Shown here: positions 1 to 64,000 of the stretch, piece after piece
Position numbering within the stretch: position 1 is the stretch's first letter
Layout of the letters: each line of letters starts with the position of its first letter
Translations under genes and position numbers: made by a program
From: a phage
Strand: one strand, 5' to 3'
Sequence record: PZ402301.1
Length of the DNA stretch: 64,000 bases
Notes under the pieces: generated by a model
Databases searched by the model: none
What the model was told of the DNA's origin: nothing
What the model saw: only the letters and a program-made list of their open reading frames with translations

Positions 1-84
1 AAAGGCGGGAAGAATACATTCATCGATAGTAGATGGACGATATTTCTGTTCAAGAATGTGTTCTTTTTCATTTACAGTAATCAT
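1..84 (-). CDS. 44: clamp loader subunit gp44, 5-prime end only (gene continues beyond window start)
   Basis: ATG at 84..82 on minus strand; translation MITVNEKEHILEQKYRPSTIDECILPAF matches the T4 gp44 N-terminus as recalled; lies downstream of gene 45 as in T4. Confidence 0.75.
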   Translation of the reverse strand, partial: MITVNEKEHILEQKYRPSTIDECILPAF

Positions 85-113
85 AATTTCCTCATTCAAG
101 TTTTAGTGTAAAT

Positions 114-137
114 TATAAAGGGCCGAAGCCCTTTATT
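114..137 (-). terminator. GC-rich stem-loop (AAAGGGC-CGAA-GCCCTTT) between genes 45 and 44; intercistronic hairpin/terminator
   Basis: perfect inverted repeat with 4-nt loop followed by T/A run. Confidence 0.5.
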
Positions 138-822
138 AAAAGTCGTGGGTAGAATCAGCTTCAAGAGCTACTACATAATTCGCGTGTTCACCTTCAAATT
201 TAGCAGCACCTTGTTTACCTTTTGCCCAGAGCAGAAGTTTATAATTTCCTGGTTGCATTTTCATATTTGCCATATTGATAATGAAATTAAATGTATTTTC
301 ACCATCATAATCACCAAGAGTCAAAGAATATTTAACACGGGTCAAAGCAGAATCTTCTACTTTATTAAAACCGTTAATTACGATTTTACCTTCTTTTACT
401 GTGATAGCAATTGTATCAATCTGCAGACCGCGAGATACACGCAACAGCTGTTGAAGGTCTTCAGCTTTAATTTCAGTAACAACAGATGCTACCGGGAATG
501 GAATTGGTTTATTAGGAGCAACTACTGTACTCGGATCAGCTGCTGGCCAAAAAATTGTTGAACGGGCATCAGCAATTTTAATATTTCCATCTTCTGACTG
601 GGAAATTTCTGCATCGTCATTAACTAGAGACAGAATACCGAGAAAACCGTTCAAATCGTAAATCGCTACATCAAAATCAATAGTGTCAGAAATATTTGCT
701 TCTGCATAAGTTGTACCATTAACCGCGCGAGTCATAATAAATTGACCGGATTTAAGCATAATACCAGAGTTAATAGTAGCGAAATTTTTGAGCAGAGCAG
801 TGGTATCTTTAGACAGTTTCAT
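136..822 (-). CDS. 45: sliding clamp gp45 (228 aa)
   Basis: 228-aa ORF MKLSKDTTALLKNFATINSGIMLKSGQF... matching T4 gp45 in length and sequence as recalled. Confidence 0.95.
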   Translation of the reverse strand: MKLSKDTTALLKNFATINSGIMLKSGQFIMTRAVNGTTYAEANISDTIDFDVAIYDLNGFLGILSLVNDDAEISQSEDGNIKIADARSTIFWPAADPSTVVAPNKPIPFPVASVVTEIKAEDLQQLLRVSRGLQIDTIAITVKEGKIVINGFNKVEDSALTRVKYSLTLGDYDGENTFNFIINMANMKMQPGNYKLLLWAKGKQGAAKFEGEHANYVVALEADSTHDF

Positions 823-877
823 GTAATTTCCTTCAATTCAAATGAGATTTAATTTTATAACTAATTTAATAAAGCAA

Positions 878-1267
878 TTAACGATTAAAATCAGCAGCAA
901 TTGTTTCCGCAACAATTTGAGCAGCGACAATTAGGCGTTCATCTGCATTACCGCAATAATCATCTTCAAGGCGTTCACCGCATGAAGTCATAATAAATTT
1001 AGCACCAGCATTTAGAGATTCTGCAGTATGTTTGCGCATTAGTTCAATCCATTTATCACTCACTTCACGATCGATAGCTTCATAATACGCATGACGAGCA
1101 GGTGCAGATTTAATTTTGTTCTGAATAACTTCCATTGCGTTATCAGAAAGAGACAAAACCCATGCTCGACGAATTTTATTTTGGTTTTGTGGATTTGATT
1201 CAGAACGCACGTGTTTTGGCTGAATATCTTTTACATCAACAGTATAATTCACAGTAATTTTAGTCAT
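878..1267 (-). CDS. rpbA: RNA polymerase binding protein RpbA-like (129 aa)
   Basis: 129-aa ORF in the T4 position between genes 45 and 46; length matches T4 RpbA. Confidence 0.7.
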
Positions 1268-1276
1268 AATACACCT

Positions 1277-1465
1277 TTAGTCATAATAATCAGTAACAGT
1301 CCAAGCTTCATTTCTGTTGGACATTATTTTCGTATATTCTGATTTAAATGCATTCTTAAGCATAGATTCAGTAACTATATGCTCTTCATTAGAAAAATTA
1401 TTTCTCAGAATATATCGTTTTATTTCAGGAATAGTTAATAGATGCTGTCCAGTTGAATATTCCAT
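1277..1465 (-). CDS. hypothetical protein (45.2-like, 62 aa)
   Basis: short ORF in conserved position between rpbA and gene 46. Confidence 0.5.
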   Translation of the reverse strand: MEYSTGQHLLTIPEIKRYILRNNFSNEEHIVTESMLKNAFKSEYTKIMSNRNEAWTVTDYYD

Positions 1466-1520
1466 GTTTTTCCTCCATAGAGATTATACTCTAATAAATT
1501 AAAGCATAATCTCTTATAAA

Positions 1521-3203
1521 TTAAACCATTACAGTAAACCGACCAACTTTCTTCATTTGAAGATGCTGACCATATGCTTGTGGGTCATGGTCTCTATGCG
1601 AAATAACAAAAACGTTAGTATTTTTTAAACTATCTAAAATAGTTGAAATAGCTTTTACACCTTCAACATCAGTTGCTGAATCAAAAACTTCATCAAGAAT
1701 TAGTGTGTTTATTTTAACACCTGAAACTTTTTCAGCAATATCACGCCAAGTAAATAAAAGAGCAATATCAATTCGTGCTTTTTCACCTTGACTAAATGAA
1801 GCATAACTAAAATCTTCACGACCACGGGATTTAATTGTCTCATTAAATTCTTCATCTAATGTAAACACATAATCCGCTTCCATTATTTTAAGATAATGGT
1901 TAATCTGCTTATTAAATAATGGAATGTACTTTTTAATAATAGCACCTTTAATACCAGAATCTTTGAGCATATCAGTCAAAATTCCTCTGTGGTATTTTTC
2001 CATTACTAAATTAGTTTTTGTCTTAACAATTTTATCAAGTTCTTCTTGAAGCAGTGCTATTTCATCAGCATGGTCAATAAACTCAGATGATGCTTTTTCT
2101 ATAGCTGCTTTAACTTTTTTAGCTTTATCTACCGTCGTGATTAGAGATTGCTTTTTATTGCGAATATCATTTGCCAACGTCTGCTGGGTTTTAATATTAT
2201 CTCGGTATTCATCAACAAGAACTTTTAAATTATCACGATGTGTTGAAAGCTGTTCAAACGAATGCGTGCATTCAGAAACTTTATCTTTAATTTTAGAAAC
2301 AACTTTATCACCGGAACTTAATTGTGACAAACAGGTTGGACATAATCCACCTTCGTGATACATATTAATGACTTTATTATACGAGTCAATTTTTGATTTA
2401 ATCAAAACTGCTTCTTGACCGATTTTATTAAATGCATCAGTCGGGTCTTCATCCAAAACAATATTAACTAATCTTTCATTAGCTTCTTCTATTTCCGATT
2501 TTAACGTTCTAGCTTCTTTTGCCAAATCATCATACATATTCTGTAGACGAGTAAGGTTATCACCAGTTAATTTTTTCTGGCGTTCAACGTTATCATTATA
2601 TATTTTAATTTGCTGGATAATACTATCTTTTTTAACATCAAGCACTTGGTTTTGTGAATTTAATTCACGTATTAGTGCTTTATTAAGCTTATCCATTTCA
2701 GCTAATGTTCCTACCTCAAGCAGGTCTTCCACAAGCTTTCTTCGCGCAGGGGTCGACAAACCCATGAAAGGGGTATACCCTGCTGTACCAAGGACAACAA
2801 TTTGCTTGAAACTGGCATATGACATTCCGATAAGCTGTTCAAATTCTGCTTGGAAATCTTTACTGCTGGCAGATTCATTAAGACGTGTACCGTTAACGGT
2901 GATTTCGAAAACGTTTGGTTTTTGTCCTCTTTTGATATAGTACTTTTTCTCATCATATTCCATCCACAGTTCAACTAAAAGTTCTTTCTTATTTGTGCTG
3001 TTTATTAATTGACCTTTCTTTACATCACGAAATGGCTTGCCAAAAAGCCCAAATGTGATGGCTTCTAACATAGTAGACTTACCACCGCCATTTCGTCCAG
3101 TAATAAGAGTTTTTTGAACCTTATCTAATTGAATGTCAATAGGATTTCCACCTACTGACATTATATTTTGATACCTAACTCGGTTTAGTTTAAAATTCTT
3201 CAC
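1521..3203 (-). CDS. 46: recombination endonuclease subunit gp46 (Rad50/SbcC-like ATPase, 560 aa)
   Basis: 560-aa ORF; N-terminal Walker A GRNGGGKST, long coiled-coil middle, C-terminal LILDE Walker B; same length as T4 gp46. Confidence 0.9.
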   Translation of the reverse strand: MKNFKLNRVRYQNIMSVGGNPIDIQLDKVQKTLITGRNGGGKSTMLEAITFGLFGKPFRDVKKGQLINSTNKKELLVELWMEYDEKKYYIKRGQKPNVFEITVNGTRLNESASSKDFQAEFEQLIGMSYASFKQIVVLGTAGYTPFMGLSTPARRKLVEDLLEVGTLAEMDKLNKALIRELNSQNQVLDVKKDSIIQQIKIYNDNVERQKKLTGDNLTRLQNMYDDLAKEARTLKSEIEEANERLVNIVLDEDPTDAFNKIGQEAVLIKSKIDSYNKVINMYHEGGLCPTCLSQLSSGDKVVSKIKDKVSECTHSFEQLSTHRDNLKVLVDEYRDNIKTQQTLANDIRNKKQSLITTVDKAKKVKAAIEKASSEFIDHADEIALLQEELDKIVKTKTNLVMEKYHRGILTDMLKDSGIKGAIIKKYIPLFNKQINHYLKIMEADYVFTLDEEFNETIKSRGREDFSYASFSQGEKARIDIALLFTWRDIAEKVSGVKINTLILDEVFDSATDVEGVKAISTILDSLKNTNVFVISHRDHDPQAYGQHLQMKKVGRFTVMV

Positions 3204-3463
3204 AAAAGATTCCTTTTAATGTATCTTTTAGACCATTCTATCATATCATCATAATCTAAAAAGTATTCATCAAATTCAGCCATGCAAACAACACCTTGTG
3301 CTGCTTTTGATGTGATATAAATTATTCCAACATATCTAGAATCTTCTTCGGTGTATTCAATATTTGCTATGAATTCATCGTTAATGTCAAATGTCGAAAA
3401 CTTCACAGTATGCATCCTTAATACAAGATACAGCCATATCTTGTAATGATTTAGGTGTGTCAT
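3200..3463 (-). CDS. hypothetical protein (46.1-like); true start may be internal
   Basis: ORF in gene 46-47 interval; overlaps next ORF by 77 nt so start is uncertain. Confidence 0.4.
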   Translation of the reverse strand: MTHLNHYKIWLYLVLRMHTVKFSTFDINDEFIANIEYTEEDSRYVGIIYITSKAAQGVVCMAEFDEYFLDYDDMIEWSKRYIKRNLL

Positions 3464-3650
3464 TATCTAAAATGTTGAAGTTAAAAGATACAGCCCAGTC
3501 AGTGCAGACCGTGACCTTTTTAATACAATTATCTTCAATCTCTAGCGGTTCAAACCAATATTCAATAATTTCTTTATGCCCAATATCATCTTTTACTTCG
3601 CATTCAAAATGCTGACTCATCATAACATTTTTAAATTCATCAAAAGTCAT
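3387..3650 (-). CDS. hypothetical protein (46.2-like)
   Basis: 87-aa ORF immediately downstream of gene 47, stop-start overlap with gene 47. Confidence 0.45.
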   Translation of the reverse strand: MTFDEFKNVMMSQHFECEVKDDIGHKEIIEYWFEPLEIEDNCIKKVTVCTDWAVSFNFNILDNDTPKSLQDMAVSCIKDAYCEVFDI

Positions 3651-4666
3651 TGTGTTGCCTCTACATATAACTGATTTGCATATTGAATAAGTGCTTCGCG
3701 GTCAGAATCAGTGATGTCTGGAATTGCATTAATGTATTCTTCCATCAACGTCTGAAGAGATTGAACTTCAACTTCTTCACTATCATCTGACTCGACAGAG
3801 TTATCAATCTTTGACACAACTCGTAATGAATGCACAACTTTTTCTAGTTCAGATTCGAACTTCGTTAGATTTTTGTCTACCTCAGTTACTATAACACGTA
3901 CTGATAGATTTGTAAAATCTTTATAGTCAATTTTTCCCTTAAATGGATATTGAATTCGACGATGCCAGGTGGTGTTGTTTGGAATAAATTCCATTCGTTC
4001 TGTTTCTGTATCAAACATCCAGAACCCGCGAGGGTCATTCTCGTCACCTGCAGTTAGTGTCCATGGTGTCCCAATATATCTGACGTTAGCAGCCTCAGAG
4101 ATAGTATGGAAGTGACCAGACCACACCTCTTTATAAGTCTTAAGGAAATCAGGTTCAAGACCGTGAGATTTCATTCCTTTATAAAAATAAAATCCATTCA
4201 GTTCCCAGTGACCAACGCAAAAAGAAGCAGATGAAGTTTTGATGTGTTCAAGAATTTCACCAGTATTTTCTTCGCACATCCAAGGAATTAAATCAATCAA
4301 ACATCCGTCAAAATCTACTGTAGTAGGCTTATCATATACTTTAACATTAGGATATTTAGCCAAAAGCTCAGTAGAAGCATTTGGAGTTAAAGTATTTTTA
4401 AAGTGCATATCATGGTTTCCTACAACAGTATGTAGGGTAATACCAGCATCATCAAGCATTTGAACTATTTCACGAGCGAACTCCATAGTTTTATGCGTGA
4501 TTGCTTTTCGCACATCAAAAATATCGCCGTATTGAATCCATGTAGTAATTCCATTTTTCTTAGAATATTCTATTGCTTGTTTAATTCCATCCAACTGAAT
4601 GGATTGAACCCACTCATCATCGGCTTTAACACCTAAATGCCAATCACCTAAATTTAAAATTTTCAT
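3647..4666 (-). CDS. 47: recombination nuclease subunit gp47 (Mre11/SbcD-like phosphoesterase, 339 aa)
   Basis: 339-aa ORF with metallophosphoesterase motifs (LGDWHLG, GDIFD, GNHD, GHWE, GHFH); same length as T4 gp47. Confidence 0.9.
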   Translation of the reverse strand: MKILNLGDWHLGVKADDEWVQSIQLDGIKQAIEYSKKNGITTWIQYGDIFDVRKAITHKTMEFAREIVQMLDDAGITLHTVVGNHDMHFKNTLTPNASTELLAKYPNVKVYDKPTTVDFDGCLIDLIPWMCEENTGEILEHIKTSSASFCVGHWELNGFYFYKGMKSHGLEPDFLKTYKEVWSGHFHTISEAANVRYIGTPWTLTAGDENDPRGFWMFDTETERMEFIPNNTTWHRRIQYPFKGKIDYKDFTNLSVRVIVTEVDKNLTKFESELEKVVHSLRVVSKIDNSVESDDSEEVEVQSLQTLMEEYINAIPDITDSDREALIQYANQLYVEATQ

Positions 4667-4803
4667 ATATCAAGAACCGTCATTGAAATGCAAAATAAAA
4701 TTATTGAAATAAATCCATCTGGAGTGCTAAAGAACCCAATCCAACATGCTCTAGTGAATAGATAAAATGCGAGAAAAAGTATCACATATCCAAGAAATAT
4801 CAT
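4663..4803 (-). CDS. small hydrophobic protein (46 aa), translationally coupled to gene 47
   Basis: ORF MIFLGYVILFLAFYLFTRACWIGFFSTPDGFISIILFCISMTVLDI; its TGA overlaps the gene 47 ATG (ATATGA); below the 60-aa ORF-track cutoff. Confidence 0.35.
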   Translation of the reverse strand: MIFLGYVILFLAFYLFTRACWIGFFSTPDGFISIILFCISMTVLDI

Positions 4804-4826
4804 TATATCAAACTCCGTATAAAGCT

Positions 4827-4844
4827 AAAGGGCCGAAGCCCTTT
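4827..4844 (-). terminator. rho-independent terminator hairpin (AAAGGGCCGAAGCCCTTT) after a-gt
   Basis: GC stem with CGAA loop and T-run immediately after a-gt stop. Confidence 0.6.
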
Positions 4845-6045
4845 ATTTTGTAATAATGTCAAACTGTTCTTTAAAGCAGAAGCTTGAATCTTGATGCTGA
4901 TACAAAAATTCATAAGCTTTTTCGCGTTCACGGTCATAAAGAGCTCGGTCAGATGACAGTTCTTTAATACGCTCAAATGTTGATTCCATGTCATTTTCAT
5001 CAAACCAAACGATACCGCTATCATGAGAAATTAACGGAGTATTATCAACACGGAATTTTAAATTTTCGCCAGTAGATTTCCAAAATACTGGAATTGTTCC
5101 ACATGCACCAAGCTCGAGATGAGTGTATTCTAAAGAACGTTGCAGATATTTTTTGTCCAACTTGCTCAGCTGATAACCAAATCCGGATTTACTCATGCGT
5201 TCAAGCATTTCGCTATTTACATAACGGTCAAGAATTTGCGTCGGCAAATTAGGAGCAATTTTAATTTGGTCTACTTGATGAAGACGATAATACTCGTATG
5301 GAATTCCTTTTTCTTTAATAGGAATGAACGCTGGAGAACGTTCCAGACCTTCCATAATAGTACTTAGTCCTGCAGGTTTAAGATGTTTTTCGTGAAAATC
5401 AAACATCTGATAAAAGCCTTTCCATGTAGTAGTACGACCAATCCAACGGTTGATATTCATGTTAATTTCAGAAACATCTTTCCAGTAGGTTGATCGAACT
5501 TTCGCAATATCCATAGGAGGCTGGAAGTTATATACGGTCGGTGCTTCTTCAATATCATCAAACAAAGAAACTGTTTCTGGATACCATTCTTTCATTAAAA
5601 CTTTATTAAAATCACCATTATCAGAATGGCTAAAAATAACATCAGCTCGACGAACAGTTTCTTCTAATCCCAAATTTCGGCGTAAAGAAAGAGAAGAATG
5701 GTCATGCTGATAAACTACAACACGAACCGAAGGTTTAATGTTATCAATAATTTTTTTATAGTTATTAATCGTGTCTTCTTCGACTGAAGTAGCAGGAACT
5801 GAATTGATAATTAGAATATCACAATCATTTACCAGCTTAAGGGTTTTATCGTATTCTTTTGCCAATAAAACCGGAATTGAAAATGACTTATAATCATGTG
5901 CGCAATTACGAGTAAAAGATTTATCTTTAGCATAAACCAAAGTTACTTCATGACCATTTTTAATAAACCAATCACGCTGCTCAAGAGAAAATTTAGTTAC
6001 ACCACAACCTTCAAGACCTCGAGCCATAAAAATGCATACTTTCAT
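4843..6045 (-). CDS. a-gt: DNA alpha-glucosyltransferase (400 aa)
   Basis: 400-aa ORF MKVCIFMARGLEGCGVTKFSLEQRDWFIKNGHEVTLVYAKDKSF... matching T4 AGT closely as recalled. Confidence 0.9.
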   Translation of the reverse strand: MKVCIFMARGLEGCGVTKFSLEQRDWFIKNGHEVTLVYAKDKSFTRNCAHDYKSFSIPVLLAKEYDKTLKLVNDCDILIINSVPATSVEEDTINNYKKIIDNIKPSVRVVVYQHDHSSLSLRRNLGLEETVRRADVIFSHSDNGDFNKVLMKEWYPETVSLFDDIEEAPTVYNFQPPMDIAKVRSTYWKDVSEINMNINRWIGRTTTWKGFYQMFDFHEKHLKPAGLSTIMEGLERSPAFIPIKEKGIPYEYYRLHQVDQIKIAPNLPTQILDRYVNSEMLERMSKSGFGYQLSKLDKKYLQRSLEYTHLELGACGTIPVFWKSTGENLKFRVDNTPLISHDSGIVWFDENDMESTFERIKELSSDRALYDREREKAYEFLYQHQDSSFCFKEQFDIITK

Positions 6046-6097
6046 TTAATATCCTCATTGTTTTGGTTTATTTTACCAAAAAAATTTATAAAGCAAT

Positions 6098-6117
6098 ATA
6101 GGAGCCGAGGCTCCTAT
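6098..6117 (-). terminator. stem-loop ATAGGAGCC-GAG-GCTCCTAT, terminator-like
   Basis: perfect inverted repeat in intergenic region upstream of a-gt. Confidence 0.4.
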
Positions 6118-6290
6118 CCACATAATACGCCATACAGAGGCTCATTAGAGCTTCTAAATTTTATACGCTTATATGTTATAGTTCCTTCTGCTTTAGCTTT
6201 ATCGTGAGCCTCTTTAAAGCGTCTCATCATTTCTACTTTAGAGGAACGAATTTTATTATAATCTATTTCAGAAGTCTGGGTGTTCATCTT

Positions 6291-6497
6291 TCACAGTTGC
6301 CACCATTTTTTGACTTGATAGGAATCAACCCACACTTTCATATTAGGGTCTGCTCTTACAATAGGAGGATTAACTTCTTTGATTGAACTATCATGGTATT
6401 CTTTTTCAGAAATTTTCACGCAAAGATGACCATTCAAAGATTCAGTAAATCCTGCATTAATTTTAAGACGCTTGAATTTTACGTGTGTAAGCATCAA
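6291..6497 (-). CDS. hypothetical protein (68 aa)
   Basis: ORF only; overlaps neighbouring ORF. Confidence 0.3.
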   Translation of the reverse strand: MMLTHVKFKRLKINAGFTESLNGHLCVKISEKEYHDSSIKEVNPPIVRADPNMKVWVDSYQVKKWWQL

Positions 6498-6780
6498 TCA
6501 TATCCTCAATCTGCGATCTAGTAGTCTTCCAAAGAATACTAATGAGTTCATCGTTATATGGCTGTTTTAGAATATCCCGACTTTTCTTGATAGCATATTC
6601 GTATTGAGCAAAATTATTGTTTTCAGCTGCAATCTGAGCGTGTTTATAAAGACGGTTCAGTTCGCGTTTATTTTTAGACAATAACTTATTTGCTTTTCTT
6701 TCTGCTTCAAGACGGTTCTTTTCTTCAATAGAAGAAATAAGCTTTTCCACTTCATCATTAATTTCGGGTTTATCAGTCAT
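6463..6780 (-). CDS. hypothetical protein (105 aa, charged/coiled-coil)
   Basis: ORF only, compact early-gene arrangement. Confidence 0.45.
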   Translation of the reverse strand: MTDKPEINDEVEKLISSIEEKNRLEAERKANKLLSKNKRELNRLYKHAQIAAENNNFAQYEYAIKKSRDILKQPYNDELISILWKTTRSQIEDMIDAYTRKIQAS

Positions 6781-6781
6781 A

Positions 6782-7000
6782 TTATTTCTCTAATATAAAA
6801 TAAAAATCATCATCTGTTAAATGATACCGATAGTTTAATTCTACACCATTAGATTTAAAAGCGGTATCATACGGATTTTCTGGATCAATATCAATGTCAA
6901 GAGCTAAAACTTCCCTGAGATACATTTTAAGTAAATAGGGAATAGCTTCAACTTCAGGTATTTCTTCCAAGAATCCGGAGAGGTTAATCGTTAGCCTCAT
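6782..7000 (-). CDS. hypothetical protein (72 aa)
   Basis: ORF packed tail-to-head with gene 55. Confidence 0.45.
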
Positions 7001-7541
7001 ATAAAAAATCCAAACTAGGAGAATCGTCTACAACACTTTTCTTTTCAGCCCCTGGTGTTCTATAGGTTGATTCTTCGTAATGCGTCATTTTATCGTAGAT
7101 GTCTTGAATAAAAGTTTCATCTACTAACGCAACCATATCGTCGTCACGACTGTCATAGACATTGTGAACGAAGTAACTATATTTCTTTGCAACTTCCTTA
7201 CGTTCTTTTTTAATACGTTGGACGAATGCATTAAAACAAGCTTGAGTTATATATGCATGTGGGTTTTTATATTTCGTTTCATCAAAATTATGAAGCCCCT
7301 TAATAGAAGCTTCTATGCCATCTGCAATCATTTCTTGTTTCCAAGACTGGGTATATCCTGAAAAGTTGAAACGTTTAGATAAGCCTTCTGCAATAAGCAT
7401 AATGGCTAATCCGATAGTATCATTCTGACGAACTACTTTATTTGGGTCTTTATTATTTGCTAATTCTGTTTTCCAATCAATAATAGCTTGTAAAAGCTCT
7501 TTATTGTTTACGTAATTATATTTAGGCTTAGTTTCTGACAT
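6984..7541 (-). CDS. 55: late transcription sigma factor gp55
   Basis: ORF contains [31 protein letters not shown]... matching T4 gp55; start placed at the internal Met giving 185 aa. Confidence 0.9.
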
Positions 7542-7619
7542 TTTCACCTCTTAGCTCAATTCATAGATCTATTATATCATAATATTTGAAGATCTATCTT
7601 AAAGCATAGAGGATATCAG

Positions 7620-7889
7620 TTATCTAAGTAAACAGTATGCTTGGAACACTTTCTCCATCATCTTTTTAAATTCATGAATATCTATGTAATGACTAGTTAA
7701 ATCAGCATGATATAAAAAGTCTAAAAACTTTTCATGTGTGCTAACATATTCGCTTTCATTTAATTCAGAAACATGGCTTTCCCAATATCCAACACCAGTC
7801 TTATTTGGGAAAAATGAAATTTTCATATATTGGTCAACATAGAAAATTCCATAATTTTCAATAGTAATAGAAATATTAATAAATTTCAT
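7620..7889 (-). CDS. hypothetical protein (89 aa)
   Basis: ORF in 55-nrdH interval. Confidence 0.4.
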   Translation of the reverse strand: MKFINISITIENYGIFYVDQYMKISFFPNKTGVGYWESHVSELNESEYVSTHEKFLDFLYHADLTSHYIDIHEFKKMMEKVFQAYCLLR

Positions 7890-8101
7890 GCATTCATCAA
7901 CTTAGCCGCTTCAAGAGCTGCATCTAGTGAATCAAATTGGTCAACGTATTCAATCAATTCGCCATAATTAGCATATAACCACCATTGGCTAAATTCATAC
8001 TCAAGGATGAATCCATTTCCTTCAATTTGAGTTAAACCACTGCCGTTTGTATTTACTTCATATCCGGCAAGACGCAAATCGTTAATAAGAGCTTCGTTCA
8101 T
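7886..8101 (-). CDS. hypothetical protein (71 aa)
   Basis: ORF, stop-start overlap with neighbour. Confidence 0.4.
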   Translation of the reverse strand: MNEALINDLRLAGYEVNTNGSGLTQIEGNGFILEYEFSQWWLYANYGELIEYVDQFDSLDAALEAAKLMNA

Positions 8102-8103
8102 AA

Positions 8104-8430
8104 TTATGCCTTAGTAATTTTCAGGTCAGCAAATTTTTTCTTGCGTTGATTTTTCATACGACGAATAGTTTTATCAGAAATTTCATGCTTTTGATAAGCT
8201 TTAGATTCTACGCCAAAAGCTTTAACATCAAATTCAGACAAGATATATTGAACCAACAATTCGCGGATAGTATTTCGTCCAATTTTCTGATCATTCTGTT
8301 TCATCATCTGATGAAGCTCTTTTTCCCATTTATCCAAAATTTGAGGAGTTACAATATCGCCTTTTTCTAGCAAAGAAACTACTTTATCATATGCGTAAGA
8401 ATTGATGGCGTTTTTAATTTGAATAGTCAT
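8104..8430 (-). CDS. hypothetical protein (108 aa, basic C-terminus)
   Basis: ORF only. Confidence 0.45.
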   Translation of the reverse strand: MTIQIKNAINSYAYDKVVSLLEKGDIVTPQILDKWEKELHQMMKQNDQKIGRNTIRELLVQYILSEFDVKAFGVESKAYQKHEISDKTIRRMKNQRKKKFADLKITKA

Positions 8431-8467
8431 ACATTATCCTCAATTACGTTAAAATTTTATTATCCAA

Positions 8468-8483
8468 AAAGGGCCGAAGCCCT
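8468..8483 (-). terminator. terminator hairpin AAGGGCCGAAGCCCTT
   Basis: same GGGCCGAAGCCC hairpin family as at 4827 and 114. Confidence 0.5.
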
Positions 8484-8683
8484 TAGCTAAACTGTTTGGC
8501 ACCCTTCCAGCCTTCGTACATCATTGCAGCTGATATTAATATTGCTCCTGCGCATTTTGAATATTTGTGATTCCAAAACCAGTTCAGAAAAACTTCGTCA
8601 TCAATACCTTGGGCTATCATATTTTCAAAGAACTGGCGACGAGCTTCAGCAATTCGTTGCGATAATTTAGATTCAGGATTCAT
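8483..8683 (-). CDS. hypothetical protein (66 aa)
   Basis: ORF only. Confidence 0.4.
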   Translation of the reverse strand: MNPESKLSQRIAEARRQFFENMIAQGIDDEVFLNWFWNHKYSKCAGAILISAAMMYEGWKGAKQFS

Positions 8684-8899
8684 TTAAATTTTCCAGTTAC
8701 CGTTTTCATCAATAAATTTAATCCAGTCATTTACTGACCACTTGGTCGTATCGCCTTTTGGAGCAATATTTAAAGTGTATAATCCTTGTTTAAAAAGCAT
8801 GCGTTTGGTATTCATATTTTCCTCAGCTGTAACGATAGCACTCGTTTGATTTACGTTTAGCAACTCGTTGAGAAGTATTATAATCAAAATCATCGTCAA
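8684..8899 (-). CDS. hypothetical protein; start uncertain (overlaps next ORF)
   Basis: ORF only. Confidence 0.3.
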   Translation of the reverse strand: MTMILIIILLNELLNVNQTSAIVTAEENMNTKRMLFKQGLYTLNIAPKGDTTKWSVNDWIKFIDENGNWKI

Positions 8900-9161
8900 T
8901 GTAAACTGATTTTTTCAACTTTCTTACTTCACTACGTAATTGACGATTTAGCTCATCTTTAACTTCTGAATCAATGCCTTTCATTCTACGCCATTTATCA
9001 GAGCGAAAAATGTTTTCAACCATATCTTTATGACTTACACCATCAGGAGCTTTACGCTTTCCGAAATAGTCATAATCACGTACTTTTAAATCTTTACGAC
9101 GATACGTTTTACCCATGGAGTTTAATTTCCTTAGCAACTGAACTAAATACAGCACGATCAC
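8823..9161 (-). CDS. hypothetical basic protein; start uncertain
   Basis: ORF only; lysine/arginine rich. Confidence 0.35.
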   Translation of the reverse strand: MIVLYLVQLLRKLNSMGKTYRRKDLKVRDYDYFGKRKAPDGVSHKDMVENIFRSDKWRRMKGIDSEVKDELNRQLRSEVRKLKKSVYIDDDFDYNTSQRVAKRKSNECYRYS

Positions 9162-9291
9162 AAATCATCTGTTTATGTAACTTGAGTATAAGATAATAAA
9201 CTTCAAAGCCGTTTACATAAGTAACACGAACAACACTACCATTAATAAAATAATATTGTCCCTTTTTAATTTCTTTATCAACCACAACCAT
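9109..9291 (-). CDS. hypothetical protein (60 aa)
   Basis: ORF directly downstream of an early promoter. Confidence 0.4.
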   Translation of the reverse strand: MVVVDKEIKKGQYYFINGSVVRVTYVNGFEVYYLILKLHKQMICDRAVFSSVAKEIKLHG

Positions 9292-9320
9292 ATCAAATCC
9301 TCAAAGGCAATTCATGTGTT

Positions 9321-9351
9321 AATAATACCACAGTTTGAACTGGTTGTAAAC
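9321..9351 (-). promoter_or_regulatory. T4-type early promoter (-35 GTTTAC, AT-rich upstream element)
   Basis: minus-sense AAATAATTTTCACAAAGTT-GTTTAC-~17nt-TATTAT; spacer contains palindrome CCAGTT..AACTGG. Confidence 0.5.
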
Positions 9352-9427
9352 AACTTTGTGAAAATTATTTGGAACGATAAGAAGTGAATGATAGTTAGAA
9401 TGGTAATATACAGAATGCGAGAAAGAA

Positions 9428-9443
9428 AGGCCCAGAGGGCCCG
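9428..9443 (-). terminator. terminator hairpin GGCCC-AGA-GGGCC
   Basis: inverted repeat right after stop of the nrdH-like ORF. Confidence 0.5.
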
Positions 9444-9445
9444 TC

Positions 9446-9769
9446 TTAGTCTTCTATGATATCTCTATCATATCCAAGTGAAATGAGAGTTTCTTTGAAG
9501 TGTTTAATGTTCTTTTGTCTAGAATCATTGATGAAAATGACTGGATAACGAATGTTAAGAGATGTGAATCCAGCGCGTTTAGCAAGAGATACAATCAGTG
9601 GACGATCATACTCAATCTTACCATTATTTGTAAGAACTTTATAGAAAGTAAAAGGAGCATTGAGCTCCTTTAGAAGTTTTGTAACTGATTGACATCCAGG
9701 ACAACGACCTACTTCTTCGGGGATGCCATAGATTTCAATCTTATTCTTTAAGTTCGAGTTTTGTTCCAC
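9446..9769 (-). CDS. nrdH: glutaredoxin-like protein (NrdH-like), CPGC active site; start uncertain (possibly GTG)
   Basis: CxxC motif GRCPGCQ in thioredoxin-fold-like context; located upstream of nrdG/nrdD as in T4. Confidence 0.5.
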   Translation of the reverse strand: MEQNSNLKNKIEIYGIPEEVGRCPGCQSVTKLLKELNAPFTFYKVLTNNGKIEYDRPLIVSLAKRAGFTSLNIRYPVIFINDSRQKNIKHFKETLISLGYDRDIIED

Positions 9770-10052
9770 GAGAAATAATTCCTTGATAAGCCCAGTATGG
9801 CGGGTTAACAGAATCATCGCCAGAATTTTCTTCAGGAAAATAAACCTGGATAACAAATCCAGATGCATCAAAGGTAAAATAAACCGTAGGTAATTCACCT
9901 AACAATTCAGCACGGTTATTAATTTCTTCGAGTTCTCGTTCTCGTCCAGCCCAAAAACTAGGATTTAGACTACATTCATAAAAATAATAGTCATTACCGA
10001 ACATATCAAAACCCTTCCAACTCTCTACCACGTACCGCTCAAAACTAATCAT
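9741..10052 (-). CDS. hypothetical protein (103 aa)
   Basis: ORF only. Confidence 0.4.
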   Translation of the reverse strand: MISFERYVVESWKGFDMFGNDYYFYECSLNPSFWAGRERELEEINNRAELLGELPTVYFTFDASGFVIQVYFPEENSGDDSVNPPYWAYQGIISRGTKLELKE

Positions 10053-10054
10053 AA

Positions 10055-10294
10055 TTAAGCCTTTTTATCAAGAACCGCATTCAGTTTGTTAGTAATTTTA
10101 TCCAGACGCTCATTGAATTCGCTAGAAGATAAGCCTTTTTCTGGAGAAATCAAACTAATCACGAAAAATATAGCAATAAAAGGAATAAGAAAAATAGCTC
10201 CAACTGCCATAAACAAAAAGAATGTTACAGTTGTAAGAAAATCAGCTAAACCTTTACGAAATTTATACATATTTACCCTTAATTGATTAACCAA
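10055..10294 (-). CDS. small membrane protein (79 aa)
   Basis: hydrophobic segment LADFLTTVTFFLFMAVGAIFLIPFIAIFFVISLI. Confidence 0.45.
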   Translation of the reverse strand: MVNQLRVNMYKFRKGLADFLTTVTFFLFMAVGAIFLIPFIAIFFVISLISPEKGLSSSEFNERLDKITNKLNAVLDKKA

Positions 10295-10384
10295 GCATTG
10301 ATAAGCACTAAACTATATTGCGAATAAAATTCTGGACCAAAATGAAAAATCATATCATTTATAGTGTCCATAATATAATTCAAT

Positions 10385-10855
10385 TTAATCATGTTTCCAC
10401 ACCCCATCGGTATTTGACCAAAGTCGCTGATTATCTGATCCTCGCCACAGCTTTTTGGTCGGAAGATTTTTCTCATACTTCCCATCAATAATAACATCAA
10501 CATATTTAAGCATTTCTAGTTGTTTAATATCTTCAAACTTATATCCTGTCCACAACCAAATGCTTTTATTGGGATAAAGATTTTTTACTGTTTGAACAAT
10601 GCAATGAACAACATCTCGGTTATCAGGATAGAGAGGGTCTCCTCCAGTTATAGTTAATCCTTCTATATAATCATTATTCAAACATTCAATTAATTGTTCT
10701 AGTGTTTCACCAGTGAATGGAACACCATTTCTAGCATTCCATGTTGATTTATTATAACACCCTTCGCATTTATGCAAACAACCTGTAACGAAAAGAACGA
10801 CCCTGCATCCAGGGCCATTCACAAAATCGCAGGGATAAAATCTATCGTAATTCAT
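10385..10855 (-). CDS. nrdG: anaerobic ribonucleotide reductase activating protein NrdG (radical SAM, 156 aa)
   Basis: Cys cluster CRVVLFVTGCLHKCEGC typical of NrdG activase; adjacent to nrdD; length equals T4 NrdG. Confidence 0.9.
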   Translation of the reverse strand: MNYDRFYPCDFVNGPGCRVVLFVTGCLHKCEGCYNKSTWNARNGVPFTGETLEQLIECLNNDYIEGLTITGGDPLYPDNRDVVHCIVQTVKNLYPNKSIWLWTGYKFEDIKQLEMLKYVDVIIDGKYEKNLPTKKLWRGSDNQRLWSNTDGVWKHD

Positions 10856-12746
10856 TGGTGTTTAACCCTATGCATGATTTCTTTATTTTTGCCAAGATTA
10901 AATCCGCGCTCGTTCGGATTTCCCAAATAACCGCAAGTTCTTCTTATGGTGTTCATCTTTTTAGGATCAGTTTCTCCACAAATAGAACAAACAAATCCGT
11001 TTTCAGTAGGAGTCATTTCATGGGTACTTCCGCATGTAAAACATTTATCTACTGGCATATTAACACCAAAATAATCTAAATGTTGTGCAGCATAATCCCA
11101 TACAGCCTCAAGACCTTTTAGGTTATTTTTCATATCAGGAAGTTCAACATAAGAAATGTGACCACCTGTCGCAATGAAATGATACGGAGCTTCGCGAGAA
11201 ATCTTTTCAAACGGAGTAATATTTTCTTCTACTGAAACGTGGAAACTGTTAGTATACCAGCCTTTATCGGTAACATCTTTTACACTTCCATATTTTTCGG
11301 TATCAAGTTTACAGAAGCGATAGCACAGGTTTTCAGCAGGAGTAGAATATAAGCTAAAAGCAAAACCAGTTCTTTCAGTCCATTGTTTAAGATGAATATT
11401 CATTTTAGTTAAAATTTCTTGTCCAATATCACGACCGACAAGAATATTCAATTCGTGAATACCAATGTATCCTAGGGACACTGAACTTCTACCGTTTTTA
11501 AATAACTCAATTATATCGTCATCAGGTTTAAGACGAACCCCGAATGCACCTTCTTGATAAAGAATAGGAGCAACAGTAGCTTTAACCCCTTTTAAGGAAC
11601 TAATTCTACACATCAAAGCTTCAAAACATAAATCCATTCGCTCATTGAACAATTCAGTAAATTTCTGTTCATTGAACTGTGTTCCAATATAAGAATCTAA
11701 CGCAATACGAGGAAGATTCAGTGTTACAACACCAAGATTATTACGTCCATCAAGAATTTCATTACCAGTCGAATCTTTCCATACGCCCAAGAAACTACGA
11801 CAACCCATTGGAGAAACAGGAATAGATGAACCGGTGATAGCTTTATTGTTCTTAGCCGAAATGATGTCAGGATACATTCTTTTACTTGCACACTCTAGAG
11901 CAAGCTGCTTAATATCATAGTTCGGATCGTCTTTATAAAGATTAACACCTTCTTCAACGAACATAACAAGTTTAGGGAAAATAGGAGTTATCCCGTCACG
12001 ACCAAGGCCTTTAATACGATTTTTCAGAATTGCTTTCTGAATCATTCGTTCAGTCCAGTCAGTTCCCATGCCAAATGTAATTGTTACAAAAGGCGTTTGT
12101 CCGTTTGAACTAAAGAGAGTATTTATTCAGTCCAGTCAGTTCCCATGCCAAATGTAATTGTTACAAAAGGCGTTTGTCCGTTTGAACTAAAGAGAGTATT
12201 TAGTTCATATTCATAAGCTTGGAATGCATCGTATACGTCTTTTTCTGTTTTAGATTGGGCATAATTCAACGCATCAGCGATTTGCCATTTTTCTGCATCC
12301 TCAATATGTTTTGCATAGGTGCGTTTAACATAAGGAGAAAGGACTTTATCTACATTCGCAAAAGTCGTTCCACCATATTGATGGGAAGCAACCTGTGCAG
12401 TAATTTGTGCCATAATTGCAGTAGCAACACCGATTGATTTAGGAGTTTCAATCTGTGCATTACCGAGCTTAAATCCGTTCTCAAGCATTCCTTTTAAATC
12501 TACTAAACAGCAATTAGTAAATGGAAGAGCAGGGGAATAATCAATATCATGGAAATGAATAATTCCGCTTTCATGCGCTTTCATAATAAAAGACGGGACC
12601 ATATTTTTGGCAATGTGTTTAGACACAATACCAGCCATAAGGTCCCGTTGAGTTGGAAAAACACGAGAATCTTTATTAGCATTCTCGTTTAAAAGGTCTT
12701 TATTAGTTTTATGAATCAATCCTTCAATTTCTTTTTCAATTGTCAT
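10852..12746 (-). pseudogene. nrdD: anaerobic ribonucleoside-triphosphate reductase NrdD, disrupted by a 77-bp tandem duplication (split into 207-aa N-terminal and 405-aa C-terminal ORFs)
   Basis: Two ORFs (12123..12746 and 10852..12069) both contain GMGTDWTE; removing one 77-bp copy restores a single 605-aa reading frame equal to T4 NrdD length; C-terminus carries glycyl-radical motif RRTCGYLG and a Cys-rich zinc ribbon. Confidence 0.85.
12049..12202. repeat. perfect direct tandem duplication, 2 x 77 bp (12049..12125 and 12126..12202)
   Basis: identical 77-nt units TTCAGTCCAGTCAGTTCCCATGCCAAATGTAATTGTTACAAAAGGCGTTTGTCCGTTTGAACTAAAGAGAGTATTTA read directly in the sequence. Confidence 0.97.
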
Positions 12747-13216
12747 TTTAAACTCTTTCTAAGCTGCTTCTTAAATGAAGCTATTAATTGTGTTTTAGTG
12801 TCAGATTCATTATATTCAAATCCTCTTTGAAGCATCTCAGCCATCATTTCCTCTTTTCCTAAACGAGAAAATTCCTTTGATTTATCTCCAACGAAGTTAG
12901 GGTGAATATTATTTTGGGTGTAATCGGATTTTAAATAAGTAAGTAAATTTTCTAGCCATTCAAGATAATCAACACCTTGTCCCTTTAAGCCAGAACGATT
13001 GAATTTATGCTTCATTTGACCTTCTGCAGCATTACAGAGATTACATAGCAACCCACGTACCTTTCCTGCTTTTGGTCCATTTAATTCATGGTCATGGTCA
13101 AGGTGATTAGCTTGAACATCAGGATTTAGTTCTCGTTGGCAAATTAAGCATTTACCGTTTTGTGCATCATAAAATTTCTGTTTTTCTTCTTTGTATAATT
13201 TGCCAGTCAATAACAT
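12743..13216 (-). CDS. 49: endonuclease VII (Holliday junction resolvase gp49, 157 aa)
   Basis: 157-aa ORF with zinc-binding CLICQ...HLDHDH...CNLCN motifs; same length and position as T4 gp49. Confidence 0.9.
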   Translation of the reverse strand: MLLTGKLYKEEKQKFYDAQNGKCLICQRELNPDVQANHLDHDHELNGPKAGKVRGLLCNLCNAAEGQMKHKFNRSGLKGQGVDYLEWLENLLTYLKSDYTQNNIHPNFVGDKSKEFSRLGKEEMMAEMLQRGFEYNESDTKTQLIASFKKQLRKSLK

Positions 13217-13265
13217 AATAAAACCCTTACCTTGAATAGATAAGGGTATTTATTATTTTCAAGTA

Positions 13266-13730
13266 TTAAAATGCTCGGTCAGAAAAAGAAATTTGAGTTT
13301 CAAGCCATTCAATATATTCTGCCGCAGCTTGCATCAAATTTCCTTCATAACCATCGTTATTTTCTTGTGCAGCTAATTTAGCTAATGCATATGAAATGCG
13401 TTCACCTTGAAAAGCGGCTTTAGGTTTATGAATAACTTGATCAACTCGTTCTACGACCTCTTCAATTTCGCCATTTTCTACTGATTCAGTATTCCACAAG
13501 CACCAATACGTAATTGGCTTATCGTAGATGTTAATAATCTTTCCATCAGAAAGTTCAATTTCAATAATTCCAGTATCAGGTTCTATATCATCTTCGCATT
13601 CTTTTGCAAGTTCACGAACTTTAAAGACAGCACCTGCACTAAGTTCCGGCCAGTAATTACACAGCCCTGTATCAGCACGATTAATTCTAAACCACTTATC
13701 TACTGTAATCATGTCCCATCTCCATATCAA
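13266..13730 (-). CDS. hypothetical protein (154 aa); positional candidate for pin (protease inhibitor)
   Basis: position immediately after gene 49 as for T4 pin; no motif recognised. Confidence 0.4.
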   Translation of the reverse strand: MIWRWDMITVDKWFRINRADTGLCNYWPELSAGAVFKVRELAKECEDDIEPDTGIIEIELSDGKIINIYDKPITYWCLWNTESVENGEIEEVVERVDQVIHKPKAAFQGERISYALAKLAAQENNDGYEGNLMQAAAEYIEWLETQISFSDRAF

Positions 13731-13835
13731 TTAAGTCATTTATCGTTGGTTCATTATATACTGTTTCTTCATCAGTGTAAACCGGTTCTTCCGGCTCTGG
13801 CTCTACTGTTTTCCATCTAGCCGCCCACCAAGGTT

Positions 13836-14156
13836 TTATAGCGTAATCCATTCTCGTATTGTCTGAGTTACTACACGTTCACGGGGCTCGACTAGTTCAA
13901 CAGTCGGAACTGCATAATACCAGTCAGAATGGTAAGAACCTGAGCGAGATTCATTTACGGAAACATGTACATTATGTTTCGGACTAAAATAAACGCACTG
14001 CCGATATTGGCATTTGCCATCTTGTACCCAATCTTCTATTTCGACAGGTTTAAGATAATCCGAAAAATCGAAATCATAATTTTCTGAAAATGCATCATGG
14101 TCTTCGATGATTTCACTCAGAACTGCATCAACATCTAATTTATTTTCAATAGTCAT
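13836..14156 (-). CDS. hypothetical protein (106 aa)
   Basis: ORF only (49.x-like position). Confidence 0.4.
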   Translation of the reverse strand: MTIENKLDVDAVLSEIIEDHDAFSENYDFDFSDYLKPVEIEDWVQDGKCQYRQCVYFSPKHNVHVSVNESRSGSYHSDWYYAVPTVELVEPRERVVTQTIREWITL

Positions 14157-14167
14157 TTGTCACCACT

Positions 14168-14377
14168 TTAATTTCGCAATTTATTAAGTTCTTCATAATC
14201 AATCCAGGATTCTAATCCTGATGGCAAATCAGATTCAATTTCCCAAAGAAGCTCTTCAATTTTCTGAAGACGATCTAATTCTTCGGCTGGAATAGTAACC
14301 ATTGACGGAGTTCTTGATACACTAATATCGTAAATCATATTTACCCCAGTTTGACCATGCAATCGCCGTATTTCCAT
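14168..14377 (-). CDS. hypothetical protein (69 aa)
   Basis: ORF only. Confidence 0.35.
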   Translation of the reverse strand: MEIRRLHGQTGVNMIYDISVSRTPSMVTIPAEELDRLQKIEELLWEIESDLPSGLESWIDYEELNKLRN

Positions 14378-14556
14378 TTAGAAATAGACTTTTCACCGTT
14401 AGAATAATAAACTTCGAGTTTAGCACGATTATTTTTAATTTGAATAACCTTTGCTGTCATCAAAGTTCCATATCCATAATAAACTGCAACCTCATCGCCT
14501 ACATATACCGCGCTTCCGCGGTAGTCATGGATATAATCAGTTCCTTCGAGCATCAT
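14341..14556 (-). CDS. hypothetical protein (71 aa)
   Basis: ORF, stop-start overlap with nrdC. Confidence 0.35.
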   Translation of the reverse strand: MMLEGTDYIHDYRGSAVYVGDEVAVYYGYGTLMTAKVIQIKNNRAKLEVYYSNGEKSISKWKYGDCMVKLG

Positions 14557-14816
14557 TTAAAGTATTCCCGCAATTGGTCAAATCCACCAATATGACTTCC
14601 ATCAGGAGCAAATACTTGTGGCATTGTCAGCCCAATTTGAGTATCACGACCCAGTTTAGTTAGAAGCTCAGCGATTTTCTCATCATCAAAAACACCTTTT
14701 TCCGGCATAATGTTGATAAATTCAAACGGCTGTTTCTTCACAGTCAAGAGACGTTTTGCATTATCGCAATACACACATTTATGGATGTTGCTATCATAAC
14801 CATATACTTTAAACAT
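14553..14816 (-). CDS. nrdC: phage glutaredoxin/thioredoxin NrdC (87 aa)
   Basis: 87-aa ORF MFKVYGYDSNIHKCVYCDNAKRLL... with CVYC active site; matches T4 NrdC as recalled. Confidence 0.9.
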   Translation of the reverse strand: MFKVYGYDSNIHKCVYCDNAKRLLTVKKQPFEFINIMPEKGVFDDEKIAELLTKLGRDTQIGLTMPQVFAPDGSHIGGFDQLREYFK

Positions 14817-14817
14817 A

Positions 14818-15060
14818 TTATTCCTTAATTCCTAGTACTTGTTTAAAAGCCTCGTCGTAATCAAGACTTTGACCCGTTTGTTCTTTATGTTTGTATATAA
14901 TATCACTTACTTCTGATAGCATATTTTTATATGAACGAGTTAAAGCAGATTTAAGCACGCTGTATCTATCAGGAAATTTACCGTGTTCATTATAATACGC
15001 TATTGCTAATTCACGGACTGCCTTTTCAGCAATCTCCATATATTCTTTACGCTTTGTCAT
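14818..15060 (-). CDS. hypothetical protein (start placed at internal Met)
   Basis: ORF only. Confidence 0.35.
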
Positions 15061-15061
15061 T

Positions 15062-15451
15062 TTAATCCAAAATATTATTAGGCATTGGTTGAACACTCGC
15101 AAGTTCTTTAAAGAACTCAGTAGAGTCAGGTAATTTAACCATTTCCGGAGCATGCTTACTAAATTTATGTTTGCAATGACGGCATTTATATTCAAGTTCC
15201 GGTTTACGCCAGTTAATCAATTGAACCTGTTCAGTACCGCATTCAGGACAATTAGGAACGTTTTTAGAAGCCCTTTCGCGACGTTCAACCATAGCCATAA
15301 TAGCATCCCAGGCTGGAGGTTTAAAATCTAAATCGTCACAACCATGAATCTTTCCACGCATTTCTAAATCGTCTTCTTCACCAGCCATAATAATTTTAAT
15401 TAGACTGGAATTACTTGAAGCTGCAATATCTTCTAATAGACGCTTTTTCAT
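15062..15451 (-). CDS. hypothetical protein with zinc-ribbon-like CPEC...CRHC motif (129 aa)
   Basis: Cys pairs NCPECGTEQ and CRHCKHKF. Confidence 0.45.
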
Positions 15452-16377
15452 TTCAGTACCTCAATAGCATTACGTAAACCATTTGCTTTTGCATTAAGAG
15501 CTTTTAACAATTTAGTGTGTTCGGCAATTTGGGCTTCAACTTCAATCAAACGAGCATTGAGATATTCGCGTTCTTCGCTCAAGCTATCAACCTTTTCTAC
15601 TTTAGGTTCTTTTACAACTGGCTTATATGTATTAGGGTTCTTCAGTTTAATTAGAATACGTGAACTGTATAACATTGAACCATTATTTTCGATTTCGTCA
15701 TACATTTCTACTACGTCCATGATTTTTAACATCATGCGGAGTTTATAAGATAACGAACGAATAGTTTTGTTGTGCTTATTAATTTCTCTAGCTGTCATGG
15801 TGCCGAGATTACGTGAGTAATAATAAGGAACCTGGATATTAATTAATACTGATGAACCACCTGGCTTGTGTGTTACTTCATCAGCAATAACCCAGTCCTT
15901 AACATGAACTGTATTTGTACGGTCATCGCCCGCGGTAAATAGTTTACGAGCATGCTTAAAAAGCATATTCACTTGGTCATTGAATTGACAAGCAAATTTA
16001 TCAGCAAATTTAGTTTCAGGAATGGTAGATAACCAATCAGCCAAATGGGTCTTTTTAACATCGTTAACAATAGTAAATTCAACTAAATCGGTTATAGATG
16101 TCGTAGATTTAATGAAGCTCGGCTTCATAAAGTTTTCAATGTTATCACGAGCTACAGTAGAAGATAACATACGAGAACGTTTAAACCATTCAAGCAAATT
16201 GCCTAACGAATAAGAATAAGCGTTTTGAGTATCTTTACAGATATGATTTTCCTGGCCAACATATTGAAGGAAATCACGAAGAATATTATTGATTACTGCT
16301 CTGTGTCCGATCTGATAATTACGGTGTTTAGTAATAAGACTGTCAAAATAATCAATATAATGTTTACGAGTTTTCAT
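15448..16377 (-). CDS. paralogous family member 1 (309 aa), C-terminal coiled coil
   Basis: shares architecture and C-terminal heptad-rich tail with the next three ORFs. Confidence 0.55.
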   Translation of the reverse strand: MKTRKHYIDYFDSLITKHRNYQIGHRAVINNILRDFLQYVGQENHICKDTQNAYSYSLGNLLEWFKRSRMLSSTVARDNIENFMKPSFIKSTTSITDLVEFTIVNDVKKTHLADWLSTIPETKFADKFACQFNDQVNMLFKHARKLFTAGDDRTNTVHVKDWVIADEVTHKPGGSSVLINIQVPYYYSRNLGTMTAREINKHNKTIRSLSYKLRMMLKIMDVVEMYDEIENNGSMLYSSRILIKLKNPNTYKPVVKEPKVEKVDSLSEEREYLNARLIEVEAQIAEHTKLLKALNAKANGLRNAIEVLK

Positions 16378-16429
16378 GTTCTTCTCACTTGGTTAATGAT
16401 TTATACTCCGAGCCATCCTTGGCTTTAAA

Positions 16430-17431
16430 TTACTTAATTAACTGTAAAGCTTGTTCAAGACGATCCAGGCGATTAACAGATTCTTCCCAAATCCTTTTAG
16501 CCTGCTCATATTCTTTCTGCGCTTTATTAGAAATTTCTAGAACTTCTTTATAAGTCTTTTCTAGTGCAATAACTTCTGGACGAATTTCTACAGGTTCAGG
16601 CGAATCATCAAGATTATCCATTAGTTCCTCAAGTGTAATTTCTTCTTTAGGAGTATTCACAATTTCATCACATTTTTGTTGGTAAATTTCTTTATCAGTC
16701 GGTGAGTATGCACATTTCACTTCACGAAGACTAACTACAATTTTATATCCTTCCCAACCGCATATATTCTTAAAAGGATACGTATGAATATTTTCTACTG
16801 TTTCCATACAAAGTAATGCGGTTTCTAATTGACGAGTTATAGTGCTAGCAATTGAGAAAAATTTATTAATGTTCTTTTGGTTAGTTTCTGGTGTAAAAAA
16901 TCCATAATTCACAAAAATAGATACTTTATTTTTATCAAGTTCATATTCTTTTATGATAATCATATCAGAAGCCAAAGGATGAATTTGACGATAATTGCCA
17001 TAACATAATTTAGAAGCTGATTTTAGAATTTGCTTTTTGAAAAGTCTGAAATTACTAATCCAACGACGAGTAAAAATATTCTCAGGGTCTTCTTTATTAT
17101 TAAGATGATAAGAATTAACATCACCGAACCAATTATATCCTACTACATCTTTGGTTCGTTTAATTTCTTTCCCAAAATTACCAAGAATATCCCGATTAAC
17201 CAAATATGAAAGAAGACGAGAACCTTTAAAGGTTTTCTTAATGTCATCTTTATCCGTACGACTAGAAATTTCACGAACTTCGTGAATAAATTTGCTGGAA
17301 GAAACAATGCTTACATCAATATTATTGAGCCATCGATTGATAATGGAAATAACGATATTCTGACTAGTCATAGGTTTAACTTTATCATCAATAACGCTAT
17401 TGAATGATTTGATATATTCGTTACGAGTCAT
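16430..17431 (-). CDS. paralogous family member 2 (about 333 aa from internal Met), C-terminal coiled coil
   Basis: start chosen downstream of early promoter at 17461..17489. Confidence 0.55.
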   Translation of the reverse strand: MTRNEYIKSFNSVIDDKVKPMTSQNIVISIINRWLNNIDVSIVSSSKFIHEVREISSRTDKDDIKKTFKGSRLLSYLVNRDILGNFGKEIKRTKDVVGYNWFGDVNSYHLNNKEDPENIFTRRWISNFRLFKKQILKSASKLCYGNYRQIHPLASDMIIIKEYELDKNKVSIFVNYGFFTPETNQKNINKFFSIASTITRQLETALLCMETVENIHTYPFKNICGWEGYKIVVSLREVKCAYSPTDKEIYQQKCDEIVNTPKEEITLEELMDNLDDSPEPVEIRPEVIALEKTYKEVLEISNKAQKEYEQAKRIWEESVNRLDRLEQALQLIK

Positions 17432-17460
17432 ATTAATCTCCTCAGTAGAAAGTAAGAACA

Positions 17461-17489
17461 TTATACCACATCCTTGTGGCAAAGTAAAC
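17461..17489 (-). promoter_or_regulatory. T4-type early promoter
   Basis: minus-sense GTTTAC -35, spacer with palindrome CCACA-TCCT-TGTGG, -10 GTATAA. Confidence 0.45.
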
Positions 17490-18517
17490 TAGTTTAGTGC
17501 ATTTAGTGCATTGTTCAGTTTAGAACGTTGCTTCGTGAGATTTTTGACTTTTTCTTGAGCTTTTTCTAGCATCTTTTCAGCTTCTAACACTTCATTAGTT
17601 GCTTTAACGAGTTCATCATCTACTGCCTTGATAGACTTCTCAATCGCATCGGCATGCCATTTTTCAACAGGTTTAAGACTCGGATTTTCAACAGGAAGAA
17701 AATTCACTTTATTGAATTTCCATGCATCCTTATTACCTGAACTATACATCCAAAATTTAGGATCGTTTGATGAGTAATTGGATAAATTTAAATTTAAGTT
17801 ATCTTGCACTTCCTGCTTTTTCTCTTGCGGGACTTCGTCCTTTCTCAAAAATTCATATTTAAATGAAACGATCATATCAAGTTCATATGTTGTTGTGTCT
17901 AATTTAAATCGTTCGAAATGTTGTGAAATCTTAGACTGAACAGCAGCAACAACATCCATATACTTAAATGCTTCTGTCAACTGCGATTTAAGGCATTCGC
18001 AAATTGAAAGAGAATTTTTTGTATTAGGTTTAAAGCTAATTCGTGCAGTTCTGTTATTTTCTTTTAATGGTCTTACTTCCATCTGAAGAGTATAACCATC
18101 AAATTTCAGGTTCTTTAAGTTAATGTCAGAACCTTTTAATCGACTAGCCGTCGACAAAATTTGCTTTAATTGTCTACGGAACAGAGCAATAAATCTCCAT
18201 TCAATACGATAATGATTTGGATTGAAAAATCCAGATGATAAATCGACCTTACTTTGACCAACGCCTTGAACAAATAGAGGATTTTTATAATCAATGGTTT
18301 TACAGAAATCGGTGAGTTGCTCACGAGCAGTCATTTGTGTAATATACCCCGCTTTACTAAAATGACGTAACCATTCACTGCTATTCGTATACTTAAAGTG
18401 ATGAATAACACGATTAACTTTATCAGGGTCTAAATTATTTTCACACAAAAATGTCATAACATCACGAGTATAGCTGGCGTTACGAACCATATCTTCAATT
18501 TGAGAACGAGTTTTCAT
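17489..18517 (-). CDS. paralogous family member 3 (342 aa), C-terminal coiled coil
   Basis: N-terminus MKTR... like member 1; internal motif WRFIALFRRQLKQILSTASRL resembles equivalents in paralogues. Confidence 0.55.
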   Translation of the reverse strand: MKTRSQIEDMVRNASYTRDVMTFLCENNLDPDKVNRVIHHFKYTNSSEWLRHFSKAGYITQMTAREQLTDFCKTIDYKNPLFVQGVGQSKVDLSSGFFNPNHYRIEWRFIALFRRQLKQILSTASRLKGSDINLKNLKFDGYTLQMEVRPLKENNRTARISFKPNTKNSLSICECLKSQLTEAFKYMDVVAAVQSKISQHFERFKLDTTTYELDMIVSFKYEFLRKDEVPQEKKQEVQDNLNLNLSNYSSNDPKFWMYSSGNKDAWKFNKVNFLPVENPSLKPVEKWHADAIEKSIKAVDDELVKATNEVLEAEKMLEKAQEKVKNLTKQRSKLNNALNALN

Positions 18518-18525
18518 GGTGTTCC

Positions 18526-19416
18526 TTAAGATTTAAGTAAATCAACAATTTTAATTAACTTTTCACGCTCAGATTTAGCTTTACTACTCAATCCAGATAG
18601 TCTGAAAATTTCATCGTCATATTGTTGAATAGAAATATTCAGCTCTTCAATCTGTTTATTAAAATAATCAATTTGTTCAGAATGTTTTTCGTTACTACGA
18701 ACTGGTACAGGTTTTGTAGGCAATGTAGTTGAACTGGATTCATCCGGGCGATAAATTAAAATACAACTTGAACCAATAGGGCATTTTGCACCAGATGAAT
18801 ATTCTAATGTTCCAGCTTCTTTTAAAACTTCAAAAGCTAAACAGAGATGATGCCCCATATTAACATAATCTGTAGAGTGAGCTCTGATGTAATAATCATC
18901 GCCACGAATACTAAATTTAAAGCATTTAAGGTCTTCTGTATTATTGGTCTTAAAAATCATCTGTTTATCTAGACCTTTAGCTAATCGAGCGCCCAATGCT
19001 AATAATCGTCGCTGATTTTCCCACAAATCCGCAATCATTTGGTCGAATGATAATTTTGGCATTAGTCGACCATAAAGGTCATATCCTTTATTGTAATTAC
19101 GAAGGATTTCACTCGCGTTAATACGAGACAATGCTCCAATTTTATTAAGGGCTTTCATAATGCGATTAGATAAACTCATTCCAGATCCATTTGTTCGCTG
19201 TAAATGTTTTTCTAATCCAAATCCAATATCAACTTTAAACTTATCTAAAATTTCTGCATGAACATCTCTGTCAATAACATTCAAATCCAAAGTTGGGTTA
19301 AATCTATGAAAAAACTTATCTGGCTCTCCACGGCGAAATACAGTCCATTCATTCATCATTTTTTTATTAGCTAAAGATTTAATTACTGCATTGACATTAT
19401 TAATTACTACTGACAT
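18526..19416 (-). CDS. paralogous family member 4 (about 296 aa), C-terminal coiled coil
   Basis: start at internal Met avoids overlap with upstream gene. Confidence 0.5.
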   Translation of the reverse strand: MSVVINNVNAVIKSLANKKMMNEWTVFRRGEPDKFFHRFNPTLDLNVIDRDVHAEILDKFKVDIGFGLEKHLQRTNGSGMSLSNRIMKALNKIGALSRINASEILRNYNKGYDLYGRLMPKLSFDQMIADLWENQRRLLALGARLAKGLDKQMIFKTNNTEDLKCFKFSIRGDDYYIRAHSTDYVNMGHHLCLAFEVLKEAGTLEYSSGAKCPIGSSCILIYRPDESSSTTLPTKPVPVRSNEKHSEQIDYFNKQIEELNISIQQYDDEIFRLSGLSSKAKSEREKLIKIVDLLKS

Positions 19417-19423
19417 ATTTTCC

Positions 19424-19831
19424 TCACTCAATTTCAATTTTACTAAATACACAGAATATGATTGAACAGACTACATAAGCACCACACACAGATTGAACTA
19501 ATACCATCCCAAAGAACCAAACAATATTATCAAACAGTGTCTGTTTTACGTCGAAAGGACGTAAACTTACAGTAATATTATCACCTTTTTCTATTGAAGA
19601 ATACATCTCTGGGGAAATATATTCACTAAATCTATAACCGTCTTTGAGTTCATATACGGCAATAAACGATAAACTAGACCCTTTTCCTTGTGTTCCTGTA
19701 ATGGTATTAACTACAGTAACATCATAATCTTTATAATGCATATAATCATTAATTGCGTAATAACCGTATGCAACTACTACACATAAACAACATATCAATA
19801 AATTCAATCTTTTAATTATCAACTGTTTCAT
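19424..19831 (-). CDS. membrane protein (135 aa, N- and C-terminal hydrophobic helices)
   Basis: hydrophobic segments LLICCLCVVVAYGYY and IVWFFGMVLVQSVCGAYVVCSIIFCVF. Confidence 0.5.
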   Translation of the reverse strand: MKQLIIKRLNLLICCLCVVVAYGYYAINDYMHYKDYDVTVVNTITGTQGKGSSLSFIAVYELKDGYRFSEYISPEMYSSIEKGDNITVSLRPFDVKQTLFDNIVWFFGMVLVQSVCGAYVVCSIIFCVFSKIEIE

Positions 19832-19860
19832 AATAATCTCAATTAAAAGGGCTTAGAACC

Positions 19861-19884
19861 ATTATACCATCCTTGGTATAAAGC
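19861..19884 (-). promoter_or_regulatory. candidate MotA-dependent middle promoter
   Basis: minus-sense CGCTTTA (MotA-box-like TGCTTtA) about 12 nt upstream of TATAAT. Confidence 0.35.
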
Positions 19885-19886
19885 GG

Positions 19887-20414
19887 TTATGCGAGTACCG
19901 TCTTTAACCGTTCTTCAAACTTCCGAAGAGTATTTTGGCGTTCAGCTCTTTGCTTTTTGTAAGTTTCAATACGCTCTGAAATGAGAGTGTATCGTTCATT
20001 TACTGATTCTTTCATAAAATCAGGAATTTCACGAGAAGCTTTAATCTCGTCAAATTTATCAATAACAGCTTGCTCTTCAGCAATTAAGTTATCATACATT
20101 AAAATATCTTTCTTGATGAACTCAATATCTTCTTGAGTTACACGAGATAATTTAGATGCTTTATCCTTTTTGTACTGTTCGTTAGTATCACGAGACCAGT
20201 GTAATGTACGATTTTTATTCGTATTTTTGTAAATTTCTACAATACCAATCTCATCAATAATAACGATCCAATTCCAACGGGATTTGTAAATTTGTCCTCC
20301 ATCAACTGTGATTTCACCTCCGATTGAGATGTCGTTAAAGAACTTGCTTTGTGCTTCAGATTTAAATTTACCATCGTTGTAATTTACCAAGTTGAAAATA
20401 TCTTTAGCGTTCAT
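19887..20414 (-). CDS. hypothetical protein (175 aa)
   Basis: ORF with good context downstream of early promoter. Confidence 0.5.
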   Translation of the reverse strand: MNAKDIFNLVNYNDGKFKSEAQSKFFNDISIGGEITVDGGQIYKSRWNWIVIIDEIGIVEIYKNTNKNRTLHWSRDTNEQYKKDKASKLSRVTQEDIEFIKKDILMYDNLIAEEQAVIDKFDEIKASREIPDFMKESVNERYTLISERIETYKKQRAERQNTLRKFEERLKTVLA

Positions 20415-20442
20415 TTTCTGTTCCTCCGTAGTTGATAGTTGT

Positions 20443-20472
20443 ATAGTACCACAGAGGAACAGTCTTGTAAAC
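20443..20472 (-). promoter_or_regulatory. T4-type early promoter with conserved leader
   Basis: minus-sense GTTTAC...TACTAT then conserved ACAACTATCAACTAC leader. Confidence 0.5.
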
Positions 20473-20474
20473 CA

Positions 20475-20789
20475 CTAAAAGAAACTTCTTTCACAATTTT
20501 TTCCACTGAACCATGCACTTACCGCTTTCTTAGTCTCGGGAGCAGTGTTATCCATAAACCATTCAAAGGCAGCCTTTTTATGATTCTGGAGGGCTTCTCG
20601 GGCTTTAATCTGCTCACGGTCTATTAACACTAACATATGAGCCTTTCTTGTCACCATGGGCTTCTTATGATTTTTTGAATATTCCCAGTCATTTGTCCAT
20701 CGCATTGTCGTTGCGAACTGAAATACTGCTTCTTTAATTTTAGTTTCGTAAATTTCACGAGCCTTTGAGTATAACATCACTACCTCCAT
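20475..20789 (-). CDS. hypothetical protein (104 aa)
   Basis: ORF only. Confidence 0.45.
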   Translation of the reverse strand: MEVVMLYSKAREIYETKIKEAVFQFATTMRWTNDWEYSKNHKKPMVTRKAHMLVLIDREQIKAREALQNHKKAAFEWFMDNTAPETKKAVSAWFSGKNCERSFF

Positions 20790-20878
20790 TCACCAGTTTA
20801 ATTCTAGTCATCTTTTTGATGGCAGTCCATATAATCTATTTCTGAACTGCCTTTTTGTCATAGAAGTCCTCTTATGAA

Positions 20879-21859
20879 TTATTTCAGAAGAGTAACCTCA
20901 GCAATTTCTTCCCAACCGTTTTTGTCGGTCATAATAAAGTCAGCAAGATAAAGAGCAGTACGCAGTGAAACATTGCGTAAACGGTTAACATTAACTTTCA
21001 TCCATGATAATGCTTTATAAGTTTCTTCATCAGAAAGACCACGCTTTTGCATCATGTCAGTTGAAAGAATAACATCTTCAACCCTGACCATAATTTCTTC
21101 ATTAGTGTGAACACCCAAATCCAAATAAACCGAGCGGGACACTAATGCTTGTAAATGTGGAGCAAGTTTAGTACCACGGTCTAATTCGCGGTCAATGTCA
21201 ACGTTTGTGATAAAAACAATCGTTCCTTTAAATTCAAACTCACGGTCAATGCCTTTTTCTTCTAAGTAAGAAGATGCAGTGCTCCAGCAGACTTTACGGG
21301 TCTCTCCGGTGTCCAGAGCGGCTTTTAGAAGATTAAGAATGTCCATATCAGAGAAAACATCCACATCATCAATCAAAAGGACAGAATTCTCTTCACGATT
21401 ATTCCAAAGCTGTTCATAAAGACCAATACCAGAGATTTTACCATTAATGCTTTTATATTCAATGTATCCAATATCATTTGCTTTATTTAAAGCTTTATCT
21501 AAAGAATACGTTTTACCAATACCTGCTGCGCCAGAGATAATCAATGAACGAATATTTCCGTTAATAATACCATTCGTCATCATTCCCATAACATTAAATC
21601 TTTTATTAATGCGGGTTTTCATATCTTCATACGATTCTTTAACTTCTTCAACTTTTACACCATCATATGAAATATCTGATTTGTAAACCCAAACACCGCG
21701 ACGTTTACCGTCAATTTCAACAAAAACTTTACCATCTCCTTGTGCATCTACCGGAGCATTATCTGGGAACCATTCGCCTAAGAGCTCAAAAGTTCCAGAG
21801 ATTTCTTTACCGAAGTAGATACCCTTATTGATAGTTACAGTTTTCATTTTATTCTCCAA
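20879..21859 (-). CDS. AAA+/P-loop ATPase (326 aa)
   Basis: Walker A GAAGIGKT and Walker B LLIDDVD read in the translation. Confidence 0.6.
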   Translation of the reverse strand: MENKMKTVTINKGIYFGKEISGTFELLGEWFPDNAPVDAQGDGKVFVEIDGKRRGVWVYKSDISYDGVKVEEVKESYEDMKTRINKRFNVMGMMTNGIINGNIRSLIISGAAGIGKTYSLDKALNKANDIGYIEYKSINGKISGIGLYEQLWNNREENSVLLIDDVDVFSDMDILNLLKAALDTGETRKVCWSTASSYLEEKGIDREFEFKGTIVFITNVDIDRELDRGTKLAPHLQALVSRSVYLDLGVHTNEEIMVRVEDVILSTDMMQKRGLSDEETYKALSWMKVNVNRLRNVSLRTALYLADFIMTDKNGWEEIAEVTLLK

Positions 21860-21880
21860 ATCCGTATCAGTTGATAGTTG

Positions 21881-21911
21881 TATAGTACCATAAAGCTTTA
21901 TGCCTGTAAAC
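21881..21911 (-). promoter_or_regulatory. T4-type early promoter with conserved leader
   Basis: minus-sense GTTTAC -35 ... TACTAT -10 ... ACAACTATCAACTGATA. Confidence 0.5.
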
Positions 21912-21941
21912 CGTTTTGTGAAAAAATTTTAAAATAAAAAA

Positions 21942-21960
21942 GGGAGCCCGAAGGCTCCCT
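21942..21960 (-). terminator. terminator hairpin GGGAGCC-CGAA-GGCTCCC
   Basis: perfect GC stem with tetraloop immediately after stop of 21962..22975. Confidence 0.6.
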
Positions 21961-21961
21961 A

Positions 21962-22975
21962 TCATTTATAATAACTTCGATGGTTTTCAAGATAAACCCT
22001 CTCAAGGAAGTCATCCCAGAAACCCATGTCTACTTTTTGCTGCATACCGTTCTTAGAAGCTTCAATAGATGCTGCTTCTACTTGATCGACCACATCTTCC
22101 AAAAACTCTTGAACAGTTTTAAATGGATGCTTACCCAGCTTCACGTCGAGAATAAATGGAGCGTCTTGAAGTGGATAAACTAAGTCACCGGTTTTGTAAA
22201 TTTCCAATAGTTGGAGTCCACCACGACAAGCATGACTCAGAGCTTTCCAGTCAATACCCTCATTCGCTTCAGCTTTACGAGCACGTTCACCATATTCAGC
22301 ATCAAGTTTATTCAAAGACTGCTTAAGCTCAATAAGAGAAAGTGTAGTCTGATATTTACGACCCAACACAGTGTAAAACGTTTGTGGGCCTGTTTTCTCA
22401 TGATTATGGAATACCCATTCGCAGAACTCGTTTTCTGGAAGACGATGCTTAATATCTTCAACTTTAGTGCGACGAAGTCTATCAGGGATTCCTTCTTGAT
22501 AGTCGACCCACTGGTCAGGGATTTGATTAACTACTTTCAATACATCACGCAATGCGGCCAAACGAGAACCCTTGACACCATATTTAGAAGCTTGCTTGCG
22601 GACATATCCTAAATAAGATTTCATGTTAGTTGTATAAAAACGAGAACGATTGTCTTGAATAAACTTCCATACATCAGGCAAATCAGATTTAACTACCAGT
22701 TCAGGTGGAGTGTGAAGCATATCCAATGCTACAGTTTCACCATCTGCTGCTAATTTAAAGAAATACTTAAGACTGTATAGTTCATGGTCAATATCATCTT
22801 TAGTGTTTTTAGATGATGTGTTGTTAGTGTTTTTGCTCATATGCTCTTTAACATTTCCAATAAGAATATCACGAGCAGGAGGAACAAAGATTTCTTTAAA
22901 ATCTACATCAGATTCTGGAGTAGAAGTTCCATAAAGATGACTACCAAAATAGCTTTTCATTACTGTTTTCATCAT
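21962..22975 (-). CDS. nucleotidyltransferase-fold protein (pol-beta-type NTase signature), 337 aa
   Basis: N-terminal motif G11-S12-x3-G16-x5-S22-D23-V-D25 plus downstream VALDML acidic residue. Confidence 0.5.
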   Translation of the reverse strand: MMKTVMKSYFGSHLYGTSTPESDVDFKEIFVPPARDILIGNVKEHMSKNTNNTSSKNTKDDIDHELYSLKYFFKLAADGETVALDMLHTPPELVVKSDLPDVWKFIQDNRSRFYTTNMKSYLGYVRKQASKYGVKGSRLAALRDVLKVVNQIPDQWVDYQEGIPDRLRRTKVEDIKHRLPENEFCEWVFHNHEKTGPQTFYTVLGRKYQTTLSLIELKQSLNKLDAEYGERARKAEANEGIDWKALSHACRGGLQLLEIYKTGDLVYPLQDAPFILDVKLGKHPFKTVQEFLEDVVDQVEAASIEASKNGMQQKVDMGFWDDFLERVYLENHRSYYK

Positions 22976-23433
22976 TCAGCCTTATATTCAATAACAGGAC
23001 ATACTTTAGCTTTACGCGTTTTTAAAAATTCGACGATAATAGATTTCTTTGGTTGAATAGGAGGTAAACCTTTATACGCCCTATCAATATTTTCTACATG
23101 TAAAGAGTAATCCTTTTTCCATTTATAATCTTTATATTTTTCATGCAGTTGTGCGGGAATAACAAATGAACCGATAATAAGTAAAACAAGCAAAATAGCA
23201 AGTATAAATGCTGATGGAATAAGAGTCCATAAACTACCAAAAATAAGCCATTTCTGTATGATTTCTGCACAGATGATAGTTAGACCTGCGAGTATAGTAC
23301 ATCCGAAAAAAGAAACGAAAAATGTAGGAATAACAATAGACCAAAAATACGCGCATAGTGTCTTAGGTCGTTTCCATTCATCATTAAACATTTTGAATAA
23401 TTTATAGTGCCAAGAGCTTTCATTAATAATCAT
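22972..23433 (-). CDS. membrane protein (153 aa, multiple TM helices)
   Basis: hydrophobic stretches throughout. Confidence 0.5.
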   Translation of the reverse strand: MIINESSWHYKLFKMFNDEWKRPKTLCAYFWSIVIPTFFVSFFGCTILAGLTIICAEIIQKWLIFGSLWTLIPSAFILAILLVLLIIGSFVIPAQLHEKYKDYKWKKDYSLHVENIDRAYKGLPPIQPKKSIIVEFLKTRKAKVCPVIEYKAE

Positions 23434-23435
23434 AA

Positions 23436-23957
23436 TTATCCTTTCATTGAAGGTGTAACAGTTGTTAAATACTTAATCATAGCTTCAGCTTCTGATTTTG
23501 ATAATGAAATTTCTCCATTGTTTTGACGAATAGAAATAAAATCCGGATGACGGTCACCACCAGCTTTCAAAACACACATATAAGTATCAGTTTCATCTTC
23601 AATATTTGAAATGATTGAAGCAGTTCCACATGAATGTGGTTTTTGATAAATCAATGCAGCTTTTCTTCCACCGTTTGACTGTTCATAAACTTTTAATACA
23701 TCAAACAAATCACTTCTTTTATCAATAGCTAAGATGTTGTTTTCATCTTCAATGTTAAATCCTTCGGATACTTCATAAAGTGTCACCCATAAATCACCTA
23801 TATCGATAGTAGCATTTTCCTTTCCATGACTTTCAAGAGCATGACAAATTTTCTTGATTTCATCATAACTCATTTTAATAATATCATCTCCTTGAATAAG
23901 AAAGATGTCATTTTTAAATTCAACACGAATTAAACCACTTTCACTTGAAATAAACAT
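23436..23957 (-). CDS. hypothetical protein (173 aa), paralogue of next ORF
   Basis: shared C-terminal motif EA-A--KYL--V-P-M with 23964..24521. Confidence 0.5.
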   Translation of the reverse strand: MFISSESGLIRVEFKNDIFLIQGDDIIKMSYDEIKKICHALESHGKENATIDIGDLWVTLYEVSEGFNIEDENNILAIDKRSDLFDVLKVYEQSNGGRKAALIYQKPHSCGTASIISNIEDETDTYMCVLKAGGDRHPDFISIRQNNGEISLSKSEAEAMIKYLTTVTPSMKG

Positions 23958-23963
23958 ATTTCC

Positions 23964-24521
23964 TCACTTTGAAATCATAGTTGGAATGACAGAATCAAGA
24001 TAAGTCTTTAGCGCAATAGCTTCGTCTTTGGTAAATGTGACAATATGTGATCGAAAATCATCAATTTGACGAATAGTTAAGACATCTCCCTCTTCATAAC
24101 ATTTTGATACATTTAAAAGAGTTTCATCATTCTGATTGCAATCGTTAGTAATAATAGCATTGCAATTTTTGAGCCATTTTAAACTATGTTTTCTTTCATT
24201 AGAATAATAAAAATATTTAATCTTAGCTATAAAACTATCCCAATGAATAACTGATAAACACATTGACTCACTTTTAATATTAAATCCTGGACATGAAGAA
24301 TAAAAATGAATTTTGTGCTCATCATTGATGCTTACTATTTTATCAGTATAAGGATATTCAATTTGGGTTAAATGAATGATTTCACTAGGCGTAAAATACA
24401 GCATATCGTCTTCTTGCGTCAAACGATACATGCTATTTACTTTTTCTATAGCCAATTCACCAAAAAGCGGACTAACTTCTAATACTAATCGTTTCATATT
24501 GATTCTCTTCGACTCACTCAC
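23964..24521 (-). CDS. hypothetical protein (185 aa), paralogue of previous ORF
   Basis: shared C-terminal motif. Confidence 0.5.
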   Translation of the reverse strand: MSESKRINMKRLVLEVSPLFGELAIEKVNSMYRLTQEDDMLYFTPSEIIHLTQIEYPYTDKIVSINDEHKIHFYSSCPGFNIKSESMCLSVIHWDSFIAKIKYFYYSNERKHSLKWLKNCNAIITNDCNQNDETLLNVSKCYEEGDVLTIRQIDDFRSHIVTFTKDEAIALKTYLDSVIPTMISK

Positions 24522-24654
24522 AATTACATACTCCTTTGAATAATATCAATAATGTTGTTCACCAGATTATAAGTAAACATCGGGTAATTATATTGAATCA
24601 TCACATACACAACAAACAAAACTTTCATTCTCTTCTCCTTGGCAGTTGACAAGA

Positions 24655-24686
24655 TTACTATACCATAACCTTGCCAACTTGTAAAC
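24655..24686 (-). promoter_or_regulatory. T4-type early promoter
   Basis: minus-sense GTTTAC -35 with TA-rich -10 about 17 nt downstream. Confidence 0.4.
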
Positions 24687-24688
24687 CA

Positions 24689-24862
24689 TTAAATGACGTT
24701 TTCAATAAAATTCTGAAGCTTTGTGTGAGCATCAACCATGATTTTCATTTCTTCCTTTGCGAAAGCTGTACCTCTTTCACGAGAAGAATACTCATAGTCA
24801 GAAACTGCATTAGCGTATTCTTCAATTAGCTTCATTAAAAACATCTGCTTTTCAGTTTTCAT
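24689..24862 (-). CDS. small hypothetical protein (57 aa)
   Basis: ORF MKTEKQMFLMKLIEEYANAVSDYEYSS... below ORF-track cutoff; start overlaps stop of upstream ORF. Confidence 0.3.
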   Translation of the reverse strand: MKTEKQMFLMKLIEEYANAVSDYEYSSRERGTAFAKEEMKIMVDAHTKLQNFIENVI

Positions 24863-25046
24863 TATTCCACCTAATCATTTCAAGATATTGAACTAACTTA
24901 GCTTTGGATTTATCCAAATCCTTTTTAGCTGCTTCTATACCATCGTATGAATATCCTTCACAATGCTCAACTGCCAATTGGTATGAATCTATTTCAATAT
25001 CACGTGCTAATTTAATGATTTTTTCAAACTGTTCACGTGTTAGCAT
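24852..25046 (-). CDS. hypothetical protein (64 aa)
   Basis: ORF only. Confidence 0.4.
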   Translation of the reverse strand: MLTREQFEKIIKLARDIEIDSYQLAVEHCEGYSYDGIEAAKKDLDKSKAKLVQYLEMIRWNNEN

Positions 25047-25048
25047 AC

Positions 25049-25288
25049 TTAAACTCTCGTATTATGATCGATAATTTCATCAAGAAACATATCTAAAGCT
25101 TCTACAGCATTATCAACTTTAGCTTCAAGTTCTTCAGCGCCTTTATTTGCAATGCCTGCCGAAAACCAAGCAAAGTCACTAAGTTCCTCATCTGCTTTGC
25201 GAATTAAAGCTACCAATTCTTTAATTTTATCTGCTTGTTCGATACTAATCATTATTCCACCACATATGAAAGAGAGAATATTGCACAC
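25049..25288 (-). CDS. hypothetical protein (79 aa)
   Basis: ORF only. Confidence 0.4.
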
Positions 25289-25440
25289 GCCATATGAGTT
25301 GCAGCTTCATCACACATATCATAACGTTTCTTAAGAAGTTTTTCAAGTTCTTCACTGGTAACTTCATCCATGTTGACGAAAAAATCACCATTAATGATGA
25401 CGTAGATATTTCCTTCTTGATTAAGTGCTTCAATTTTCAT
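25252..25440 (-). CDS. hypothetical protein (start at internal Met [10 protein letters not shown])
   Basis: ORF downstream of early promoter. Confidence 0.35.
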
Positions 25441-25467
25441 GATGTTCTCCTCTTTATCTGATGGTTG

Positions 25468-25498
25468 TATAGTATCACAACTCAAATGGAAAGTAAAC
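25468..25498 (-). promoter_or_regulatory. T4-type early promoter
   Basis: minus-sense GTTTAC ... TACTAT ... conserved leader. Confidence 0.45.
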
Positions 25499-25513
25499 CG
25501 GTAAAATGAAAAA

Positions 25514-25531
25514 AGTCTCCCGAAGGAGACT
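25514..25531 (-). terminator. terminator hairpin AGTCTCC-CGAA-GGAGACT
   Basis: perfect stem with tetraloop after stop of 25536..25922. Confidence 0.55.
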
Positions 25532-25535
25532 AATG

Positions 25536-25922
25536 TTATTCGAGGGAAAGAAGATATTTACTTTGATAAAACATTCCAGTAATATCATCTATCGTACTTT
25601 GAATGGCTGGAGGCATTTCTTTGTAAATGCTGTTAGATTGGTCTAGTATGCGATCAATCATTTTAATTGTGTCGGTAGGAAGTTTACTGGCATCCGGAAT
25701 TGACGGCGTGTATTTTCTACCAGAATACCCCAAATATTGCTCACCAAATTTATCAATCAAATCTGGTAACTCAGAGAAAATAAAATCGTATGCTTTGTGT
25801 CTAGCATAACTTTTAGTTTCAAAATGTGCAGAATGAAAATAAGCTTGTGCAGCCATTAATAAACCTAAGTATTCATCTGCCTTTGAAGGTTTTCCACTTT
25901 GTGAAAAGTCGCTGAATTTCAT
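25536..25922 (-). CDS. hypothetical protein (128 aa)
   Basis: ORF, stop-start overlap with rI. Confidence 0.45.
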
Positions 25923-26212
25923 TCAGTCTCCAATTTAATGTTCATAATTCTAGCGTATGATTGTGCCATCTCCGCGCCTCGTTCTATACATTCAAAATCG
26001 GAAGAGCACGGGTCATTTTTATAGGTCGTTCGCATAAAACTATAGAACTGTTCAGATGATTCTACGCTTTTATTTTCAAAAAGCATATAAACGTGTCTAA
26101 TGCCAGATTCCATAAATTTATCAAAATGAGGATCGACATTCGCTTCAATCGGTGGAGATAAAGCAAACGCTAATCCTAGCATGGCAAATAGTGCCGTTGC
26201 TTTTAAGGCCAT
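25919..26212 (-). CDS. rI: lysis inhibition regulator rI (97 aa, signal-anchor)
   Basis: MALKATALFAMLGLAFALSPPIEANVDPHFDKFMESG... matches T4 RI as recalled. Confidence 0.85.
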   Translation of the reverse strand: MALKATALFAMLGLAFALSPPIEANVDPHFDKFMESGIRHVYMLFENKSVESSEQFYSFMRTTYKNDPCSSDFECIERGAEMAQSYARIMNIKLETE

Positions 26213-26224
26213 AAAGGCCTCCTA

Positions 26225-26437
26225 TCATTTTTGTCCTGTATTTACTTTATGCCGATGCACGGCCTTAACTTTATCAAGGTATTTTTCAAAATTTCGCAAT
26301 CTAGTATAGTCTGCCGGAGATTGGTTGAGTGATACTTCTCGACGCAAAGCTGAAATGATATTTCCAACTTCCCTACGAATTTCATCTAATTGAAGAACAG
26401 TAAGATTGCGAAGTTGCTTTTCAGTTAATTGTAGCAT
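26225..26437 (-). CDS. hypothetical protein (70 aa)
   Basis: ORF between rI and tk. Confidence 0.4.
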
Positions 26438-26479
26438 ATATACCCCTTTAGTTAGATAAACCTATTTATAACTTTTGCA

Positions 26480-27061
26480 CTAACCGAGCTTTTTAGTTAA
26501 TTCATTCCAATGTTTTCTGCACAAAGAAACATAAATTTCATCACCAATACAGATTTGATTACCTTCTTTAACTGGTGTTCCATCTTCCATTAATCGAGCC
26601 GTCATAATCGCTTTTTTACCGCAATGACAAACTGCCTTTAGTTCAATAAGTTTATCTGCAATCGCCAAAAGTTCTTTAGAACCTTCAAATAATTTTCCGG
26701 CGAAATCAGTCCTTAGACCATAAGCCATAACAGGAACATTATATGTATCAACAATTCGACTTAATTGATGCACCTGTTCAGTTTTTAAAAACTGAGCTTC
26801 ATCTACAAATACACAATGAATATCTTTTTGTGCTTCAGCCCATTTATAGAACTCAAAAATATCCATATCATCCGTAATAATATTCGCTTCCTGCTTAATT
26901 CCAATGCGAGAAACGACTTCACAAACAGAATCGCGAGTATCAATAGCAGGCTTAAGAACTAATACACCCATTCCGCGTTCTTTATAATTATGCGCAGCAG
27001 TCAAAAGAGAAGCAGATTTTCCAGCATTCATTGCTGCATAAGTAAAAATTAAACTCGCCAT
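26480..27061 (-). CDS. tk: thymidine kinase (193 aa)
   Basis: P-loop GKSASLL and C-terminal zinc motif CHCGKKA...C..H; length equals T4 Tk. Confidence 0.9.
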   Translation of the reverse strand: MASLIFTYAAMNAGKSASLLTAAHNYKERGMGVLVLKPAIDTRDSVCEVVSRIGIKQEANIITDDMDIFEFYKWAEAQKDIHCVFVDEAQFLKTEQVHQLSRIVDTYNVPVMAYGLRTDFAGKLFEGSKELLAIADKLIELKAVCHCGKKAIMTARLMEDGTPVKEGNQICIGDEIYVSLCRKHWNELTKKLG

Positions 27062-27070
27062 ATCACCTTC

Positions 27071-27256
27071 TTAAAGCGTATTCACATAAGCTATTAATTC
27101 ATTTTCTTTCTTATCGAACCGATCAGCAAATTCTTCTTGCTGATCGGGAGATAGCGGGCCGTATTCATCATAAAAGGTGTTTGCTTCTACATGCTCATCT
27201 AGAAGTTCATGGATAAGCTCAAACAATTTATCTTTTTGTTCTTTACTCAGACTCAT
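27071..27256 (-). CDS. hypothetical protein (61 aa, tk.1-like)
   Basis: ORF only. Confidence 0.4.
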   Translation of the reverse strand: MSLSKEQKDKLFELIHELLDEHVEANTFYDEYGPLSPDQQEEFADRFDKKENELIAYVNTL

Positions 27257-27426
27257 ATATTAATTTCCAGGAGTTTTAAAATAATTCGCTTTTGCTTAAA
27301 TATTTCCGTAGTTAAATGGTCAGTATCTTTTTGACCGATTCCAATGGCAAAACCTTTATTAACAGCGAGTTCAATTAAATTATCAAGCTCACGTAACACT
27401 TCATATTGTAACTCAAAATTATTCAT
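27253..27426 (-). CDS. small hypothetical protein (57 aa)
   Basis: ORF MNNFELQYEVLRELDNLIELAVNKGF... with ATGA overlaps to both neighbours. Confidence 0.3.
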   Translation of the reverse strand: MNNFELQYEVLRELDNLIELAVNKGFAIGIGQKDTDHLTTEIFKQKRIILKLLEINI

Positions 27427-27650
27427 TTTGGTTTACCTTCTTTAACGAAATCGGGATAAGGATAAAATCCTGAATAAAATCCTTCACCTTTATGATTGAT
27501 GCATCCTTTATTAGAACAATAGCACCAATAATCGAAATCACAAGCCATTTCATCATTACATAAAGCAAAAACAACCGGCCATTTACACTTTTCACAATGG
27601 GCATTTTTAAGAATACTAGTTTGGCTCATAACCATGTAACCTTTAAGCAA
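27423..27650 (-). CDS. hypothetical Cys-rich protein (75 aa)
   Basis: multiple CxxC pairs. Confidence 0.4.
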   Translation of the reverse strand: MLKGYMVMSQTSILKNAHCEKCKWPVVFALCNDEMACDFDYWCYCSNKGCINHKGEGFYSGFYPYPDFVKEGKPK

Positions 27651-27838
27651 TATTCTTCTACGTGCTGTTTACGACCTTTCTTATCAATAAAGGTATATTC
27701 AACGAATGTTCCAATATAATCTTTATCTACATCATGAGAACTATTAATTGGGCATTTAGTACGGCAAATGCGTTCCCATTGACGAATAATTTCTGCTTTG
27801 TTTTTAGGATCAAACGGATGCGGGTAATGTACTTTCAT
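27626..27838 (-). CDS. hypothetical protein (70 aa)
   Basis: ORF only. Confidence 0.4.
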   Translation of the reverse strand: MKVHYPHPFDPKNKAEIIRQWERICRTKCPINSSHDVDKDYIGTFVEYTFIDKKGRKQHVEEYCLKVTWL

Positions 27839-28289
27839 AATCCACCACTATTAAATCAATATCAGGAGTAAACATGTCGATTAATTTAGAAACCTTATCC
27901 CAATCACCGCCAGCAATACCACAACCTATGCGTGGAATGTAAATTACTGGTTTAAACAAAAGGGTCTCTGCCTGTAGATTTAATTCTATCATGCAGTTTA
28001 CTAAAGCACCATAATCAAGATTAGGACCCGGTTCGTATTGCGTATACAGGTTATAGCATATACCAAATCCCGTAGGACTATGTTTAAAAACAATAGACAT
28101 ATCGCCTAATTTATCGCGAGAACCGTACTCGGTAGTAGTTTTATCTATTTCTAAAATTTTAGGATAGGCCCTCGCTAATTGACCCGCTACACCTGAACCC
28201 ATAGTATGAAAGCAGTTGCACCCGTGCGCAATAATATTACCTTGAAGAAATAGGGCGACAATATCGCCCTTGATATATTTTACAATCAT
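27810..28289 (-). CDS. macro-domain-like protein (159 aa)
   Basis: motifs GDIV...IAHGCNCFHTMGSGVAGQL and IPRIGCGIAGGDW resemble macro-domain ADP-ribose-binding loops. Confidence 0.45.
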   Translation of the reverse strand: MIVKYIKGDIVALFLQGNIIAHGCNCFHTMGSGVAGQLARAYPKILEIDKTTTEYGSRDKLGDMSIVFKHSPTGFGICYNLYTQYEPGPNLDYGALVNCMIELNLQAETLLFKPVIYIPRIGCGIAGGDWDKVSKLIDMFTPDIDLIVVDYESTLPASV

Positions 28290-28627
28290 CTAGTACTCAA
28301 TCCTCGATTATAAGAATCTACCAAACGGTCAACCATTGAATGACAAGCGGCTTTATCTTTCTCCTCCGCAACTGAACATTCTAAGGTATTCCACTTTTTA
28401 GCATATCGTTTTAACAATGTATCATTTTTATATCTACTTGATTTATCTCTTTCTCCGTCTTTATATGCATATATTAATTTCTGCGCAAATTCAGCTTGGC
28501 ATGCTTTATTTTTCCCGCAATAATCCGCGGCAGTACGGTTTACATACTCTCTAATTTCAGTGTATGATGTATTTGCTAACGCAGAAAATGAAATTAATCC
28601 TACACATAAAACCAAAATTTTAGTCAT
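28286..28627 (-). CDS. secreted Cys-containing protein (113 aa, signal peptide)
   Basis: N-terminal MTKILVLCVGLISFSALA signal-like sequence. Confidence 0.45.
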   Translation of the reverse strand: MTKILVLCVGLISFSALANTSYTEIREYVNRTAADYCGKNKACQAEFAQKLIYAYKDGERDKSSRYKNDTLLKRYAKKWNTLECSVAEEKDKAACHSMVDRLVDSYNRGLSTR

Positions 28628-29165
28628 TTACTATTTCCAACAGTTTATTATTTTTAAGGTAGTTAGCCTTTTCTAGGACTTCAGAAGCATATTTAGAACC
28701 TGCTTTAACATTCCATCCCGAATTATAAGAGGATATTGCCTTTCTTATATCGCCCTTATGTATATTTAACCAATAAGAAAGTTCAATGTACGCCCAGGAA
28801 GCTGAATTGGACCGTTTATTCAACATTCTTTTTATTTCAGCATCGGTCATATTATAACCAAGTTCCTTAACTCTTGCTCGCATGGTCGGCAAATAATTTT
28901 GGAACATTCCATAGGCATGATGCTTTGGTTTAGATTTTAAATTAACTCCGGCAGAGCTTTCTTGCCATAAAATAGCAGCCATTATATGACCTAATCCACT
29001 CTTGTGGATATTTTTGTGTGTTTTATATTTTCCATCCTTAGAAAATTGTTCCCCGAATTGATATGCGTAACGCATGTTATCGAGTTGGACATTACTGAAA
29101 GTATGCTCGGAGCTATGTGCCATCATTGAAATGGCCAATAGACCAGCGAGTAGTGCTTTTCTCAT
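28620..29165 (-). CDS. secreted lytic-transglycosylase-like protein (181 aa)
   Basis: signal peptide MRKALLAGLLAISMMAHS; SLT-like motifs WQESS and YGMFQ. Confidence 0.5.
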   Translation of the reverse strand: MRKALLAGLLAISMMAHSSEHTFSNVQLDNMRYAYQFGEQFSKDGKYKTHKNIHKSGLGHIMAAILWQESSAGVNLKSKPKHHAYGMFQNYLPTMRARVKELGYNMTDAEIKRMLNKRSNSASWAYIELSYWLNIHKGDIRKAISSYNSGWNVKAGSKYASEVLEKANYLKNNKLLEIVND

Positions 29166-29172
29166 GCTTACC

Positions 29173-29634
29173 TCATTGAGTTTTAATTACTGCTTTAGAA
29201 GCCTTTCCTGGTAAACGACGACTGTTAATAATTGCCATCCTGCACTGAAGCGACGGGTCTTTGAACTTCGCATTAGGTTTACAAACTGTAAATCCAAGCC
29301 AAAGATTTCCATCTGTGATTTCTAAACGCCCAGGACGATATTCAACCCCATCAATAAAATCCTCGTCAATGTCAGGACGCGGAGGCATACTCAGGAATTC
29401 ATTAACTTCTAAAACATGGTCTTTTATCTTGTGGAATAATTCAAAAACATATGTCTCATCAATCTCCCGTTGAATTGCACGATCAAGAAGATGTTGAGAA
29501 TATTTTAGATGAAACGATGAGACCCCTGCTGCTTTTGATGCCTCACGAATCTCATTGTTAATTTGACGAAACTCCGACTCAAAGTGACGACGGAGCTTAT
29601 TTCGACGGATAAAAACTTCTGTGTTGATAGTCAT
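29173..29634 (-). CDS. regB: site-specific endoribonuclease RegB (153 aa)
   Basis: 153-aa ORF in T4 position; length equals T4 RegB. Confidence 0.85.
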   Translation of the reverse strand: MTINTEVFIRRNKLRRHFESEFRQINNEIREASKAAGVSSFHLKYSQHLLDRAIQREIDETYVFELFHKIKDHVLEVNEFLSMPPRPDIDEDFIDGVEYRPGRLEITDGNLWLGFTVCKPNAKFKDPSLQCRMAIINSRRLPGKASKAVIKTQ

Positions 29635-29661
29635 GTTATTCTCCTCTTAACTGATAGAAAA

Positions 29662-29691
29662 ATTATACCACAGTCAAGAGGAAAAGTAAAC
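29662..29691 (-). promoter_or_regulatory. T4-type early promoter upstream of regB
   Basis: minus-sense AATTGTTTACTTTTCCTCTTGACTGTGGTATAATTT. Confidence 0.55.
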
Positions 29692-29693
29692 AA

Positions 29694-29972
29694 TTATTCT
29701 TTAAATCTAATCAATTTATTCATAGACTTTGTAACTTCTGCACGAACCTCATGTAGGTTTTTAAGCTGTTCAAGACGCTGCTCATAGTAAGCAATTTCAT
29801 CTTCTTCGAGACAGTCCTGTGAATCTTCTTTAAGATAACGTGCATAGTCCTGGAAAGCTTTGCGGACTACTTCCTGGAAGTCATCAAGACTTTGAATTTT
29901 CTTAGGAGCAACAGATACACGACGAGGGGCAGTATAATACTCATAACCAAACCCTGCGCTTAATTGAGCCAT
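29694..29972 (-). CDS. hypothetical protein (vs.3 position)
   Basis: ORF only. Confidence 0.4.
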
Positions 29973-30238
29973 TAATATTTTTCCTCTGGTTGGAACACAG
30001 CACGACAAGCCCACATACTGGCTTCTTTGAGTTTCGTTTTAGCAATAGTTAACTGATCAAGACTTTCAGCATAATTCTTCGCGAATTCACAGTCTTCACA
30101 ATTATCTAGTGCTTCCCAGAATTCATCATATAAAGCATCAAAGATAAGTCCTAAACGAACTTCAGCATCTTTAATAGCATTCACTTTACTGATTTTATCG
30201 TCAGTATGTGGCTTATAACCTTTAATGTCTTCAATCAT
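29972..30238 (-). CDS. hypothetical protein (88 aa; vs.4 position, candidate Acb2 by synteny only)
   Basis: position in regB-denV interval; no motif recognised. Confidence 0.35.
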
Positions 30239-30452
30239 ATTTTACTTCCTCACCTGTTCCCAAATCATATTCAACTAAACGAATAGGCTCATGAATGCCA
30301 TATCCCTGAACAGAAATTTCTGTCGTAGGATAAATTCCACTAATATCACCCATGTTCCATGCTTCATTAAATTGCTGTTCGCCTGAATTACTAAACCACT
30401 CGGCGAAAGCATTTAGCACATCTTTAGAACCTTCAATAATTATCTTTGCCAT
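30231..30452 (-). CDS. hypothetical protein (73 aa)
   Basis: ORF only. Confidence 0.4.
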   Translation of the reverse strand: MAKIIIEGSKDVLNAFAEWFSNSGEQQFNEAWNMGDISGIYPTTEISVQGYGIHEPIRLVEYDLGTGEEVKYD

Positions 30453-30826
30453 TACAGACTCTCAGTAAAGGTACGAGCGATAACGTCGCGCTGCTGTTCC
30501 GGAGTCAGAGAGTTAAAGCGAACTGCATAACCGGATACACGGATGGTCAGCTGCGGATATTTTTCCGGATGCTTAACTGCATCTTCCAGAGTTTCACGAC
30601 GCAGAACGTTTACGTTCAGGTGTTGACCACCCTCAATTTTAACTGTAGGATGTGTTTCAATTTCAATTTCACGGGCATGCAAACCATAGAAAATTTCTGG
30701 GTCTACAAAAGAGTCCTCTTTAAAAGTTTTAGAGACAATAATTCGTGCTTGAATACCGTCTTCAAAATAAATAGTACCTTTATGCGTGCCTTCAAGAATT
30801 TGATATGCTTTCATATAACCTCTCAA
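30452..30826 (-). CDS. GrcA/YfiD-like autonomous glycyl radical cofactor protein (124 aa)
   Basis: C-terminal ~65 aa [63 protein letters not shown] with glycyl radical motif RVSGY; this part matches E. coli GrcA as recalled and is visibly GC-richer than flanks. Confidence 0.8.
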
Positions 30827-31203
30827 TTAGAAAATAAATTTATCCAAGATTGCTCTTTAATTAAAAATGGCTCAGAATCATATGCCATTAAACTTTGGGT
30901 GATTAGTCCTTTAAAAGGTCCATCAATAAATTCCATGGTAAAATATGGAATTTTATTCATTAATCTTGCATTAGGAGCAGTGCACAAAACTCTGCATCCT
31001 TTGAATACGCCTTTTTGTAATTTGTATTGCTTAGGATAAAATTCGCTCAAGACGTTGTTATTTGCCAAAATTTCAAAATGATTCACCAATTTATTTTTAA
31101 TAGTTTTTGGCGAAAAATAAAGATATTCGAAAAGTTGCGTGTCTGTCATCATTGCATTCCGATTATGAAAAACTGTGGACGAGTAATACCACCAATGCAG
31201 CAT
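30823..31203 (-). CDS. hypothetical protein (126 aa)
   Basis: ORF only. Confidence 0.45.
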
Positions 31204-31739
31204 TTACTATTGCAACAGTGGTGCACAGTTTCAATATGAATATCGTAAATTTTATCCATATCAGGAGATTTAACAGGCTCATCAATTATATACAAAATCC
31301 GCGAAAGCGATAAACCTCTGAACTTGCTACCTCTATTACCAACAAAACTACGGACAGAATCAGTAAATAAACGGAATCGAATATCATCATTAGAATAGCG
31401 TGAAAATTCTTTTTTAATGTGGCCCGCAGAAATTTTAGCGTAAGCTGAAGTATTAGAAAGAACAATAACTGTTCCACCGTCATACAACCAATTAGCGGCA
31501 AAATTAGTTACTGCAGTTGATTTACCGGATTGACGTCCACCATCTAGTCGAAGTGTGCAGTATTCTTTAAATAAATGTGGCGAATCAGGTACATAAAATC
31601 CACTATTACAAATTTCTTCTACTCTAGCATCAGAATGGTGTGTAAAAGCATTCATCAGGGATAGATAAGGACCAGTTAAAAATGTTCTCATTTTATTCTC
31701 TCTAAATTTGGGCCATTCCATGGCGCGTGAATTGTCCAT
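31149..31739 (-). CDS. P-loop NTPase of unknown function (196 aa)
   Basis: Walker A GGRQSGKST and Walker B-like ILYIIDEP. Confidence 0.45.
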   Translation of the reverse strand: MDNSRAMEWPKFRENKMRTFLTGPYLSLMNAFTHHSDARVEEICNSGFYVPDSPHLFKEYCTLRLDGGRQSGKSTAVTNFAANWLYDGGTVIVLSNTSAYAKISAGHIKKEFSRYSNDDIRFRLFTDSVRSFVGNRGSKFRGLSLSRILYIIDEPVKSPDMDKIYDIHIETVHHCCNSKCCIGGITRPQFFIIGMQ

Positions 31740-31844
31740 TTCTGTATTTACCCATTACCGCACTTGGGCTCGACCTTATTACAGGTTGGCGGGAATCCCT
31801 CATAGAATCATGAGGTCCAGTTTGTTCCCATATTTCTTATTTGC

Positions 31845-32318
31845 TTATTTGAATGATTTGACGTACTGAATAGAACCTTTACTATTCACGAAAGCGATTT
31901 TACCATTTTTATTATACATGGTAGCAGTACGCTGATAGCCATAAGTTTGTTTACCAGATTGATAACCAACTAATGCGAAATTATCTTCACCCATTTTATT
32001 CTGTTTAGCGCGAATACGTTCATGACCGTGTGCCATAAGAACCTTAGCATCACCAGTTGAAATTGATCTACGAGTTTTTTCATCTTCAACTGTATTAACA
32101 AAGTCGTCAAATGAATCAAATTTAGCATGGGATTTATTATACAGTTTTCCATCTACTGCATAATTATATCCCTGTACATCCATCTCAACTTCTGTACCAT
32201 CATCCAATACAGCAGTGATTTTTTGACCTTTTTTAAATTTCAAAAGATCAGTAAAAGATTCAGCAATAATTTGAGAATTAATAGCTGCTTCAGTGATAAA
32301 TTCTTGATATGTTTTCAT
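31845..32318 (-). CDS. capsid-targeted internal protein (157 aa; IPII/IPIII-like)
   Basis: N-terminal capsid targeting sequence MKTYQEFITEA (T4 CTS consensus MKTYQEFIAEA with prohead protease site after Glu). Confidence 0.6.
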   Translation of the reverse strand: MKTYQEFITEAAINSQIIAESFTDLLKFKKGQKITAVLDDGTEVEMDVQGYNYAVDGKLYNKSHAKFDSFDDFVNTVEDEKTRRSISTGDAKVLMAHGHERIRAKQNKMGEDNFALVGYQSGKQTYGYQRTATMYNKNGKIAFVNSKGSIQYVKSFK

Positions 32319-32327
32319 ATGTTTCCT

Positions 32328-32744
32328 TTAAATGTAAATATTTTTGCCGTAATACTTGTACCAGTGTGGCTTCATTAAAATTTTTTCATCGAGTCGTTGT
32401 TGACTCAATTTAATAGCTGATTTGCATGGATTATAATCATTTTTCCATTCTGCTGGAATATCGCTGATGTCAGGAACTTCAGTATCTTTTATACTAAACC
32501 CACGTTTTAAGCATTCCATTATAATGTCTGATTGACGCTTTCGCAAAAATTCTAATTTGTCGTAAAAGAACGTAACATGACCAGAACCTAAAATAAACTC
32601 GGAAGATATTTTAAAATCTTTAACCCGCTTACCATTTGCCACGTGTTTACGAACTATACCAAAAACGCGTGGCAATTCACGGTATTCTGCGATTAAATGT
32701 TGATCAGCAAGTTCAGATACTAAAGTCAAATTAATACGAGTCAT
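32328..32744 (-). CDS. denV: endonuclease V (pyrimidine dimer DNA glycosylase DenV, 138 aa)
   Basis: [17 protein letters not shown]...YRELPRVFG... similar but not identical to T4 DenV as recalled; same length. Confidence 0.9.
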
Positions 32745-32768
32745 TTTATCCCTCCAAGTAACTGTGAA

Positions 32769-32799
32769 TATACTATCACAGTTCTAGGAGAAAGTAAAC
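32769..32799 (-). promoter_or_regulatory. T4-type early promoter upstream of denV
   Basis: minus-sense GTTTAC -35 with TA-rich -10. Confidence 0.45.
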
Positions 32800-32803
32800 A
32801 ACT

Positions 32804-33334
<531 letters not shown>

Positions 33335-33790
33335 TTAAAAGAGACTGTTCATTATTCGGTAAAGTGAAGGACCCATCACATATTGCCACTGAGTACGAGG
33401 AATAAGAGCAAAAGCATCCATCTCTGGAATCATAACACCATCTTTATTTTCAAAATAAGACTCGCAATGGCAATTTCTAAACATCTCATGCTCTACTGGA
33501 ATCGTATAATAAAATAACTGTAAGTCTTTATTACTAGAATATTTAAATACGCCTAGGTCTTCTAGAAGGTCTGGATTATAATTGCTAAAACCAGTCTCTT
33601 CTAAACATTCTCTTCGTGCTGCATCTAGTGCGCTTAAATCAGAACTTTCTACACGACCCTTTGGAATATCCCAGCGATGGGCCATCATTCCAGGCTTACG
33701 AGAACCAGTAACCCGTCCCATGAATAAATCTTTATCTTCTGTCATAAAGATAATACCAGCTGATAATGTTTTCATTTTAATTTCCTGCAT
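33335..33790 (-). CDS. nudE: Nudix hydrolase NudE (e.1), 151 aa
   Basis: Nudix box GRVESSDLSALDAARRECLEETGF; same length as T4 NudE. Confidence 0.8.
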   Translation of the reverse strand: MQEIKMKTLSAGIIFMTEDKDLFMGRVTGSRKPGMMAHRWDIPKGRVESSDLSALDAARRECLEETGFSNYNPDLLEDLGVFKYSSNKDLQLFYYTIPVEHEMFRNCHCESYFENKDGVMIPEMDAFALIPRTQWQYVMGPSLYRIMNSLF

Positions 33791-34260
33791 TCAGTGATAA
33801 AGTTATTTAAATTTTGAGTATATTTCTTTTCATCAAAAATCTTTTGTTGTCTGCGTAGCCGCCATGGCATTTCAATGAACGTGTACCATATCCCAGATAA
33901 TATTGCTGCTGTAAAAATATTAACAAGTATGGTTAAAAGAATCCAATCTCCTATTCTGTCCATTGGATTTTTTATAAAAAAGTAAAATACGAATGATGTC
34001 ACAGGAAGACTAATAATATACCACAGAATCATAATTTTATCTGTGAACCAATCAGCGCTCGTTAACTTAGCGCGACCATTATGAATACACACGAATTTAT
34101 CGTCTGTTATAGTAGATGGCTTAACTGGTTGATATCCCATTCTAAACTCCCTAATCAACAAATTTTTCATATCTTCGGAACAGCCATTCCAATCAACTCT
34201 ATCAACTGGAATGCCATCATCCCCATCATCTAAATCATACCAGCGAGTTTTTAAAATCAT
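33772..34260 (-). CDS. membrane protein (162 aa)
   Basis: two hydrophobic helices in C-terminal half. Confidence 0.45.
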   Translation of the reverse strand: MILKTRWYDLDDGDDGIPVDRVDWNGCSEDMKNLLIREFRMGYQPVKPSTITDDKFVCIHNGRAKLTSADWFTDKIMILWYIISLPVTSFVFYFFIKNPMDRIGDWILLTILVNIFTAAILSGIWYTFIEMPWRLRRQQKIFDEKKYTQNLNNFITECRKLK

Positions 34261-34619
34261 TTAATTTTCCTACAATCACTCACAAACTCTTTCATTGATT
34301 CATTTTCAATATAAGACATGTAGTTATTATATTCTTTTAATTGTATTTTGTAATCCTTTTTTCTTTGCCAATTTATTTTAAAATTATCATAATGAAAATA
34401 TAGCATGGTGCCAAAGAATGAAAATAATGAAATCGCTATAGTAAAACGAAGTTCACTCCAAACCTCTGTTATAATTACTGTGCCGTCGATGTTTAAAATA
34501 AAACAGTCAATTAGCAATCCAATAAGACTACCCGCAAGAGCTGCAAATACTGACACAGCAAGAATTAATAGTGCCTCGGGAAACGAATATTTGACTTTAT
34601 TTAGTTTTGGCTTTTGCAT
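34257..34619 (-). CDS. membrane protein (120 aa)
   Basis: hydrophobic segments. Confidence 0.45.
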   Translation of the reverse strand: MQKPKLNKVKYSFPEALLILAVSVFAALAGSLIGLLIDCFILNIDGTVIITEVWSELRFTIAISLFSFFGTMLYFHYDNFKINWQRKKDYKIQLKEYNNYMSYIENESMKEFVSDCRKIK

Positions 34620-35014
34620 CGTGATTCCTTAACAAATTTCATAATTTCGTTAAATTCATACGCAGCAAGTTTAAGCTGGTGTTCCTTTTTAATCTTTTTA
34701 CACTGAGCTTTCCATTCGCGTACACGTTTACGATAATGTCTTCCTTGATACCAGTATCCTACCCAATTTACAGGTACTAATAAAAGCGGAATTATTAATG
34801 GAAGAATTAGTGTTGCTCCAAATATTACACCGGATTCAATATCAGTCATAACGTCTATAACCATTCCAGCAATTAGCAGAATCACAAATGATACAGCTAC
34901 CACAGGACCCATTAATACATCGGTAGAAATTATCTGGCGCTTTAGTTCATACTTCACAGGTTTACTTGGAAGGTATAGTGATGGCTTTGACATATTCTCT
35001 ACATTCCTTAACAA
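34601..35014 (-). CDS. membrane protein (137 aa)
   Basis: hydrophobic segments. Confidence 0.45.
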   Translation of the reverse strand: MLRNVENMSKPSLYLPSKPVKYELKRQIISTDVLMGPVVAVSFVILLIAGMVIDVMTDIESGVIFGATLILPLIIPLLLVPVNWVGYWYQGRHYRKRVREWKAQCKKIKKEHQLKLAAYEFNEIMKFVKESRCKSQN

Positions 35015-35576
35015 ATTTTTCTAATAATAAATCGCTTTCAAAACTAGGATTTTCCACGAATTTATCAAAAAGATCATCAACAATATTCAAGATATTCCTT
35101 TTACTAAGAATACGTTTATTTTCATGTTTCGTTTCAGAATCAACTATAAGAGTAAAGAAATATTTCTTTCCCTGAAATTTTACTGTAGTATCAATATAGA
35201 ATAAATTTGACTTTTGTAAGTTACGTTTAAACCATGCGTCACTTAAACTATAAACACCGAGATAATCAAAATCGTCGTTTAAATAACAAACTGTCCATTC
35301 AGGAGAAATGAAATCAGTAAATTCAACATCAAAATCACACGTCAATGAATGAATTGATTCAATACTGTTAATAAGTATTCCAGGGCGTATTAAAGACTTT
35401 TTACCTCTAGAAAATCTTCCAGAAAGACTTTCATCAGTTTCATATGAAGACCCCCAATAGTAATTACGTCCTTCTGCCATACGTTTAAGAGCATTTAGTA
35501 ATTGGTCTGGAACATCAACATGTCTTTGGAACTCTTCAAACATTGAATTGAAATCATTTTGCATTTTCATTTTCAT
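34962..35576 (-). CDS. hypothetical protein (204 aa)
   Basis: ORF only. Confidence 0.45.
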   Translation of the reverse strand: MKMKMQNDFNSMFEEFQRHVDVPDQLLNALKRMAEGRNYYWGSSYETDESLSGRFSRGKKSLIRPGILINSIESIHSLTCDFDVEFTDFISPEWTVCYLNDDFDYLGVYSLSDAWFKRNLQKSNLFYIDTTVKFQGKKYFFTLIVDSETKHENKRILSKRNILNIVDDLFDKFVENPSFESDLLLEKFVKECREYVKAITIPSK

Positions 35577-35592
35577 TCCTATTTACTCCAAG

Positions 35593-35614
35593 TATAAGGG
35601 GCCGAAGCCCCTTA
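35593..35614 (-). terminator. terminator hairpin ATAAGGGGCC-GAAG-GCCCCTTAT
   Basis: perfect GC stem after stop of 35618..36211. Confidence 0.6.
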
Positions 35615-35617
35615 TCA

Positions 35618-36211
35618 TTATTTCAGAGAATTAATGTATTCCTGAACATCGGCAGAGGTAGTTTCAACCCCGGAAATATTACCGTTAAAGGTTTCAACTC
35701 GAGCAAGAGTATCTTCAATATCAACCTTAGTTAGCGCTGCGATTTCAACTACATCATCAGCAGTACTAATTCCAAGGGCATTTGCCGCACGAGTTTCACG
35801 GATATATTCCAATTTAACTGCAAGTTCTTGACGAGCATCATCTAACTCAACTACTTTCTTGGCGATTTCAATTCGCATTTCAGCATAACCATCAGCTTTA
35901 GTAGTCAACTGCTCAGCTGTTCGACGATATAGTAAACCGAGCTTAGCATGCATTGTTACATCTTGACCTTCGGAAAGAAGTTTGCGAATTTCACGCTCTT
36001 TTGATTCGGCTTGTCGATTCTTTTCGATAACAAGTTCACGAATACGTTTTTCTTCATTAATAGATTTAACAGAAGCAGTTTTTAGGTCTTTAATCTTATC
36101 AAGTAATTTTGCTGCTGCAGCAGTATACTGTTCTTCAACAGATAGATTTTTAGCCATAGCAGAACCAAGTTTAGTGCGAATAAACTCAACAATTTTCTTC
36201 AGTGTGTTCAT
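35618..36211 (-). CDS. coiled-coil PspA/IM30-like protein (197 aa)
   Basis: entirely helical heptad-rich sequence. Confidence 0.45.
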
Positions 36212-36500
36212 AGTATTTCCTTAGGTTAATTAAAAATTTAAATCTGTGGAAGAATATTATATTTCAAAGAGTTTATAAACTATTTCAACATCTCCTTTTG
36301 CCGCTTTATAACCTTCGGCCCAAGATACAACAGAGTTTTTATCTGAGGATTCAAATTCAGGCATTGGACTTTCACCAATATTCACACAATATGTTTCTTC
36401 ATTTTCATCGAACCAAATAATTAAAGTAGTCATTTTGTTTACTCCTCTGTAGTTGATAAGTCTATAGTATCACCATCCTTGGTGCTTGTACATCATTATT

Positions 36501-36833
36501 TTAATTTTTCCAACTTAACAACTTGTAGTGTCCTTCATTAATACGTGGTTTATCCCAAGAAATACTAATATATGATTCACTGTCAATAGAAGTCGCCGGG
36601 TTTTTCTCTACCGTAAGACCTTCACTTTCCAGCCATTCAATAGTATTTGCGCATAAATCGGAAGAACACCTCATCGGAAACCGGCAAGATTTTTCACCTT
36701 TAGCTGCAGTGTTATACATCTTTTCCAAAATACGCTTTTGCACGTTTTTAAAAATAGTTTCAGCAGATTCTTCAGATTTTTTATTCAGTTCAGTATAAAG
36801 ACTCATAACATTCTTCTCATTAATAGGGCTCAT
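36501..36833 (-). CDS. hypothetical protein (110 aa)
   Basis: ORF only. Confidence 0.45.
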   Translation of the reverse strand: MSPINEKNVMSLYTELNKKSEESAETIFKNVQKRILEKMYNTAAKGEKSCRFPMRCSSDLCANTIEWLESEGLTVEKNPATSIDSESYISISWDKPRINEGHYKLLSWKN

Positions 36834-36863
36834 AATATCTTAATCATGAGCCCATGTAAACAA

Positions 36864-37181
36864 TTATTTCATATTATTGAAATATTCTTCTGCAATTTCA
36901 TCATTATCATGGTAAACTTTAGAAGACAGTTTAACATAACCTTCTGCTGTGAACATGTTAATCACAACTTTTACAGTATACCACTGACCGTCTTCATTAC
37001 CCATTACTGCGTAAGTTTCAAACATCGGATGATCAGGACCGATAACTTTAATATCATTCACTGTACGACCGAAATCTTCTGAAACGCATTTCATAAAGAA
37101 GTTGAACAGTTCGCCGTAATTATCCATTTCATTCTCCAAGTTGTTTTTCTGTATCAGTAGTTGATAGTTGTATAGTACCAC
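36864..37181 (-). CDS. hypothetical protein (105 aa)
   Basis: ORF downstream of early promoter. Confidence 0.45.
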   Translation of the reverse strand: MVLYNYQLLIQKNNLENEMDNYGELFNFFMKCVSEDFGRTVNDIKVIGPDHPMFETYAVMGNEDGQWYTVKVVINMFTAEGYVKLSSKVYHDNDEIAEEYFNNMK

Positions 37182-37201
37182 AGTCCTTGTGGTATGTAAA
37201 C
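37171..37201 (-). promoter_or_regulatory. T4-type early promoter with conserved leader
   Basis: minus-sense AAAAATTTTTTCACAAAACAGTTTACATACCACAAGGACTGTGGTACTATACAACTATCAACTAC. Confidence 0.55.
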
Positions 37202-37338
37202 TGTTTTGTGAAAAAATTTTTAAAAAGTTTTAGGGAATTCTAGGGCAGGGATGGGCAATTAAAGGATAGGATAATATATTATAAAGGGTATAAACTAAAT
37301 GATGCCTAGAGAGGTCCAGAAAGGCCTAGATATCAAAA

Positions 37339-37362
37339 AGCCCCAACCTTTCGGTCGGGGCT
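37339..37362 (-). terminator. terminator hairpin AGCCCCGACC-GAAA-GGTTGGGGCT, copy A
   Basis: 10-bp stem with GAAA tetraloop immediately downstream of 37369..37842. Confidence 0.65.
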
Positions 37363-37368
37363 AAAATG

Positions 37369-37842
37369 TTATTTGATTTGTTTAGCAGACCAAATGCGGT
37401 CTTTAATAATTTTTTGGATGTCTTCAACATACTCAAGAGAGTGAGCATGTGGATTATCTTTGAAACTATAAGCACGAGCTAGTTTTTGGCCTTCAGTTTT
37501 GATTACTAAAAGCTCTTTAAGGATAGCTTCATATTTAGCGATAATTCCTTTAACAATATTTTTTTCTTGTGCAGCTTTAGGATCTGCTTTAGGAGCAGGT
37601 TTACCCGAAGCCTTTGCAAAAGCAGCACCAGTAGCAACTAAACTTTTCCAGGCCATACTAACCGCATTTCCTGTAAATCCTTCTGCTTTCATGTCGCGAG
37701 CAAACTGGAATCGTGATTCGTCAGAAGCATCTTTATAGGAATATTTACCCGCTGCAATGGCTGCTTTTGCGACAGCTTGAATTTCGGTGCTAGATGCTTC
37801 ATTTAACACCGCTTCATTTAAAAATTGAGCATATGATTTCAT
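37369..37842 (-). CDS. capsid-targeted internal-protein-like protein (157 aa), Ala/Lys-rich
   Basis: N-terminus MKSYAQFLNEA resembles the T4 CTS with Glu at position 10; bracketed by identical terminator hairpins. Confidence 0.5.
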   Translation of the reverse strand: MKSYAQFLNEAVLNEASSTEIQAVAKAAIAAGKYSYKDASDESRFQFARDMKAEGFTGNAVSMAWKSLVATGAAFAKASGKPAPKADPKAAQEKNIVKGIIAKYEAILKELLVIKTEGQKLARAYSFKDNPHAHSLEYVEDIQKIIKDRIWSAKQIK

Positions 37843-37892
37843 CTTATTTCCTGTTTTAATTCGTGATTTATACTACTATATTTATACTAAAA

Positions 37893-37916
37893 AGCCCCAA
37901 CCTTTCGGTCGGGGCT
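37893..37916 (-). terminator. terminator hairpin, copy B (identical to 37339..37362)
   Basis: identical ~30-nt sequence AAAAAGCCCCAACCTTTCGGTCGGGGCTAA. Confidence 0.6.
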
Positions 37917-38228
37917 AAGCCTTGCGGCAACCTTGTCGGGGTTCCACCTGCTAAGGCAAGTGTTTGTACGAAACGCCGGGATTCGAACCCGGTTATTAAG
38001 CAGTTGACGCTACTCAATATTTTTTAAAAGGCCATATCTCGACCATATCCGAACGTTCCGTCAAAAACGCTACTCGGCTTACGGCAAAGATATTTCCTCG
38101 AATCGATAATTCTGTGCGCCGTTTCTGCTGTGATGTAAGGGGATATTAACAAATCGTAAAGATTTATTAAGACCAGTCCTTACGCAGGGAACATCAGTCC
38201 GACGACTTACCGGTAGCGACCCGGTTTC
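37917..38228 (-). ncRNA. candidate structured stable RNA region with tRNA-like T-arm (possible rnaC/rnaD-type species)
   Basis: about 310 nt without ORF next to tRNA cluster; minus-sense CCGGGTTCGAATCCCGG T-arm-like hairpin near 37974..37990; no complete tRNA cloverleaf found by eye. Confidence 0.25.
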
Positions 38229-38579
38229 TTAGTATTCTTTTAAAGCATCAACCTGTTCACGACGTTTACGCCATAAATCAATTACTTCATGCACAGATTC
38301 AGCATTTCGAATTGGACGGCATTTATATAAAGACTTATGATTTTGATATTGTGTAGATAACGGAATTTTATCTAAAAGGTCTTTACGTTCAAAATATTCG
38401 TAACCATCTAAACCAAATGAACGATTTTTGAGAAATTGCCAATGACCATATTCGTTTTCGACATAAACATAATCTGCATGCTGATAAAGTAAATTAATTA
38501 CACGTTCAGAAATAACAGTGTCATTATGATTAAAATAGAATGTTAAATCATGAACTACTAAATAAACATTACCTTTCAT
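38229..38579 (-). CDS. hypothetical protein (116 aa)
   Basis: ORF directly downstream of tRNA-Arg. Confidence 0.5.
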   Translation of the reverse strand: MKGNVYLVVHDLTFYFNHNDTVISERVINLLYQHADYVYVENEYGHWQFLKNRSFGLDGYEYFERKDLLDKIPLSTQYQNHKSLYKCRPIRNAESVHEVIDLWRKRREQVDALKEY

Positions 38580-38597
38580 ATTTTCCTCACTTATAAT

Positions 38598-38673
38598 TGG
38601 TCGAGGCAGTAGGGATCGAACCTACGACCTAGGACTTAGAAGGTCCTTGCTCTTCCTTCTGAGCTATGCCTCG
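38598..38673 (-). tRNA. tRNA-Arg (anticodon UCU)
   Basis: cloverleaf: acceptor CGAGGCA/TGCCTCG, anticodon loop CTTCTAA, T-arm GTAGG-TTCGATC-CCTAC, encoded CCA. Confidence 0.85.
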
Positions 38674-38677
38674 GATT

Positions 38678-38752
38678 TGGCGGACATGCATGGATTCGAA
38701 CCATGGACCAATTGATTAACAGTCAACTGCTCTACCACTGAGCTACACATCC
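38678..38752 (-). tRNA. tRNA-Asn (anticodon GUU)
   Basis: cloverleaf with D-arm GCTC-AGTGGTA-GAGC, anticodon loop CTGTTAA, T-loop TTCGAAT, encoded CCA. Confidence 0.7.
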
Positions 38753-38756
38753 AAAT

Positions 38757-38843
38757 TGGTGGGGAGTGATGGAGTCGAACCACCCGAGTCGCAATGACAA
38801 TGGATTTACAGTCCACACCGCTACCTCTACGGGATAACTCCCC
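38757..38843 (-). tRNA. tRNA-Tyr (anticodon GUA), long variable arm
   Basis: anticodon stem-loop TGGA-CTGTAAA-TCCA, long variable arm, T-loop TTCGACT, encoded CCA. Confidence 0.7.
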
Positions 38844-38856
38844 TTAATTCTTAATT

Positions 38857-38931
38857 TGGTGGCCCTGGGTGGAATTGAACCACCATCTGGCGATTATGAG
38901 TCGCTTGCTTGAACCTTCCAGCTACAGGGCC
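38857..38931 (-). tRNA. tRNA with CAU anticodon (Ile-lysidine type or Met)
   Basis: acceptor GGCCCTG/CAGGGCC, anticodon loop CTCATAA, T-arm GGTGG-TTCAATT-CCACC, encoded CCA. Confidence 0.75.
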
Positions 38932-38939
38932 AAATTTTC

Positions 38940-39425
38940 TTATTTTATGTAATATTTATTTAAAAACTTTCTAGCTTGAGTATGGCTAACATTTATAGCG
39001 TTTGCATAATTTTTAATAAAACCTCGTTCATCCATATTAAAATTTTCTAATATTTTTAATCGTCTAGTTATCTCATCTTGACTTAAGGTACTTGCATTAT
39101 TTTTAGAAATTTTTTCTAAGGACTGCGCCGAGTGTTTTCGACCATTAAAATTAAAATTTTTAGATTTTGGAGGAAATCTAGCATTTAGTCTCGCATCTTT
39201 TGTATTTTGATTATTAGTTGCGCAATATATGTTATTTAATGAATATGGTCCTTTATCGCCGAAACGGCACATGCAATATTCATGACCCTTTCTTCCACGC
39301 TTATCATAATTTCCCGTTGATTTCCACCAATGCAGCCATTCATCAAAAGTTAAATTCCATTCAATGTTTCTACGTATAGCAGAATTCCGCTGAGAAATAT
39401 ATTTTGCATAATCTTCTTTCATCAC
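38940..39425 (-). CDS. putative HNH-type homing endonuclease (161 aa) inserted in tRNA cluster
   Basis: His/Asn-rich core GHEYCMCRFGDKGPYSLNNIYCATNNQN; C-terminal SHTQA helix motif shared with the neighbouring GIY-YIG enzyme. Confidence 0.45.
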   Translation of the reverse strand: MMKEDYAKYISQRNSAIRRNIEWNLTFDEWLHWWKSTGNYDKRGRKGHEYCMCRFGDKGPYSLNNIYCATNNQNTKDARLNARFPPKSKNFNFNGRKHSAQSLEKISKNNASTLSQDEITRRLKILENFNMDERGFIKNYANAINVSHTQARKFLNKYYIK

Positions 39426-39469
39426 AAATTTCTCTACTTATTCAATACACTGAGCTAAATCAGCAAAAC

Positions 39470-39559
39470 TGGCGGAGGCGATAGGATTTGAACCTATGAG
39501 TCGCCGGAGCGACTGCCGGTTTTCAAGACCGGTGCATTAAACCACTCTGCCACGCCTCC
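39470..39559 (-). tRNA. tRNA-Ser (anticodon UGA), long variable arm
   Basis: acceptor GGAGGCG/CGCCTCC, anticodon loop CTTGAAA, long variable arm, T-loop TTCAAAT, encoded CCA. Confidence 0.85.
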
Positions 39560-39565
39560 AAATAT

Positions 39566-40216
39566 TTATATACTGTTAATTTGATTTAGAATTCTTTTTG
39601 CTTGAGTATGACTTACTCCAATATGCTTAGCATATTTATATAATTCACCACGCTTAGAAAAATCATATAATTTAGAAATTTCTATTCTTCTTTTTCTTTC
39701 ATCCGCAGAAACTTTTGCTTCGTTTGCTTTTGCTATTTTACGTTTAGCTTCTTGAGAATGAGTTTTACCAGCAAAGCCATTCTTCATTAATCCATTTGAA
39801 GACCATCCTTTTAATTTTCCATTAGAATGAGCCTTTTTAACACCCAATGAAATTAATTCGCGTTGCTGATCTGTCATAGGATAATTATTTATATGGTCCC
39901 ATCCACCTTCACCGCCAAGTTTTAAATTATACACATCTGGTCTATTTAAAAACTCTTCTGTGACAATATTTTTCTCGGCTTCAAGCATAGATTCTTTATC
40001 ATCAAAATACTCTAATATTTCTTTAGAGAAATTTTCTATACCATACTTGTCTTGGGCTCTTTTTAATAATTTACCAGAACCCATATATCCATCATCTAAA
40101 TTTTCGGTAGAATGCACACCAATATAAATTTTATTATTAATTTTATTTGTTATTTTATAAAGATAAAAATGCATATCAGTCCCTAATAAAGAACTGAGCG
40201 TCTCACGACGAGTCAT
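39566..40216 (-). CDS. segB: GIY-YIG homing endonuclease (SegB-like, 216 aa) in tRNA cluster
   Basis: GIY-YIG motif FYLYKITNKINNKIYIGV near N-terminus; located between tRNA subclusters as T4 segB. Confidence 0.75.
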   Translation of the reverse strand: MTRRETLSSLLGTDMHFYLYKITNKINNKIYIGVHSTENLDDGYMGSGKLLKRAQDKYGIENFSKEILEYFDDKESMLEAEKNIVTEEFLNRPDVYNLKLGGEGGWDHINNYPMTDQQRELISLGVKKAHSNGKLKGWSSNGLMKNGFAGKTHSQEAKRKIAKANEAKVSADERKRRIEISKLYDFSKRGELYKYAKHIGVSHTQAKRILNQINSI

Positions 40217-40220
40217 AAAT

Positions 40221-40294
<74 letters not shown>

Positions 40295-40299
40295 AAATT

Positions 40300-40386
40300 T
40301 GGTGCGAGAAGTGGGACTCGAACCCACAAGGAAATCATTCCGCAGCATTTTAAGTGCTGTGCCTTTACCAATTTGACCATTCTCGC
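40300..40386 (-). tRNA. tRNA-Leu (anticodon UAA), long variable arm
   Basis: anticodon loop CTTAAAA, long variable arm, T-arm GGGTTCGAGTCCC, encoded CCA. Confidence 0.85.
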
Positions 40387-40388
40387 GC

Positions 40389-40460
40389 TGGGAATAAAGG
40401 ACTTGAACCTTTGCATCTAGCAGTCAAAGTGCTATGCCTTACCAACTTGGCTAATTCCCA
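40389..40460 (-). tRNA. tRNA-Gln (anticodon UUG), 3-prime CCA apparently not encoded
   Basis: acceptor TGGGAAT/ATTCCCA, anticodon loop CTTTGAC, T-loop TTCAAGT; abuts tRNA-Leu. Confidence 0.8.
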
Positions 40461-40546
40461 ATTATTAACAAAGGCTCTCAGGAAAGAACCCTTGATGATA
40501 GAGGGTATTAATCAATGCGATATGAGTTAATAATAACAAATAATTC

Positions 40547-41071
40547 TTAAAGCAAATTAAACATTTTAACGGTCGGCAAAACAATTTCTTCTTCTATATA
40601 AGAGTATTTAACACTCTCAACTACACGCAAAAAATCATAATCATAATACTCAGAAGCATTACCTAAAATATTAATAAGTCCTTCAAGCACTTTATTACCA
40701 TTCACAAAGAATAAGTCAAATACACGTTCTTCATCTTCTTCAGATTTATTACCAAGGTCAACTTCTATATCAAAGACCTTTTTAATGAATTCTGGATAAA
40801 GTTGGTCTGAGAACAGTCCTTCAACCAAGTATTCATAGATAAAAAGCGATTGCTCACTGAACGAAGCATTACCACAATAGTGCTCAATTTTAGTACTAGA
40901 ATGTCGGCTTTTAAACTTCTTTAAAAGATATTGGAATTGTAAGATTTCATGCTCTTCTACGCCAAACAGTGTTTTGGTTTTATAGTTGTCACCATCATTT
41001 TCCCAGGTAGTGACATCAATTACGTAACCCTGCGGAATTGTAGTACCCAAACAAATATTCATTTTCACCAC
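40547..41071 (-). CDS. hypothetical protein (174 aa)
   Basis: ORF only. Confidence 0.5.
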   Translation of the reverse strand: MVKMNICLGTTIPQGYVIDVTTWENDGDNYKTKTLFGVEEHEILQFQYLLKKFKSRHSSTKIEHYCGNASFSEQSLFIYEYLVEGLFSDQLYPEFIKKVFDIEVDLGNKSEEDEERVFDLFFVNGNKVLEGLINILGNASEYYDYDFLRVVESVKYSYIEEEIVLPTVKMFNLL

Positions 41072-41355
41072 GCTGCATTAATGTAAGTATATTTAATACA
41101 TTCAAGACCCAAAGGATTCTTGAAAATATCATATTCAAGAGGACCTTTTTCTGTTTCAATAAAGAAATCAAAATTTACTGTATTAAATTTACGGTCTTCC
41201 TTCACTAATTTAACTTGAGAAGATGAACGGTCAATGTAAACCTTTTCAACTTCAAAACATGTTAAAATACCATAATCATCAATCAAAGCTTTAGCCGCGT
41301 CTTGATCGTATTTATATCCATTTTCAATGGATGATACTTTAGCATAAAGAATCAT
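41065..41355 (-). CDS. hypothetical protein (96 aa)
   Basis: ORF only. Confidence 0.45.
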   Translation of the reverse strand: MILYAKVSSIENGYKYDQDAAKALIDDYGILTCFEVEKVYIDRSSSQVKLVKEDRKFNTVNFDFFIETEKGPLEYDIFKNPLGLECIKYTYINAAW

Positions 41356-41357
41356 TA

Positions 41358-41738
41358 TCAGCCTTCATCAACAATAGTGTGAGTATTGGCATTTACGATT
41401 TGCCACCAGTCAAAACGATTAGAACCATACATCGGTTTATTTTCATTTTCTTTAATAATATCACGAAGTTCATCTTCGGTAGCGGCTTTCGCGATTAAAT
41501 CAGCATATCCACCACGAGGATAATAATTATCACCTGCAAAAAGTAAAAAGTTTGGTTTAATATTATTGAACTCTTCAAGAGTAATAACTTTTCCTGACGG
41601 TTGAACAATCTCTACATATTTATATCCCAATTTTTGGGCAGCATCTACTGCTTCAAGCAAAGTATCATGAGCCCATCCAATTTGACAACCTGGCTTTTCA
41701 GATGGATTAGCCTGATAATCCGCGTAAACTTTATACAT
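41358..41738 (-). CDS. hypothetical protein (about 126 aa from internal Met)
   Basis: start chosen to abut upstream ORF. Confidence 0.45.
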   Translation of the reverse strand: MYKVYADYQANPSEKPGCQIGWAHDTLLEAVDAAQKLGYKYVEIVQPSGKVITLEEFNNIKPNFLLFAGDNYYPRGGYADLIAKAATEDELRDIIKENENKPMYGSNRFDWWQIVNANTHTIVDEG

Positions 41739-41739
41739 T

Positions 41740-41925
41740 CTATTCACCTTTAGAAATTTTATCCATAACAATAGCGATTAAACCAATTAAAAATGCTACT
41801 ACAAGTGAAAACACATTTTCTGCTGTAGTTAATAATCCACATATAAATCCAACAAACATTGAAAAACTAAAAGCAGAAGCAGAAATTGCAATAGCAACAT
41901 TTCGAATTAATTCACAACGTTTCAT
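41740..41925 (-). CDS. small membrane protein (61 aa)
   Basis: two hydrophobic helices. Confidence 0.45.
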   Translation of the reverse strand: MKRCELIRNVAIAISASAFSFSMFVGFICGLLTTAENVFSLVVAFLIGLIAIVMDKISKGE

Positions 41926-41950
41926 TTTATTCTCCTCAGTAGTTGATAGG

Positions 41951-41983
41951 GTAATAGTATCACAACTAAAACCCTATGTAAAC
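41951..41983 (-). promoter_or_regulatory. T4-type early promoter
   Basis: minus-sense GTTTAC -35; palindrome ATAGGGT..ACCCTAT in spacer/leader. Confidence 0.45.
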
Positions 41984-42001
41984 AACTTTGTGAAATATTT
42001 A

Positions 42002-42289
42002 TTACAAAAGATTTTTAGCAATAATCTTGAGATGTGCCGCAGAAATGTGTTTAGCTTTAAACAACGCAGTTTCTTCAGCAGGAGAGATAACGATTGTAGC
42101 ACCATCCTTTTTAGCAGACCACCCATCACCTAGGTAAACAGTACCTTTGATTTCTTCGCCATCAACCAAACTAATCATTGGTTTACCTTCTCGTCCTTTA
42201 TTTGCTTTAATAACTTCAGAAGTAAGAGTAGCTTCAGTAATAGTAGAAACCGGGGTAGTTTTTGTAGTAAACTCTTTGAAAGTTTTCAT
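42002..42289 (-). CDS. ipI: internal protein I (IPI, 95 aa)
   Basis: MKTFKEFTTKTTPVSTITEATLTSEVIKANKGREGKPMISLVDGEEIKGTVYLGDGWSAKKDGATIV... matches T4 IPI as recalled. Confidence 0.85.
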   Translation of the reverse strand: MKTFKEFTTKTTPVSTITEATLTSEVIKANKGREGKPMISLVDGEEIKGTVYLGDGWSAKKDGATIVISPAEETALFKAKHISAAHLKIIAKNLL

Positions 42290-42318
42290 TTTATTTTCCT
42301 AATTAATTTTGATGAGGT

Positions 42319-42349
42319 AATAGTATCACTACCTCATCAGCGTGTAAAC
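42319..42349 (-). promoter_or_regulatory. T4-type early promoter upstream of ipI
   Basis: minus-sense AAAATAATTTCACAAAGTTGTTTACACGCTGATGAGGTAGTGATACTAT with palindrome GATGAGGTA..TACCTCATC. Confidence 0.5.
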
Positions 42350-42361
42350 AACTTTGTGAAA

Positions 42362-43058
<697 letters not shown>

Positions 43059-43059
<1 letters not shown>

Positions 43060-43772
43060 TATAGTACCTTTAGTGTATTTTTAATTTTAGAAAAAAGTTC
43101 TTCAAGAGAACCATCGTTTGTAATTACTAAATCACCATCACGAATTGGCAATCCAGCTTCTGTAATATGTGTATCATTGGATTTTTGACCAGGACGAACT
43201 ACATGAATTACTGTAGCACCCATCGCCCTAGCCGCATCCATTTCATGATCTTGACGAGTATCAGGAACGATATAATAATCATAACCTGAGTTAAATTTAT
43301 CAAGATAATCTAAAGCAAATAATTTTACCCAATACATGCGGTCGAAGTTATTAACAATCAAATCCGTACCTAGGGCTTGCATCAGACGACGGACTGACCA
43401 TTGATCTTCAATATTATTTATAACGTCAGCAATCTTGTTAAATGCTACGAAATTAACTGCGTCATCAAAAACAAACACACCTTTAATTGGGCTTTTACTA
43501 TTAAGATAGCAAAATGCTTGTTCCATAATCGTAATTACTTCTAATTTAGTCAGATTTAAATTAGTTTCACGATCATAGTCAATTCCTTCAAACTCTTTAC
43601 GAGTTAAACAAGGATAGCCAGTGTTTGCTGCAAATACACCCCATGCATAAGCCAATGCATCCTTAATAGGACCAGCAAGTTGATATTTAACTGCAGAATA
43701 ATTATTCATAATAAAATCTGCAGTAGTATCTTTTCCACTACGCTTTACACCACTTAAAAAGATTAGTTTCAT
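43059..43772 (-). CDS. 1: deoxynucleoside monophosphate kinase (gene 1), 237 aa
   Basis: P-loop FLSGVKRSGKDT; T4 position before genes 3,2,4. Confidence 0.9.
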
Positions 43773-43821
43773 ATGTTTCTCCTCAAATTTAGTTAAGATT
43801 ATAACACATGAAACTGAAGCA

Positions 43822-44352
43822 TTAAACTTCTGCTATAATTTTTCCATCTTTTTCTACTTGAAAATACGTATAAGGAATCGTTGCTGTGCATACTAAGGCT
43901 GGGTCTGAATCTTCTGTGTAGCTAAATTCTACTTCAGACAGGTCAGAAACCCAGGGCTTATAAAAATTTATTGACATCACGATTTCAGTTTTACTATTAT
44001 CTAAAATGTAAAGCGTAATGTATTCAGGACCTGTTTTTTGGGCAGTATTTTCGCCTGTAAGATAGTTACTAGTTCCTAGCATCCATTCATACATTCCTAT
44101 CCATGACTTAAGCTCTTCATCAACTATAAATCTCACGATGAGTGGATCGTACTCAAATGTAACTCCTGGACGCTGTGCTCGGCCTAGTCCAAACGGCCCA
44201 GTCACGGTATCAGTAACAGGTATCCTAATTCCCGGAATAGGAACTGACTGAGCATTTAAAGTAAAAGCAGATGTAGTATTACTATGCGGTATTGATACTA
44301 CAAAGTTAGTTGTATTTGCTTGGTTAAAAATTTGTTGTAGTGCTTGCGACAT
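43822..44352 (-). CDS. 3: tail completion/sheath stabiliser gp3 (176 aa from internal Met)
   Basis: MSQALQQIFNQANTTNFVVSIPHSNTT... matches T4 gp3; longer 203-aa ORF probably not used. Confidence 0.85.
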   Translation of the reverse strand: MSQALQQIFNQANTTNFVVSIPHSNTTSAFTLNAQSVPIPGIRIPVTDTVTGPFGLGRAQRPGVTFEYDPLIVRFIVDEELKSWIGMYEWMLGTSNYLTGENTAQKTGPEYITLYILDNSKTEIVMSINFYKPWVSDLSEVEFSYTEDSDPALVCTATIPYTYFQVEKDGKIIAEV

Positions 44353-44458
44353 ATATTCCTCATAATGCTTCATAAATGTTGGTGGTATAATGGGTCTAAG
44401 TCCCTTCCATTCAATTCCAATTAGAACAAACAATAGAAAAGAATGGAAGATAATAGAA

Positions 44459-45283
44459 TTAGATATTTGACCAGACTTTGTTTGCAGAGAAACGTTTTCC
44501 TTTTGAAATGAACTGCTGAAGTGGCATTAATACAACGTTCGCCCAGTCTTTCGGGGCGATTTCAACAAGGCTACCCATGATATTACCAGGTATATATGCC
44601 TTAATCATTTGGTCTGCACCCCTAAATCCTTTCACTTGACTCCAATCAATTTTTAATTTCGTTTTATTAGTAATAGTAGGTGTATTTGAATATTGCTTTA
44701 AAAGCTCTTCTAGAAATTGCTGACGAGCTTTAGGTGGAATATAGTGCAAGTTCAATCCGTACATTAAATTATGTTTACCTAAACCGAGGTAAATTATCAA
44801 AGGAAATTTATCCCAGTAAGGAAGAGTTTCTTTGTGTTTAGCATCGTAAGCAAAAGCATATATTCGTCCCGGCTGCGGGCGAACAACTTTATGTCCTTTT
44901 ACCTGCTTAATAGTTTCAGCAAACCACTTTCTGGTTTTATTATTAATTGCTGCACCTTCATTACGAATTTTATCACGCAATGTTTGCCTGAATGAATTTA
45001 TCATAAGCAGTTGTCTTTCTTGCTTATTGAGTTTATTCATTGGTTTTGATTCAAGCTTTTGAATCTTTTCAGCCGTTTTAATTCCTGAAGCATATTTTGA
45101 CATTGCCGAAGTAAACGTAGAGTATTTGATTCCTCTTTCTTCGGCAAATTGCTTTCCTGTCATTCCTTTTGCTTTGGCCTTTTTGTATTCAAGACCTATC
45201 TGAATCCATTTCTTTTCGTTTAATGATTGCTTAACCTTTGGAACTTGGGGAGTGCTTTCATTAATTATTTGAAAAATAGCCAT
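44459..45283 (-). CDS. 2: DNA end protector protein gp2 (274 aa)
   Basis: 274-aa ORF, same length and position as T4 gp2. Confidence 0.85.
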
Positions 45284-45735
45284 TATGCCCCCTTAAAGCC
45301 AAGAGCTCGTAATCCATCTTCTGTTAGAATTCTAAATTTTATTCCACGCTTTTCAGCTAAAGCTTGCGCTGCTTTCCATTTGTCAGTATTAACGGAATAT
45401 GTATAAATTTCATTCATAAATCTTTTCTTCGCTGCAGTTGTTAGATGTGCTGGTTTAACTGGTGGTTGTGTTTCTTTTTTAGGTTTTATTTCAATAAAAA
45501 ATTCTTGCCCAGAAGAATCTTTCATCCAAATATCCATGAAGTATCTACGTTTTTTCCCTTCTGCATTACAAAAATAAGGAATTACTGCTGTTTCACTACC
45601 CCATGCAATAATTTCTGGATTTTTATCTAACCATTCAAAAAAGAATTTTTCCCAATTTGATCTATACGTAATTTTTTTAGGGTCACCTCTATATTTTGAT
45701 ATATTTTTAGGAACCCATTTTCCAGAATATGCCAT
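45283..45735 (-). CDS. 4: head completion protein gp4 (150 aa)
   Basis: 150-aa ORF, ATGA overlap with gp2, T4 position. Confidence 0.85.
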
Positions 45736-45746
45736 TGGATTCTCCT

Positions 45747-45754
45747 TATAAATA
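45747..45754 (+). promoter_or_regulatory. late promoter TATAAATA for gene 53 operon
   Basis: exact TATAAATA about 30 nt upstream of gene 53 ATG. Confidence 0.6.
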
Positions 45755-45761
45755 GATAATA

Positions 45762-45769
45762 TATTTATA
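45762..45769 (-). promoter_or_regulatory. late promoter TATAAATA (minus strand) for gene 4
   Basis: plus-strand TATTTATA; divergent from gene 53 promoter. Confidence 0.55.
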
Positions 45770-45782
45770 AACAGGAGGGCCC

Positions 45783-46373
45783 ATGCTCTTTACATTTTTT
45801 GATCCGATTGAATATGCGGCCAAAACGGTGAATAAAAACGCGCCGACTATTCCTATGACAGATATTTTTAGAAACTATAAAGACTATTTCAAACGTGCTC
45901 TTGCGGGATACCGTTTACGTACTTATTATATTAAAGGTTCACCACGCCCGGAAGAATTAGCAAACGCTATATATGGAAATCCACAGTTGTATTGGGTTTT
46001 ATTGATGTGTAATGATAATTATGATCCGTATTATGGATGGATTACTTCGCAAGAAGCTGCTTATCAAGCATCTATCCAAAAATACAAAAATGTAGGTGGA
46101 GACCAAATAGTATATCATGTGAATGAGAATGGTGAAAAATTTTATAATTTAATATCATATGATGATAACCCATATGTTTGGTATGACAAAGGCGATAAAG
46201 CTAGAAAATATCCTCAATATGAAGGAGCACTTGCTGCGGTCGATACGTATGAAGCTGCTGTTCTTGAAAATGAAAAACTTCGTCAAATAAAAATAATAGC
46301 AAAATCAGACATCAATTCATTTATGAACGACCTTATACGTATAATGGAGAAATCTTATGGAAATGATAAGTAA
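45783..46373 (+). CDS. 53: baseplate wedge protein gp53 (196 aa)
   Basis: 196-aa ORF at start of late baseplate operon; same length as T4 gp53. Confidence 0.9.
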   Translation: MLFTFFDPIEYAAKTVNKNAPTIPMTDIFRNYKDYFKRALAGYRLRTYYIKGSPRPEELANAIYGNPQLYWVLLMCNDNYDPYYGWITSQEAAYQASIQKYKNVGGDQIVYHVNENGEKFYNLISYDDNPYVWYDKGDKARKYPQYEGALAAVDTYEAAVLENEKLRQIKIIAKSDINSFMNDLIRIMEKSYGNDK

Positions 46374-48084
46374 TAACCTTAATTGGTTTGTTGGTGTTGT
46401 TGAAGATAGAATGGACCCATTAAAATTAGGTCGTGTTCGTGTTCGTGTAGTTGGTCTGCATCCACCTCAAAGAGCACAAGGCGACGTAATGGGTATTCCA
46501 ACTGATAAATTACCATGGATGTCAGTTATTCAACCTATAACTTCTGCAGCAATGTCTGGAATTGGAGGCTCCGTTACTGGTCCAGTAGAAGGAACTAGAG
46601 TTTATGGTCATTTTTTAGACAAATGGAAAACTAACGGAATTGTCCTTGGCACATATGGCGGAATAGTTCGCGAAAAACCTAATAGACTTGAAGGATTTTC
46701 TGACCCAACTGGACAGTATCCTAGACGTCTAGGAAATGATACTAACGTATTAAACCAAGGCGGAGAAGTAGGATATGATTCGTCTTCTAATATTATCCAA
46801 GATAGCAATCTAGACACTGCGATAAATCCCGATGATAGACCACTATCAGAAATTCCAACTGATGATAATCCAAATATGTCAATGGCTGAAATGCTTCGCC
46901 GTGATGAAGGATTAAGACTAAAAGTTTATTGGGATACTGAAGGATATCCGACAATTGGTATTGGTCATCTTATCATGAAGCAGCCAGTTCGTGATATGAC
47001 TCAAATTAATAAAGTTTTATCAAAACAAGTTGGTCGTGAAATTACCGGAAATCCAGGTTCTATTACAATGGAAGAAGCGGTAGCTTTATTTGAACGTGAT
47101 TTGGCTGATATGCAACGTGACATTAAATCACATTCTAAAGTTGGCCCAGTTTGGAAAGCAGTTAATCGTTCTCGTCAAATGGCATTAGAAAATATGGCAT
47201 TTCAGATGGGCGTTGGCGGTGTAGCTAAATTTAACACAATGTTAACAGCTATGTTAGCCGGAGATTGGGAAAAAGCATATAAAGCTGGTCGTGATTCATT
47301 GTGGTATCAACAAACAAAAGGCCGTGCATCTCGTGTTACCATGATTATTCTTACAGGTAATTTGGAATCATACGGTATTGAAGTGAAAACACCAGCTAGG
47401 TCTTTGTCAGCAATGGCTGCTACTGCAGCAAAGTCTTCTGATCCAGCTGACCCTCCTATTCCGAATGATTCGAGAATTTTATTTAAAGAACCTGTTTCTT
47501 CATATAAAGGTGAATATCCATATGTTCACACAATGGAAACTGAAAGCGGTCATATTCAGGAATTTGATGATACCCCTGGGCAAGAGCGATACAGATTAGT
47601 TCATCCGACTGGAACGTATGAGGAAGTATCACCGTCAGGAAGAAGAACAAGAAAAACTGTTGATAATTTGTATGATATAACAAATGCTGATGGTAATTTT
47701 TTGGTAGCTGGCGATAAAAAGACTAACGTCGGTGGATCAGAAATTTATTACAACATGGATAATCGTCTTCACCAAATAGATGGAAGCAACACAATATTTG
47801 TCCGTGGCGATGAAACTAAGACAGTTGAAGGTAATGGAACTATCCTAGTTAAAGGTAATGTTACTATTGTAGTCGAAGGTAATGCTGACATTACAGTTAA
47901 AGGAGATGCTACCACTTTAGTTGAAGGAAATCAGACTAATACAGTAAATGGAAATCTTTCTTGGAAAGTTGCTGGAACAGTTGATTGGGACGTTGGTGGT
48001 GATTGGACAGAAAAAATGGCATCTATGAGTTCTATTTCATCTGGTCAATACACAATTGATGGATCGAGGATTGACATTGGCTAA
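46357..48084 (+). CDS. 5: baseplate hub/tail lysozyme gp5 (575 aa)
   Basis: OB-fold N-terminus, internal lysozyme domain homologous to gene e product (MLRRDEGLRLKVYWDTEGYPTIGIGHL), C-terminal beta-helix repeats VEGN.T; 575 aa as T4 gp5. Confidence 0.95.
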   Translation: MEMISNNLNWFVGVVEDRMDPLKLGRVRVRVVGLHPPQRAQGDVMGIPTDKLPWMSVIQPITSAAMSGIGGSVTGPVEGTRVYGHFLDKWKTNGIVLGTYGGIVREKPNRLEGFSDPTGQYPRRLGNDTNVLNQGGEVGYDSSSNIIQDSNLDTAINPDDRPLSEIPTDDNPNMSMAEMLRRDEGLRLKVYWDTEGYPTIGIGHLIMKQPVRDMTQINKVLSKQVGREITGNPGSITMEEAVALFERDLADMQRDIKSHSKVGPVWKAVNRSRQMALENMAFQMGVGGVAKFNTMLTAMLAGDWEKAYKAGRDSLWYQQTKGRASRVTMIILTGNLESYGIEVKTPARSLSAMAATAAKSSDPADPPIPNDSRILFKEPVSSYKGEYPYVHTMETESGHIQEFDDTPGQERYRLVHPTGTYEEVSPSGRRTRKTVDNLYDITNADGNFLVAGDKKTNVGGSEIYYNMDNRLHQIDGSNTIFVRGDETKTVEGNGTILVKGNVTIVVEGNADITVKGDATTLVEGNQTNTVNGNLSWKVAGTVDWDVGGDWTEKMASMSSISSGQYTIDGSRIDIG

Positions 48085-48094
48085 TATACTTCCA

Positions 48095-48613
48095 ATGAGC
48101 GCTGATTTAGGAGAATCCATGGAAGGTTCTTCTATCGACGTCACCTTTACCGCTCAATTAGAAACAGGTGAAACGTTAGTATCTATAAATATAACTAGTT
48201 ACGAAGAAACTCCTGGGGTTTTAGTAGAAGAAAATCGTTTATATGGAACGTATGAATCTGTATTTGGATTTGGAAATGATGCGTTGAAATATCGTTTAGA
48301 TAATGAATTTAAAACCGCTGCTTCATGGGAAGACCTTCCAACTGATTCTAATACTCAGTTATATTTATGGAAAGCTCCTCAAAACCTCCAGAAGACATTC
48401 ACTTACGAAGTAACATTAATATATGACTACCAAGAACAAAGTGAATCTGGAGGTTCTGGCAGTAATTCTAGGTCATCTTCTGATACTACTGAACCAACGA
48501 ATCCTCCAGCTCCAATAAGAAAAACTCTTGTTAAAAATTATACAAAAACTATAGTTGGAAATTGGAGTCGTTGGGCTAATAAATTGAGAAGCTACGTGTA
48601 TGAGAGGCCATAA
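48095..48613 (+). CDS. hypothetical protein gp5.1-like (start at internal Met)
   Basis: ORF between gene 5 and the PAAR-like gene. Confidence 0.5.
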
Positions 48614-48907
48614 ATGTCAGGATTAAGTTATGATAAGTGTGTTACTGCCGGCCATGAAGCATGGCCTCCAACAGTTGTGAATGCTACACAAAGTAAAGTA
48701 TTCACTGGAGGAATTGCTGTTCTCGTAGCAGGTGATCCAATTACAGAACATACAGAAATTAAAAAGCCATATGAAACACATGGCGGAGTGACACAACCTA
48801 GAACTTCTAAGGTATATGTCACTGGAAAGAAAGCTGTTCAAATGGCTGATCCAATATCATGCGGTGATACTGTGGCTCAGGCATCATCTAAAGTATTCAT
48901 TAAATAG
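48614..48907 (+). CDS. 5.4: PAAR-repeat spike tip protein gp5.4 (97 aa)
   Basis: 97-aa ORF with PAAR-like motifs; T4 position and length. Confidence 0.8.
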
Positions 48908-48915
48908 GATTTAAA

Positions 48916-50898
48916 ATGGCAAATACCCCTGTAAATTATCAATTAACAAGAACAGCAAATGCTATTCCCGAGATATTCGTCGGGGGTACATTTGCTGAAA
49001 TAAAACAAAACCTCATTGAATGGCTTAATGGTCAAAATGAATTTTTGGATTATGATTTTGAAGGCTCAAGATTAAACGTTCTGTGCGACCTTTTGGCTTA
49101 TAATACATTATACATTCAGCAGTTTGGTAATGCTGCCGTATATGAAAGCTTTATGCGTACTGCTAACTTACGTAGTTCAGTAGTTCAAGCGGCGCAAGAT
49201 AATGGATATTTACCTACTTCAAAATCAGCTGCTCAAACTGAAATTATGCTAACTTGTACAGACGCACTGAATAGAAATTACATTACTATTCCTCGTGGTA
49301 CTCGCTTTTTAGCATATGCAAAAGATACTTCAGTTAATCCTTATAACTTTGTATCTACCGAAGATGTTATTGCTATTCGTGATAAAAATAACCAGTATTT
49401 TCCACGTTTAAAATTAGCCCAAGGGCGTATAGTAAGAACTGAAATCATTTATGATAAATTAACACCTATTATCATTTATGACAAAAATATAGATAGAAAC
49501 CAAGTTAAGCTGTATGTTGATGGAGCAGAATGGATTAACTGGACAAGAAAGTCAATGGTTCATGCTGGTTCTACATCAACAATTTACTACATGCGTGAAA
49601 CTATTGATGGAAATACTGAATTTTATTTTGGTGAAGGTGAGATTTCTGTTAACGCGGCAGAAGGAGCATTGACTGCTAATTATATTGGGGGTCTTAAACC
49701 TACCCAGAACTCTACGATTGTTATTGAGTACATCAGTACTAACGGCGCAGATGCGAATGGCGCAGTCGGATTTTCATATGCAGATACATTAACAAATATA
49801 ACTGTCATCAATATTAACGAAAATCCAAATGATGACCCAGATTTTGTTGGGGCAGATGGCGGCGGCGATCCAGAAGATATTGAGCGTATTCGCGAATTGG
49901 GTACTATTAAACGCGAAACCCAGCAACGCTGCGTAACTGCAACCGACTATGATACATTCGTCTCAGAAAGATTCGGTTCTATTATTCAAGCAGTTCAGAC
50001 TTTCACTGATTCTACTAAACCTGGTTATGCATTTATTGCTGCTAAACCTAAATCAGGATTGTATTTAACTACTGTACAACGCGAAGATATTAAAAATTAT
50101 CTCAAAGATTATAATTTAGCTCCTATTACGCCATCAATTATTTCTCCTAATTATCTTTTTATTAAGACTAATTTAAAAGTCACATATGCTTTAAATAAGC
50201 TGCAAGAATCCGAACAGTGGCTTGAAGGTCAAATAATTGATAAAATTGATCGTTATTATACCGAAGATGTAGAAATTTTTAATTCATCTTTCGCTAAATC
50301 TAAGATGTTGACATATGTAGATGATGCAGATCATTCTATTATTGGCTCATCGGCGACAATTCAGATGGTACGTGAAGTACAAAACTTCTATAAAACGCCT
50401 GAAGCGGGTATTAAATACAATAATCAAATAAAAGATCGTTCTATGGAATCTAATACGTTTTCATTTAATTCCGGACGAAAGGTTGTAAATCCTGATACTG
50501 GCTTAGAAGAAGATGTATTATATGACGTTCGTATAGTATCAACAGACCGAGATTCTAAAGGAATTGGTAAAGTTATTATTGGTCCATTTGCTTCTGGCGA
50601 TGTTACAGAAAATGAAAACATTCAGCCATATACAGGCAATGATTTTAATAAATTAGCAAGTTCCGATGGACGCGACAAATACTACGTTATCGGTGAAATA
50701 AATTATCCAGCTGACATGATTTATTGGAATATCGCTAAAATTAATTTAACATCCGATAAATTTGAGGTTCAGACTATTGAGCTATATTCTGATCCAATAG
50801 ACGATGTTATTTTCACACGCGATGGTTCACTGATTGTATTTGAAAATGATTTACGTCCACAATACTTAACTATCGATTTGGAGCCTATATCACAATGA
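48916..50898 (+). CDS. 6: baseplate wedge protein gp6 (660 aa)
   Basis: 660-aa ORF, T4 order and length. Confidence 0.9.
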   Translation: MANTPVNYQLTRTANAIPEIFVGGTFAEIKQNLIEWLNGQNEFLDYDFEGSRLNVLCDLLAYNTLYIQQFGNAAVYESFMRTANLRSSVVQAAQDNGYLPTSKSAAQTEIMLTCTDALNRNYITIPRGTRFLAYAKDTSVNPYNFVSTEDVIAIRDKNNQYFPRLKLAQGRIVRTEIIYDKLTPIIIYDKNIDRNQVKLYVDGAEWINWTRKSMVHAGSTSTIYYMRETIDGNTEFYFGEGEISVNAAEGALTANYIGGLKPTQNSTIVIEYISTNGADANGAVGFSYADTLTNITVININENPNDDPDFVGADGGGDPEDIERIRELGTIKRETQQRCVTATDYDTFVSERFGSIIQAVQTFTDSTKPGYAFIAAKPKSGLYLTTVQREDIKNYLKDYNLAPITPSIISPNYLFIKTNLKVTYALNKLQESEQWLEGQIIDKIDRYYTEDVEIFNSSFAKSKMLTYVDDADHSIIGSSATIQMVREVQNFYKTPEAGIKYNNQIKDRSMESNTFSFNSGRKVVNPDTGLEEDVLYDVRIVSTDRDSKGIGKVIIGPFASGDVTENENIQPYTGNDFNKLASSDGRDKYYVIGEINYPADMIYWNIAKINLTSDKFEVQTIELYSDPIDDVIFTRDGSLIVFENDLRPQYLTIDLEPISQ

Positions 50899-53800
50899 CA
50901 GTAAAAGCACCTTCAGTCACTAGTCTCAGAATTTCCAAGTTATCCGCAAATCAGGTGCAAGTACGCTGGGATGACGTTGGTGCTAATTTCTACTATTTTG
51001 TAGAAATCGCTGAGACAAAAACAAACTCGGGGGAAAATCTCCCGAGTAATCAATACAGATGGATTAACTTAGGATATACTGCAAATAACAGCTTCTTTTT
51101 TGATAACGCTAATCCATTGACATCGTACATTATTAGAGTAGCTACAGCTGCGCAGGATTTTGAGCAGTCTGATTGGATTTATACTGAAGAGTTTGAAACT
51201 TTTGCTACAAACGCTTATACATTTCAAAACATGATTGAAATGCAATTAGCTAATAAATTCATTCAGGAAAAATTTACTCTTAATAATTCTGACTATGTCA
51301 ATTTTAACAATGATACTATAATGGCTGCATTGATGAACGAATCGTTTCAATTCAGCCCATCATATGTTGATGTTTCATCAATAAGTAATTTTATTATTGG
51401 TGAAAATGAGTATCATGAAATACAAGGTTCTATTCAGCAAGTATGTAAGGATATTAACCGAGTTTATTTGATGGAATCAGAAGGGATTCTATATCTTTTT
51501 GAGCGTTATCAACCTGTAGTTAAAGTATCTAATGATAAAGGACAAACTTGGAAAGCTGTAAAACTCTTCAATGACCGCGTAGGATATCCTTTATCTAAGA
51601 CAGTATATTACCAATCTGCAAACACAACATACGTTCTAGGATACGACAAGATTTTCTATGGCCGCAAATCTACTGATGTTAGATGGTCAGCTGATGATGT
51701 CAGATTTAGTTCGCAGGATATAACATTTGCTAAACTTGGCGACCAATTACATCTAGGATTTGATGTAGAAATTTTTGCCACTTACGCGACTTTGCCAGCT
51801 AATGTATACCGCATTGCAGAAGCTATTACTTGCACCGATGATTACATTTACGTTGTCGCCAGAGACAAAGTTAGATACATAAAAACGAGTAATGCACCTA
51901 TAGATTCTGACCCATTATCTCCAACATATTCGGAAAGGCTATTTGAACCTGATACGATGACTATAACTGGAAATCCTAAAGCAGTATGTTATAAAATGGA
52001 TTCTATTGGTGATAAAGTTTTTGCTCTTATTGTTGGAGAAGTTGAAACATTAAATGCTAATCCTAGAACATCAAAAATAATTGATTCTGCCGATAAAGGA
52101 ATATATGTTTTAAATCATGCCACGAAAACATGGAAAAGAGTTTTTGGCAACACTGAAGAAGAAAGAAGACGTATTCAACCTGGATATGCGAATATGTCAA
52201 CTGATGGTAAATTAGTTTCTCTGTCTTCGAGTAATTTTAAATTTTTAAGTGATAACATTGTTAATGACCCTGAAACTGCAGCGAAATATCAGTTAATCGG
52301 TGCTGTTAAATATGAATTTCCTCGTGAATGGCTAGCTGATAAGCATTATCATATGATGGCATTTATAGCAGATGAAAAATCTGATTGGGAAACTTTTACA
52401 CCTCAGCCGATGAAATACTATGCAGAACCATTCTTTAACTGGTCTAAAAAATCTAACACACGCTGTTGGATAAACAACTCTGATAGAGCTGTAGTAGTTT
52501 ATGCTGATTTAAAATACACCAAAGTTATAGAAAATATTCCGGAAACATCACCAGATAGATTAGTTCATGAATACTGGGATGATGGTGATTGTACGATAGT
52601 AATGCCAAATGTTAAATTCACGGGATTTAAAAAATACGCGTCTGGGATGCTTTTTTATAAGTCTTCTGGTGAAATAATTTCTTACTATGATTTTAACTAT
52701 CGAGTGAGAGACACGGTTGAAATAATTTGGAAGCCAACTGGAATATTTTTAAAAGCATTTTTACAAAACCAAGAGCGCGAAACTCCTTGGTCCCCGGAAG
52801 AAGAGCATGGATTAACTGATCCTGATTTAAGACCATTGATTGGCACAATGATGCCTGATTCTTATTTGCTACAGGATTCTAATTTTGAGGCATTCTGCGA
52901 AGCATATATTCAGTATCTTTCTGATGGATATGGAACTCAGTATAATAATTTACGAAATTTAATTCGTAACCAATATCCGCGAGAAGAGCACGCGTGGGAA
53001 TATTTGTGGTCAGAGATATATAAAAGAAACATTTATTTAAATGCTGATAAACGTGATGCTGTTGCAAGATTTTTTGAATCACGTAGCTATGATTTTTATT
53101 CTACTAAAGGAATTGAAGCATCATACAAATTTCTTTTTAAAGTTCTTTATAATGAAGAAGTTGAAATTGAAATTGAATCTGGGGCTGGTACTGAATATGA
53201 TATAATCGTTCAATCTGATTCTTTGACTGAAGATTTAGTAGGACAAACGATTTATACAGCTACAGGAAGATGTAATGTTACTTATATAGAAAGAAGCTAT
53301 TCTAATGGTAAATTGCAATGGACCGTAACTATTCATAATCTTTTGGGAAGATTAATTGCCGGTCAAGAAGTTAAAGCAGAAAGACTCCCTAGTTTCGAAG
53401 GCGAAATTATTCGCGGGGTTAAAGGAAAGGATTTGCTTCAAAATAATATAGACTATATTAATAGAAGTAGATCATATTATGTAATGAAAATTAAATCCAA
53501 TTTACCTTCTTCCCGCTGGAAATCTGACGTTATTCGTTTTGTTCATCCAGTAGGATTTGGATTTATAGCAATTACTCTTTTAACAATGTTTATTAATGTT
53601 GGTTTAACCCTTAAACACACAGAGACTATAATTAATAAATACAAAAACTATAAATGGGATTCTGGATTGCCTACTGAATATGCTGATAGAGTAGCTAAAT
53701 TGACTCCAACCGGTGAAATTGAGCATGATTCGGTAACAGGCGAAGCAATTTATGAACCTGGCCCAATGGCTGGTGTAGAATATCCTCTTCCTGATGACTA

Positions 53801-53993
53801 TAATGCTGAAAATAATAATTCAATATTTCAAGGTCAATTGCCATCTGAACGACGTAAATTAATGAGTCCTCTATTTGATGCATCTGGAACAACATTTGCG
53901 CAATTTAGGGATTTAGTTAATAAACGTCTAAAAGATAATATAGGAAATCCAAGAGACCCTGAAAATCCAACACAGGTTAAAATAGATGAATGA
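50895..53993 (+). CDS. 7: baseplate wedge protein gp7 (1032 aa)
   Basis: 1032-aa ORF, T4 order and length. Confidence 0.9.
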   Translation: MTVKAPSVTSLRISKLSANQVQVRWDDVGANFYYFVEIAETKTNSGENLPSNQYRWINLGYTANNSFFFDNANPLTSYIIRVATAAQDFEQSDWIYTEEFETFATNAYTFQNMIEMQLANKFIQEKFTLNNSDYVNFNNDTIMAALMNESFQFSPSYVDVSSISNFIIGENEYHEIQGSIQQVCKDINRVYLMESEGILYLFERYQPVVKVSNDKGQTWKAVKLFNDRVGYPLSKTVYYQSANTTYVLGYDKIFYGRKSTDVRWSADDVRFSSQDITFAKLGDQLHLGFDVEIFATYATLPANVYRIAEAITCTDDYIYVVARDKVRYIKTSNAPIDSDPLSPTYSERLFEPDTMTITGNPKAVCYKMDSIGDKVFALIVGEVETLNANPRTSKIIDSADKGIYVLNHATKTWKRVFGNTEEERRRIQPGYANMSTDGKLVSLSSSNFKFLSDNIVNDPETAAKYQLIGAVKYEFPREWLADKHYHMMAFIADEKSDWETFTPQPMKYYAEPFFNWSKKSNTRCWINNSDRAVVVYADLKYTKVIENIPETSPDRLVHEYWDDGDCTIVMPNVKFTGFKKYASGMLFYKSSGEIISYYDFNYRVRDTVEIIWKPTGIFLKAFLQNQERETPWSPEEEHGLTDPDLRPLIGTMMPDSYLLQDSNFEAFCEAYIQYLSDGYGTQYNNLRNLIRNQYPREEHAWEYLWSEIYKRNIYLNADKRDAVARFFESRSYDFYSTKGIEASYKFLFKVLYNEEVEIEIESGAGTEYDIIVQSDSLTEDLVGQTIYTATGRCNVTYIERSYSNGKLQWTVTIHNLLGRLIAGQEVKAERLPSFEGEIIRGVKGKDLLQNNIDYINRSRSYYVMKIKSNLPSSRWKSDVIRFVHPVGFGFIAITLLTMFINVGLTLKHTETIINKYKNYKWDSGLPTEYADRVAKLTPTGEIEHDSVTGEAIYEPGPMAGVEYPLPDDYNAENNNSIFQGQLPSERRKLMSPLFDASGTTFAQFRDLVNKRLKDNIGNPRDPENPTQVKIDE

Positions 53994-54990
53994 TTCAAGT
54001 GTTATCTATCGTGCGATAGTTACTTCAAAATTTAGAACAGAAAAAATGTTGAATTTTTATAATTCAATTGGAAGTGGTCCGGATAAAAACACTATCTTTA
54101 TTACATTTGGAAGATCAGAACCGTGGTCATCAAACGAAAATGAGGTGGGATTTGCCCCACCTTATCCCACCGATTCTGTGTTAGGTGTAACTGACATGTG
54201 GACTCATATGATGGGAACCGTGAAGGTTCTTCCATCTATGCTTGATGCAGTTATTCCTCGTCGAGATTGGGGAGATACTAGATATCCGGATCCATACACA
54301 TTTAGAATTAACGATATTGTAGTGTGTAACTCAGCTCCTTACAACGCTACCGAATCAGGCGCAGGCTGGTTAGTATATCGTTGTTTAGATGTTCCTGATA
54401 CTGGAATGTGCTCAATTGAGTCTTTAACTAATAAGGATGAATGCCTTAAGCTAGGTGGAAAATGGACTCCTTCTGTTAGGTCAATGACTCCTCCTGAAGG
54501 TCGAGGAGACGCGGAAGGAACAATCGAACCTGGAGACGGGTATGTATGGGAATATCTTTTTGAGATTCCGCCTGATGTATCTATAAACAGATGCACGAAT
54601 GAATATATCGTGGTTCCTTGGCCTGAGGAATTAAAAGAAGATCCGACTAGATGGGGGTATGAAGATAACCTCACTTGGCAGCAAGATGATTTTGGATTAA
54701 TTTACCGGGTTAAGGCAAATACTATTCGTTTTAAAGCATACTTAGATTCAGTTTATTTTCCTGAAGCTGCATTGCCAGGAAATAAAGGATTTAGACAAAT
54801 ATCGATAATCACGAATCCTCTTGAAGCTAAAGTTCATCCAAATGACCCAAACGTTAAAGCTGAAAAGGATTACTATGATCCGGAAGATTTAATGAGGCAT
54901 TCGGGCGAAATGATTTATATGGAAAATAGGCCACCTATTATTATGGCAATGGATCAAACGGAAGAAATCAATATTCTGTTTACATTTTAA
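53986..54990 (+). CDS. 8: baseplate wedge protein gp8 (334 aa)
   Basis: 334-aa ORF, T4 order and length. Confidence 0.9.
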   Translation: MNDSSVIYRAIVTSKFRTEKMLNFYNSIGSGPDKNTIFITFGRSEPWSSNENEVGFAPPYPTDSVLGVTDMWTHMMGTVKVLPSMLDAVIPRRDWGDTRYPDPYTFRINDIVVCNSAPYNATESGAGWLVYRCLDVPDTGMCSIESLTNKDECLKLGGKWTPSVRSMTPPEGRGDAEGTIEPGDGYVWEYLFEIPPDVSINRCTNEYIVVPWPEELKEDPTRWGYEDNLTWQQDDFGLIYRVKANTIRFKAYLDSVYFPEAALPGNKGFRQISIITNPLEAKVHPNDPNVKAEKDYYDPEDLMRHSGEMIYMENRPPIIMAMDQTEEINILFTF

Positions 54991-54995
54991 ATTAA

Positions 54996-55015
54996 GGGAG
55001 CCCATGGGCTCCCTT
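54996..55015 (+). terminator. terminator hairpin AGGGAGCCCATGGGCTCCCT followed by T-run
   Basis: perfect palindrome then TTTTTCTTT after gp8 stop. Confidence 0.6.
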
Positions 55016-55021
55016 TTTCTT

Positions 55022-55029
55022 TATAAATA
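55022..55029 (+). promoter_or_regulatory. late promoter TATAAATA for gene 9
   Basis: exact TATAAATA about 25 nt upstream of gene 9 ATG. Confidence 0.6.
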
Positions 55030-55053
55030 CTATAAACTCATAAGGAAACCGCT

Positions 55054-55920
55054 ATGTTCATTCAAGAACCAAAGAAATTGATTGATACCGGCGAAATTGG
55101 TAACGCTTCTACTGGTGATATCTTATTCGACGGTGGTAATAAAATTAACAGTGATTTTAATGCAATTTATAACGCGTTTGGCGATCAGCGTAAAATGGCA
55201 GTAGCAAATGGTACTGGTGCTGACGGCCAAATTATCCATGCTACTGGATATTATCAAAAGCATTCTATCACAGAGTATGCAACTCCGGTGAAAGTTGGTA
55301 CTAGACATGATATTGATACCTCTGCTGTAGGTGTTAAAGTTATCATTGAAAGAGGCGAACTTGGTGATTGCGTTGAATTTATTAACTCAAATGGATCTAT
55401 ATCAGTTACCAATCCTTTAACGATTCAAGCGATTGATTCAATTAAAGGTGTTTCAGGTAATTTGGTAGTAACTAGCCCATATAGTAAAGTTACTTTACGT
55501 TGTATTTCATCTGATAATTCTACGTCAGTTTGGAATTATTCTATTGAAAGTATGTTTGGCCAAAAGGAATCACCGGCTGAAGGTACATGGAATATTTCTA
55601 CATCCGGATCAGTTGACATTCCATTATTTCATCGTACTGAATACAATATGGCTAAATTGCTAGTTACGTGTCAATCGGTAGATGGAAGAAAAATTAAAAC
55701 GGCAGAAATAAATATTCTTGTAGATGCTGTTAATTCAACGGTCATTTCTTCTGAATATGCTGTCATGCGGGTTGGGAATGAAACCGAAGAAGACGAAATC
55801 GCTAATATTGCATTTAGTATTAAAGAAAATTATGTAACGGCGACTATAAGTTCTTCAACTGTCGGTATGAGAGCAGCAGTTAAAGTTATCGCTACGCAGA
55901 AAATCGGGGTGGCTCAATAA
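55054..55920 (+). CDS. 9: baseplate protein gp9 (long tail fiber socket, 288 aa)
   Basis: 288-aa ORF, T4 order and length. Confidence 0.9.
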   Translation: MFIQEPKKLIDTGEIGNASTGDILFDGGNKINSDFNAIYNAFGDQRKMAVANGTGADGQIIHATGYYQKHSITEYATPVKVGTRHDIDTSAVGVKVIIERGELGDCVEFINSNGSISVTNPLTIQAIDSIKGVSGNLVVTSPYSKVTLRCISSDNSTSVWNYSIESMFGQKESPAEGTWNISTSGSVDIPLFHRTEYNMAKLLVTCQSVDGRKIKTAEINILVDAVNSTVISSEYAVMRVGNETEEDEIANIAFSIKENYVTATISSSTVGMRAAVKVIATQKIGVAQ

Positions 55921-57725
55921 TGAAACAAAATATTAATATCGGTAATGTTGTTGATGATGGTACCGGTGACTACCTGCGTAAAGGTGGTATAAAAATAAAT
56001 GAAAACTTTGATGAACTTTATTATGAACTTGGTGATGGAGATGTTCCATATTCAGCCGGTGCCTGGAAAACTTATGATGCTTCATCTGGACAAACACTAA
56101 CGGCAGAATGGGGAAAATCATACGCTATTAATACCTCTTCTGGAAGAGTAACTCTACAACTTCCTAAAGGAACTGTTAATGATTACAACAAGGTAATTAG
56201 AGCTAGAGACGTATTCGCTACATGGAACATCAATCCAGTTACTTTAGTAGCTGCTTCCGGAGATACAATTAAAGGATCGTCATCGTCAGTTGAAATTAAT
56301 ATTCAATTTAGTGATTTAGAGCTCGTTTATTGCGCTCCAGGACGCTGGGAGTATGTCAAAAATAAGCAAATTGATAAAATTATTAGTTCAGACATTAGTA
56401 ATGTAGCTCGTAAAGAATTTTTAGTCGAAGTTCAAGGGCAAACAGACTTTTTAGATGTTTTTAATGGAACTAGTTATAATGTCAATAACATCAGAGTAAA
56501 ACATCGTGGTAACGAATTGTATTACGGTGATGTATTTAGCGAAAACAGTGACTTTGGCTCTCCGGGCGAAAATGAAGGCGAATTAGTTCCTCTTGATGGA
56601 TTTAATATTCGATTAAGACAGCCTTGTAATATTGGTGACACTGTTCAAATTGAAACATTTATGGATGGTGTATCACAATGGAGAAGTTCATATACTAGAC
56701 GCCAAATAAAAGTACTAGATTCAAAACTAACATCAAAGACTTCTTTAGAAGGAAGCATTTATGTTACTGATTTATCGGCGATGAAATCAATTCCATTTTC
56801 TGCATTTGGATTAATTCCTGGTGAACCCATTAATCCTAACTCTCTTGAGGTTCGTTTTAATGGAATTTTACAGCAGCAGGCTGGAACAGCTGGATATCCT
56901 CTGTTTTTGTGTGAAGGCGCTAGTTCAGATACACAAGAAGGATGTATATCTCTTGGTGGCGAATGGAAAGAATCAAACACAGATTATTCTATAGAATATG
57001 AAGATGGAAAACCTACCAGTCTTTTATTTGATAGAAAATTTGAATCAGGTGACATTATCGTTATAACATGGTTCAATAACGATTTAGGAACTCTTTTAGA
57101 AAAAGATGACATTATTGAATTGACTGATGACCGCTATGTTAGCAAAGGATCATCTACTGAAGTTACTGGTGATGTGGCCTTAACAGATTTCGATAAAATC
57201 GGTTGGCCAAATGTTGAAAAAGTTGATTCTTATACTAGAACGTATAATTCAATATCATCTATTTTCGATAGCATTTATCCTGTAGGTTCAATTTATGAAA
57301 ATGCTATAAATCCAAATAATCCGGTGACTTATATGGGATTTGGTTCATGGAAATTATTTGGTAAAGGACAAGTTTTAGTAGGATGGAATGATGATGTTAC
57401 GGATCCAAACTTTGCTTTAAACAATAATGATTTAGATTCTAGTGGAAATCCTTCACATACTGCCGGTGGAACGGTTGGAACAACATCAGTAACGCTTGAA
57501 AACGCAAATCTTCCTGCAACTAAAACCGACGAAAGAGTTTTAATTGAAGACGAAAATGGATCGGTTATTATTGGAGGTTGCCAATATGACCCAGATGAAA
57601 CTGGTCCTATATATACAAAATACCGTGAAGATTACGCAACAACAAACTCTTCACATACTCCTCCTGCTAATATTAGTAATATTCAACCGTCTATTACTGT
57701 ATACCGTTGGATAAGGATTGCATAA
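55920..57725 (+). CDS. 10: baseplate wedge protein gp10 (601 aa)
   Basis: 601-aa ORF, T4 order. Confidence 0.9.
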
Positions 57726-58384
57726 TGAGTTTACTTAATAATAAAGCGGGAGTTATTTCCCGCTTAGCAGATTTTCTTGGTTTTAGAACTAAGAAAAATG
57801 ATATTTCGGTTATGAATAATCAGCCAGTAGGCGCTGTAACAATTTCACAAATAGCAAAGGGTTTTTATGACCCAAATGTAGAATCTGCTATCAATGATGT
57901 TAGAAATATGGCAGAGCAACAAGTTGGAGCTGTATTAGTTAATATAAGCGGCGTATCTCCTACTGGCGTGCAGCAAACAGACTATTGGTCATTTGAAGGA
58001 ACTGTTACTGATACTTCAGCCAAACCGGGTGACCCAGTTATTGTTAACATGTTTGGCATTCCTGTTAAAGCTACCAACGGAATGACTTCAATCGAATTTA
58101 CCAGTGCCGTTAGAACAGCTCTACAGGAAATGGTTGCAAAATTTATTGCAATTGATTCATTTGAAGACCATCCTACCATAGGAAATAAAATACAAGTTAA
58201 GTATTTAGATAACCAAGAACATATCTTAGAACAATACTCTGATAAAGGAATTACTTTCAAACAGGAAATAATTTCTCCTTCTAAACCTGGATACGGAACT
58301 TGGCAATTATTAGGTGCGCAAACTGTCACGCTAGATAGTCACACACAACCTACAGTATTTTATTATTTTGAGAGAATAGCATGA
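57725..58384 (+). CDS. 11: baseplate wedge/short tail fiber attachment protein gp11 (219 aa)
   Basis: ATG overlapping gp10 stop (TAATG); 219 aa as T4 gp11. Confidence 0.9.
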
Positions 58385-59931
58385 GTAACAATACATATCA
58401 GCACGTATCAAATGAATCAAAATATGTTAAATTCGATCCAGTAGGATCGAATTTTCCTGACACTGTCACGACAGTGCAGTCTGCATTATCAAAAATAAGT
58501 AATATCGGCGTAAATGGTATTCCTGATGCAACTATGGAAGTTAAAGGAATAGCAATGATTGCGTCAGAGCAAGAGGTTTTAGATGGAACTAATAATTCTA
58601 AAATCGTTACACCAGCTACATTAGCAACAAGATTATTGTATCCAAATGCTACTGAAACTAAGTATGGTTTAACGCGCTATTCAACAAATGAAGAAACATT
58701 AGAAGGCTCAGATAATAATTCATCAATAACGCCGCAAAAACTGAAATACCATACTGACGATGTGTTCCAAAATAGATATTCGTCTGAGTCATCAAACGGG
58801 GTTATTAAAATATCATCTACACCTGCAGCTTTAGCTGGAGTTGATGATACTACGGCAATGACTCCATTAAAAACGCAAAAACTTGCAATAAAATTAATTT
58901 CACAAATAGCTCCTTCCGAAGATACTGCATCAGAATCTGTGAGAGGTGTAGTTCAATTATCTACTGTTGCGCAAACTCGTCAAGGAACTCTCCGCGAAGG
59001 ATATGCAATTTCTCCGTATACCTTTATGAATTCTGTTGCAACACAAGAATATAAGGGTGTTATACGTTTAGGGACACAATCGGAAATTAACAGTAATTTA
59101 GGAGATGTTGCAGTAACAGGTGAAACACTAAATGGTCGAGGAGCTACTAGTTCTATGCGTGGGGTGGTAAAATTAACGACGCAAGCCGGTATTGCCCCTG
59201 AAGGTGATAGCTCTGGTGCATTAGCATGGAACGCAGATGTAATTAATACTCGTGGTGGACAAACTATTAATGGTTCTTTAAATTTAGACCATCTTACAGC
59301 AAACGGAATTTGGTCGCGCGGCGGAATGTGGAAAAATGGCGATCAACCTGTTGCCACTGAAAGATATGCGTCAGAAAGGGTTCCAGTTGGAACTATTATG
59401 ATGTTTGCGGGAGATTCAGCACCTCCGGGTTGGATTATGTGCCATGGTGGAACAGTGTCAGGAGATCAATATCCTGATTATAGAAACACAGTTGGAACAA
59501 GATTTGGTGGTGATTGGAATAACCCTGGCATTCCTGATATGCGAGGTCTTTTCGTCAGAGGCGCTGGCACGGGCGGTCATATTTTAAATCAACGAGGACA
59601 AGATGGCTATGGGAAGGATAGACTTGGTGTAGGATGCGACGGAATGCATGTTGGTGGCGTTCAGGCACAACAAATGTCATACCATAAACATGCTGGTGGT
59701 TGGGGAGAATACCAAAGACATGAAGCTCCATTTGGTGCGTCCGTTTATCAAGGATATCTTGGAACTAGAAAATATGCCGACTGGGATAATGCTTCATACT
59801 TCACTAATGATGGATTTGAATTGGGTGGACCGAGAGATGCCCTTGGTACACTTAATCGTGAAGGATTAATTGGTTATGAAACTAGACCATGGAATATATC
59901 ATTAAACTATATTATTAAAATTCATTACTAA
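58381..59931 (+). CDS. 12: short tail fiber protein gp12 (516 aa)
   Basis: 516-aa ORF with C-terminal receptor-binding region; T4 order (T4 gp12 about 527 aa). Confidence 0.9.
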
Positions 59932-59940
59932 GGATTACAA

Positions 59941-61398
59941 ATGATTGAATTAAAAGAGTTACCTTTTGTTGATAGCGTTCCTGGCGAAGGTCAGGAACGT
60001 ATTTCATGGATTAAAAATGGTGAAGAAATATTAGGAGCTAGTACTAAGTATGGAAACGATGGGTCAATGAATAGACCAACTGTTTCTGTGTTTAAAAATG
60101 TCGAGGTTCTCGACGAAAATGTAGGAATTCTTAAAACTGCCATTGAAACATCTCAGGAAGATATTAAAACCATTCAAGGCATTTTAGATGTATCAGGAGA
60201 TATAGAAGCGCTATCACAGATCAGTGTTAATAAAAATGATATATCAAATTTAAAGACACTCACGAATGAACATACTGATATATTAAATGGCACAAATACT
60301 ACGGTTGATAATATTCTTTCTGATATTGGTCCATTTAATTCGCAAGCAAATTCAGTTTATAGAACGATTAGAAATGATTTGTTATGGATTAAAAGGGAAT
60401 TAGGACAATATGCTGGGCAAGACATCAATGGTCTTCCTGTTGTAGGAAATAGCAGCACGGGTATGAAGCACCGCATCATTAATAATACAGATGCTATAAC
60501 TTCCCAAGGAATACGTCTAAGTGATTTGGAAGAAAAATTTATTGAATCTGATGTAGGTTCACTGACAATTGAAGTTGGAAATCTTAGACAAGAACTTGGA
60601 CAAAGACCATCTTCATTCAGTGAAAGCATATATTCACGTGTTCATAATTTAGATCAATCGCAGATTAATCTTAGTTCCGAAATTAAATCTATCAAAACTT
60701 CTATTGGATATCCAGGAAATACTTCAATAATCACAGATGTTAACACTAATACACAAGAAATTTCAGCTTTAAATGATGAACTAAATAAAAGCGGAGGTAT
60801 TAAACAACGATTGACTGTCATTGAAACGTCAATTGGCTCAGATGATATTCCTTCTAGTATTAAAGGTCAAATTAAAGATAATACAACATCAATTGAGTTT
60901 TTAAATGGAATTGTTGGTGAAAACACTTCATCTGGACTACGAGCAAACGTTTCATGGCTAAACCAAATCGTTGGAACTGATTCTAGTGGAGGTCAGCCTT
61001 CTCCTCCTGGGTCTCTTTTAAATAGGGTTTCAACTGTTGAAACTTCAGTTAATAGACTGAACAATGATGTTCAAAACTTACAAGTTGAAATTGGTAATAA
61101 CACTACTGGAATTAAAGGCCAAGTTGTTGCACTAAATAAACTAGTAAGCGGCACAAATCCAAATGGTTCAACAGTAGAAGAGCGCGGATTAACTAATTCA
61201 ATAAAAGCTAATGAAACTAACATTTCTTCTATTAATCAAGAAATGCGTAGTATTAAAAGTAATGTATCTTCATTACAGGGGGATGTTCAGACTTTACAGG
61301 AAGCAGGTTATATCCCTGAAGCTCCAAAAGATGGCCAAGCTTACGTTCGTAAAGACGGCGAATGGGTACTACTTTCTACCTTTTTATCACCAGCATAA
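59941..61398 (+). CDS. wac: fibritin (whisker antigen control, wac), 485 aa
   Basis: coiled-coil body with C-terminal foldon [27 protein letters not shown]. Confidence 0.95.
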
Positions 61399-61400
61399 CA

Positions 61401-61418
61401 TGGGGCCGCAAGGCCCCA
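61401..61418 (+). terminator. terminator hairpin TGGGGCC-GCAA-GGCCCCA after wac
   Basis: perfect GC stem with tetraloop followed by T-rich tract. Confidence 0.6.
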
Positions 61419-61430
61419 AAGGATTTTTAA

Positions 61431-63132
<1,702 letters not shown>

Positions 63133-63173
63133 TAAATATTATAAACTAATTAAAGCCCAGATTAGGAGAAATC

Positions 63174-63992
63174 ATGTTTGGTTATTTTTATAATTCGTCT
63201 TTTAGACGATATGCTACCTTGATGGGCGATTTGTTTTCAAATATCCAAATCAAACGTCAGTTAGAATCTGGTGATAAGTTTATACGTGTTCCTATTACGT
63301 ATGCATCAAAGGAACACTTCATGATGAAATTAAATAAATGGACATCGATAAATTCACAAGAAGATGTGGCTAAAGTTGAAACTATTCTACCTCGTATAAA
63401 TTTACATTTAGTTGATTTTAGCTATAATGCTCCATTTAAAACAAACATTTTGAATCAAAATTTACTGCAAAAAGGCGCAACTTCTGTAGTATCACAGTAT
63501 AATCCATCTCCTATTAAAATGATTTATGAATTGAGTATATTTACTCGCTACGAAGACGATATGTTTCAAATAGTTGAACAAATTCTTCCATATTTTCAGC
63601 CTCATTTTAATACAACTATGTACGAACAGTTTGGAAATGATATTCCATTTAAAAGGGATATTAAAATTGTACTGATGTCTGCTGCTATAGACGAATCTAT
63701 AGATGGAGATAATTTATCTCGTCGTCGAATTGAATGGTCACTAACATTTGAAGTAAATGGATGGATGTATCCTCCAGTAGATGATGCAGAAGGATTAATT
63801 CGTACTACTTATACAGATTTTCACGCCAACACAAGAGATTTGCCTGATGGTGAAGGTGTTTTTGAATCTGTCGATAGCGAAGTTGTTCCTCGAGATATTA
63901 ACCCAGAAGACTGGGATGGAACAGTAAAACAAACTTTCACTAGCAATGTAAATAGACCAACACCGCCAGAACCTCCTGGCCCAAGAACATAG
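63174..63992 (+). CDS. 15: tail sheath stabiliser/terminator gp15 (272 aa)
   Basis: 272-aa ORF, T4 order and length. Confidence 0.9.
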   Translation: MFGYFYNSSFRRYATLMGDLFSNIQIKRQLESGDKFIRVPITYASKEHFMMKLNKWTSINSQEDVAKVETILPRINLHLVDFSYNAPFKTNILNQNLLQKGATSVVSQYNPSPIKMIYELSIFTRYEDDMFQIVEQILPYFQPHFNTTMYEQFGNDIPFKRDIKIVLMSAAIDESIDGDNLSRRRIEWSLTFEVNGWMYPPVDDAEGLIRTTYTDFHANTRDLPDGEGVFESVDSEVVPRDINPEDWDGTVKQTFTSNVNRPTPPEPPGPRT

Positions 63993-64000
63993 AGGTTATT

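Follow-up and report, generated by a model that had tools for sequence, protein, structure and literature searches.

The stretch of DNA analysed here (the window: 64,000 nucleotides of sequence record PZ402301.1) belongs to a Tequatrovirus. Many T4-like phages are colinear with it at 96-97% identity, and the closest contigs are about 97% identical to it. On its minus strand, gene 49 (endonuclease VII; 12743..13216) stands intact immediately upstream of nrdD, and downstream the activase gene nrdG (10385..10855), likewise intact and with Fer4_12 and Radical_SAM matches, adjoins nrdD as it does in T4. Comparison of window positions 10852-12746 with the corresponding T4 region (5536-8386) reveals two differences in organization: there is no nrdD group I intron with I-TevII here, and mobC, which in T4 lies between nrdG and nrdD, is absent. 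In the window, nrdG overlaps the nrdD stop codon directly. The feature of concern is that nrdD as written, unlike the T4 gene, breaks off after codon 207 and continues in a second ORF. The 5′ ORF (12123..12746, minus strand) encodes 207 amino acids, NrdD residues 1-207 without an aberrant tail, and matches positions 1-170 of the 562-position Pfam NRDD profile (PF13597; E=1.7e-52). The 3′ ORF (10852..12069, minus strand) encodes 405 amino acids, NrdD residues 201-605, and matches profile positions 172-562 together with the glycyl-radical domain (Gly_radical, PF01228). A single PF13597 match is thus divided between the 2 ORFs at profile positions 170 and 172.

What separates the ORFs is a perfect tandem repeat. 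With gene numbering counted from the first nucleotide of nrdD at window position 12746, minus strand, the unit on the plus-strand coordinates 12126..12202 is the first copy in gene orientation (gene nt 545-621, codons 182-207), and the unit at 12049..12125 is the second, holding the ATG (12069) of the 405-aa ORF. The units are 100% identical and head-to-tail with no filler between them. The run of period-77 identity is exactly 77 nt, so the flanking bases do not prolong the repeat; Tandem Repeats Finder (TRF) reports it as 12048-12207, period 77, 2.1 copies. It is the sole perfect tandem duplication with a period between 15 and 2000 in the 64-kb window, and a perfect repeat of this length cannot have arisen by chance. 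The copy-copy junction lies between 12125 and 12126, where the gene strand passes from ...GGACTGAA to TAAATACTC..., and it is exactly there that a stop is newly formed, ACT GAA being followed by TAA. Deletion of one copy yields an ORF of 1818 nt and 605 aa, colinear with residues 1-605 of T4 NrdD as seen in the crystal structures 1H78 and 1HK8. The restored protein is alike to T4 NrdD (PDB 1H78, 1H79, 1H7A, 1H7B, 1HK8) in its 605 residues, its colinearity, an identity of about 99%, and the presence of the RRTCGYLG glycyl-radical motif; it is also about 99% identical to its relatives, among them the 605-aa NrdD proteins of one very large cluster, and the gene carries no further lesion. The original prediction had described two identical 77-nt units within nrdD, a frameshift that leaves a 207-aa and a 405-aa ORF, and the recovery of a frame of 605 aa on removing one unit, and all of this is borne out. 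It had also placed the octapeptide GMGTDWTE in both ORFs; this is correct for the C-terminus of the 207-aa ORF, whereas the 405-aa ORF begins MGTDWTE, with the leading G missing.

No other sequence that we inspected has this arrangement. Of 50,697 phage records searched, 476 match that stretch, and none of them has the copy-copy junction; nor do IMG/VR or the JGI metagenome contigs contain it. A sibling sequence was sought among E. coli genomes and plasmids with no match, and none of the products of the 207-aa, 405-aa, and 1032-aa ORFs is on record. Among the best-matching 40 phage records, nrdD spans 1818 nt in all but two, and those carry a 1-kb group I intron. The closest 23 full-length homologues are all 605 aa, and 6 further genomes have an intact nrdD; in each of the 12 relatives compared as DNA the gene is an uninterrupted 1818 nt. 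Across the relatives inspected there is no split nrdD: the gene is either a contiguous 605 codons or interrupted by an intron. The comparison with nrdD of related T-even phages, which the original prediction had proposed, therefore finds every one of these genes intact and none with the duplication.

Against the phage HY01, all other indels that are not a multiple of 3 in the first 32 kb of the window are intergenic, and the nrdD repeat is the only frame-breaking lesion in that region. Apart from this lesion, several differences in gene content may be recorded. A segment of about 330 nt (9743-10069) is missing from HY01; it accommodates a 103-aa ORF (9741-10052) with no Pfam match, situated between an nrdH-like gene and a small membrane-protein gene upstream of nrdG, and a similar extra ORF of 103-107 aa occurs in some other relatives. 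Conversely, HY01 has about 166 nt (13842-14007) between its gene 49 and pin, including a 58-aa ORF, that are lacking at window position 13265, a difference that is ordinary T-even mosaic variation. On the minus strand at 37966-40460 there is a tRNA cluster (Arg, Asn, Tyr, Met, Ser, Gly, Leu, Gln), a set that we take to differ from that of T4, and among these tRNAs lie a 216-aa GIY-YIG/NUMOD3 ORF (39566-40216), a SegB-like free-standing homing endonuclease, and a 161-aa ORF (38940-39425) with no Pfam match. An odd ARAGORN call at 37966-38061 lacks Rfam support.

Split genes with functional products are known among the ribonucleotide reductase (RNR) and polymerase genes of T4-like phages (PMC2988022), and it is fair to ask whether nrdD is one of them, with NrdD 1-207 and 201-605 assembling into an enzyme or, by analogy with gene 60, with ribosomes hopping from GAA-UAA to a GAA 77 nt downstream. 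The 207-aa ORF does stop cleanly after E207, at the junction, and the 405-aa ORF begins at M201, a methionine that is rare in the genus. Nearly all Tequatrovirus NrdD genes read GGT ACG (G, T) where the window has GGC ATG (G200, M201; the differing bases are gene nt 600 and 602, window 12145 and 12147, and 12068 and 12070 in the other copy). It is thus to the M201 substitution that the 405-aa ORF owes its start codon. Among the records searched, GGC ATG was found only in phage vB_EcoM_WL-3 (MT968995), which shares the T201M codon at the DNA level; M201 also occurs in distant relatives of about 78% identity. In both WL-3 and the distant relatives, however, the methionine sits in an intact 605-aa nrdD gene, which counts against a functional split. 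Moreover, there is no Shine-Dalgarno-like sequence within 15 nt upstream of the ATG at 12069 (...AACAATTACATTTGGC ATG), and the gap of 53 nt between stop and start consists of duplicated coding sequence. The residues C79, C290, and G580, presumably with the roles they have in T4 NrdD, would be distributed with the first on one fragment and the other two on the second, though they belong to a single barrel.

The closest precedent, as PMC2988022 reports it from Friedrich et al. 2007, is nrdA of Aeromonas phage Aeh1, a gene-in-pieces RNR split by mobE. In both Aeh1 nrdA and the present nrdD, the gene for an RNR large subunit in a T4-like phage occupies two ORFs, but there the resemblance ends. 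No homing endonuclease gene lies between the nrdD halves, no translation signals precede the second one, the split is shared by no relative inspected, and 7 duplicated residues are common to both halves. As to bypassing, the take-off and landing codons are indeed matched (GAA-UAA and GAA-CGA), but such a match is automatic in any tandem repeat and carries no weight; folding over the repeat reveals no unusual RNA structure (z=-1.5, with 16 of 200 shuffles folding as well), and a gene 60-type bypass was rejected for want of a stable take-off structure. The lack of a Shine-Dalgarno sequence before the internal ATG and the absence of the split from every relative thus weigh against a functional split, and we regard assembly of the two polypeptides or a ribosomal hop as scarcely credible explanations of the locus. 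If the fragments were expressed from a physically present duplication and reassembled, they would make up a class III RNR whose pieces were born of duplication and not of homing-endonuclease insertion, a notion to which we assign only a very slight chance.

A less exotic proposal is that the duplication is real but recent, having arisen in the phage stock by replication slippage or illegitimate recombination and inactivating nrdD. Phages in aerobic laboratory culture can do without the gene. An otherwise intact frame is what would be expected of a very recent event. Tandem duplications do form in T-even phages, as illustrated by the 718-bp tRNA-Tyr/segB tandem repeats of T6 (PMC13096335). Those repeats and the present one are head-to-tail in a T-even genome; however, the former have junction microhomology and, like other known cases, arise under selection, whereas at the copy-copy junction in nrdD the microhomology is 0 nt and the length coincides with an assembler parameter. 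The nearest thing to a substrate for slippage is a TGAAC pentamer at gene nt 540-544, repeated at 618-622, beside the repeat boundaries. Their spacing of 78 nt misses the 77-nt register of the repeat by one base, and slippage between them predicts a 78-nt, in-frame unit, so that an extra 1-nt deletion would be needed to reach the observed 77. We rejected a 78-bp TGAAC slippage followed by such a deletion, as it calls for two or three rare events, and a near-microhomology of this kind is ordinary: of positions drawn at random from the window, 3-6% show a near-miss like the TGAAC pair. The variant in which a real 78-bp duplication was mis-resolved by an assembler fails as well, because k-mers reading ...ATGAA-C-TAAAT... 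are impossible from that sequence.

The strongest clue to the origin of the repeat lies just outside it. Window position 12203, which directly follows the 12126-12202 copy on the plus strand, is gene nt 544; it is G in 12 of 12 relatives and C only in the window, where it changes codon 182 from valine to leucine (V182L). No phage record among 585 gives an 80/80 match across nt 544 with C, and in IMG/VR a 32-mer at this site is matched 0 times with the C allele and 6 times with the G allele. Relative to 24 close 605-aa homologues, the restored NrdD has private substitutions only at V182L, T201M, and A425I. WL-3 and the window differ over gene nt 1-882 only at nt 489 and nt 544, and at nt 489 it is WL-3 that is the odd one out. 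Positions private to the window relative to 6 relatives make up 0.59% of the region, so that a private base would be expected on one side or the other of the repeat with a probability of about 1.2%. A single duplication event does not predict a private base at the outer boundary of the repeat, where no new junction has been made. Taken with a length equal to the SPAdes k, which on this account would be coincidence, and with the fact that the duplication is seen in no second sequence, this tells against a physical duplication. The absent junction microhomology and the coincidence of length in particular disfavour slippage, and we think a genuine recent duplication improbable, though it is the least improbable of the biological explanations.

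The location of the repeat invites one more biological explanation. By alignment of the T4 and pSe_SNUABM_01 exon junctions to the window, the equivalent of the T4 nrdD group I intron insertion site falls at 12208..12209 (minus strand), between gene nt 538 and 539, and holds no intron in this phage. The repeat begins at +7, 6 nt beyond the site, and spans the position at which I-TevII would be expected to cleave. One might therefore see in the repeat the repair scar of an I-TevII double-strand break in an intron-less nrdD allele. Furthermore, in the first 20 nt past the insertion site (window 12189-12208, gene nt 539-558), the I-TevII target region, there are 7 differences from T4, a pattern that looks like a homing-site variation hotspot. 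I-TevII, following the 1990 work of Bell-Pedersen and colleagues, is said to cut 13-15 nt downstream of the insertion site. That would place the cut at gene nt 551-553, away from the boundary between nt 544 and 545, and the repeat boundaries thus do not coincide with the cleavage. A scar would also require that both ends be extended and then joined without homology, there is no I-TevII gene in the window, and 6 of the 7 differences are common to intron-less relatives with an intact gene, such as HY01, leaving nt 544 alone as private and non-synonymous. We rejected the scar on the grounds that the repeat starts at +7 and not at the reported +13/+15 and that no simple end-joining product fits, and we give it hardly any credence. 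The coincidence is better read as the variable base of the stock falling within the homing-site patch that is most divergent among T-even phages.

The explanation that we consider highly probable is that the 77-nt duplication is the untrimmed overlap of a contig assembled at k=77 and not a feature of the phage. The original prediction had offered an assembly artefact, a slippage mutation, and a functional split without ranking them; the length of 77, the want of microhomology, the rarity of the repeat, and the adjacent private variant now favour the first over the other two. That 77 is the SPAdes k-mer overlap, and that a private variant abuts the repeat, had not been remarked in that prediction. 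T4-type genomes are circularly permuted, and the largest default k of SPAdes for reads of roughly 150 nt is 77. SPAdes mostly collapses single-SNP bubbles and retains them only at very high coverage. The scheme that we propose runs as follows. The Tequatrovirus genome, presumably permuted like that of T4, would assemble as a cycle for that reason, in a de Bruijn assembler that we infer to have been run at k=77. From such a cycle SPAdes would write out a linear contig with one and the same 77-nt k-mer at its start and at its end. The reads most likely contained both a G and a C allele at gene nt 544, which would leave one unresolved bubble in the cycle and cause the contig to begin and end at the closing 77-mer, gene nt 545-621; the original contig would then have started and ended with TTCAGTCC...GTATTTA. 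At a later step the contig would have been re-opened elsewhere, in accordance with the T4 map convention, with the old end joined to the old start and the k-mer left untrimmed. The product would read nt 543, C, the 77-mer, the 77-mer again, and nt 622, and would present itself as a frameshift in an otherwise intact nrdD.

The graph logic of this scheme can be followed base by base. In a graph whose vertices are 77-mers, a variable base at position p produces branching vertices at p-77 to p-1 and at p+1 to p+77, and with p at nt 544 the downstream vertex spans nt 545-621, exactly the extent of the duplicated unit. A toy graph (not SPAdes itself) built at k=77 from the single-copy sequence with a G/C polymorphism at nt 544 contains two branching 77-mers and three unitigs, of 63,922, 155, and 155 nt. 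In restored coordinates, these branching 77-mers are 12049-12125 and 12127-12203; the second branching vertex that the k=77 graph predicts, the 77-mer beyond the variant, corresponds to 12204..12280 of the window as written. The path in the toy graph that joins one allele branch to the long unitig carries the duplicated 77-mer at both ends, and when its end is joined untrimmed to its start and the circle is re-opened at the window start, 64,000 of the 64,000 nt of the window are reproduced. Precedent exists for the raw material: SPAdes leaves a 77-nt overlap at both contig ends of circularly permuted phage genomes (PMC9409062), and identical overlaps of 127 bp at contig ends are likewise documented. 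The nrdD repeat is similar to such terminal overlaps in its length of 77, its perfect identity, the presumably permuted genome, its being the only such repeat in the 64-kb window, and in that the repeated segment is a k-mer vertex beside a variable site. It differs in being interior where those stand at both ends of a contig, and for this reason a later rotation or concatenation step has to be supposed; the fact that the window is in the same orientation as, and colinear with, the HY01 and T4 records is consistent with a record that was re-oriented.

An untrimmed overlap accounts together for the length, the perfect identity, the missing microhomology, and the private adjoining base. Three points count against it. 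First, SPAdes mostly collapses single-SNP bubbles; an untrimmed overlap stands without the bubble, but chance, at about 1%, would then have to account for the adjoining SNP. Second, the repeat is only 6 nt from the intron site, within the I-TevII target region, and a random contig break there would be rare. Third, the C at nt 544 itself completes the TGAAC pair 78 nt apart, which could be a hint of real slippage, although near-misses of that sort are, as noted, ordinary. We see a very slight chance, too, that the duplication is not real but the G/C heterogeneity at nt 544 is, in which case it might reflect selection on the homing site.

For the biology of NrdD our analysis offers nothing new; its value lies in the correction of an annotation and in recognising the signature of an error. 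This signature combines perfect tandem repetition over a length that is also one of the assembler k values (55, 77, 99, or 127) with a junction free of microhomology; in some cases an abutting private variant is added, which marks an unresolved bubble. For this phage, the practical lesson is that nrdD very likely encodes an intact protein of 605 aa. If the record were trusted as it stands, nrdD would be listed as a pseudogene or a split gene, and the error would pass into annotation, into pangenome counts, and into what is inferred about the capacity of the phage for anaerobic growth.

Follow-up and report, generated by a model that had tools for sequence, protein, structure and literature searches.

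NrdC.11 of a T4-like phage, a long-form RlaP-family nucleotidyltransferase and candidate partner of Pnkp and Rnl1 in tRNA repair

The product of a 337-codon gene in a stretch of phage DNA is, with near certainty, an orthologue of T4 NrdC.11 and a member of the RlaP family. The stretch (PZ402301.1, here called the window) is 64,000 nucleotides long, and positions are counted from its first letter. The most likely role of the protein would be to restore nucleotides lost from nuclease-damaged tRNA before sealing by Pnkp and Rnl1, a proposal that we consider fairly probable at the level of the pathway and less so in its details. Counter-defence through RNA-end repair is the best reading of the gene. 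The classification itself is a confirmation and not a discovery, as published work has already named and classed the protein as an RlaP: T4NrdC.11 was placed in the RlaP family, in SSN cluster 5 and as "of unknown function", by Carruthers, Fatma and Huang (bioRxiv, December 2025; PMC12776372).

Results

The nrdC.11 gene and its surroundings

The source phage is T4-like (Tequatrovirus). An earlier note on this DNA had claimed a 337-aa open reading frame (ORF) at 21962-22975, and the frame proved real, with the minus strand as its coding strand. It is uninterrupted there, and a plus-strand reading of the same stretch is full of stops. Its flanks are those known from T4, with nrdC.10 on one side and the mobD/rI block on the other. 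At the DNA level, positions 21962-22975 were matched in 755 phage records, with a best identity of 97.9%. The two features at this locus are as follows.

21962..22975, minus strand: nrdC.11 coding sequence, 337 aa from the first ATG, with the stop codon TGA at 21962-21964 (ORF list, translation, and matches to T4, ime09 and PHROG)
21941..21960, minus strand: intrinsic-terminator-like hairpin and T-run directly after the stop codon (consensus scan)

Two adjacent ATGs stand at the start of the gene. The first gives 337 aa, and the second, which is the start in T4 RefSeq and in most homologues, gives 336 aa. The first ATG and the stop codon of the ORF upstream, which encodes a 153-aa membrane protein, overlap as ATGA, and the two genes are translationally coupled through this overlap. 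At the other end, the terminator-like hairpin consists of an 8-bp GC-rich stem with 6 GC pairs and the loop TTCG, followed by TTTTTTATTTT. A sigma-70-like site (TTTACA-17-TACTAT) follows the hairpin and precedes nrdC.10. The hairpin with its T-run and the promoter-like site after the stop codon thus indicate that a leftward transcription unit ends with nrdC.11.

Family membership and catalytic residues

The protein is identical to T4 NrdC.11 (NP_049709.1, annotated as a "nucleotidyltransferase" in RefSeq) at 323 of 336 residues (96%) and to NrdC.11 of phage ime09 at 100%. Residues 7-136 matched the Pfam model PF10127 (RlaP, RNA repair pathway DNA polymerase beta family) with 43.8 bits against a gathering score of 23 (E=3.3e-11), and the same model was matched by 91 of 92 diverse homologues. 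PHROG 388, "nucleotidyltransferase", was matched with an E value of 2.5e-136; searches of NCBIfam and PADLOC with the protein gave no match. The phage records with a homologue by tblastn numbered 1518 and ranged from those of T-even phages to Sinorhizobium phiM12 (28% identity), and an exhaustive HMMER scan (E<=1e-3) yielded 3426 clusters after clustering at 50% identity. The earlier note did not recognize the product as a characterized T4 protein. This was right in that T4 NrdC.11 has no published biochemistry and figures in the preprint as an RlaP whose function is unknown; it fell short in that the protein is known as NrdC.11, is annotated in RefSeq, belongs to a Pfam family and has been named an RlaP in the literature.

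Three features mark the putative active site and its surroundings.

22901..22945, minus strand: GS-x3-G-x5-SDVD motif (G11 S12 ... D23 x D25), the NTP- and metal-binding signature (translation, homologue alignment, and hhalign to canonical RlaP)
22787..22789, minus strand: D63, putative third catalytic Asp (invariance, start of predicted strand 62-68, and alignment to D84)
22715..22732, minus strand: VALDML, residues 82-87, in which D85 is a fourth conserved acidic position (helix 81-86 in the model)

Residues 11-25 read GSHLYGTSTPESDVD, which is the GS-x3-G-x5-SDVD pattern exactly as first described from the sequence, and its key residues do not vary. Across 92 homologues that share only 34-55% identity with the query, G11, S12, S22, D23, D25, N57, D63, Y132, K244, H248, R251 and P268 were invariant. 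Exactly three aspartates are therefore among them. D61, D85 and D242 were at least 90% conserved in the same set, with D85 at 96%. The check on whether the GS...DxD residues are conserved across homologues thus came out in favor of the nucleotidyltransferase reading. G11, S12, S22, D23 and D25 were also near-invariant across 146 cluster representatives, and the same signature positions were essentially kept in 73 bacterial and archaeal orthologues, in 17 of which S12 is replaced by Ala; D63 is invariant in these orthologues too. Judged from sequence, the GS...SDVD signature is not due to chance.

The position of the third carboxylate was addressed by hhalign against 15 canonical short RlaPs from bacterial loci, in which residues 4-93 aligned with a probability of 63.5% (E=6.8e-5). 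The GS pairs coincided, D23/D25 paired with D51/D53, D63 with the invariant D84 (LDxNGWD), and D85 with the invariant E106. Because it pairs with the invariant D84 of canonical RlaP, D63 is the putative third catalytic Asp. VALDML had been put forward as a candidate for the acidic triad, but D85 is helical in the model and aligns with a Glu of canonical RlaPs; it is a fourth conserved acidic residue and probably not the triad Asp, a position that D63 fits instead. Three strictly conserved Asp residues have been reported for RlaP (Carruthers et al., PMC12776372). The catalytic set of RlaP, that is, GS, DxD and a third strictly conserved Asp, is present in NrdC.11 as G11, S12, D23, D25 and D63.

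Predicted fold and domain architecture

An AlphaFold2 model was built on 88 sequences, with a mean pLDDT of 88.9 and a pTM of 0.76. Four regions were delimited in it.

22622..22975, minus strand: N-terminal Pol-beta nucleotidyltransferase domain, about residues 1-118 (PF10127, model strands, and hhalign of residues 4-93)
22805..22837, minus strand: low-complexity Ser/Asn/Thr/Lys-rich loop, about residues 47-57 (SKNTNNTSSKN), between strands 3 and 4 and ending at the invariant N57
22337..22558, minus strand: beta-rich insert, about residues 140-213 (model strands 155-157, 167-169, 185-192, 196-203 and 206-209)
21965..22336, minus strand: helical domain at the C terminus, residues 214-337, with the DWKAxSHAxR motif at 22223-22252

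In the N-terminal domain, the predicted strands span residues 3-10 (followed by the GS and a short helix), 24-31 (with D23/D25 at its start), 45-49 and 62-68 (with D63 at its start). The low-complexity loop has a lower pLDDT (76 at residues 51-60) and is lacking in canonical RlaP, where hhalign places an 8-residue gap. The beta-rich insert, which is specific to NrdC.11-type "long" RlaPs, is poorly conserved, and the pLDDT is lower at residues 131-170. The C-terminal region is modeled as five helices, in which residues 214-308 make up the helical domain and residues 317-336 the terminal helix. In the crystal structure of PfRlaP, an N-terminal nucleotidyltransferase domain is followed by a C-terminal helical domain, and the final helix packs back on the nucleotidyltransferase domain (PMC12776372).

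Sequence searches of the PDB with the protein, the full profile and a profile of the N-terminal domain gave no meaningful match. All Foldseek matches in the PDB were weak (E at least 7.6e-3, TM about 0.26); the higher-ranked ones were mostly nucleotidyltransferases, and the top structural neighbors were minimal, ANT-type enzymes. In predicted structures of viral proteins, phage "nucleotidyltransferases" commonly have this fold, which was also seen in giant-virus proteins and in baculovirus HE65. The Pol-beta nucleotidyltransferase fold first proposed for the protein is thus backed by Pfam, the predicted model and the fold searches together, and the nucleotidyltransferase core, whose absence would have spoken against it, is present in the model.

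RNA-repair genes near NrdC.11 relatives

One genome per prokaryotic species was scanned, which gave 156 relatives. The best 80 of these 156 loci (32-54% identical) were kept, their neighbors were clustered, and the recurrent ones were identified by Pfam. In 20 of the 80 bacterial and archaeal loci, an RNA-repair gene lay no more than about 6 kb away and in most cases shared the strand. The repair genes near these best 80 of 156 loci were RtcB (11), Pnkp of the kinase-phosphatase-ligase type (9), Hen1 (7), Ro/TROVE (5), T4-type, PseT-like Pnkp (3) and an Rnl1-like ligase (1). In 46 of the same 80 loci, neither a repair gene nor a paired RlaP was present. One small contig (L010) carries a whole cassette in a row, consisting of RlaP, an NT5C-like gene, a T4-type Pnkp (kinase and HAD phosphatase), a small ORF and an Rnl1-family ligase.

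Among phages, the phiM12 homologue is flanked by Rnl2-like and Rnl1-like ligase genes. In general, a repair gene within 10 kb was rare in viral loci (only 5 of 78); the genes are dispersed in T4-like phages, and nrdC.11 is not adjacent to pseT or rnlA in T4-like genomes. The numbers of phage records by genus were as follows.

NrdC.11: Escherichia 609, Klebsiella 286, Shigella 83, Aeromonas 75, Acinetobacter 69, Enterobacter 56
RnlA: Escherichia 637, Klebsiella 287, Shigella 83, Aeromonas 77, Acinetobacter 69, Enterobacter 56
PseT: Escherichia 636, Klebsiella 286, Shigella 83, Aeromonas 77, Acinetobacter 70, Enterobacter 56
NrdC.10: Escherichia 558, Klebsiella 149, Shigella 76, Aeromonas 48, Acinetobacter 72, Enterobacter 36

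The counts of NrdC.11 are close to those of RnlA and PseT and those of NrdC.10 differ, which is suggestive, the counts being per genus and not per genome. A similar relation was reported for jumbo phages, in which the distribution of RlaP mirrors that of RNA ligases (Iyer et al. 2021). Neighborhood of or co-occurrence with RNA ligases and end-healing enzymes, by which RlaPs are recognized, was found for the NrdC.11 clade.

NrdC.10, the P-loop ATPase encoded downstream, was considered as a partner and rejected. The terminator and the promoter-like site lie between the two genes, and its phage distribution differs; no more than 34 of the 78 viral loci had it within 10 kb, and it was absent beside all 80 cellular homologues (best 80 of 156).

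In a genome-reduction study, the nrdC.11-mobD.3 segment was deleted in viable T4 mutants. Thus, the gene is dispensable on a laboratory host. We regard nrdC.11 as accessory.

Pairing of long and short RlaPs

In 23 of the 80 cellular loci (best 80 of 156), the NrdC.11-type gene was followed at once by a canonical short RlaP with the same orientation; among the 70 loci with enough downstream sequence, there were 21 such pairs. The paired short RlaPs have about 250-290 aa and full-length PF10127 matches of 220-250 bits, and the catalytic residues are kept in both long and short members. RtcB, Pnkp/Hen1 or Ro was nearby in nine of the 23 paired loci. No such pairing was found in the 78 viral loci. 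Canonical RlaP was present in 80 phage records, mostly of Pseudomonas jumbo phages and none named Escherichia.

The tandem pairing argues that the NrdC.11 type and canonical RlaP are paralogues that are not functionally identical, and together with the split among phages it points to the NrdC.11 type as a distinct, longer paralogue. NrdC.11-type proteins may therefore act differently from the Pseudomonas enzymes. This divergence lowers our confidence in the detailed mechanism and leaves that in the pathway unchanged. The tandem pairing is not found in the preprint (PMC12776372) or in Iyer et al. (2021) and is a small new lead on the division of labor in the family.

Taken further, these data could describe a diverged paralogue that works with canonical RlaP, in a complex or sequentially, and that was co-opted in T4 for a different RNA-modifying reaction, one not foreseen from the Pseudomonas enzymes. 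Both members of the 23 tandem pairs have catalytic residues, only the N-terminal domain is alignable between the types, and phages carry one type or the other, all of which would suit such a protein. We nevertheless regard it as unlikely. RtcB, Pnkp/Hen1 or Ro at the same loci implies that the pathway is still RNA repair, and T4-like phages have no short partner, so that the long form has to be capable of acting by itself. A milder reading suggested by the pairing is that long NrdC.11-type RlaPs are functionally distinct partners of canonical RlaPs in an undescribed RNA-repair step.

Discussion

Proposed role in tRNA repair

The Pnkp/Rnl1 pathway of T4 is the founding example of RNA repair as phage counter-defence, and RloC and similar nucleases are believed to overcome it by taking a nucleotide away. 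Were NrdC.11 to supply the missing nucleotide, it would be an overlooked third member of the classical pathway. This idea has precedents in Burroughs and Aravind (2016), as cited by later papers, and in Carruthers et al. (2025).

The activity of RlaPs is known from the enzymes of Pseudomonas fluorescens and Pseudomonas aeruginosa, which labeled only RNA among Escherichia coli macromolecules, with no labeling of DNA or protein (PMC12776372). They add 1-2 NMPs to RNA 3'-OH ends with little base preference or NTP selectivity (dATP is accepted too), prefer Mn2+ or Co2+ as the metal, and label rRNA-, tRNA- and fragment-sized products in total RNA (PMC12776372). With a mimic of cleaved tRNA, RlaP preferred the 5' half, which ends at the anticodon break (Asp-34), over the acceptor-end strand (Asp-42), and it partly restored aminoacylation of a tRNA short of one anticodon-loop nucleotide (PMC12776372). 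Its 3'-OH product suits 5'-phosphate ligases better than RtcB, and the authors proposed that RlaP counteracts "smart" ribotoxins, RloC among them, that first cut and then excise a nucleotide (PMC12776372). Little NTP selectivity also means that faithful restoration of the wobble base would be inefficient, as the authors of the preprint admit (PMC12776372).

By homology to these Pseudomonas enzymes, which belong to another RlaP cluster, we infer the following course for NrdC.11. A host anticodon nuclease would cut a tRNA and trim a nucleotide, as when RloC excises the wobble base. The 2',3'-cyclic or 3'-phosphate would then be removed by the phage Pnkp, after which NrdC.11 would add 1-2 NMPs to the RNA 3'-OH without a template, using two metal ions held by D23, D25 and D63. 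Finally, the full-length anticodon loop would be resealed by Rnl1 (or Rnl2), a 3'-OH/5'-P ligase. If this is true, the long-standing question of the phage answer to "smart" anticodon nucleases can be tested with one deletion mutant and one purified protein.

The breadth of the RlaP reaction also bears on a different proposal, in which NrdC.11 tails or repairs RNA 3' ends in general, by rebuilding CCA or tailing mRNA and tRNA fragments, and is not tied to anticodon-loop breaks. The family adds to any RNA 3'-OH, and RNAs of varied sizes were labeled in total RNA. In the window, tRNA-Gln (40387-40460) directly adjoins tRNA-Leu, and of its CCA no more than the first C is encoded, so that the earlier note was correct in describing it as lacking a full encoded CCA. 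T4 tRNAs without an encoded CCA need the host cca enzyme for their maturation. Repair of this end by NrdC.11, which the same note had suggested, is unlikely, as RlaPs add 1-2 nucleotides of any base and favor the anticodon-break end over the acceptor end, with no CCA specificity (PMC12776372). Moreover, the other seven tRNAs of the present phage encode CCA, the protein had no Pfam or NCBIfam match to CCA-adding enzyme families (PF01743 head domain), and in Aeromonas phage AS-sw the NrdC.11 homologue and a separate gene for a tRNA nucleotidyltransferase stand about 4 kb apart. General tailing is therefore a doubtful account of the gene.

Signaling and other nucleotidyltransferase readings

Counter-defence could also work through signals rather than RNA ends. 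The boldest form of this idea makes NrdC.11 a HalB-like, template-independent and possibly Tyr-primed (via Y132) synthase of oligo(deoxy)nucleotides, whose product would be a decoy that shuts nucleic-acid-gated effectors and would serve no repair; we consider this very unlikely. HalB is probably just the closest solved minimal nucleotidyltransferase, because there was no RlaP structure in the PDB copy searched. More broadly, a synthase or decoy of a nucleotide or oligonucleotide signal, whether CD-NTase/OAS-like or making HalB-like oligo-dA that keeps a Hailong-type channel closed, is highly improbable. PADLOC (E<=0.01), SMODS and other Pfam models gave no match, the Foldseek matches were all as weak as described above, no cGAS-like protein was a top structural neighbor, and the neighborhoods point to RNA repair and not to signaling effectors. 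The CD-NTase/OAS signaling raised in the earlier note thus found no support.

Least likely of all is a nucleotidylyltransferase for small molecules or proteins, of the aminoglycoside/lincosamide ANT type or, as an antitoxin of the MNT type, directed at a HEPN partner: the Pseudomonas RlaPs left E. coli proteins unlabeled (PMC12776372), the NTP_transf_2 model scored 13.9 bits, below its cutoff of 21, the protein has 337 aa against about 100-150 aa for MNT, no HEPN gene is adjacent (the neighbors are the membrane protein upstream and the P-loop ATPase beyond the terminator), and no conserved Rx4-6H motif was found, the conserved residues being K244-x3-H248-x2-R251. The suggestion of a toxin-antidote pair likewise found no support, as there is no partner gene.

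Comparison with known systems

T4 NrdC.11 is the orthologue of the present protein, with the same length and the same place, preceded by the mobD/rI block and followed by nrdC.10. In T4, the homing endonuclease gene mobD overlaps the start of nrdC.11; it is absent in the present phage, which has the coupled ORF for the 153-aa membrane protein where T4 has mobD.

Class II CCA-adding enzymes and poly(A) polymerases (PF01743) share with NrdC.11 the Pol-beta superfamily and template-independent addition to RNA 3' ends. NrdC.11 differs in having no match to that Pfam family and in coexisting with a separate tRNA nucleotidyltransferase in AS-sw. The likeness to Hailong HalB (PDB 9dbh/9dbj; 14% identity) is one of fold only. 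HalB is a tetrameric, Tyr-primed protein of 217 aa that makes an oligo-dA defence signal, whereas NrdC.11 has no HalA partner and stands in an RNA-repair context; Tyr-primed oligo-dA synthesis and an operon with the HalA channel, by which HalB is defined, are not what was found for NrdC.11.

The Pseudomonas RlaPs (PF10127 cluster 1a) belong to the same Pfam family and have the same set of GS, DxD and third Asp and the same kind of genomic partners, namely, RtcB and 5'-P ligase systems. Judged from its predicted model, NrdC.11 may also share with them the order of nucleotidyltransferase domain, helical domain and terminal helix. Unlike them, NrdC.11 falls in another sequence cluster (cluster 5) and is about 70-80 residues longer, with the beta-rich insert and the low-complexity loop. 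Only the N-terminal 90 or so residues align, and the C-terminal halves were left unaligned by hhalign; the NrdC.11 clade has C-terminal motifs of its own.

The pathway of T4 Pnkp (PseT) and Rnl1 (RnlA), directed against PrrC, is the proposed partner of NrdC.11. The connection is a proposed one, and nrdC.11 is unlinked to pseT and rnlA in T4. The by-genus counts of the three are near-identical across T4-like phages, the three corresponding genes stand together on the small contig L010, and the 3'-OH product of RlaP is chemically compatible with Rnl1.

Tandem RlaP genes in bacteria and archaea

In the prokaryotic genomes, NrdC.11-type proteins are not always the only RlaP encoded at their locus. 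Among the 80 bacterial and archaeal loci examined (the best 80 of 156 relatives), a canonical short RlaP gene lay directly 3' of the NrdC.11-type long RlaP gene, on the same strand, in 23.

Loci with a long and a short RlaP gene in tandem
L058, 8001-9811: long plus short RlaP
L082, 3109-4892: long plus short RlaP
Further paired loci: L011, L013, L021, L029, L031, L033, L036, L037, L041, L043, L049, L061, L063, L067, L072-L076, L078, L083

The short member gave a full-length match to PF10127, and the catalytic residues were retained in both members. No such pair was seen among the 78 viral loci, and no mention of the tandem arrangement was found in the limited part of the RlaP literature covered.

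Features and structural relatives of NrdC.11

Between strands 3 and 4 of its nucleotidyltransferase (NTase) domain, NrdC.11 carries a loop that canonical RlaPs lack. The loop ends in the invariant N57, with D61 and D63 following.

22805-22837, minus strand: low-complexity SKNTNNTSSKN loop, residues 47-57

The BFVD matches to the AlphaFold2 model of NrdC.11 included HE65 proteins of baculoviruses and several nucleotidyltransferases from giant viruses. Therefore, as judged from predicted structure, RlaP-like enzymes may also occur in eukaryotic viruses.

In GenBank and UniRef, many homologues of NrdC.11 and NrdC.10 are labeled "thioredoxin," and one NrdC.11 homologue is entered as "HNH homing endonuclease." These labels look like annotation carry-over from the neighboring nrdC and mobD genes.

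Genomic surroundings of nrdC.11 in the phage

20879-21859, minus strand: NrdC.10, a 326-aa P-loop ATPase
21882-21910: promoter-like site which, with a terminator, separates nrdC.11 from nrdC.10
22972-23433, minus strand: predicted membrane protein of 153 aa (PHROG 944)
23436-23957 and 23964-24521, minus strand: adjacent paralogous genes, both matching phrog_1502
15448-16377 and 16430-17482, minus strand: adjacent paralogous genes, both matching phrog_1435
37966-40460, minus strand: tRNA cluster (ARAGORN, Rfam)

NrdC.10, whose only Pfam matches (AAA and nSTAND) were both below threshold, was conserved across 1312 phage records. Among the 78 viral loci, 34 had it as the downstream neighbor of nrdC.11; none of the 80 cellular loci had it beside the NrdC.11 homologue. 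On the upstream side, the stop codon of the membrane-protein gene overlaps the nrdC.11 start as ATGA. In T4, this start is overlapped by the mobD homing endonuclease gene; here the 153-aa ORF occupies the overlap instead, so mobD is absent.

ARAGORN and Rfam agreed on eight tRNAs (Gln, Leu, Gly, Ser, Met, Tyr, Asn, and Arg), while a 96-nt "tRNA-???" called by ARAGORN at 37966-38061 was not confirmed by Rfam. The tRNA-Gln gene adjoins that of tRNA-Leu and encodes only the first C of CCA. With Asn, Tyr, and Met, the set differs from that of T4.

Probable RNA-repair genes beside RlaP homologues

At L010 and L003, RlaP homologues have neighbors with RNA-repair or end-healing domains.

L010 (contig of 4 kb assigned to a Bathyarchaeota MAG), 62-3803, contiguous on one strand: NrdC.11-like RlaP, NT5C-like nucleotidase, T4-type Pnkp, 143-aa ORF, Rnl1-family RNA ligase
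L003 (285-kb phage-like metagenomic contig), 8001-9481: RlaP homologue plus metallophosphoesterase

The Pnkp of L010 comprises both kinase and HAD phosphatase, and the block unites the whole T4-type tRNA repair set. On the phage-like contig, the RlaP homologue is followed after 20 bp by a gene for a 173-aa calcineurin-like metallophosphoesterase, a type of end-healing domain that bacterial Pnkp also contains.

Follow-up and report, generated by a model that had tools for sequence, protein, structure and literature searches.

Does the single gene enclosed by two identical hairpins beyond the rnaC RNA of a T-even phage encode an internal protein that is injected with the phage DNA, and how do the hairpins relate to its presence at this site? 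The stretch of DNA that was analysed (64,000 nucleotides, hereafter the window) is that of a Tequatrovirus, with phage EPIMRB01 as its best DNA match (98.4%), and every gene in this part of it lies on the minus strand. The original prediction had described the gene as a hairpin-bracketed cassette, and both the gene and the cassette were confirmed, with the strand of the gene corrected to minus. Based on the findings below, we consider it probable that the locus is a self-contained late-gene cassette for an unnamed T-even internal (injected) protein. Its elements are as follows:

37889..37918 (stem 37893-37916), minus strand: upstream 30-nt hairpin, identified as an exact repeat, by its fold (dG -20.3 kcal/mol), by a terminator scan and by alignment with T4 and PST
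37879..37886, minus strand: late-promoter consensus TATAAATA, 2 nt past the upstream hairpin's U-run, the ATG following after 36 nt
37847..37852, minus strand: Shine-Dalgarno-like AGGAAA, read directly from the sequence
37369..37842, minus strand: coding sequence of the candidate internal protein (157 aa), the sole ORF between the hairpins, matching phrog_2280 and with a homologue in 512 phage records
37798..37842, minus strand: predicted capsid targeting sequence (codons 1-15), with two L-N-E/A motifs in its sequence, after Glu10 and Glu15
37335..37364 (stem 37339-37362), minus strand: downstream 30-nt hairpin, which closes the cassette, identified as an exact repeat, by its fold, by a terminator scan and by alignment with T4 and PST

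The ORF starts with MKSYAQFLNEAVLNEASS and its product is identical to HY01_0126. Between alleles and genera the dN/dS of the gene amounts to 0.07-0.14, and as judged from these substitution patterns the ORF is therefore a functional gene under strong purifying selection. The 46 nt that separate the upstream hairpin from the ATG (37843-37888) contain both TATAAATA and AGGAAA, and the promoter scan called no sigma-70-like site in this gap on the strand of the gene. The late-promoter 8-mer occupies the same position in 8/8 other Tequatrovirus loci examined, despite variable surroundings, while the Mosigvirus locus carries AATAAATA in its place, and the record of Yersinia phage fPS-65 annotates the late consensus at the cassette as a 'predicted late promoter'. 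In the window as a whole there are 14 matches to TATAAATA against 11 expected, a single match thus not being significant genome-wide.

That an identical 30-nt sequence lies on both sides of the ORF, as originally proposed, was borne out: the exact 30-mer AAAAAGCCCCAACCTTTCGGTCGGGGCTAA occurs twice in the 64-kb window (37335-37364 and 37889-37918, at a spacing of 554 nt), and none of 100 shuffles of the window contained even one match to it. The outer ends of the two stems delimit the span 37339-37916 that had been given for the cassette. Read on the minus strand, each copy (TTAGCCCCGACCGAAAGGTTGGGGCTTTTT) consists of a G+C-rich stem of 10 bp, a GAAA loop and a U5 tail, and folds with a dG of approximately -20 kcal/mol (z-scores of -3.9 and -5.8); in view of this minus-strand fold, both hairpins are terminators in the polarity of the local genes. 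The terminator located after the rnaC stable RNA and the tRNA cluster is this upstream copy, whose sequence and position are those of the T4 rnaC (species 1 RNA) terminator. T4 and PST each have this terminator once, whereas the window has it twice, the additional copy closing a gene that was either inserted or retained. Alignment of the window with T4 and PST further revealed that the DNA past the downstream hairpin corresponds to the T4 DNA past its single hairpin.

The RNA upstream of the cassette is defined by one feature:

37966..38061, minus strand: tRNA-like part of an rnaC-type stable RNA, reported by ARAGORN as 'tRNA-???', with T4 rnaC at the matching place

ARAGORN assigned this 96-nt element a two-base anticodon, and its alignment with T4 covers the terminal ~50 nt only. 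Its designation as a tRNA gene was rejected in favour of the tRNA-like part of an rnaC-type RNA; an Rfam scan of the region returned tRNA only, with no model matching the rnaC-type RNA. Two minus-strand ORFs are inserted between the tRNA genes. One (39566-40216) encodes a SegB-type homing endonuclease (GIY-YIG/NUMOD3), and the other (38940-39425, 161 aa), for which no Pfam match was obtained, shares with it a C-terminal '...VSHTQA+K.LN' tail and could represent another such endonuclease or a degenerate one.

The original prediction had also proposed comparing the locus across T-even phages, and this comparison uncovered both empty and occupied sites, with junctions at the hairpins. The cassette site lies between e.8 and rnaC. 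In T4 and Yersinia phage PST the site is empty, with one hairpin after rnaC and identical flanks in the alignment, and the sequence past this single hairpin is that found past the second copy in the window, continuing as far as the e.8 start and its early promoter. What the window has here beyond T4 is precisely one late promoter-gene-hairpin unit. In G50, fPS-65 and two IMG/VR contigs the 157-aa unit is followed by a second unit encoding a 187-aa protein that begins with MKTYAEFLTEAA, whereas in FL12, G3F10 and RB14 the 187-aa unit is present alone and is joined directly to the rnaC hairpin. Across these four occupancy states, every junction falls at a hairpin or T-run. The 187-aa gene, with its MKTYAEFLTE/AA leader, was located in G50 (locus L001, 4169-4732, minus strand), in RB14 (L015, 6100-6663) and in loci L006, L007, L010, L011 and L012; its cassette possesses a late-like promoter, AATAAATA, and its own, different hairpin, GCCCTATC..GATAGGGC, and is absent from the 64-kb window.

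Both families are widespread. A tblastn search found the 157-aa family in 512 phage records and the 187-aa family, always 'hypothetical', in 165; of the T-even records, roughly two in three carry the 157-aa gene. When both cassettes were used as a query, 128 records in a sample spread over the 741 matching GenBank records covered at least 80% of it, while approximately 40% of the sampled rows carried one cassette and approximately 10% none (T4 and RB3 included). Occupancy was estimated from this 'spread' GenBank sample, the hairpin scan of IMG/VR having yielded 5 loci, too few for statistics. The 157-aa gene is missing from T4, PST and RB3, and in fPS-65 (L010, 2121-2459, minus strand) the orthologue is shortened to 112 aa, with both hairpins and the late promoter intact, and looks like a pseudogene in the making. 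Orthologues occupy the same site in Mosigvirus (Shf125875) and in Jiaodavirus (KpV477), where the N-terminal domain only is conserved. The e.8-rnaC site is old and, since the orthologues are syntenic in these two genera, the empty state of T4 is probably the result of loss by deletion rather than ancestral. No record contained a second copy of the 157-aa gene. Movement of the cassette between sites was rejected, as every located homologue (Tequatrovirus, Mosigvirus and Jiaodavirus) is syntenic. The notion of cassette exchange through repeated terminators consequently requires adjustment: the cassette is indeed bounded by the hairpins, but 'exchange' is better described as gain and loss at one fixed site.

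Recombination between the two 30-nt hairpins would remove the cassette precisely and yield the T4/PST arrangement, and insertion would follow from the same event in reverse. In the repeat comparison no shared element is longer than the 30-nt hairpin. Leader-coding DNA was considered as a recombination substrate and rejected, the ip genes being approximately 70% identical there with no long exact stretch. It might be argued that the two hairpins are independently maintained terminators whose identity reflects selection for termination and is unrelated to recombination or turnover. Both copies are well placed to terminate transcription, and while Tequatrovirus hairpin pairs are either identical or 1-2 nt apart, such drift between the copies is seen in L001, L005, L009 and L016. 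This explanation is nonetheless rather improbable, as the boundaries of presence and absence lie exactly at the hairpins in four states, and the hairpin GCCCTATC..GATAGGGC ends the neighbouring cassette equally well, so that the sequence is not dictated by function. Furthermore, the two flanking hairpins of the Mosigvirus phage Shf125875 (L013, 2460-3040) deviate in the same way in their stems (GCCCCTTCC...GGTTGGGGC, internal TT/TT mismatch) and differ in the loop (GAAA versus TTAT). The common stem variant suggests, at the level of sequence, gene conversion or copying between the two copies.

We next consider whether the product is an internal protein. Its leader, MKSYAQFLNE/A, retains Tyr4, Phe7, Leu8 and Glu10, followed by Ala, while T4 IPII and IPIII both begin with MKTYQEFIAEA. 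In IPIII, the N-terminal ten residues are sufficient for head incorporation, residues 4 and 7 mainly governing targeting and residues 8 and 10 processing in mutagenesis experiments, and gp21 cleaves after L/I-X-E (PMC9026906, a review of the work of L. W. Black). The likeness to the T4 capsid targeting sequence that had been pointed out is therefore well founded, all four defining residues being kept. Five residues past the first motif the protein contains a second one, Leu13-Asn14-Glu15/Ala; as the first motif is missing from some orthologues, it is Glu15 that is invariant in the family alignment. A loose leader pattern applied to the six-frame translation of the window matched at two places, namely the 157-aa ORF and the Ip4 gene at 31845-32318, and leaders of the same type start IPII, IPIII, Ip4, IpV, IpVI and the neighbouring 187-aa protein. 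The pattern F-x-E/D-F-L-x-E is kept in the most distant family members retrieved by exhaustive profile search, and survives in orthologues whose mature parts are at approximately 40% identity or less. In the AlphaFold2 model, residues 1-15 form a disordered extension apart from the folded domains.

Two other ip genes are present in the window. The Ip4 gene (31845-32318, minus strand, 157 aa) lies directly after denV, encodes a protein with the leader MKTYQEFITE/AA that matches Pfam DUF7412 (E 1e-95), and is named 'IpIV' in PST and 'Ip4' in RB14; between denV (32328-32744) and e (32804-33298) the window contains neither ipII nor ipIII, unlike T4. The gene for IPI, a GmrSD inhibitor, is found at 42002-42289 (minus strand; Pfam IPI_T4, E 7e-54), encodes a longer leader of 19 residues and has upstream of it an early promoter with an internal stem-loop.

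Virion data are available for Yersinia phage fD1 (HE956711), which has the same cassette and whose protein g140 is identical to the 157-aa protein at 154/157 positions (98%). In an LC-MS/MS study of ultracentrifuge-purified fD1 virions, g140 was classified as 'PPAP', particle-associated at the strict threshold and without a T4 homologue (PMC8309999, Table S3; data set publicly deposited as ProteomeXchange PXD026812). The particle-associated list of that study comprises 113-137 proteins, about half of the genome, and is thus of low specificity, with non-structural proteins such as DenV, NudE, lysozyme and thymidine kinase among its entries (PMC8309999). Since the list contains such enzymes, detection of g140 supports packaging of the 157-aa family and falls short of proof. 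As the peptide search was fully tryptic, it was blind to a processed N-terminus (PMC8309999), which would be invisible in these data. The predicted N-terminal peptide of an unprocessed 157-aa protein is SYAQFLNEAVLNEASSTEIQAVAK, or SYTQFLNEAVLNEASSTEIQAVAK in the fD1 version, and the semi-tryptic peptides predicted for a processed N-terminus are AVLNEASSTEIQAVAK and ASSTEIQAVAK.

An alternative would be that this is an ordinary cytoplasmic protein, made late and left out of the head, its leader being a relic of 5' gene ends spread by cassette recombination. It could be said in favour of this view that cleavage of the leader is predicted from a motif and that the fD1 virion proteome, in which the orthologue was found, also includes clearly non-structural enzymes. 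A relic would be expected to decay, however, whereas all four critical positions of the targeting sequence are kept and the leader is conserved where mature regions are at 40% identity or less; at the DNA level it shares only some 70% identity with the leaders of other ip genes, hence no recent copy, and in the model it extends, disordered, beyond the folded domains. We regard this alternative as very improbable. The leader residues, the persistence of the leader in diverged orthologues and the detection of the fD1 orthologue in virion preparations together uphold the proposal of head packaging, and the protein is very probably packed into the head and injected with the DNA, a reading in which we place high confidence.

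As to the mature protein, the composition (18% Ala and 13% Lys, pI 9.46) is basic, like that of the T4 internal proteins. BLASTP comparison of leaderless sequences, all against all in a ten-sequence database, gave no match below E 0.1, and no similarity was detected between the mature 157-aa protein and IPI, IPII, IPIII, Ip4, IpV, IpVI or the 187-aa neighbour, so that both composition and BLASTP agree with the earlier description of the protein as Ala/Lys-rich and unlike IPI and the other ip gene of the window. The AlphaFold2 model (mean pLDDT 73.5, pTM 0.45) consists of a three-helix N-domain, a low-confidence Pro/Ala/Lys linker and a long helical hairpin, and the protein can be divided into a leader (residues 1-10 or 1-15), a helical N-domain (~18-71), the linker (72-87) and a helical-hairpin C-domain (88-154); as modelled, the mature protein is all-helical and basic.

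The match to phrog_2280 (E 4e-60) places the protein in a PHROGs family of unknown function. Searches of Pfam returned sub-threshold noise only, a sequence profile search of the PDB gave no match, and Foldseek comparison of the model with the PDB gave nothing below E = 1; against BFVD two matches only were obtained, both copies of the same protein (99-100% identical). Weak matches to ferritin-like helical folds were dismissed as meaningless. A word-indexed search of 5.8 billion proteins returned 14 clusters and a profile search run exhaustively over 1.8 billion representatives 13 matches, all of them unnamed proteins of T4-like phages, the annotation of cluster members being 'hypothetical' or 'uncharacterized' throughout the records examined. 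The family is also modular. In Yersinia and Klebsiella T4-like phages (P0010, P0011 and P0017; L014 at ~2995-3231) the leader, the N-domain (..AGKYSYKD..AWKS..) and the linker are kept, and the C-terminal domain is swapped for an unrelated helical region of approximately 90 residues that ends in ..VGDVGRHYKKL. A chimeric ORF of 94 aa (P0014, from an assembled contig of 2.9 kb) combines a trna.3-like N-terminus with the C-terminal 32 residues of the 157-aa protein; it reflects recombination or else an error of assembly.

The question of function may be approached from the known internal proteins. Ip1, Ip2 and Ip3 are inhibitors of GmrSD type IV enzymes, each with a different enzyme as its target, and the same has been proposed for other Ips (PMC12373910). 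An anti-defence role for the 157-aa protein is put forward from this precedent, and by this analogy the role is about as probable as its absence, type IV restriction as the particular target being a less likely proposition. The strong conservation of the protein (dN/dS about 0.1) is unlike the pattern expected of an inhibitor engaged in an arms race, and would fit a structural or DNA-associated role as well. The protein could accordingly be a packaged internal protein that serves in charge neutralisation or in the organisation of the packed DNA, and is no defence inhibitor. Its basic, Ala- and Lys-rich nature (pI 9.46) would be in keeping with this, as would the finding that lysines of Ips touch DNA phosphates in the T4 head (PMC3012670), the strong purifying selection with a C-terminal half that is nearly invariant between genera, and the presence of the gene in roughly two thirds of T-even records. 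Against this, the gene is dispensable, with T4, PST, RB3 and others lacking it and the fPS-65 copy being truncated, and the three T4 Ips, which are also basic, proved to be specific GmrSD inhibitors (PMC12373910). A purely structural or DNA-associated role is in our estimation unlikely.

Taking the anti-defence reading of an injected protein as the preferred one, the following sequence of events may be envisaged. The first hairpin would end transcription of the tRNA/rnaC unit. Late in infection, RNA polymerase in its phage-modified form would start at TATAAATA, read the 157-codon gene and end at the second hairpin. By virtue of the stop at the first hairpin, its own late start and the stop at the second, the cassette would be transcriptionally insulated from its neighbours. 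The residues MKSYAQFLNE of the precursor would act as a capsid targeting sequence that directs it to the scaffolding core of the prohead. There the prohead protease gp21 would cleave after one or both of the Leu-Asn-Glu motifs, the one ending in Glu10 and the one ending in the conserved Glu15. The mature protein, basic, all-helical and of approximately 15.5 kDa, would stay in the head with the DNA and enter the cell with it, where it would most likely neutralise a host defence ahead of any phage gene expression. It is in this sense that we infer use of the late promoter, cleavage, injection and an anti-defence role for the 157-aa protein.

In relation to known systems, the protein resembles T4 IPII, IPIII and IPI in its leader (MKSYAQFLNE versus MKTYQEFIAE, with Tyr4, Phe7, Leu/Ile8 and Glu10 followed by Ala), in being small and basic, and in having a non-essential, polymorphic gene and a mature part unrelated to that of other Ips, a common leader with unrelated mature parts being the hallmark of these proteins (PMC12373910; PMC3012670). 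It differs in that its mature domain belongs to another family, phrog_2280, and in its extra L-N-E/A motif. While Ip1-3 each block one GmrSD enzyme, the 157-aa protein exhibits no homology or fold match to characterised inhibitors. Its location is also distinct: recent literature recognises two Ip loci (PMC12373910), in T4 ipI at 57B-trna.4 and ipII/ipIII at denV-e, whereas the 157-aa gene lies at e.8-rnaC. Residence at one of these two loci characterises the known examples and is not demanded by the mechanism.

Polymorphic ip genes that share only the leader are reportedly shuffled between T-even phages, according to the 1994 work of Repoila et al., which is known to us through papers that cite it. 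The genes of that series, Ip4-Ip13, appear from those accounts to be alike in being unrelated ORFs with only the leader in common that are swapped between close relatives; they differ in occupying the two classical loci and in being named Ips in curated records (PST, RB14 and Shf125875). The e.8-rnaC genes are 'hypothetical' in every record and cluster examined. The curated record of RB14 labels Ip4, Ip5 and ipI, while the gene at its e.8-rnaC site (the 187-aa cassette) is RB14ncORF136c, 'hypothetical', and the leader sequences of the 157- and 187-aa cassettes were not found in the supplements of Silas et al. 2025.

The closest parallel for the cassette itself is provided by PeSL cassettes, single genes with a terminator stem-loop and their own promoter that are exchanged or excised through them (PMC2839356, PMC4122927), in the latter case as mini-circles by recombination between the flanking promoter/stem-loop elements (PMC2839356). 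Both the PeSL cassettes (Arbiol et al. 2010, Comeau et al. 2014) and the 157-aa cassette represent an insulated single gene that is gained, lost or swapped by recombination at repeated elements, stems of the GGGG...CCCC type being typical and indel boundaries between relatives falling at the stem-loops. The PeSL promoter is early and sigma-70-like, in contrast to the late TATAAATA of the 157-aa cassette, and the PeSL repeat is a composite of about 50 nt, as compared with a bare 30-nt terminator. Moreover, the PeSL mini-circle has been seen in infected cells, while for the 157-aa cassette excision is predicted from sequence comparison. A late-promoter version is not described in the two PeSL papers, the term occurring 0 times in that of 2010 (PMC2839356).

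Elements of the PeSL type are also present beside the cassette:

37172..37200, minus strand: e.8 promoter of the early type, TTTACA-17-TACTAT, its spacer containing a stem-loop, PeSL-type, identified by the promoter scan and by repeat families D1 and D2

This promoter lies approximately 135 nt past the 157-aa cassette, so that classical PeSLs and a late cassette coexist within a few hundred bases. The intervening spacer (37201-37334, ~135 nt from the downstream hairpin to the e.8 promoter) is approximately 95% conserved among T4, PST, G50 and the window; it contains the short repeats CTAGGCC, CTCTAGGC and CCCTAGAATTCCCTA, and neither an ORF nor an Rfam match was found in it. A repeat of approximately 54 nt, which reads ...GTTTACA, a short stem-loop and TACTAT... 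on the minus strand and constitutes PeSL-type early promoter/stem-loop units, occurs at 36821-36874, 37161-37214, 41943-41996 and 42309-42362, upstream of e.7, e.8, trna.4 and ipI.

The 157-aa protein is thus probably an unannotated member of the Ip class at a new location, in a cassette that is a late-promoter analogue of PeSLs, and no new mechanism is involved. More tentatively, we propose that the e.8-rnaC junction may be a third T-even internal-protein hotspot, at which late-promoter/terminator cassettes are gained and lost via the hairpins, and that the 157-aa (~500 genomes) and 187-aa (~165) families may be new injected inhibitors of defences outside the range of Ip1-3, for example further GmrSD subtypes. 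Other Ips have been predicted to disarm restriction likewise, from searches that covered two loci (PMC12373910), and the 157- and 187-aa genes would indicate that the leader-based delivery system is also used at a third site. Both families are very common in therapeutic-type coliphages and absent from T4, which makes them candidate host-range determinants, and natural near-isogenic comparisons are offered by T4 and PST on the one hand and HY01, fD1, G50 and FL12 on the other. The cassette also extends the idea of promoter/stem-loop shuffling from early to late genes.
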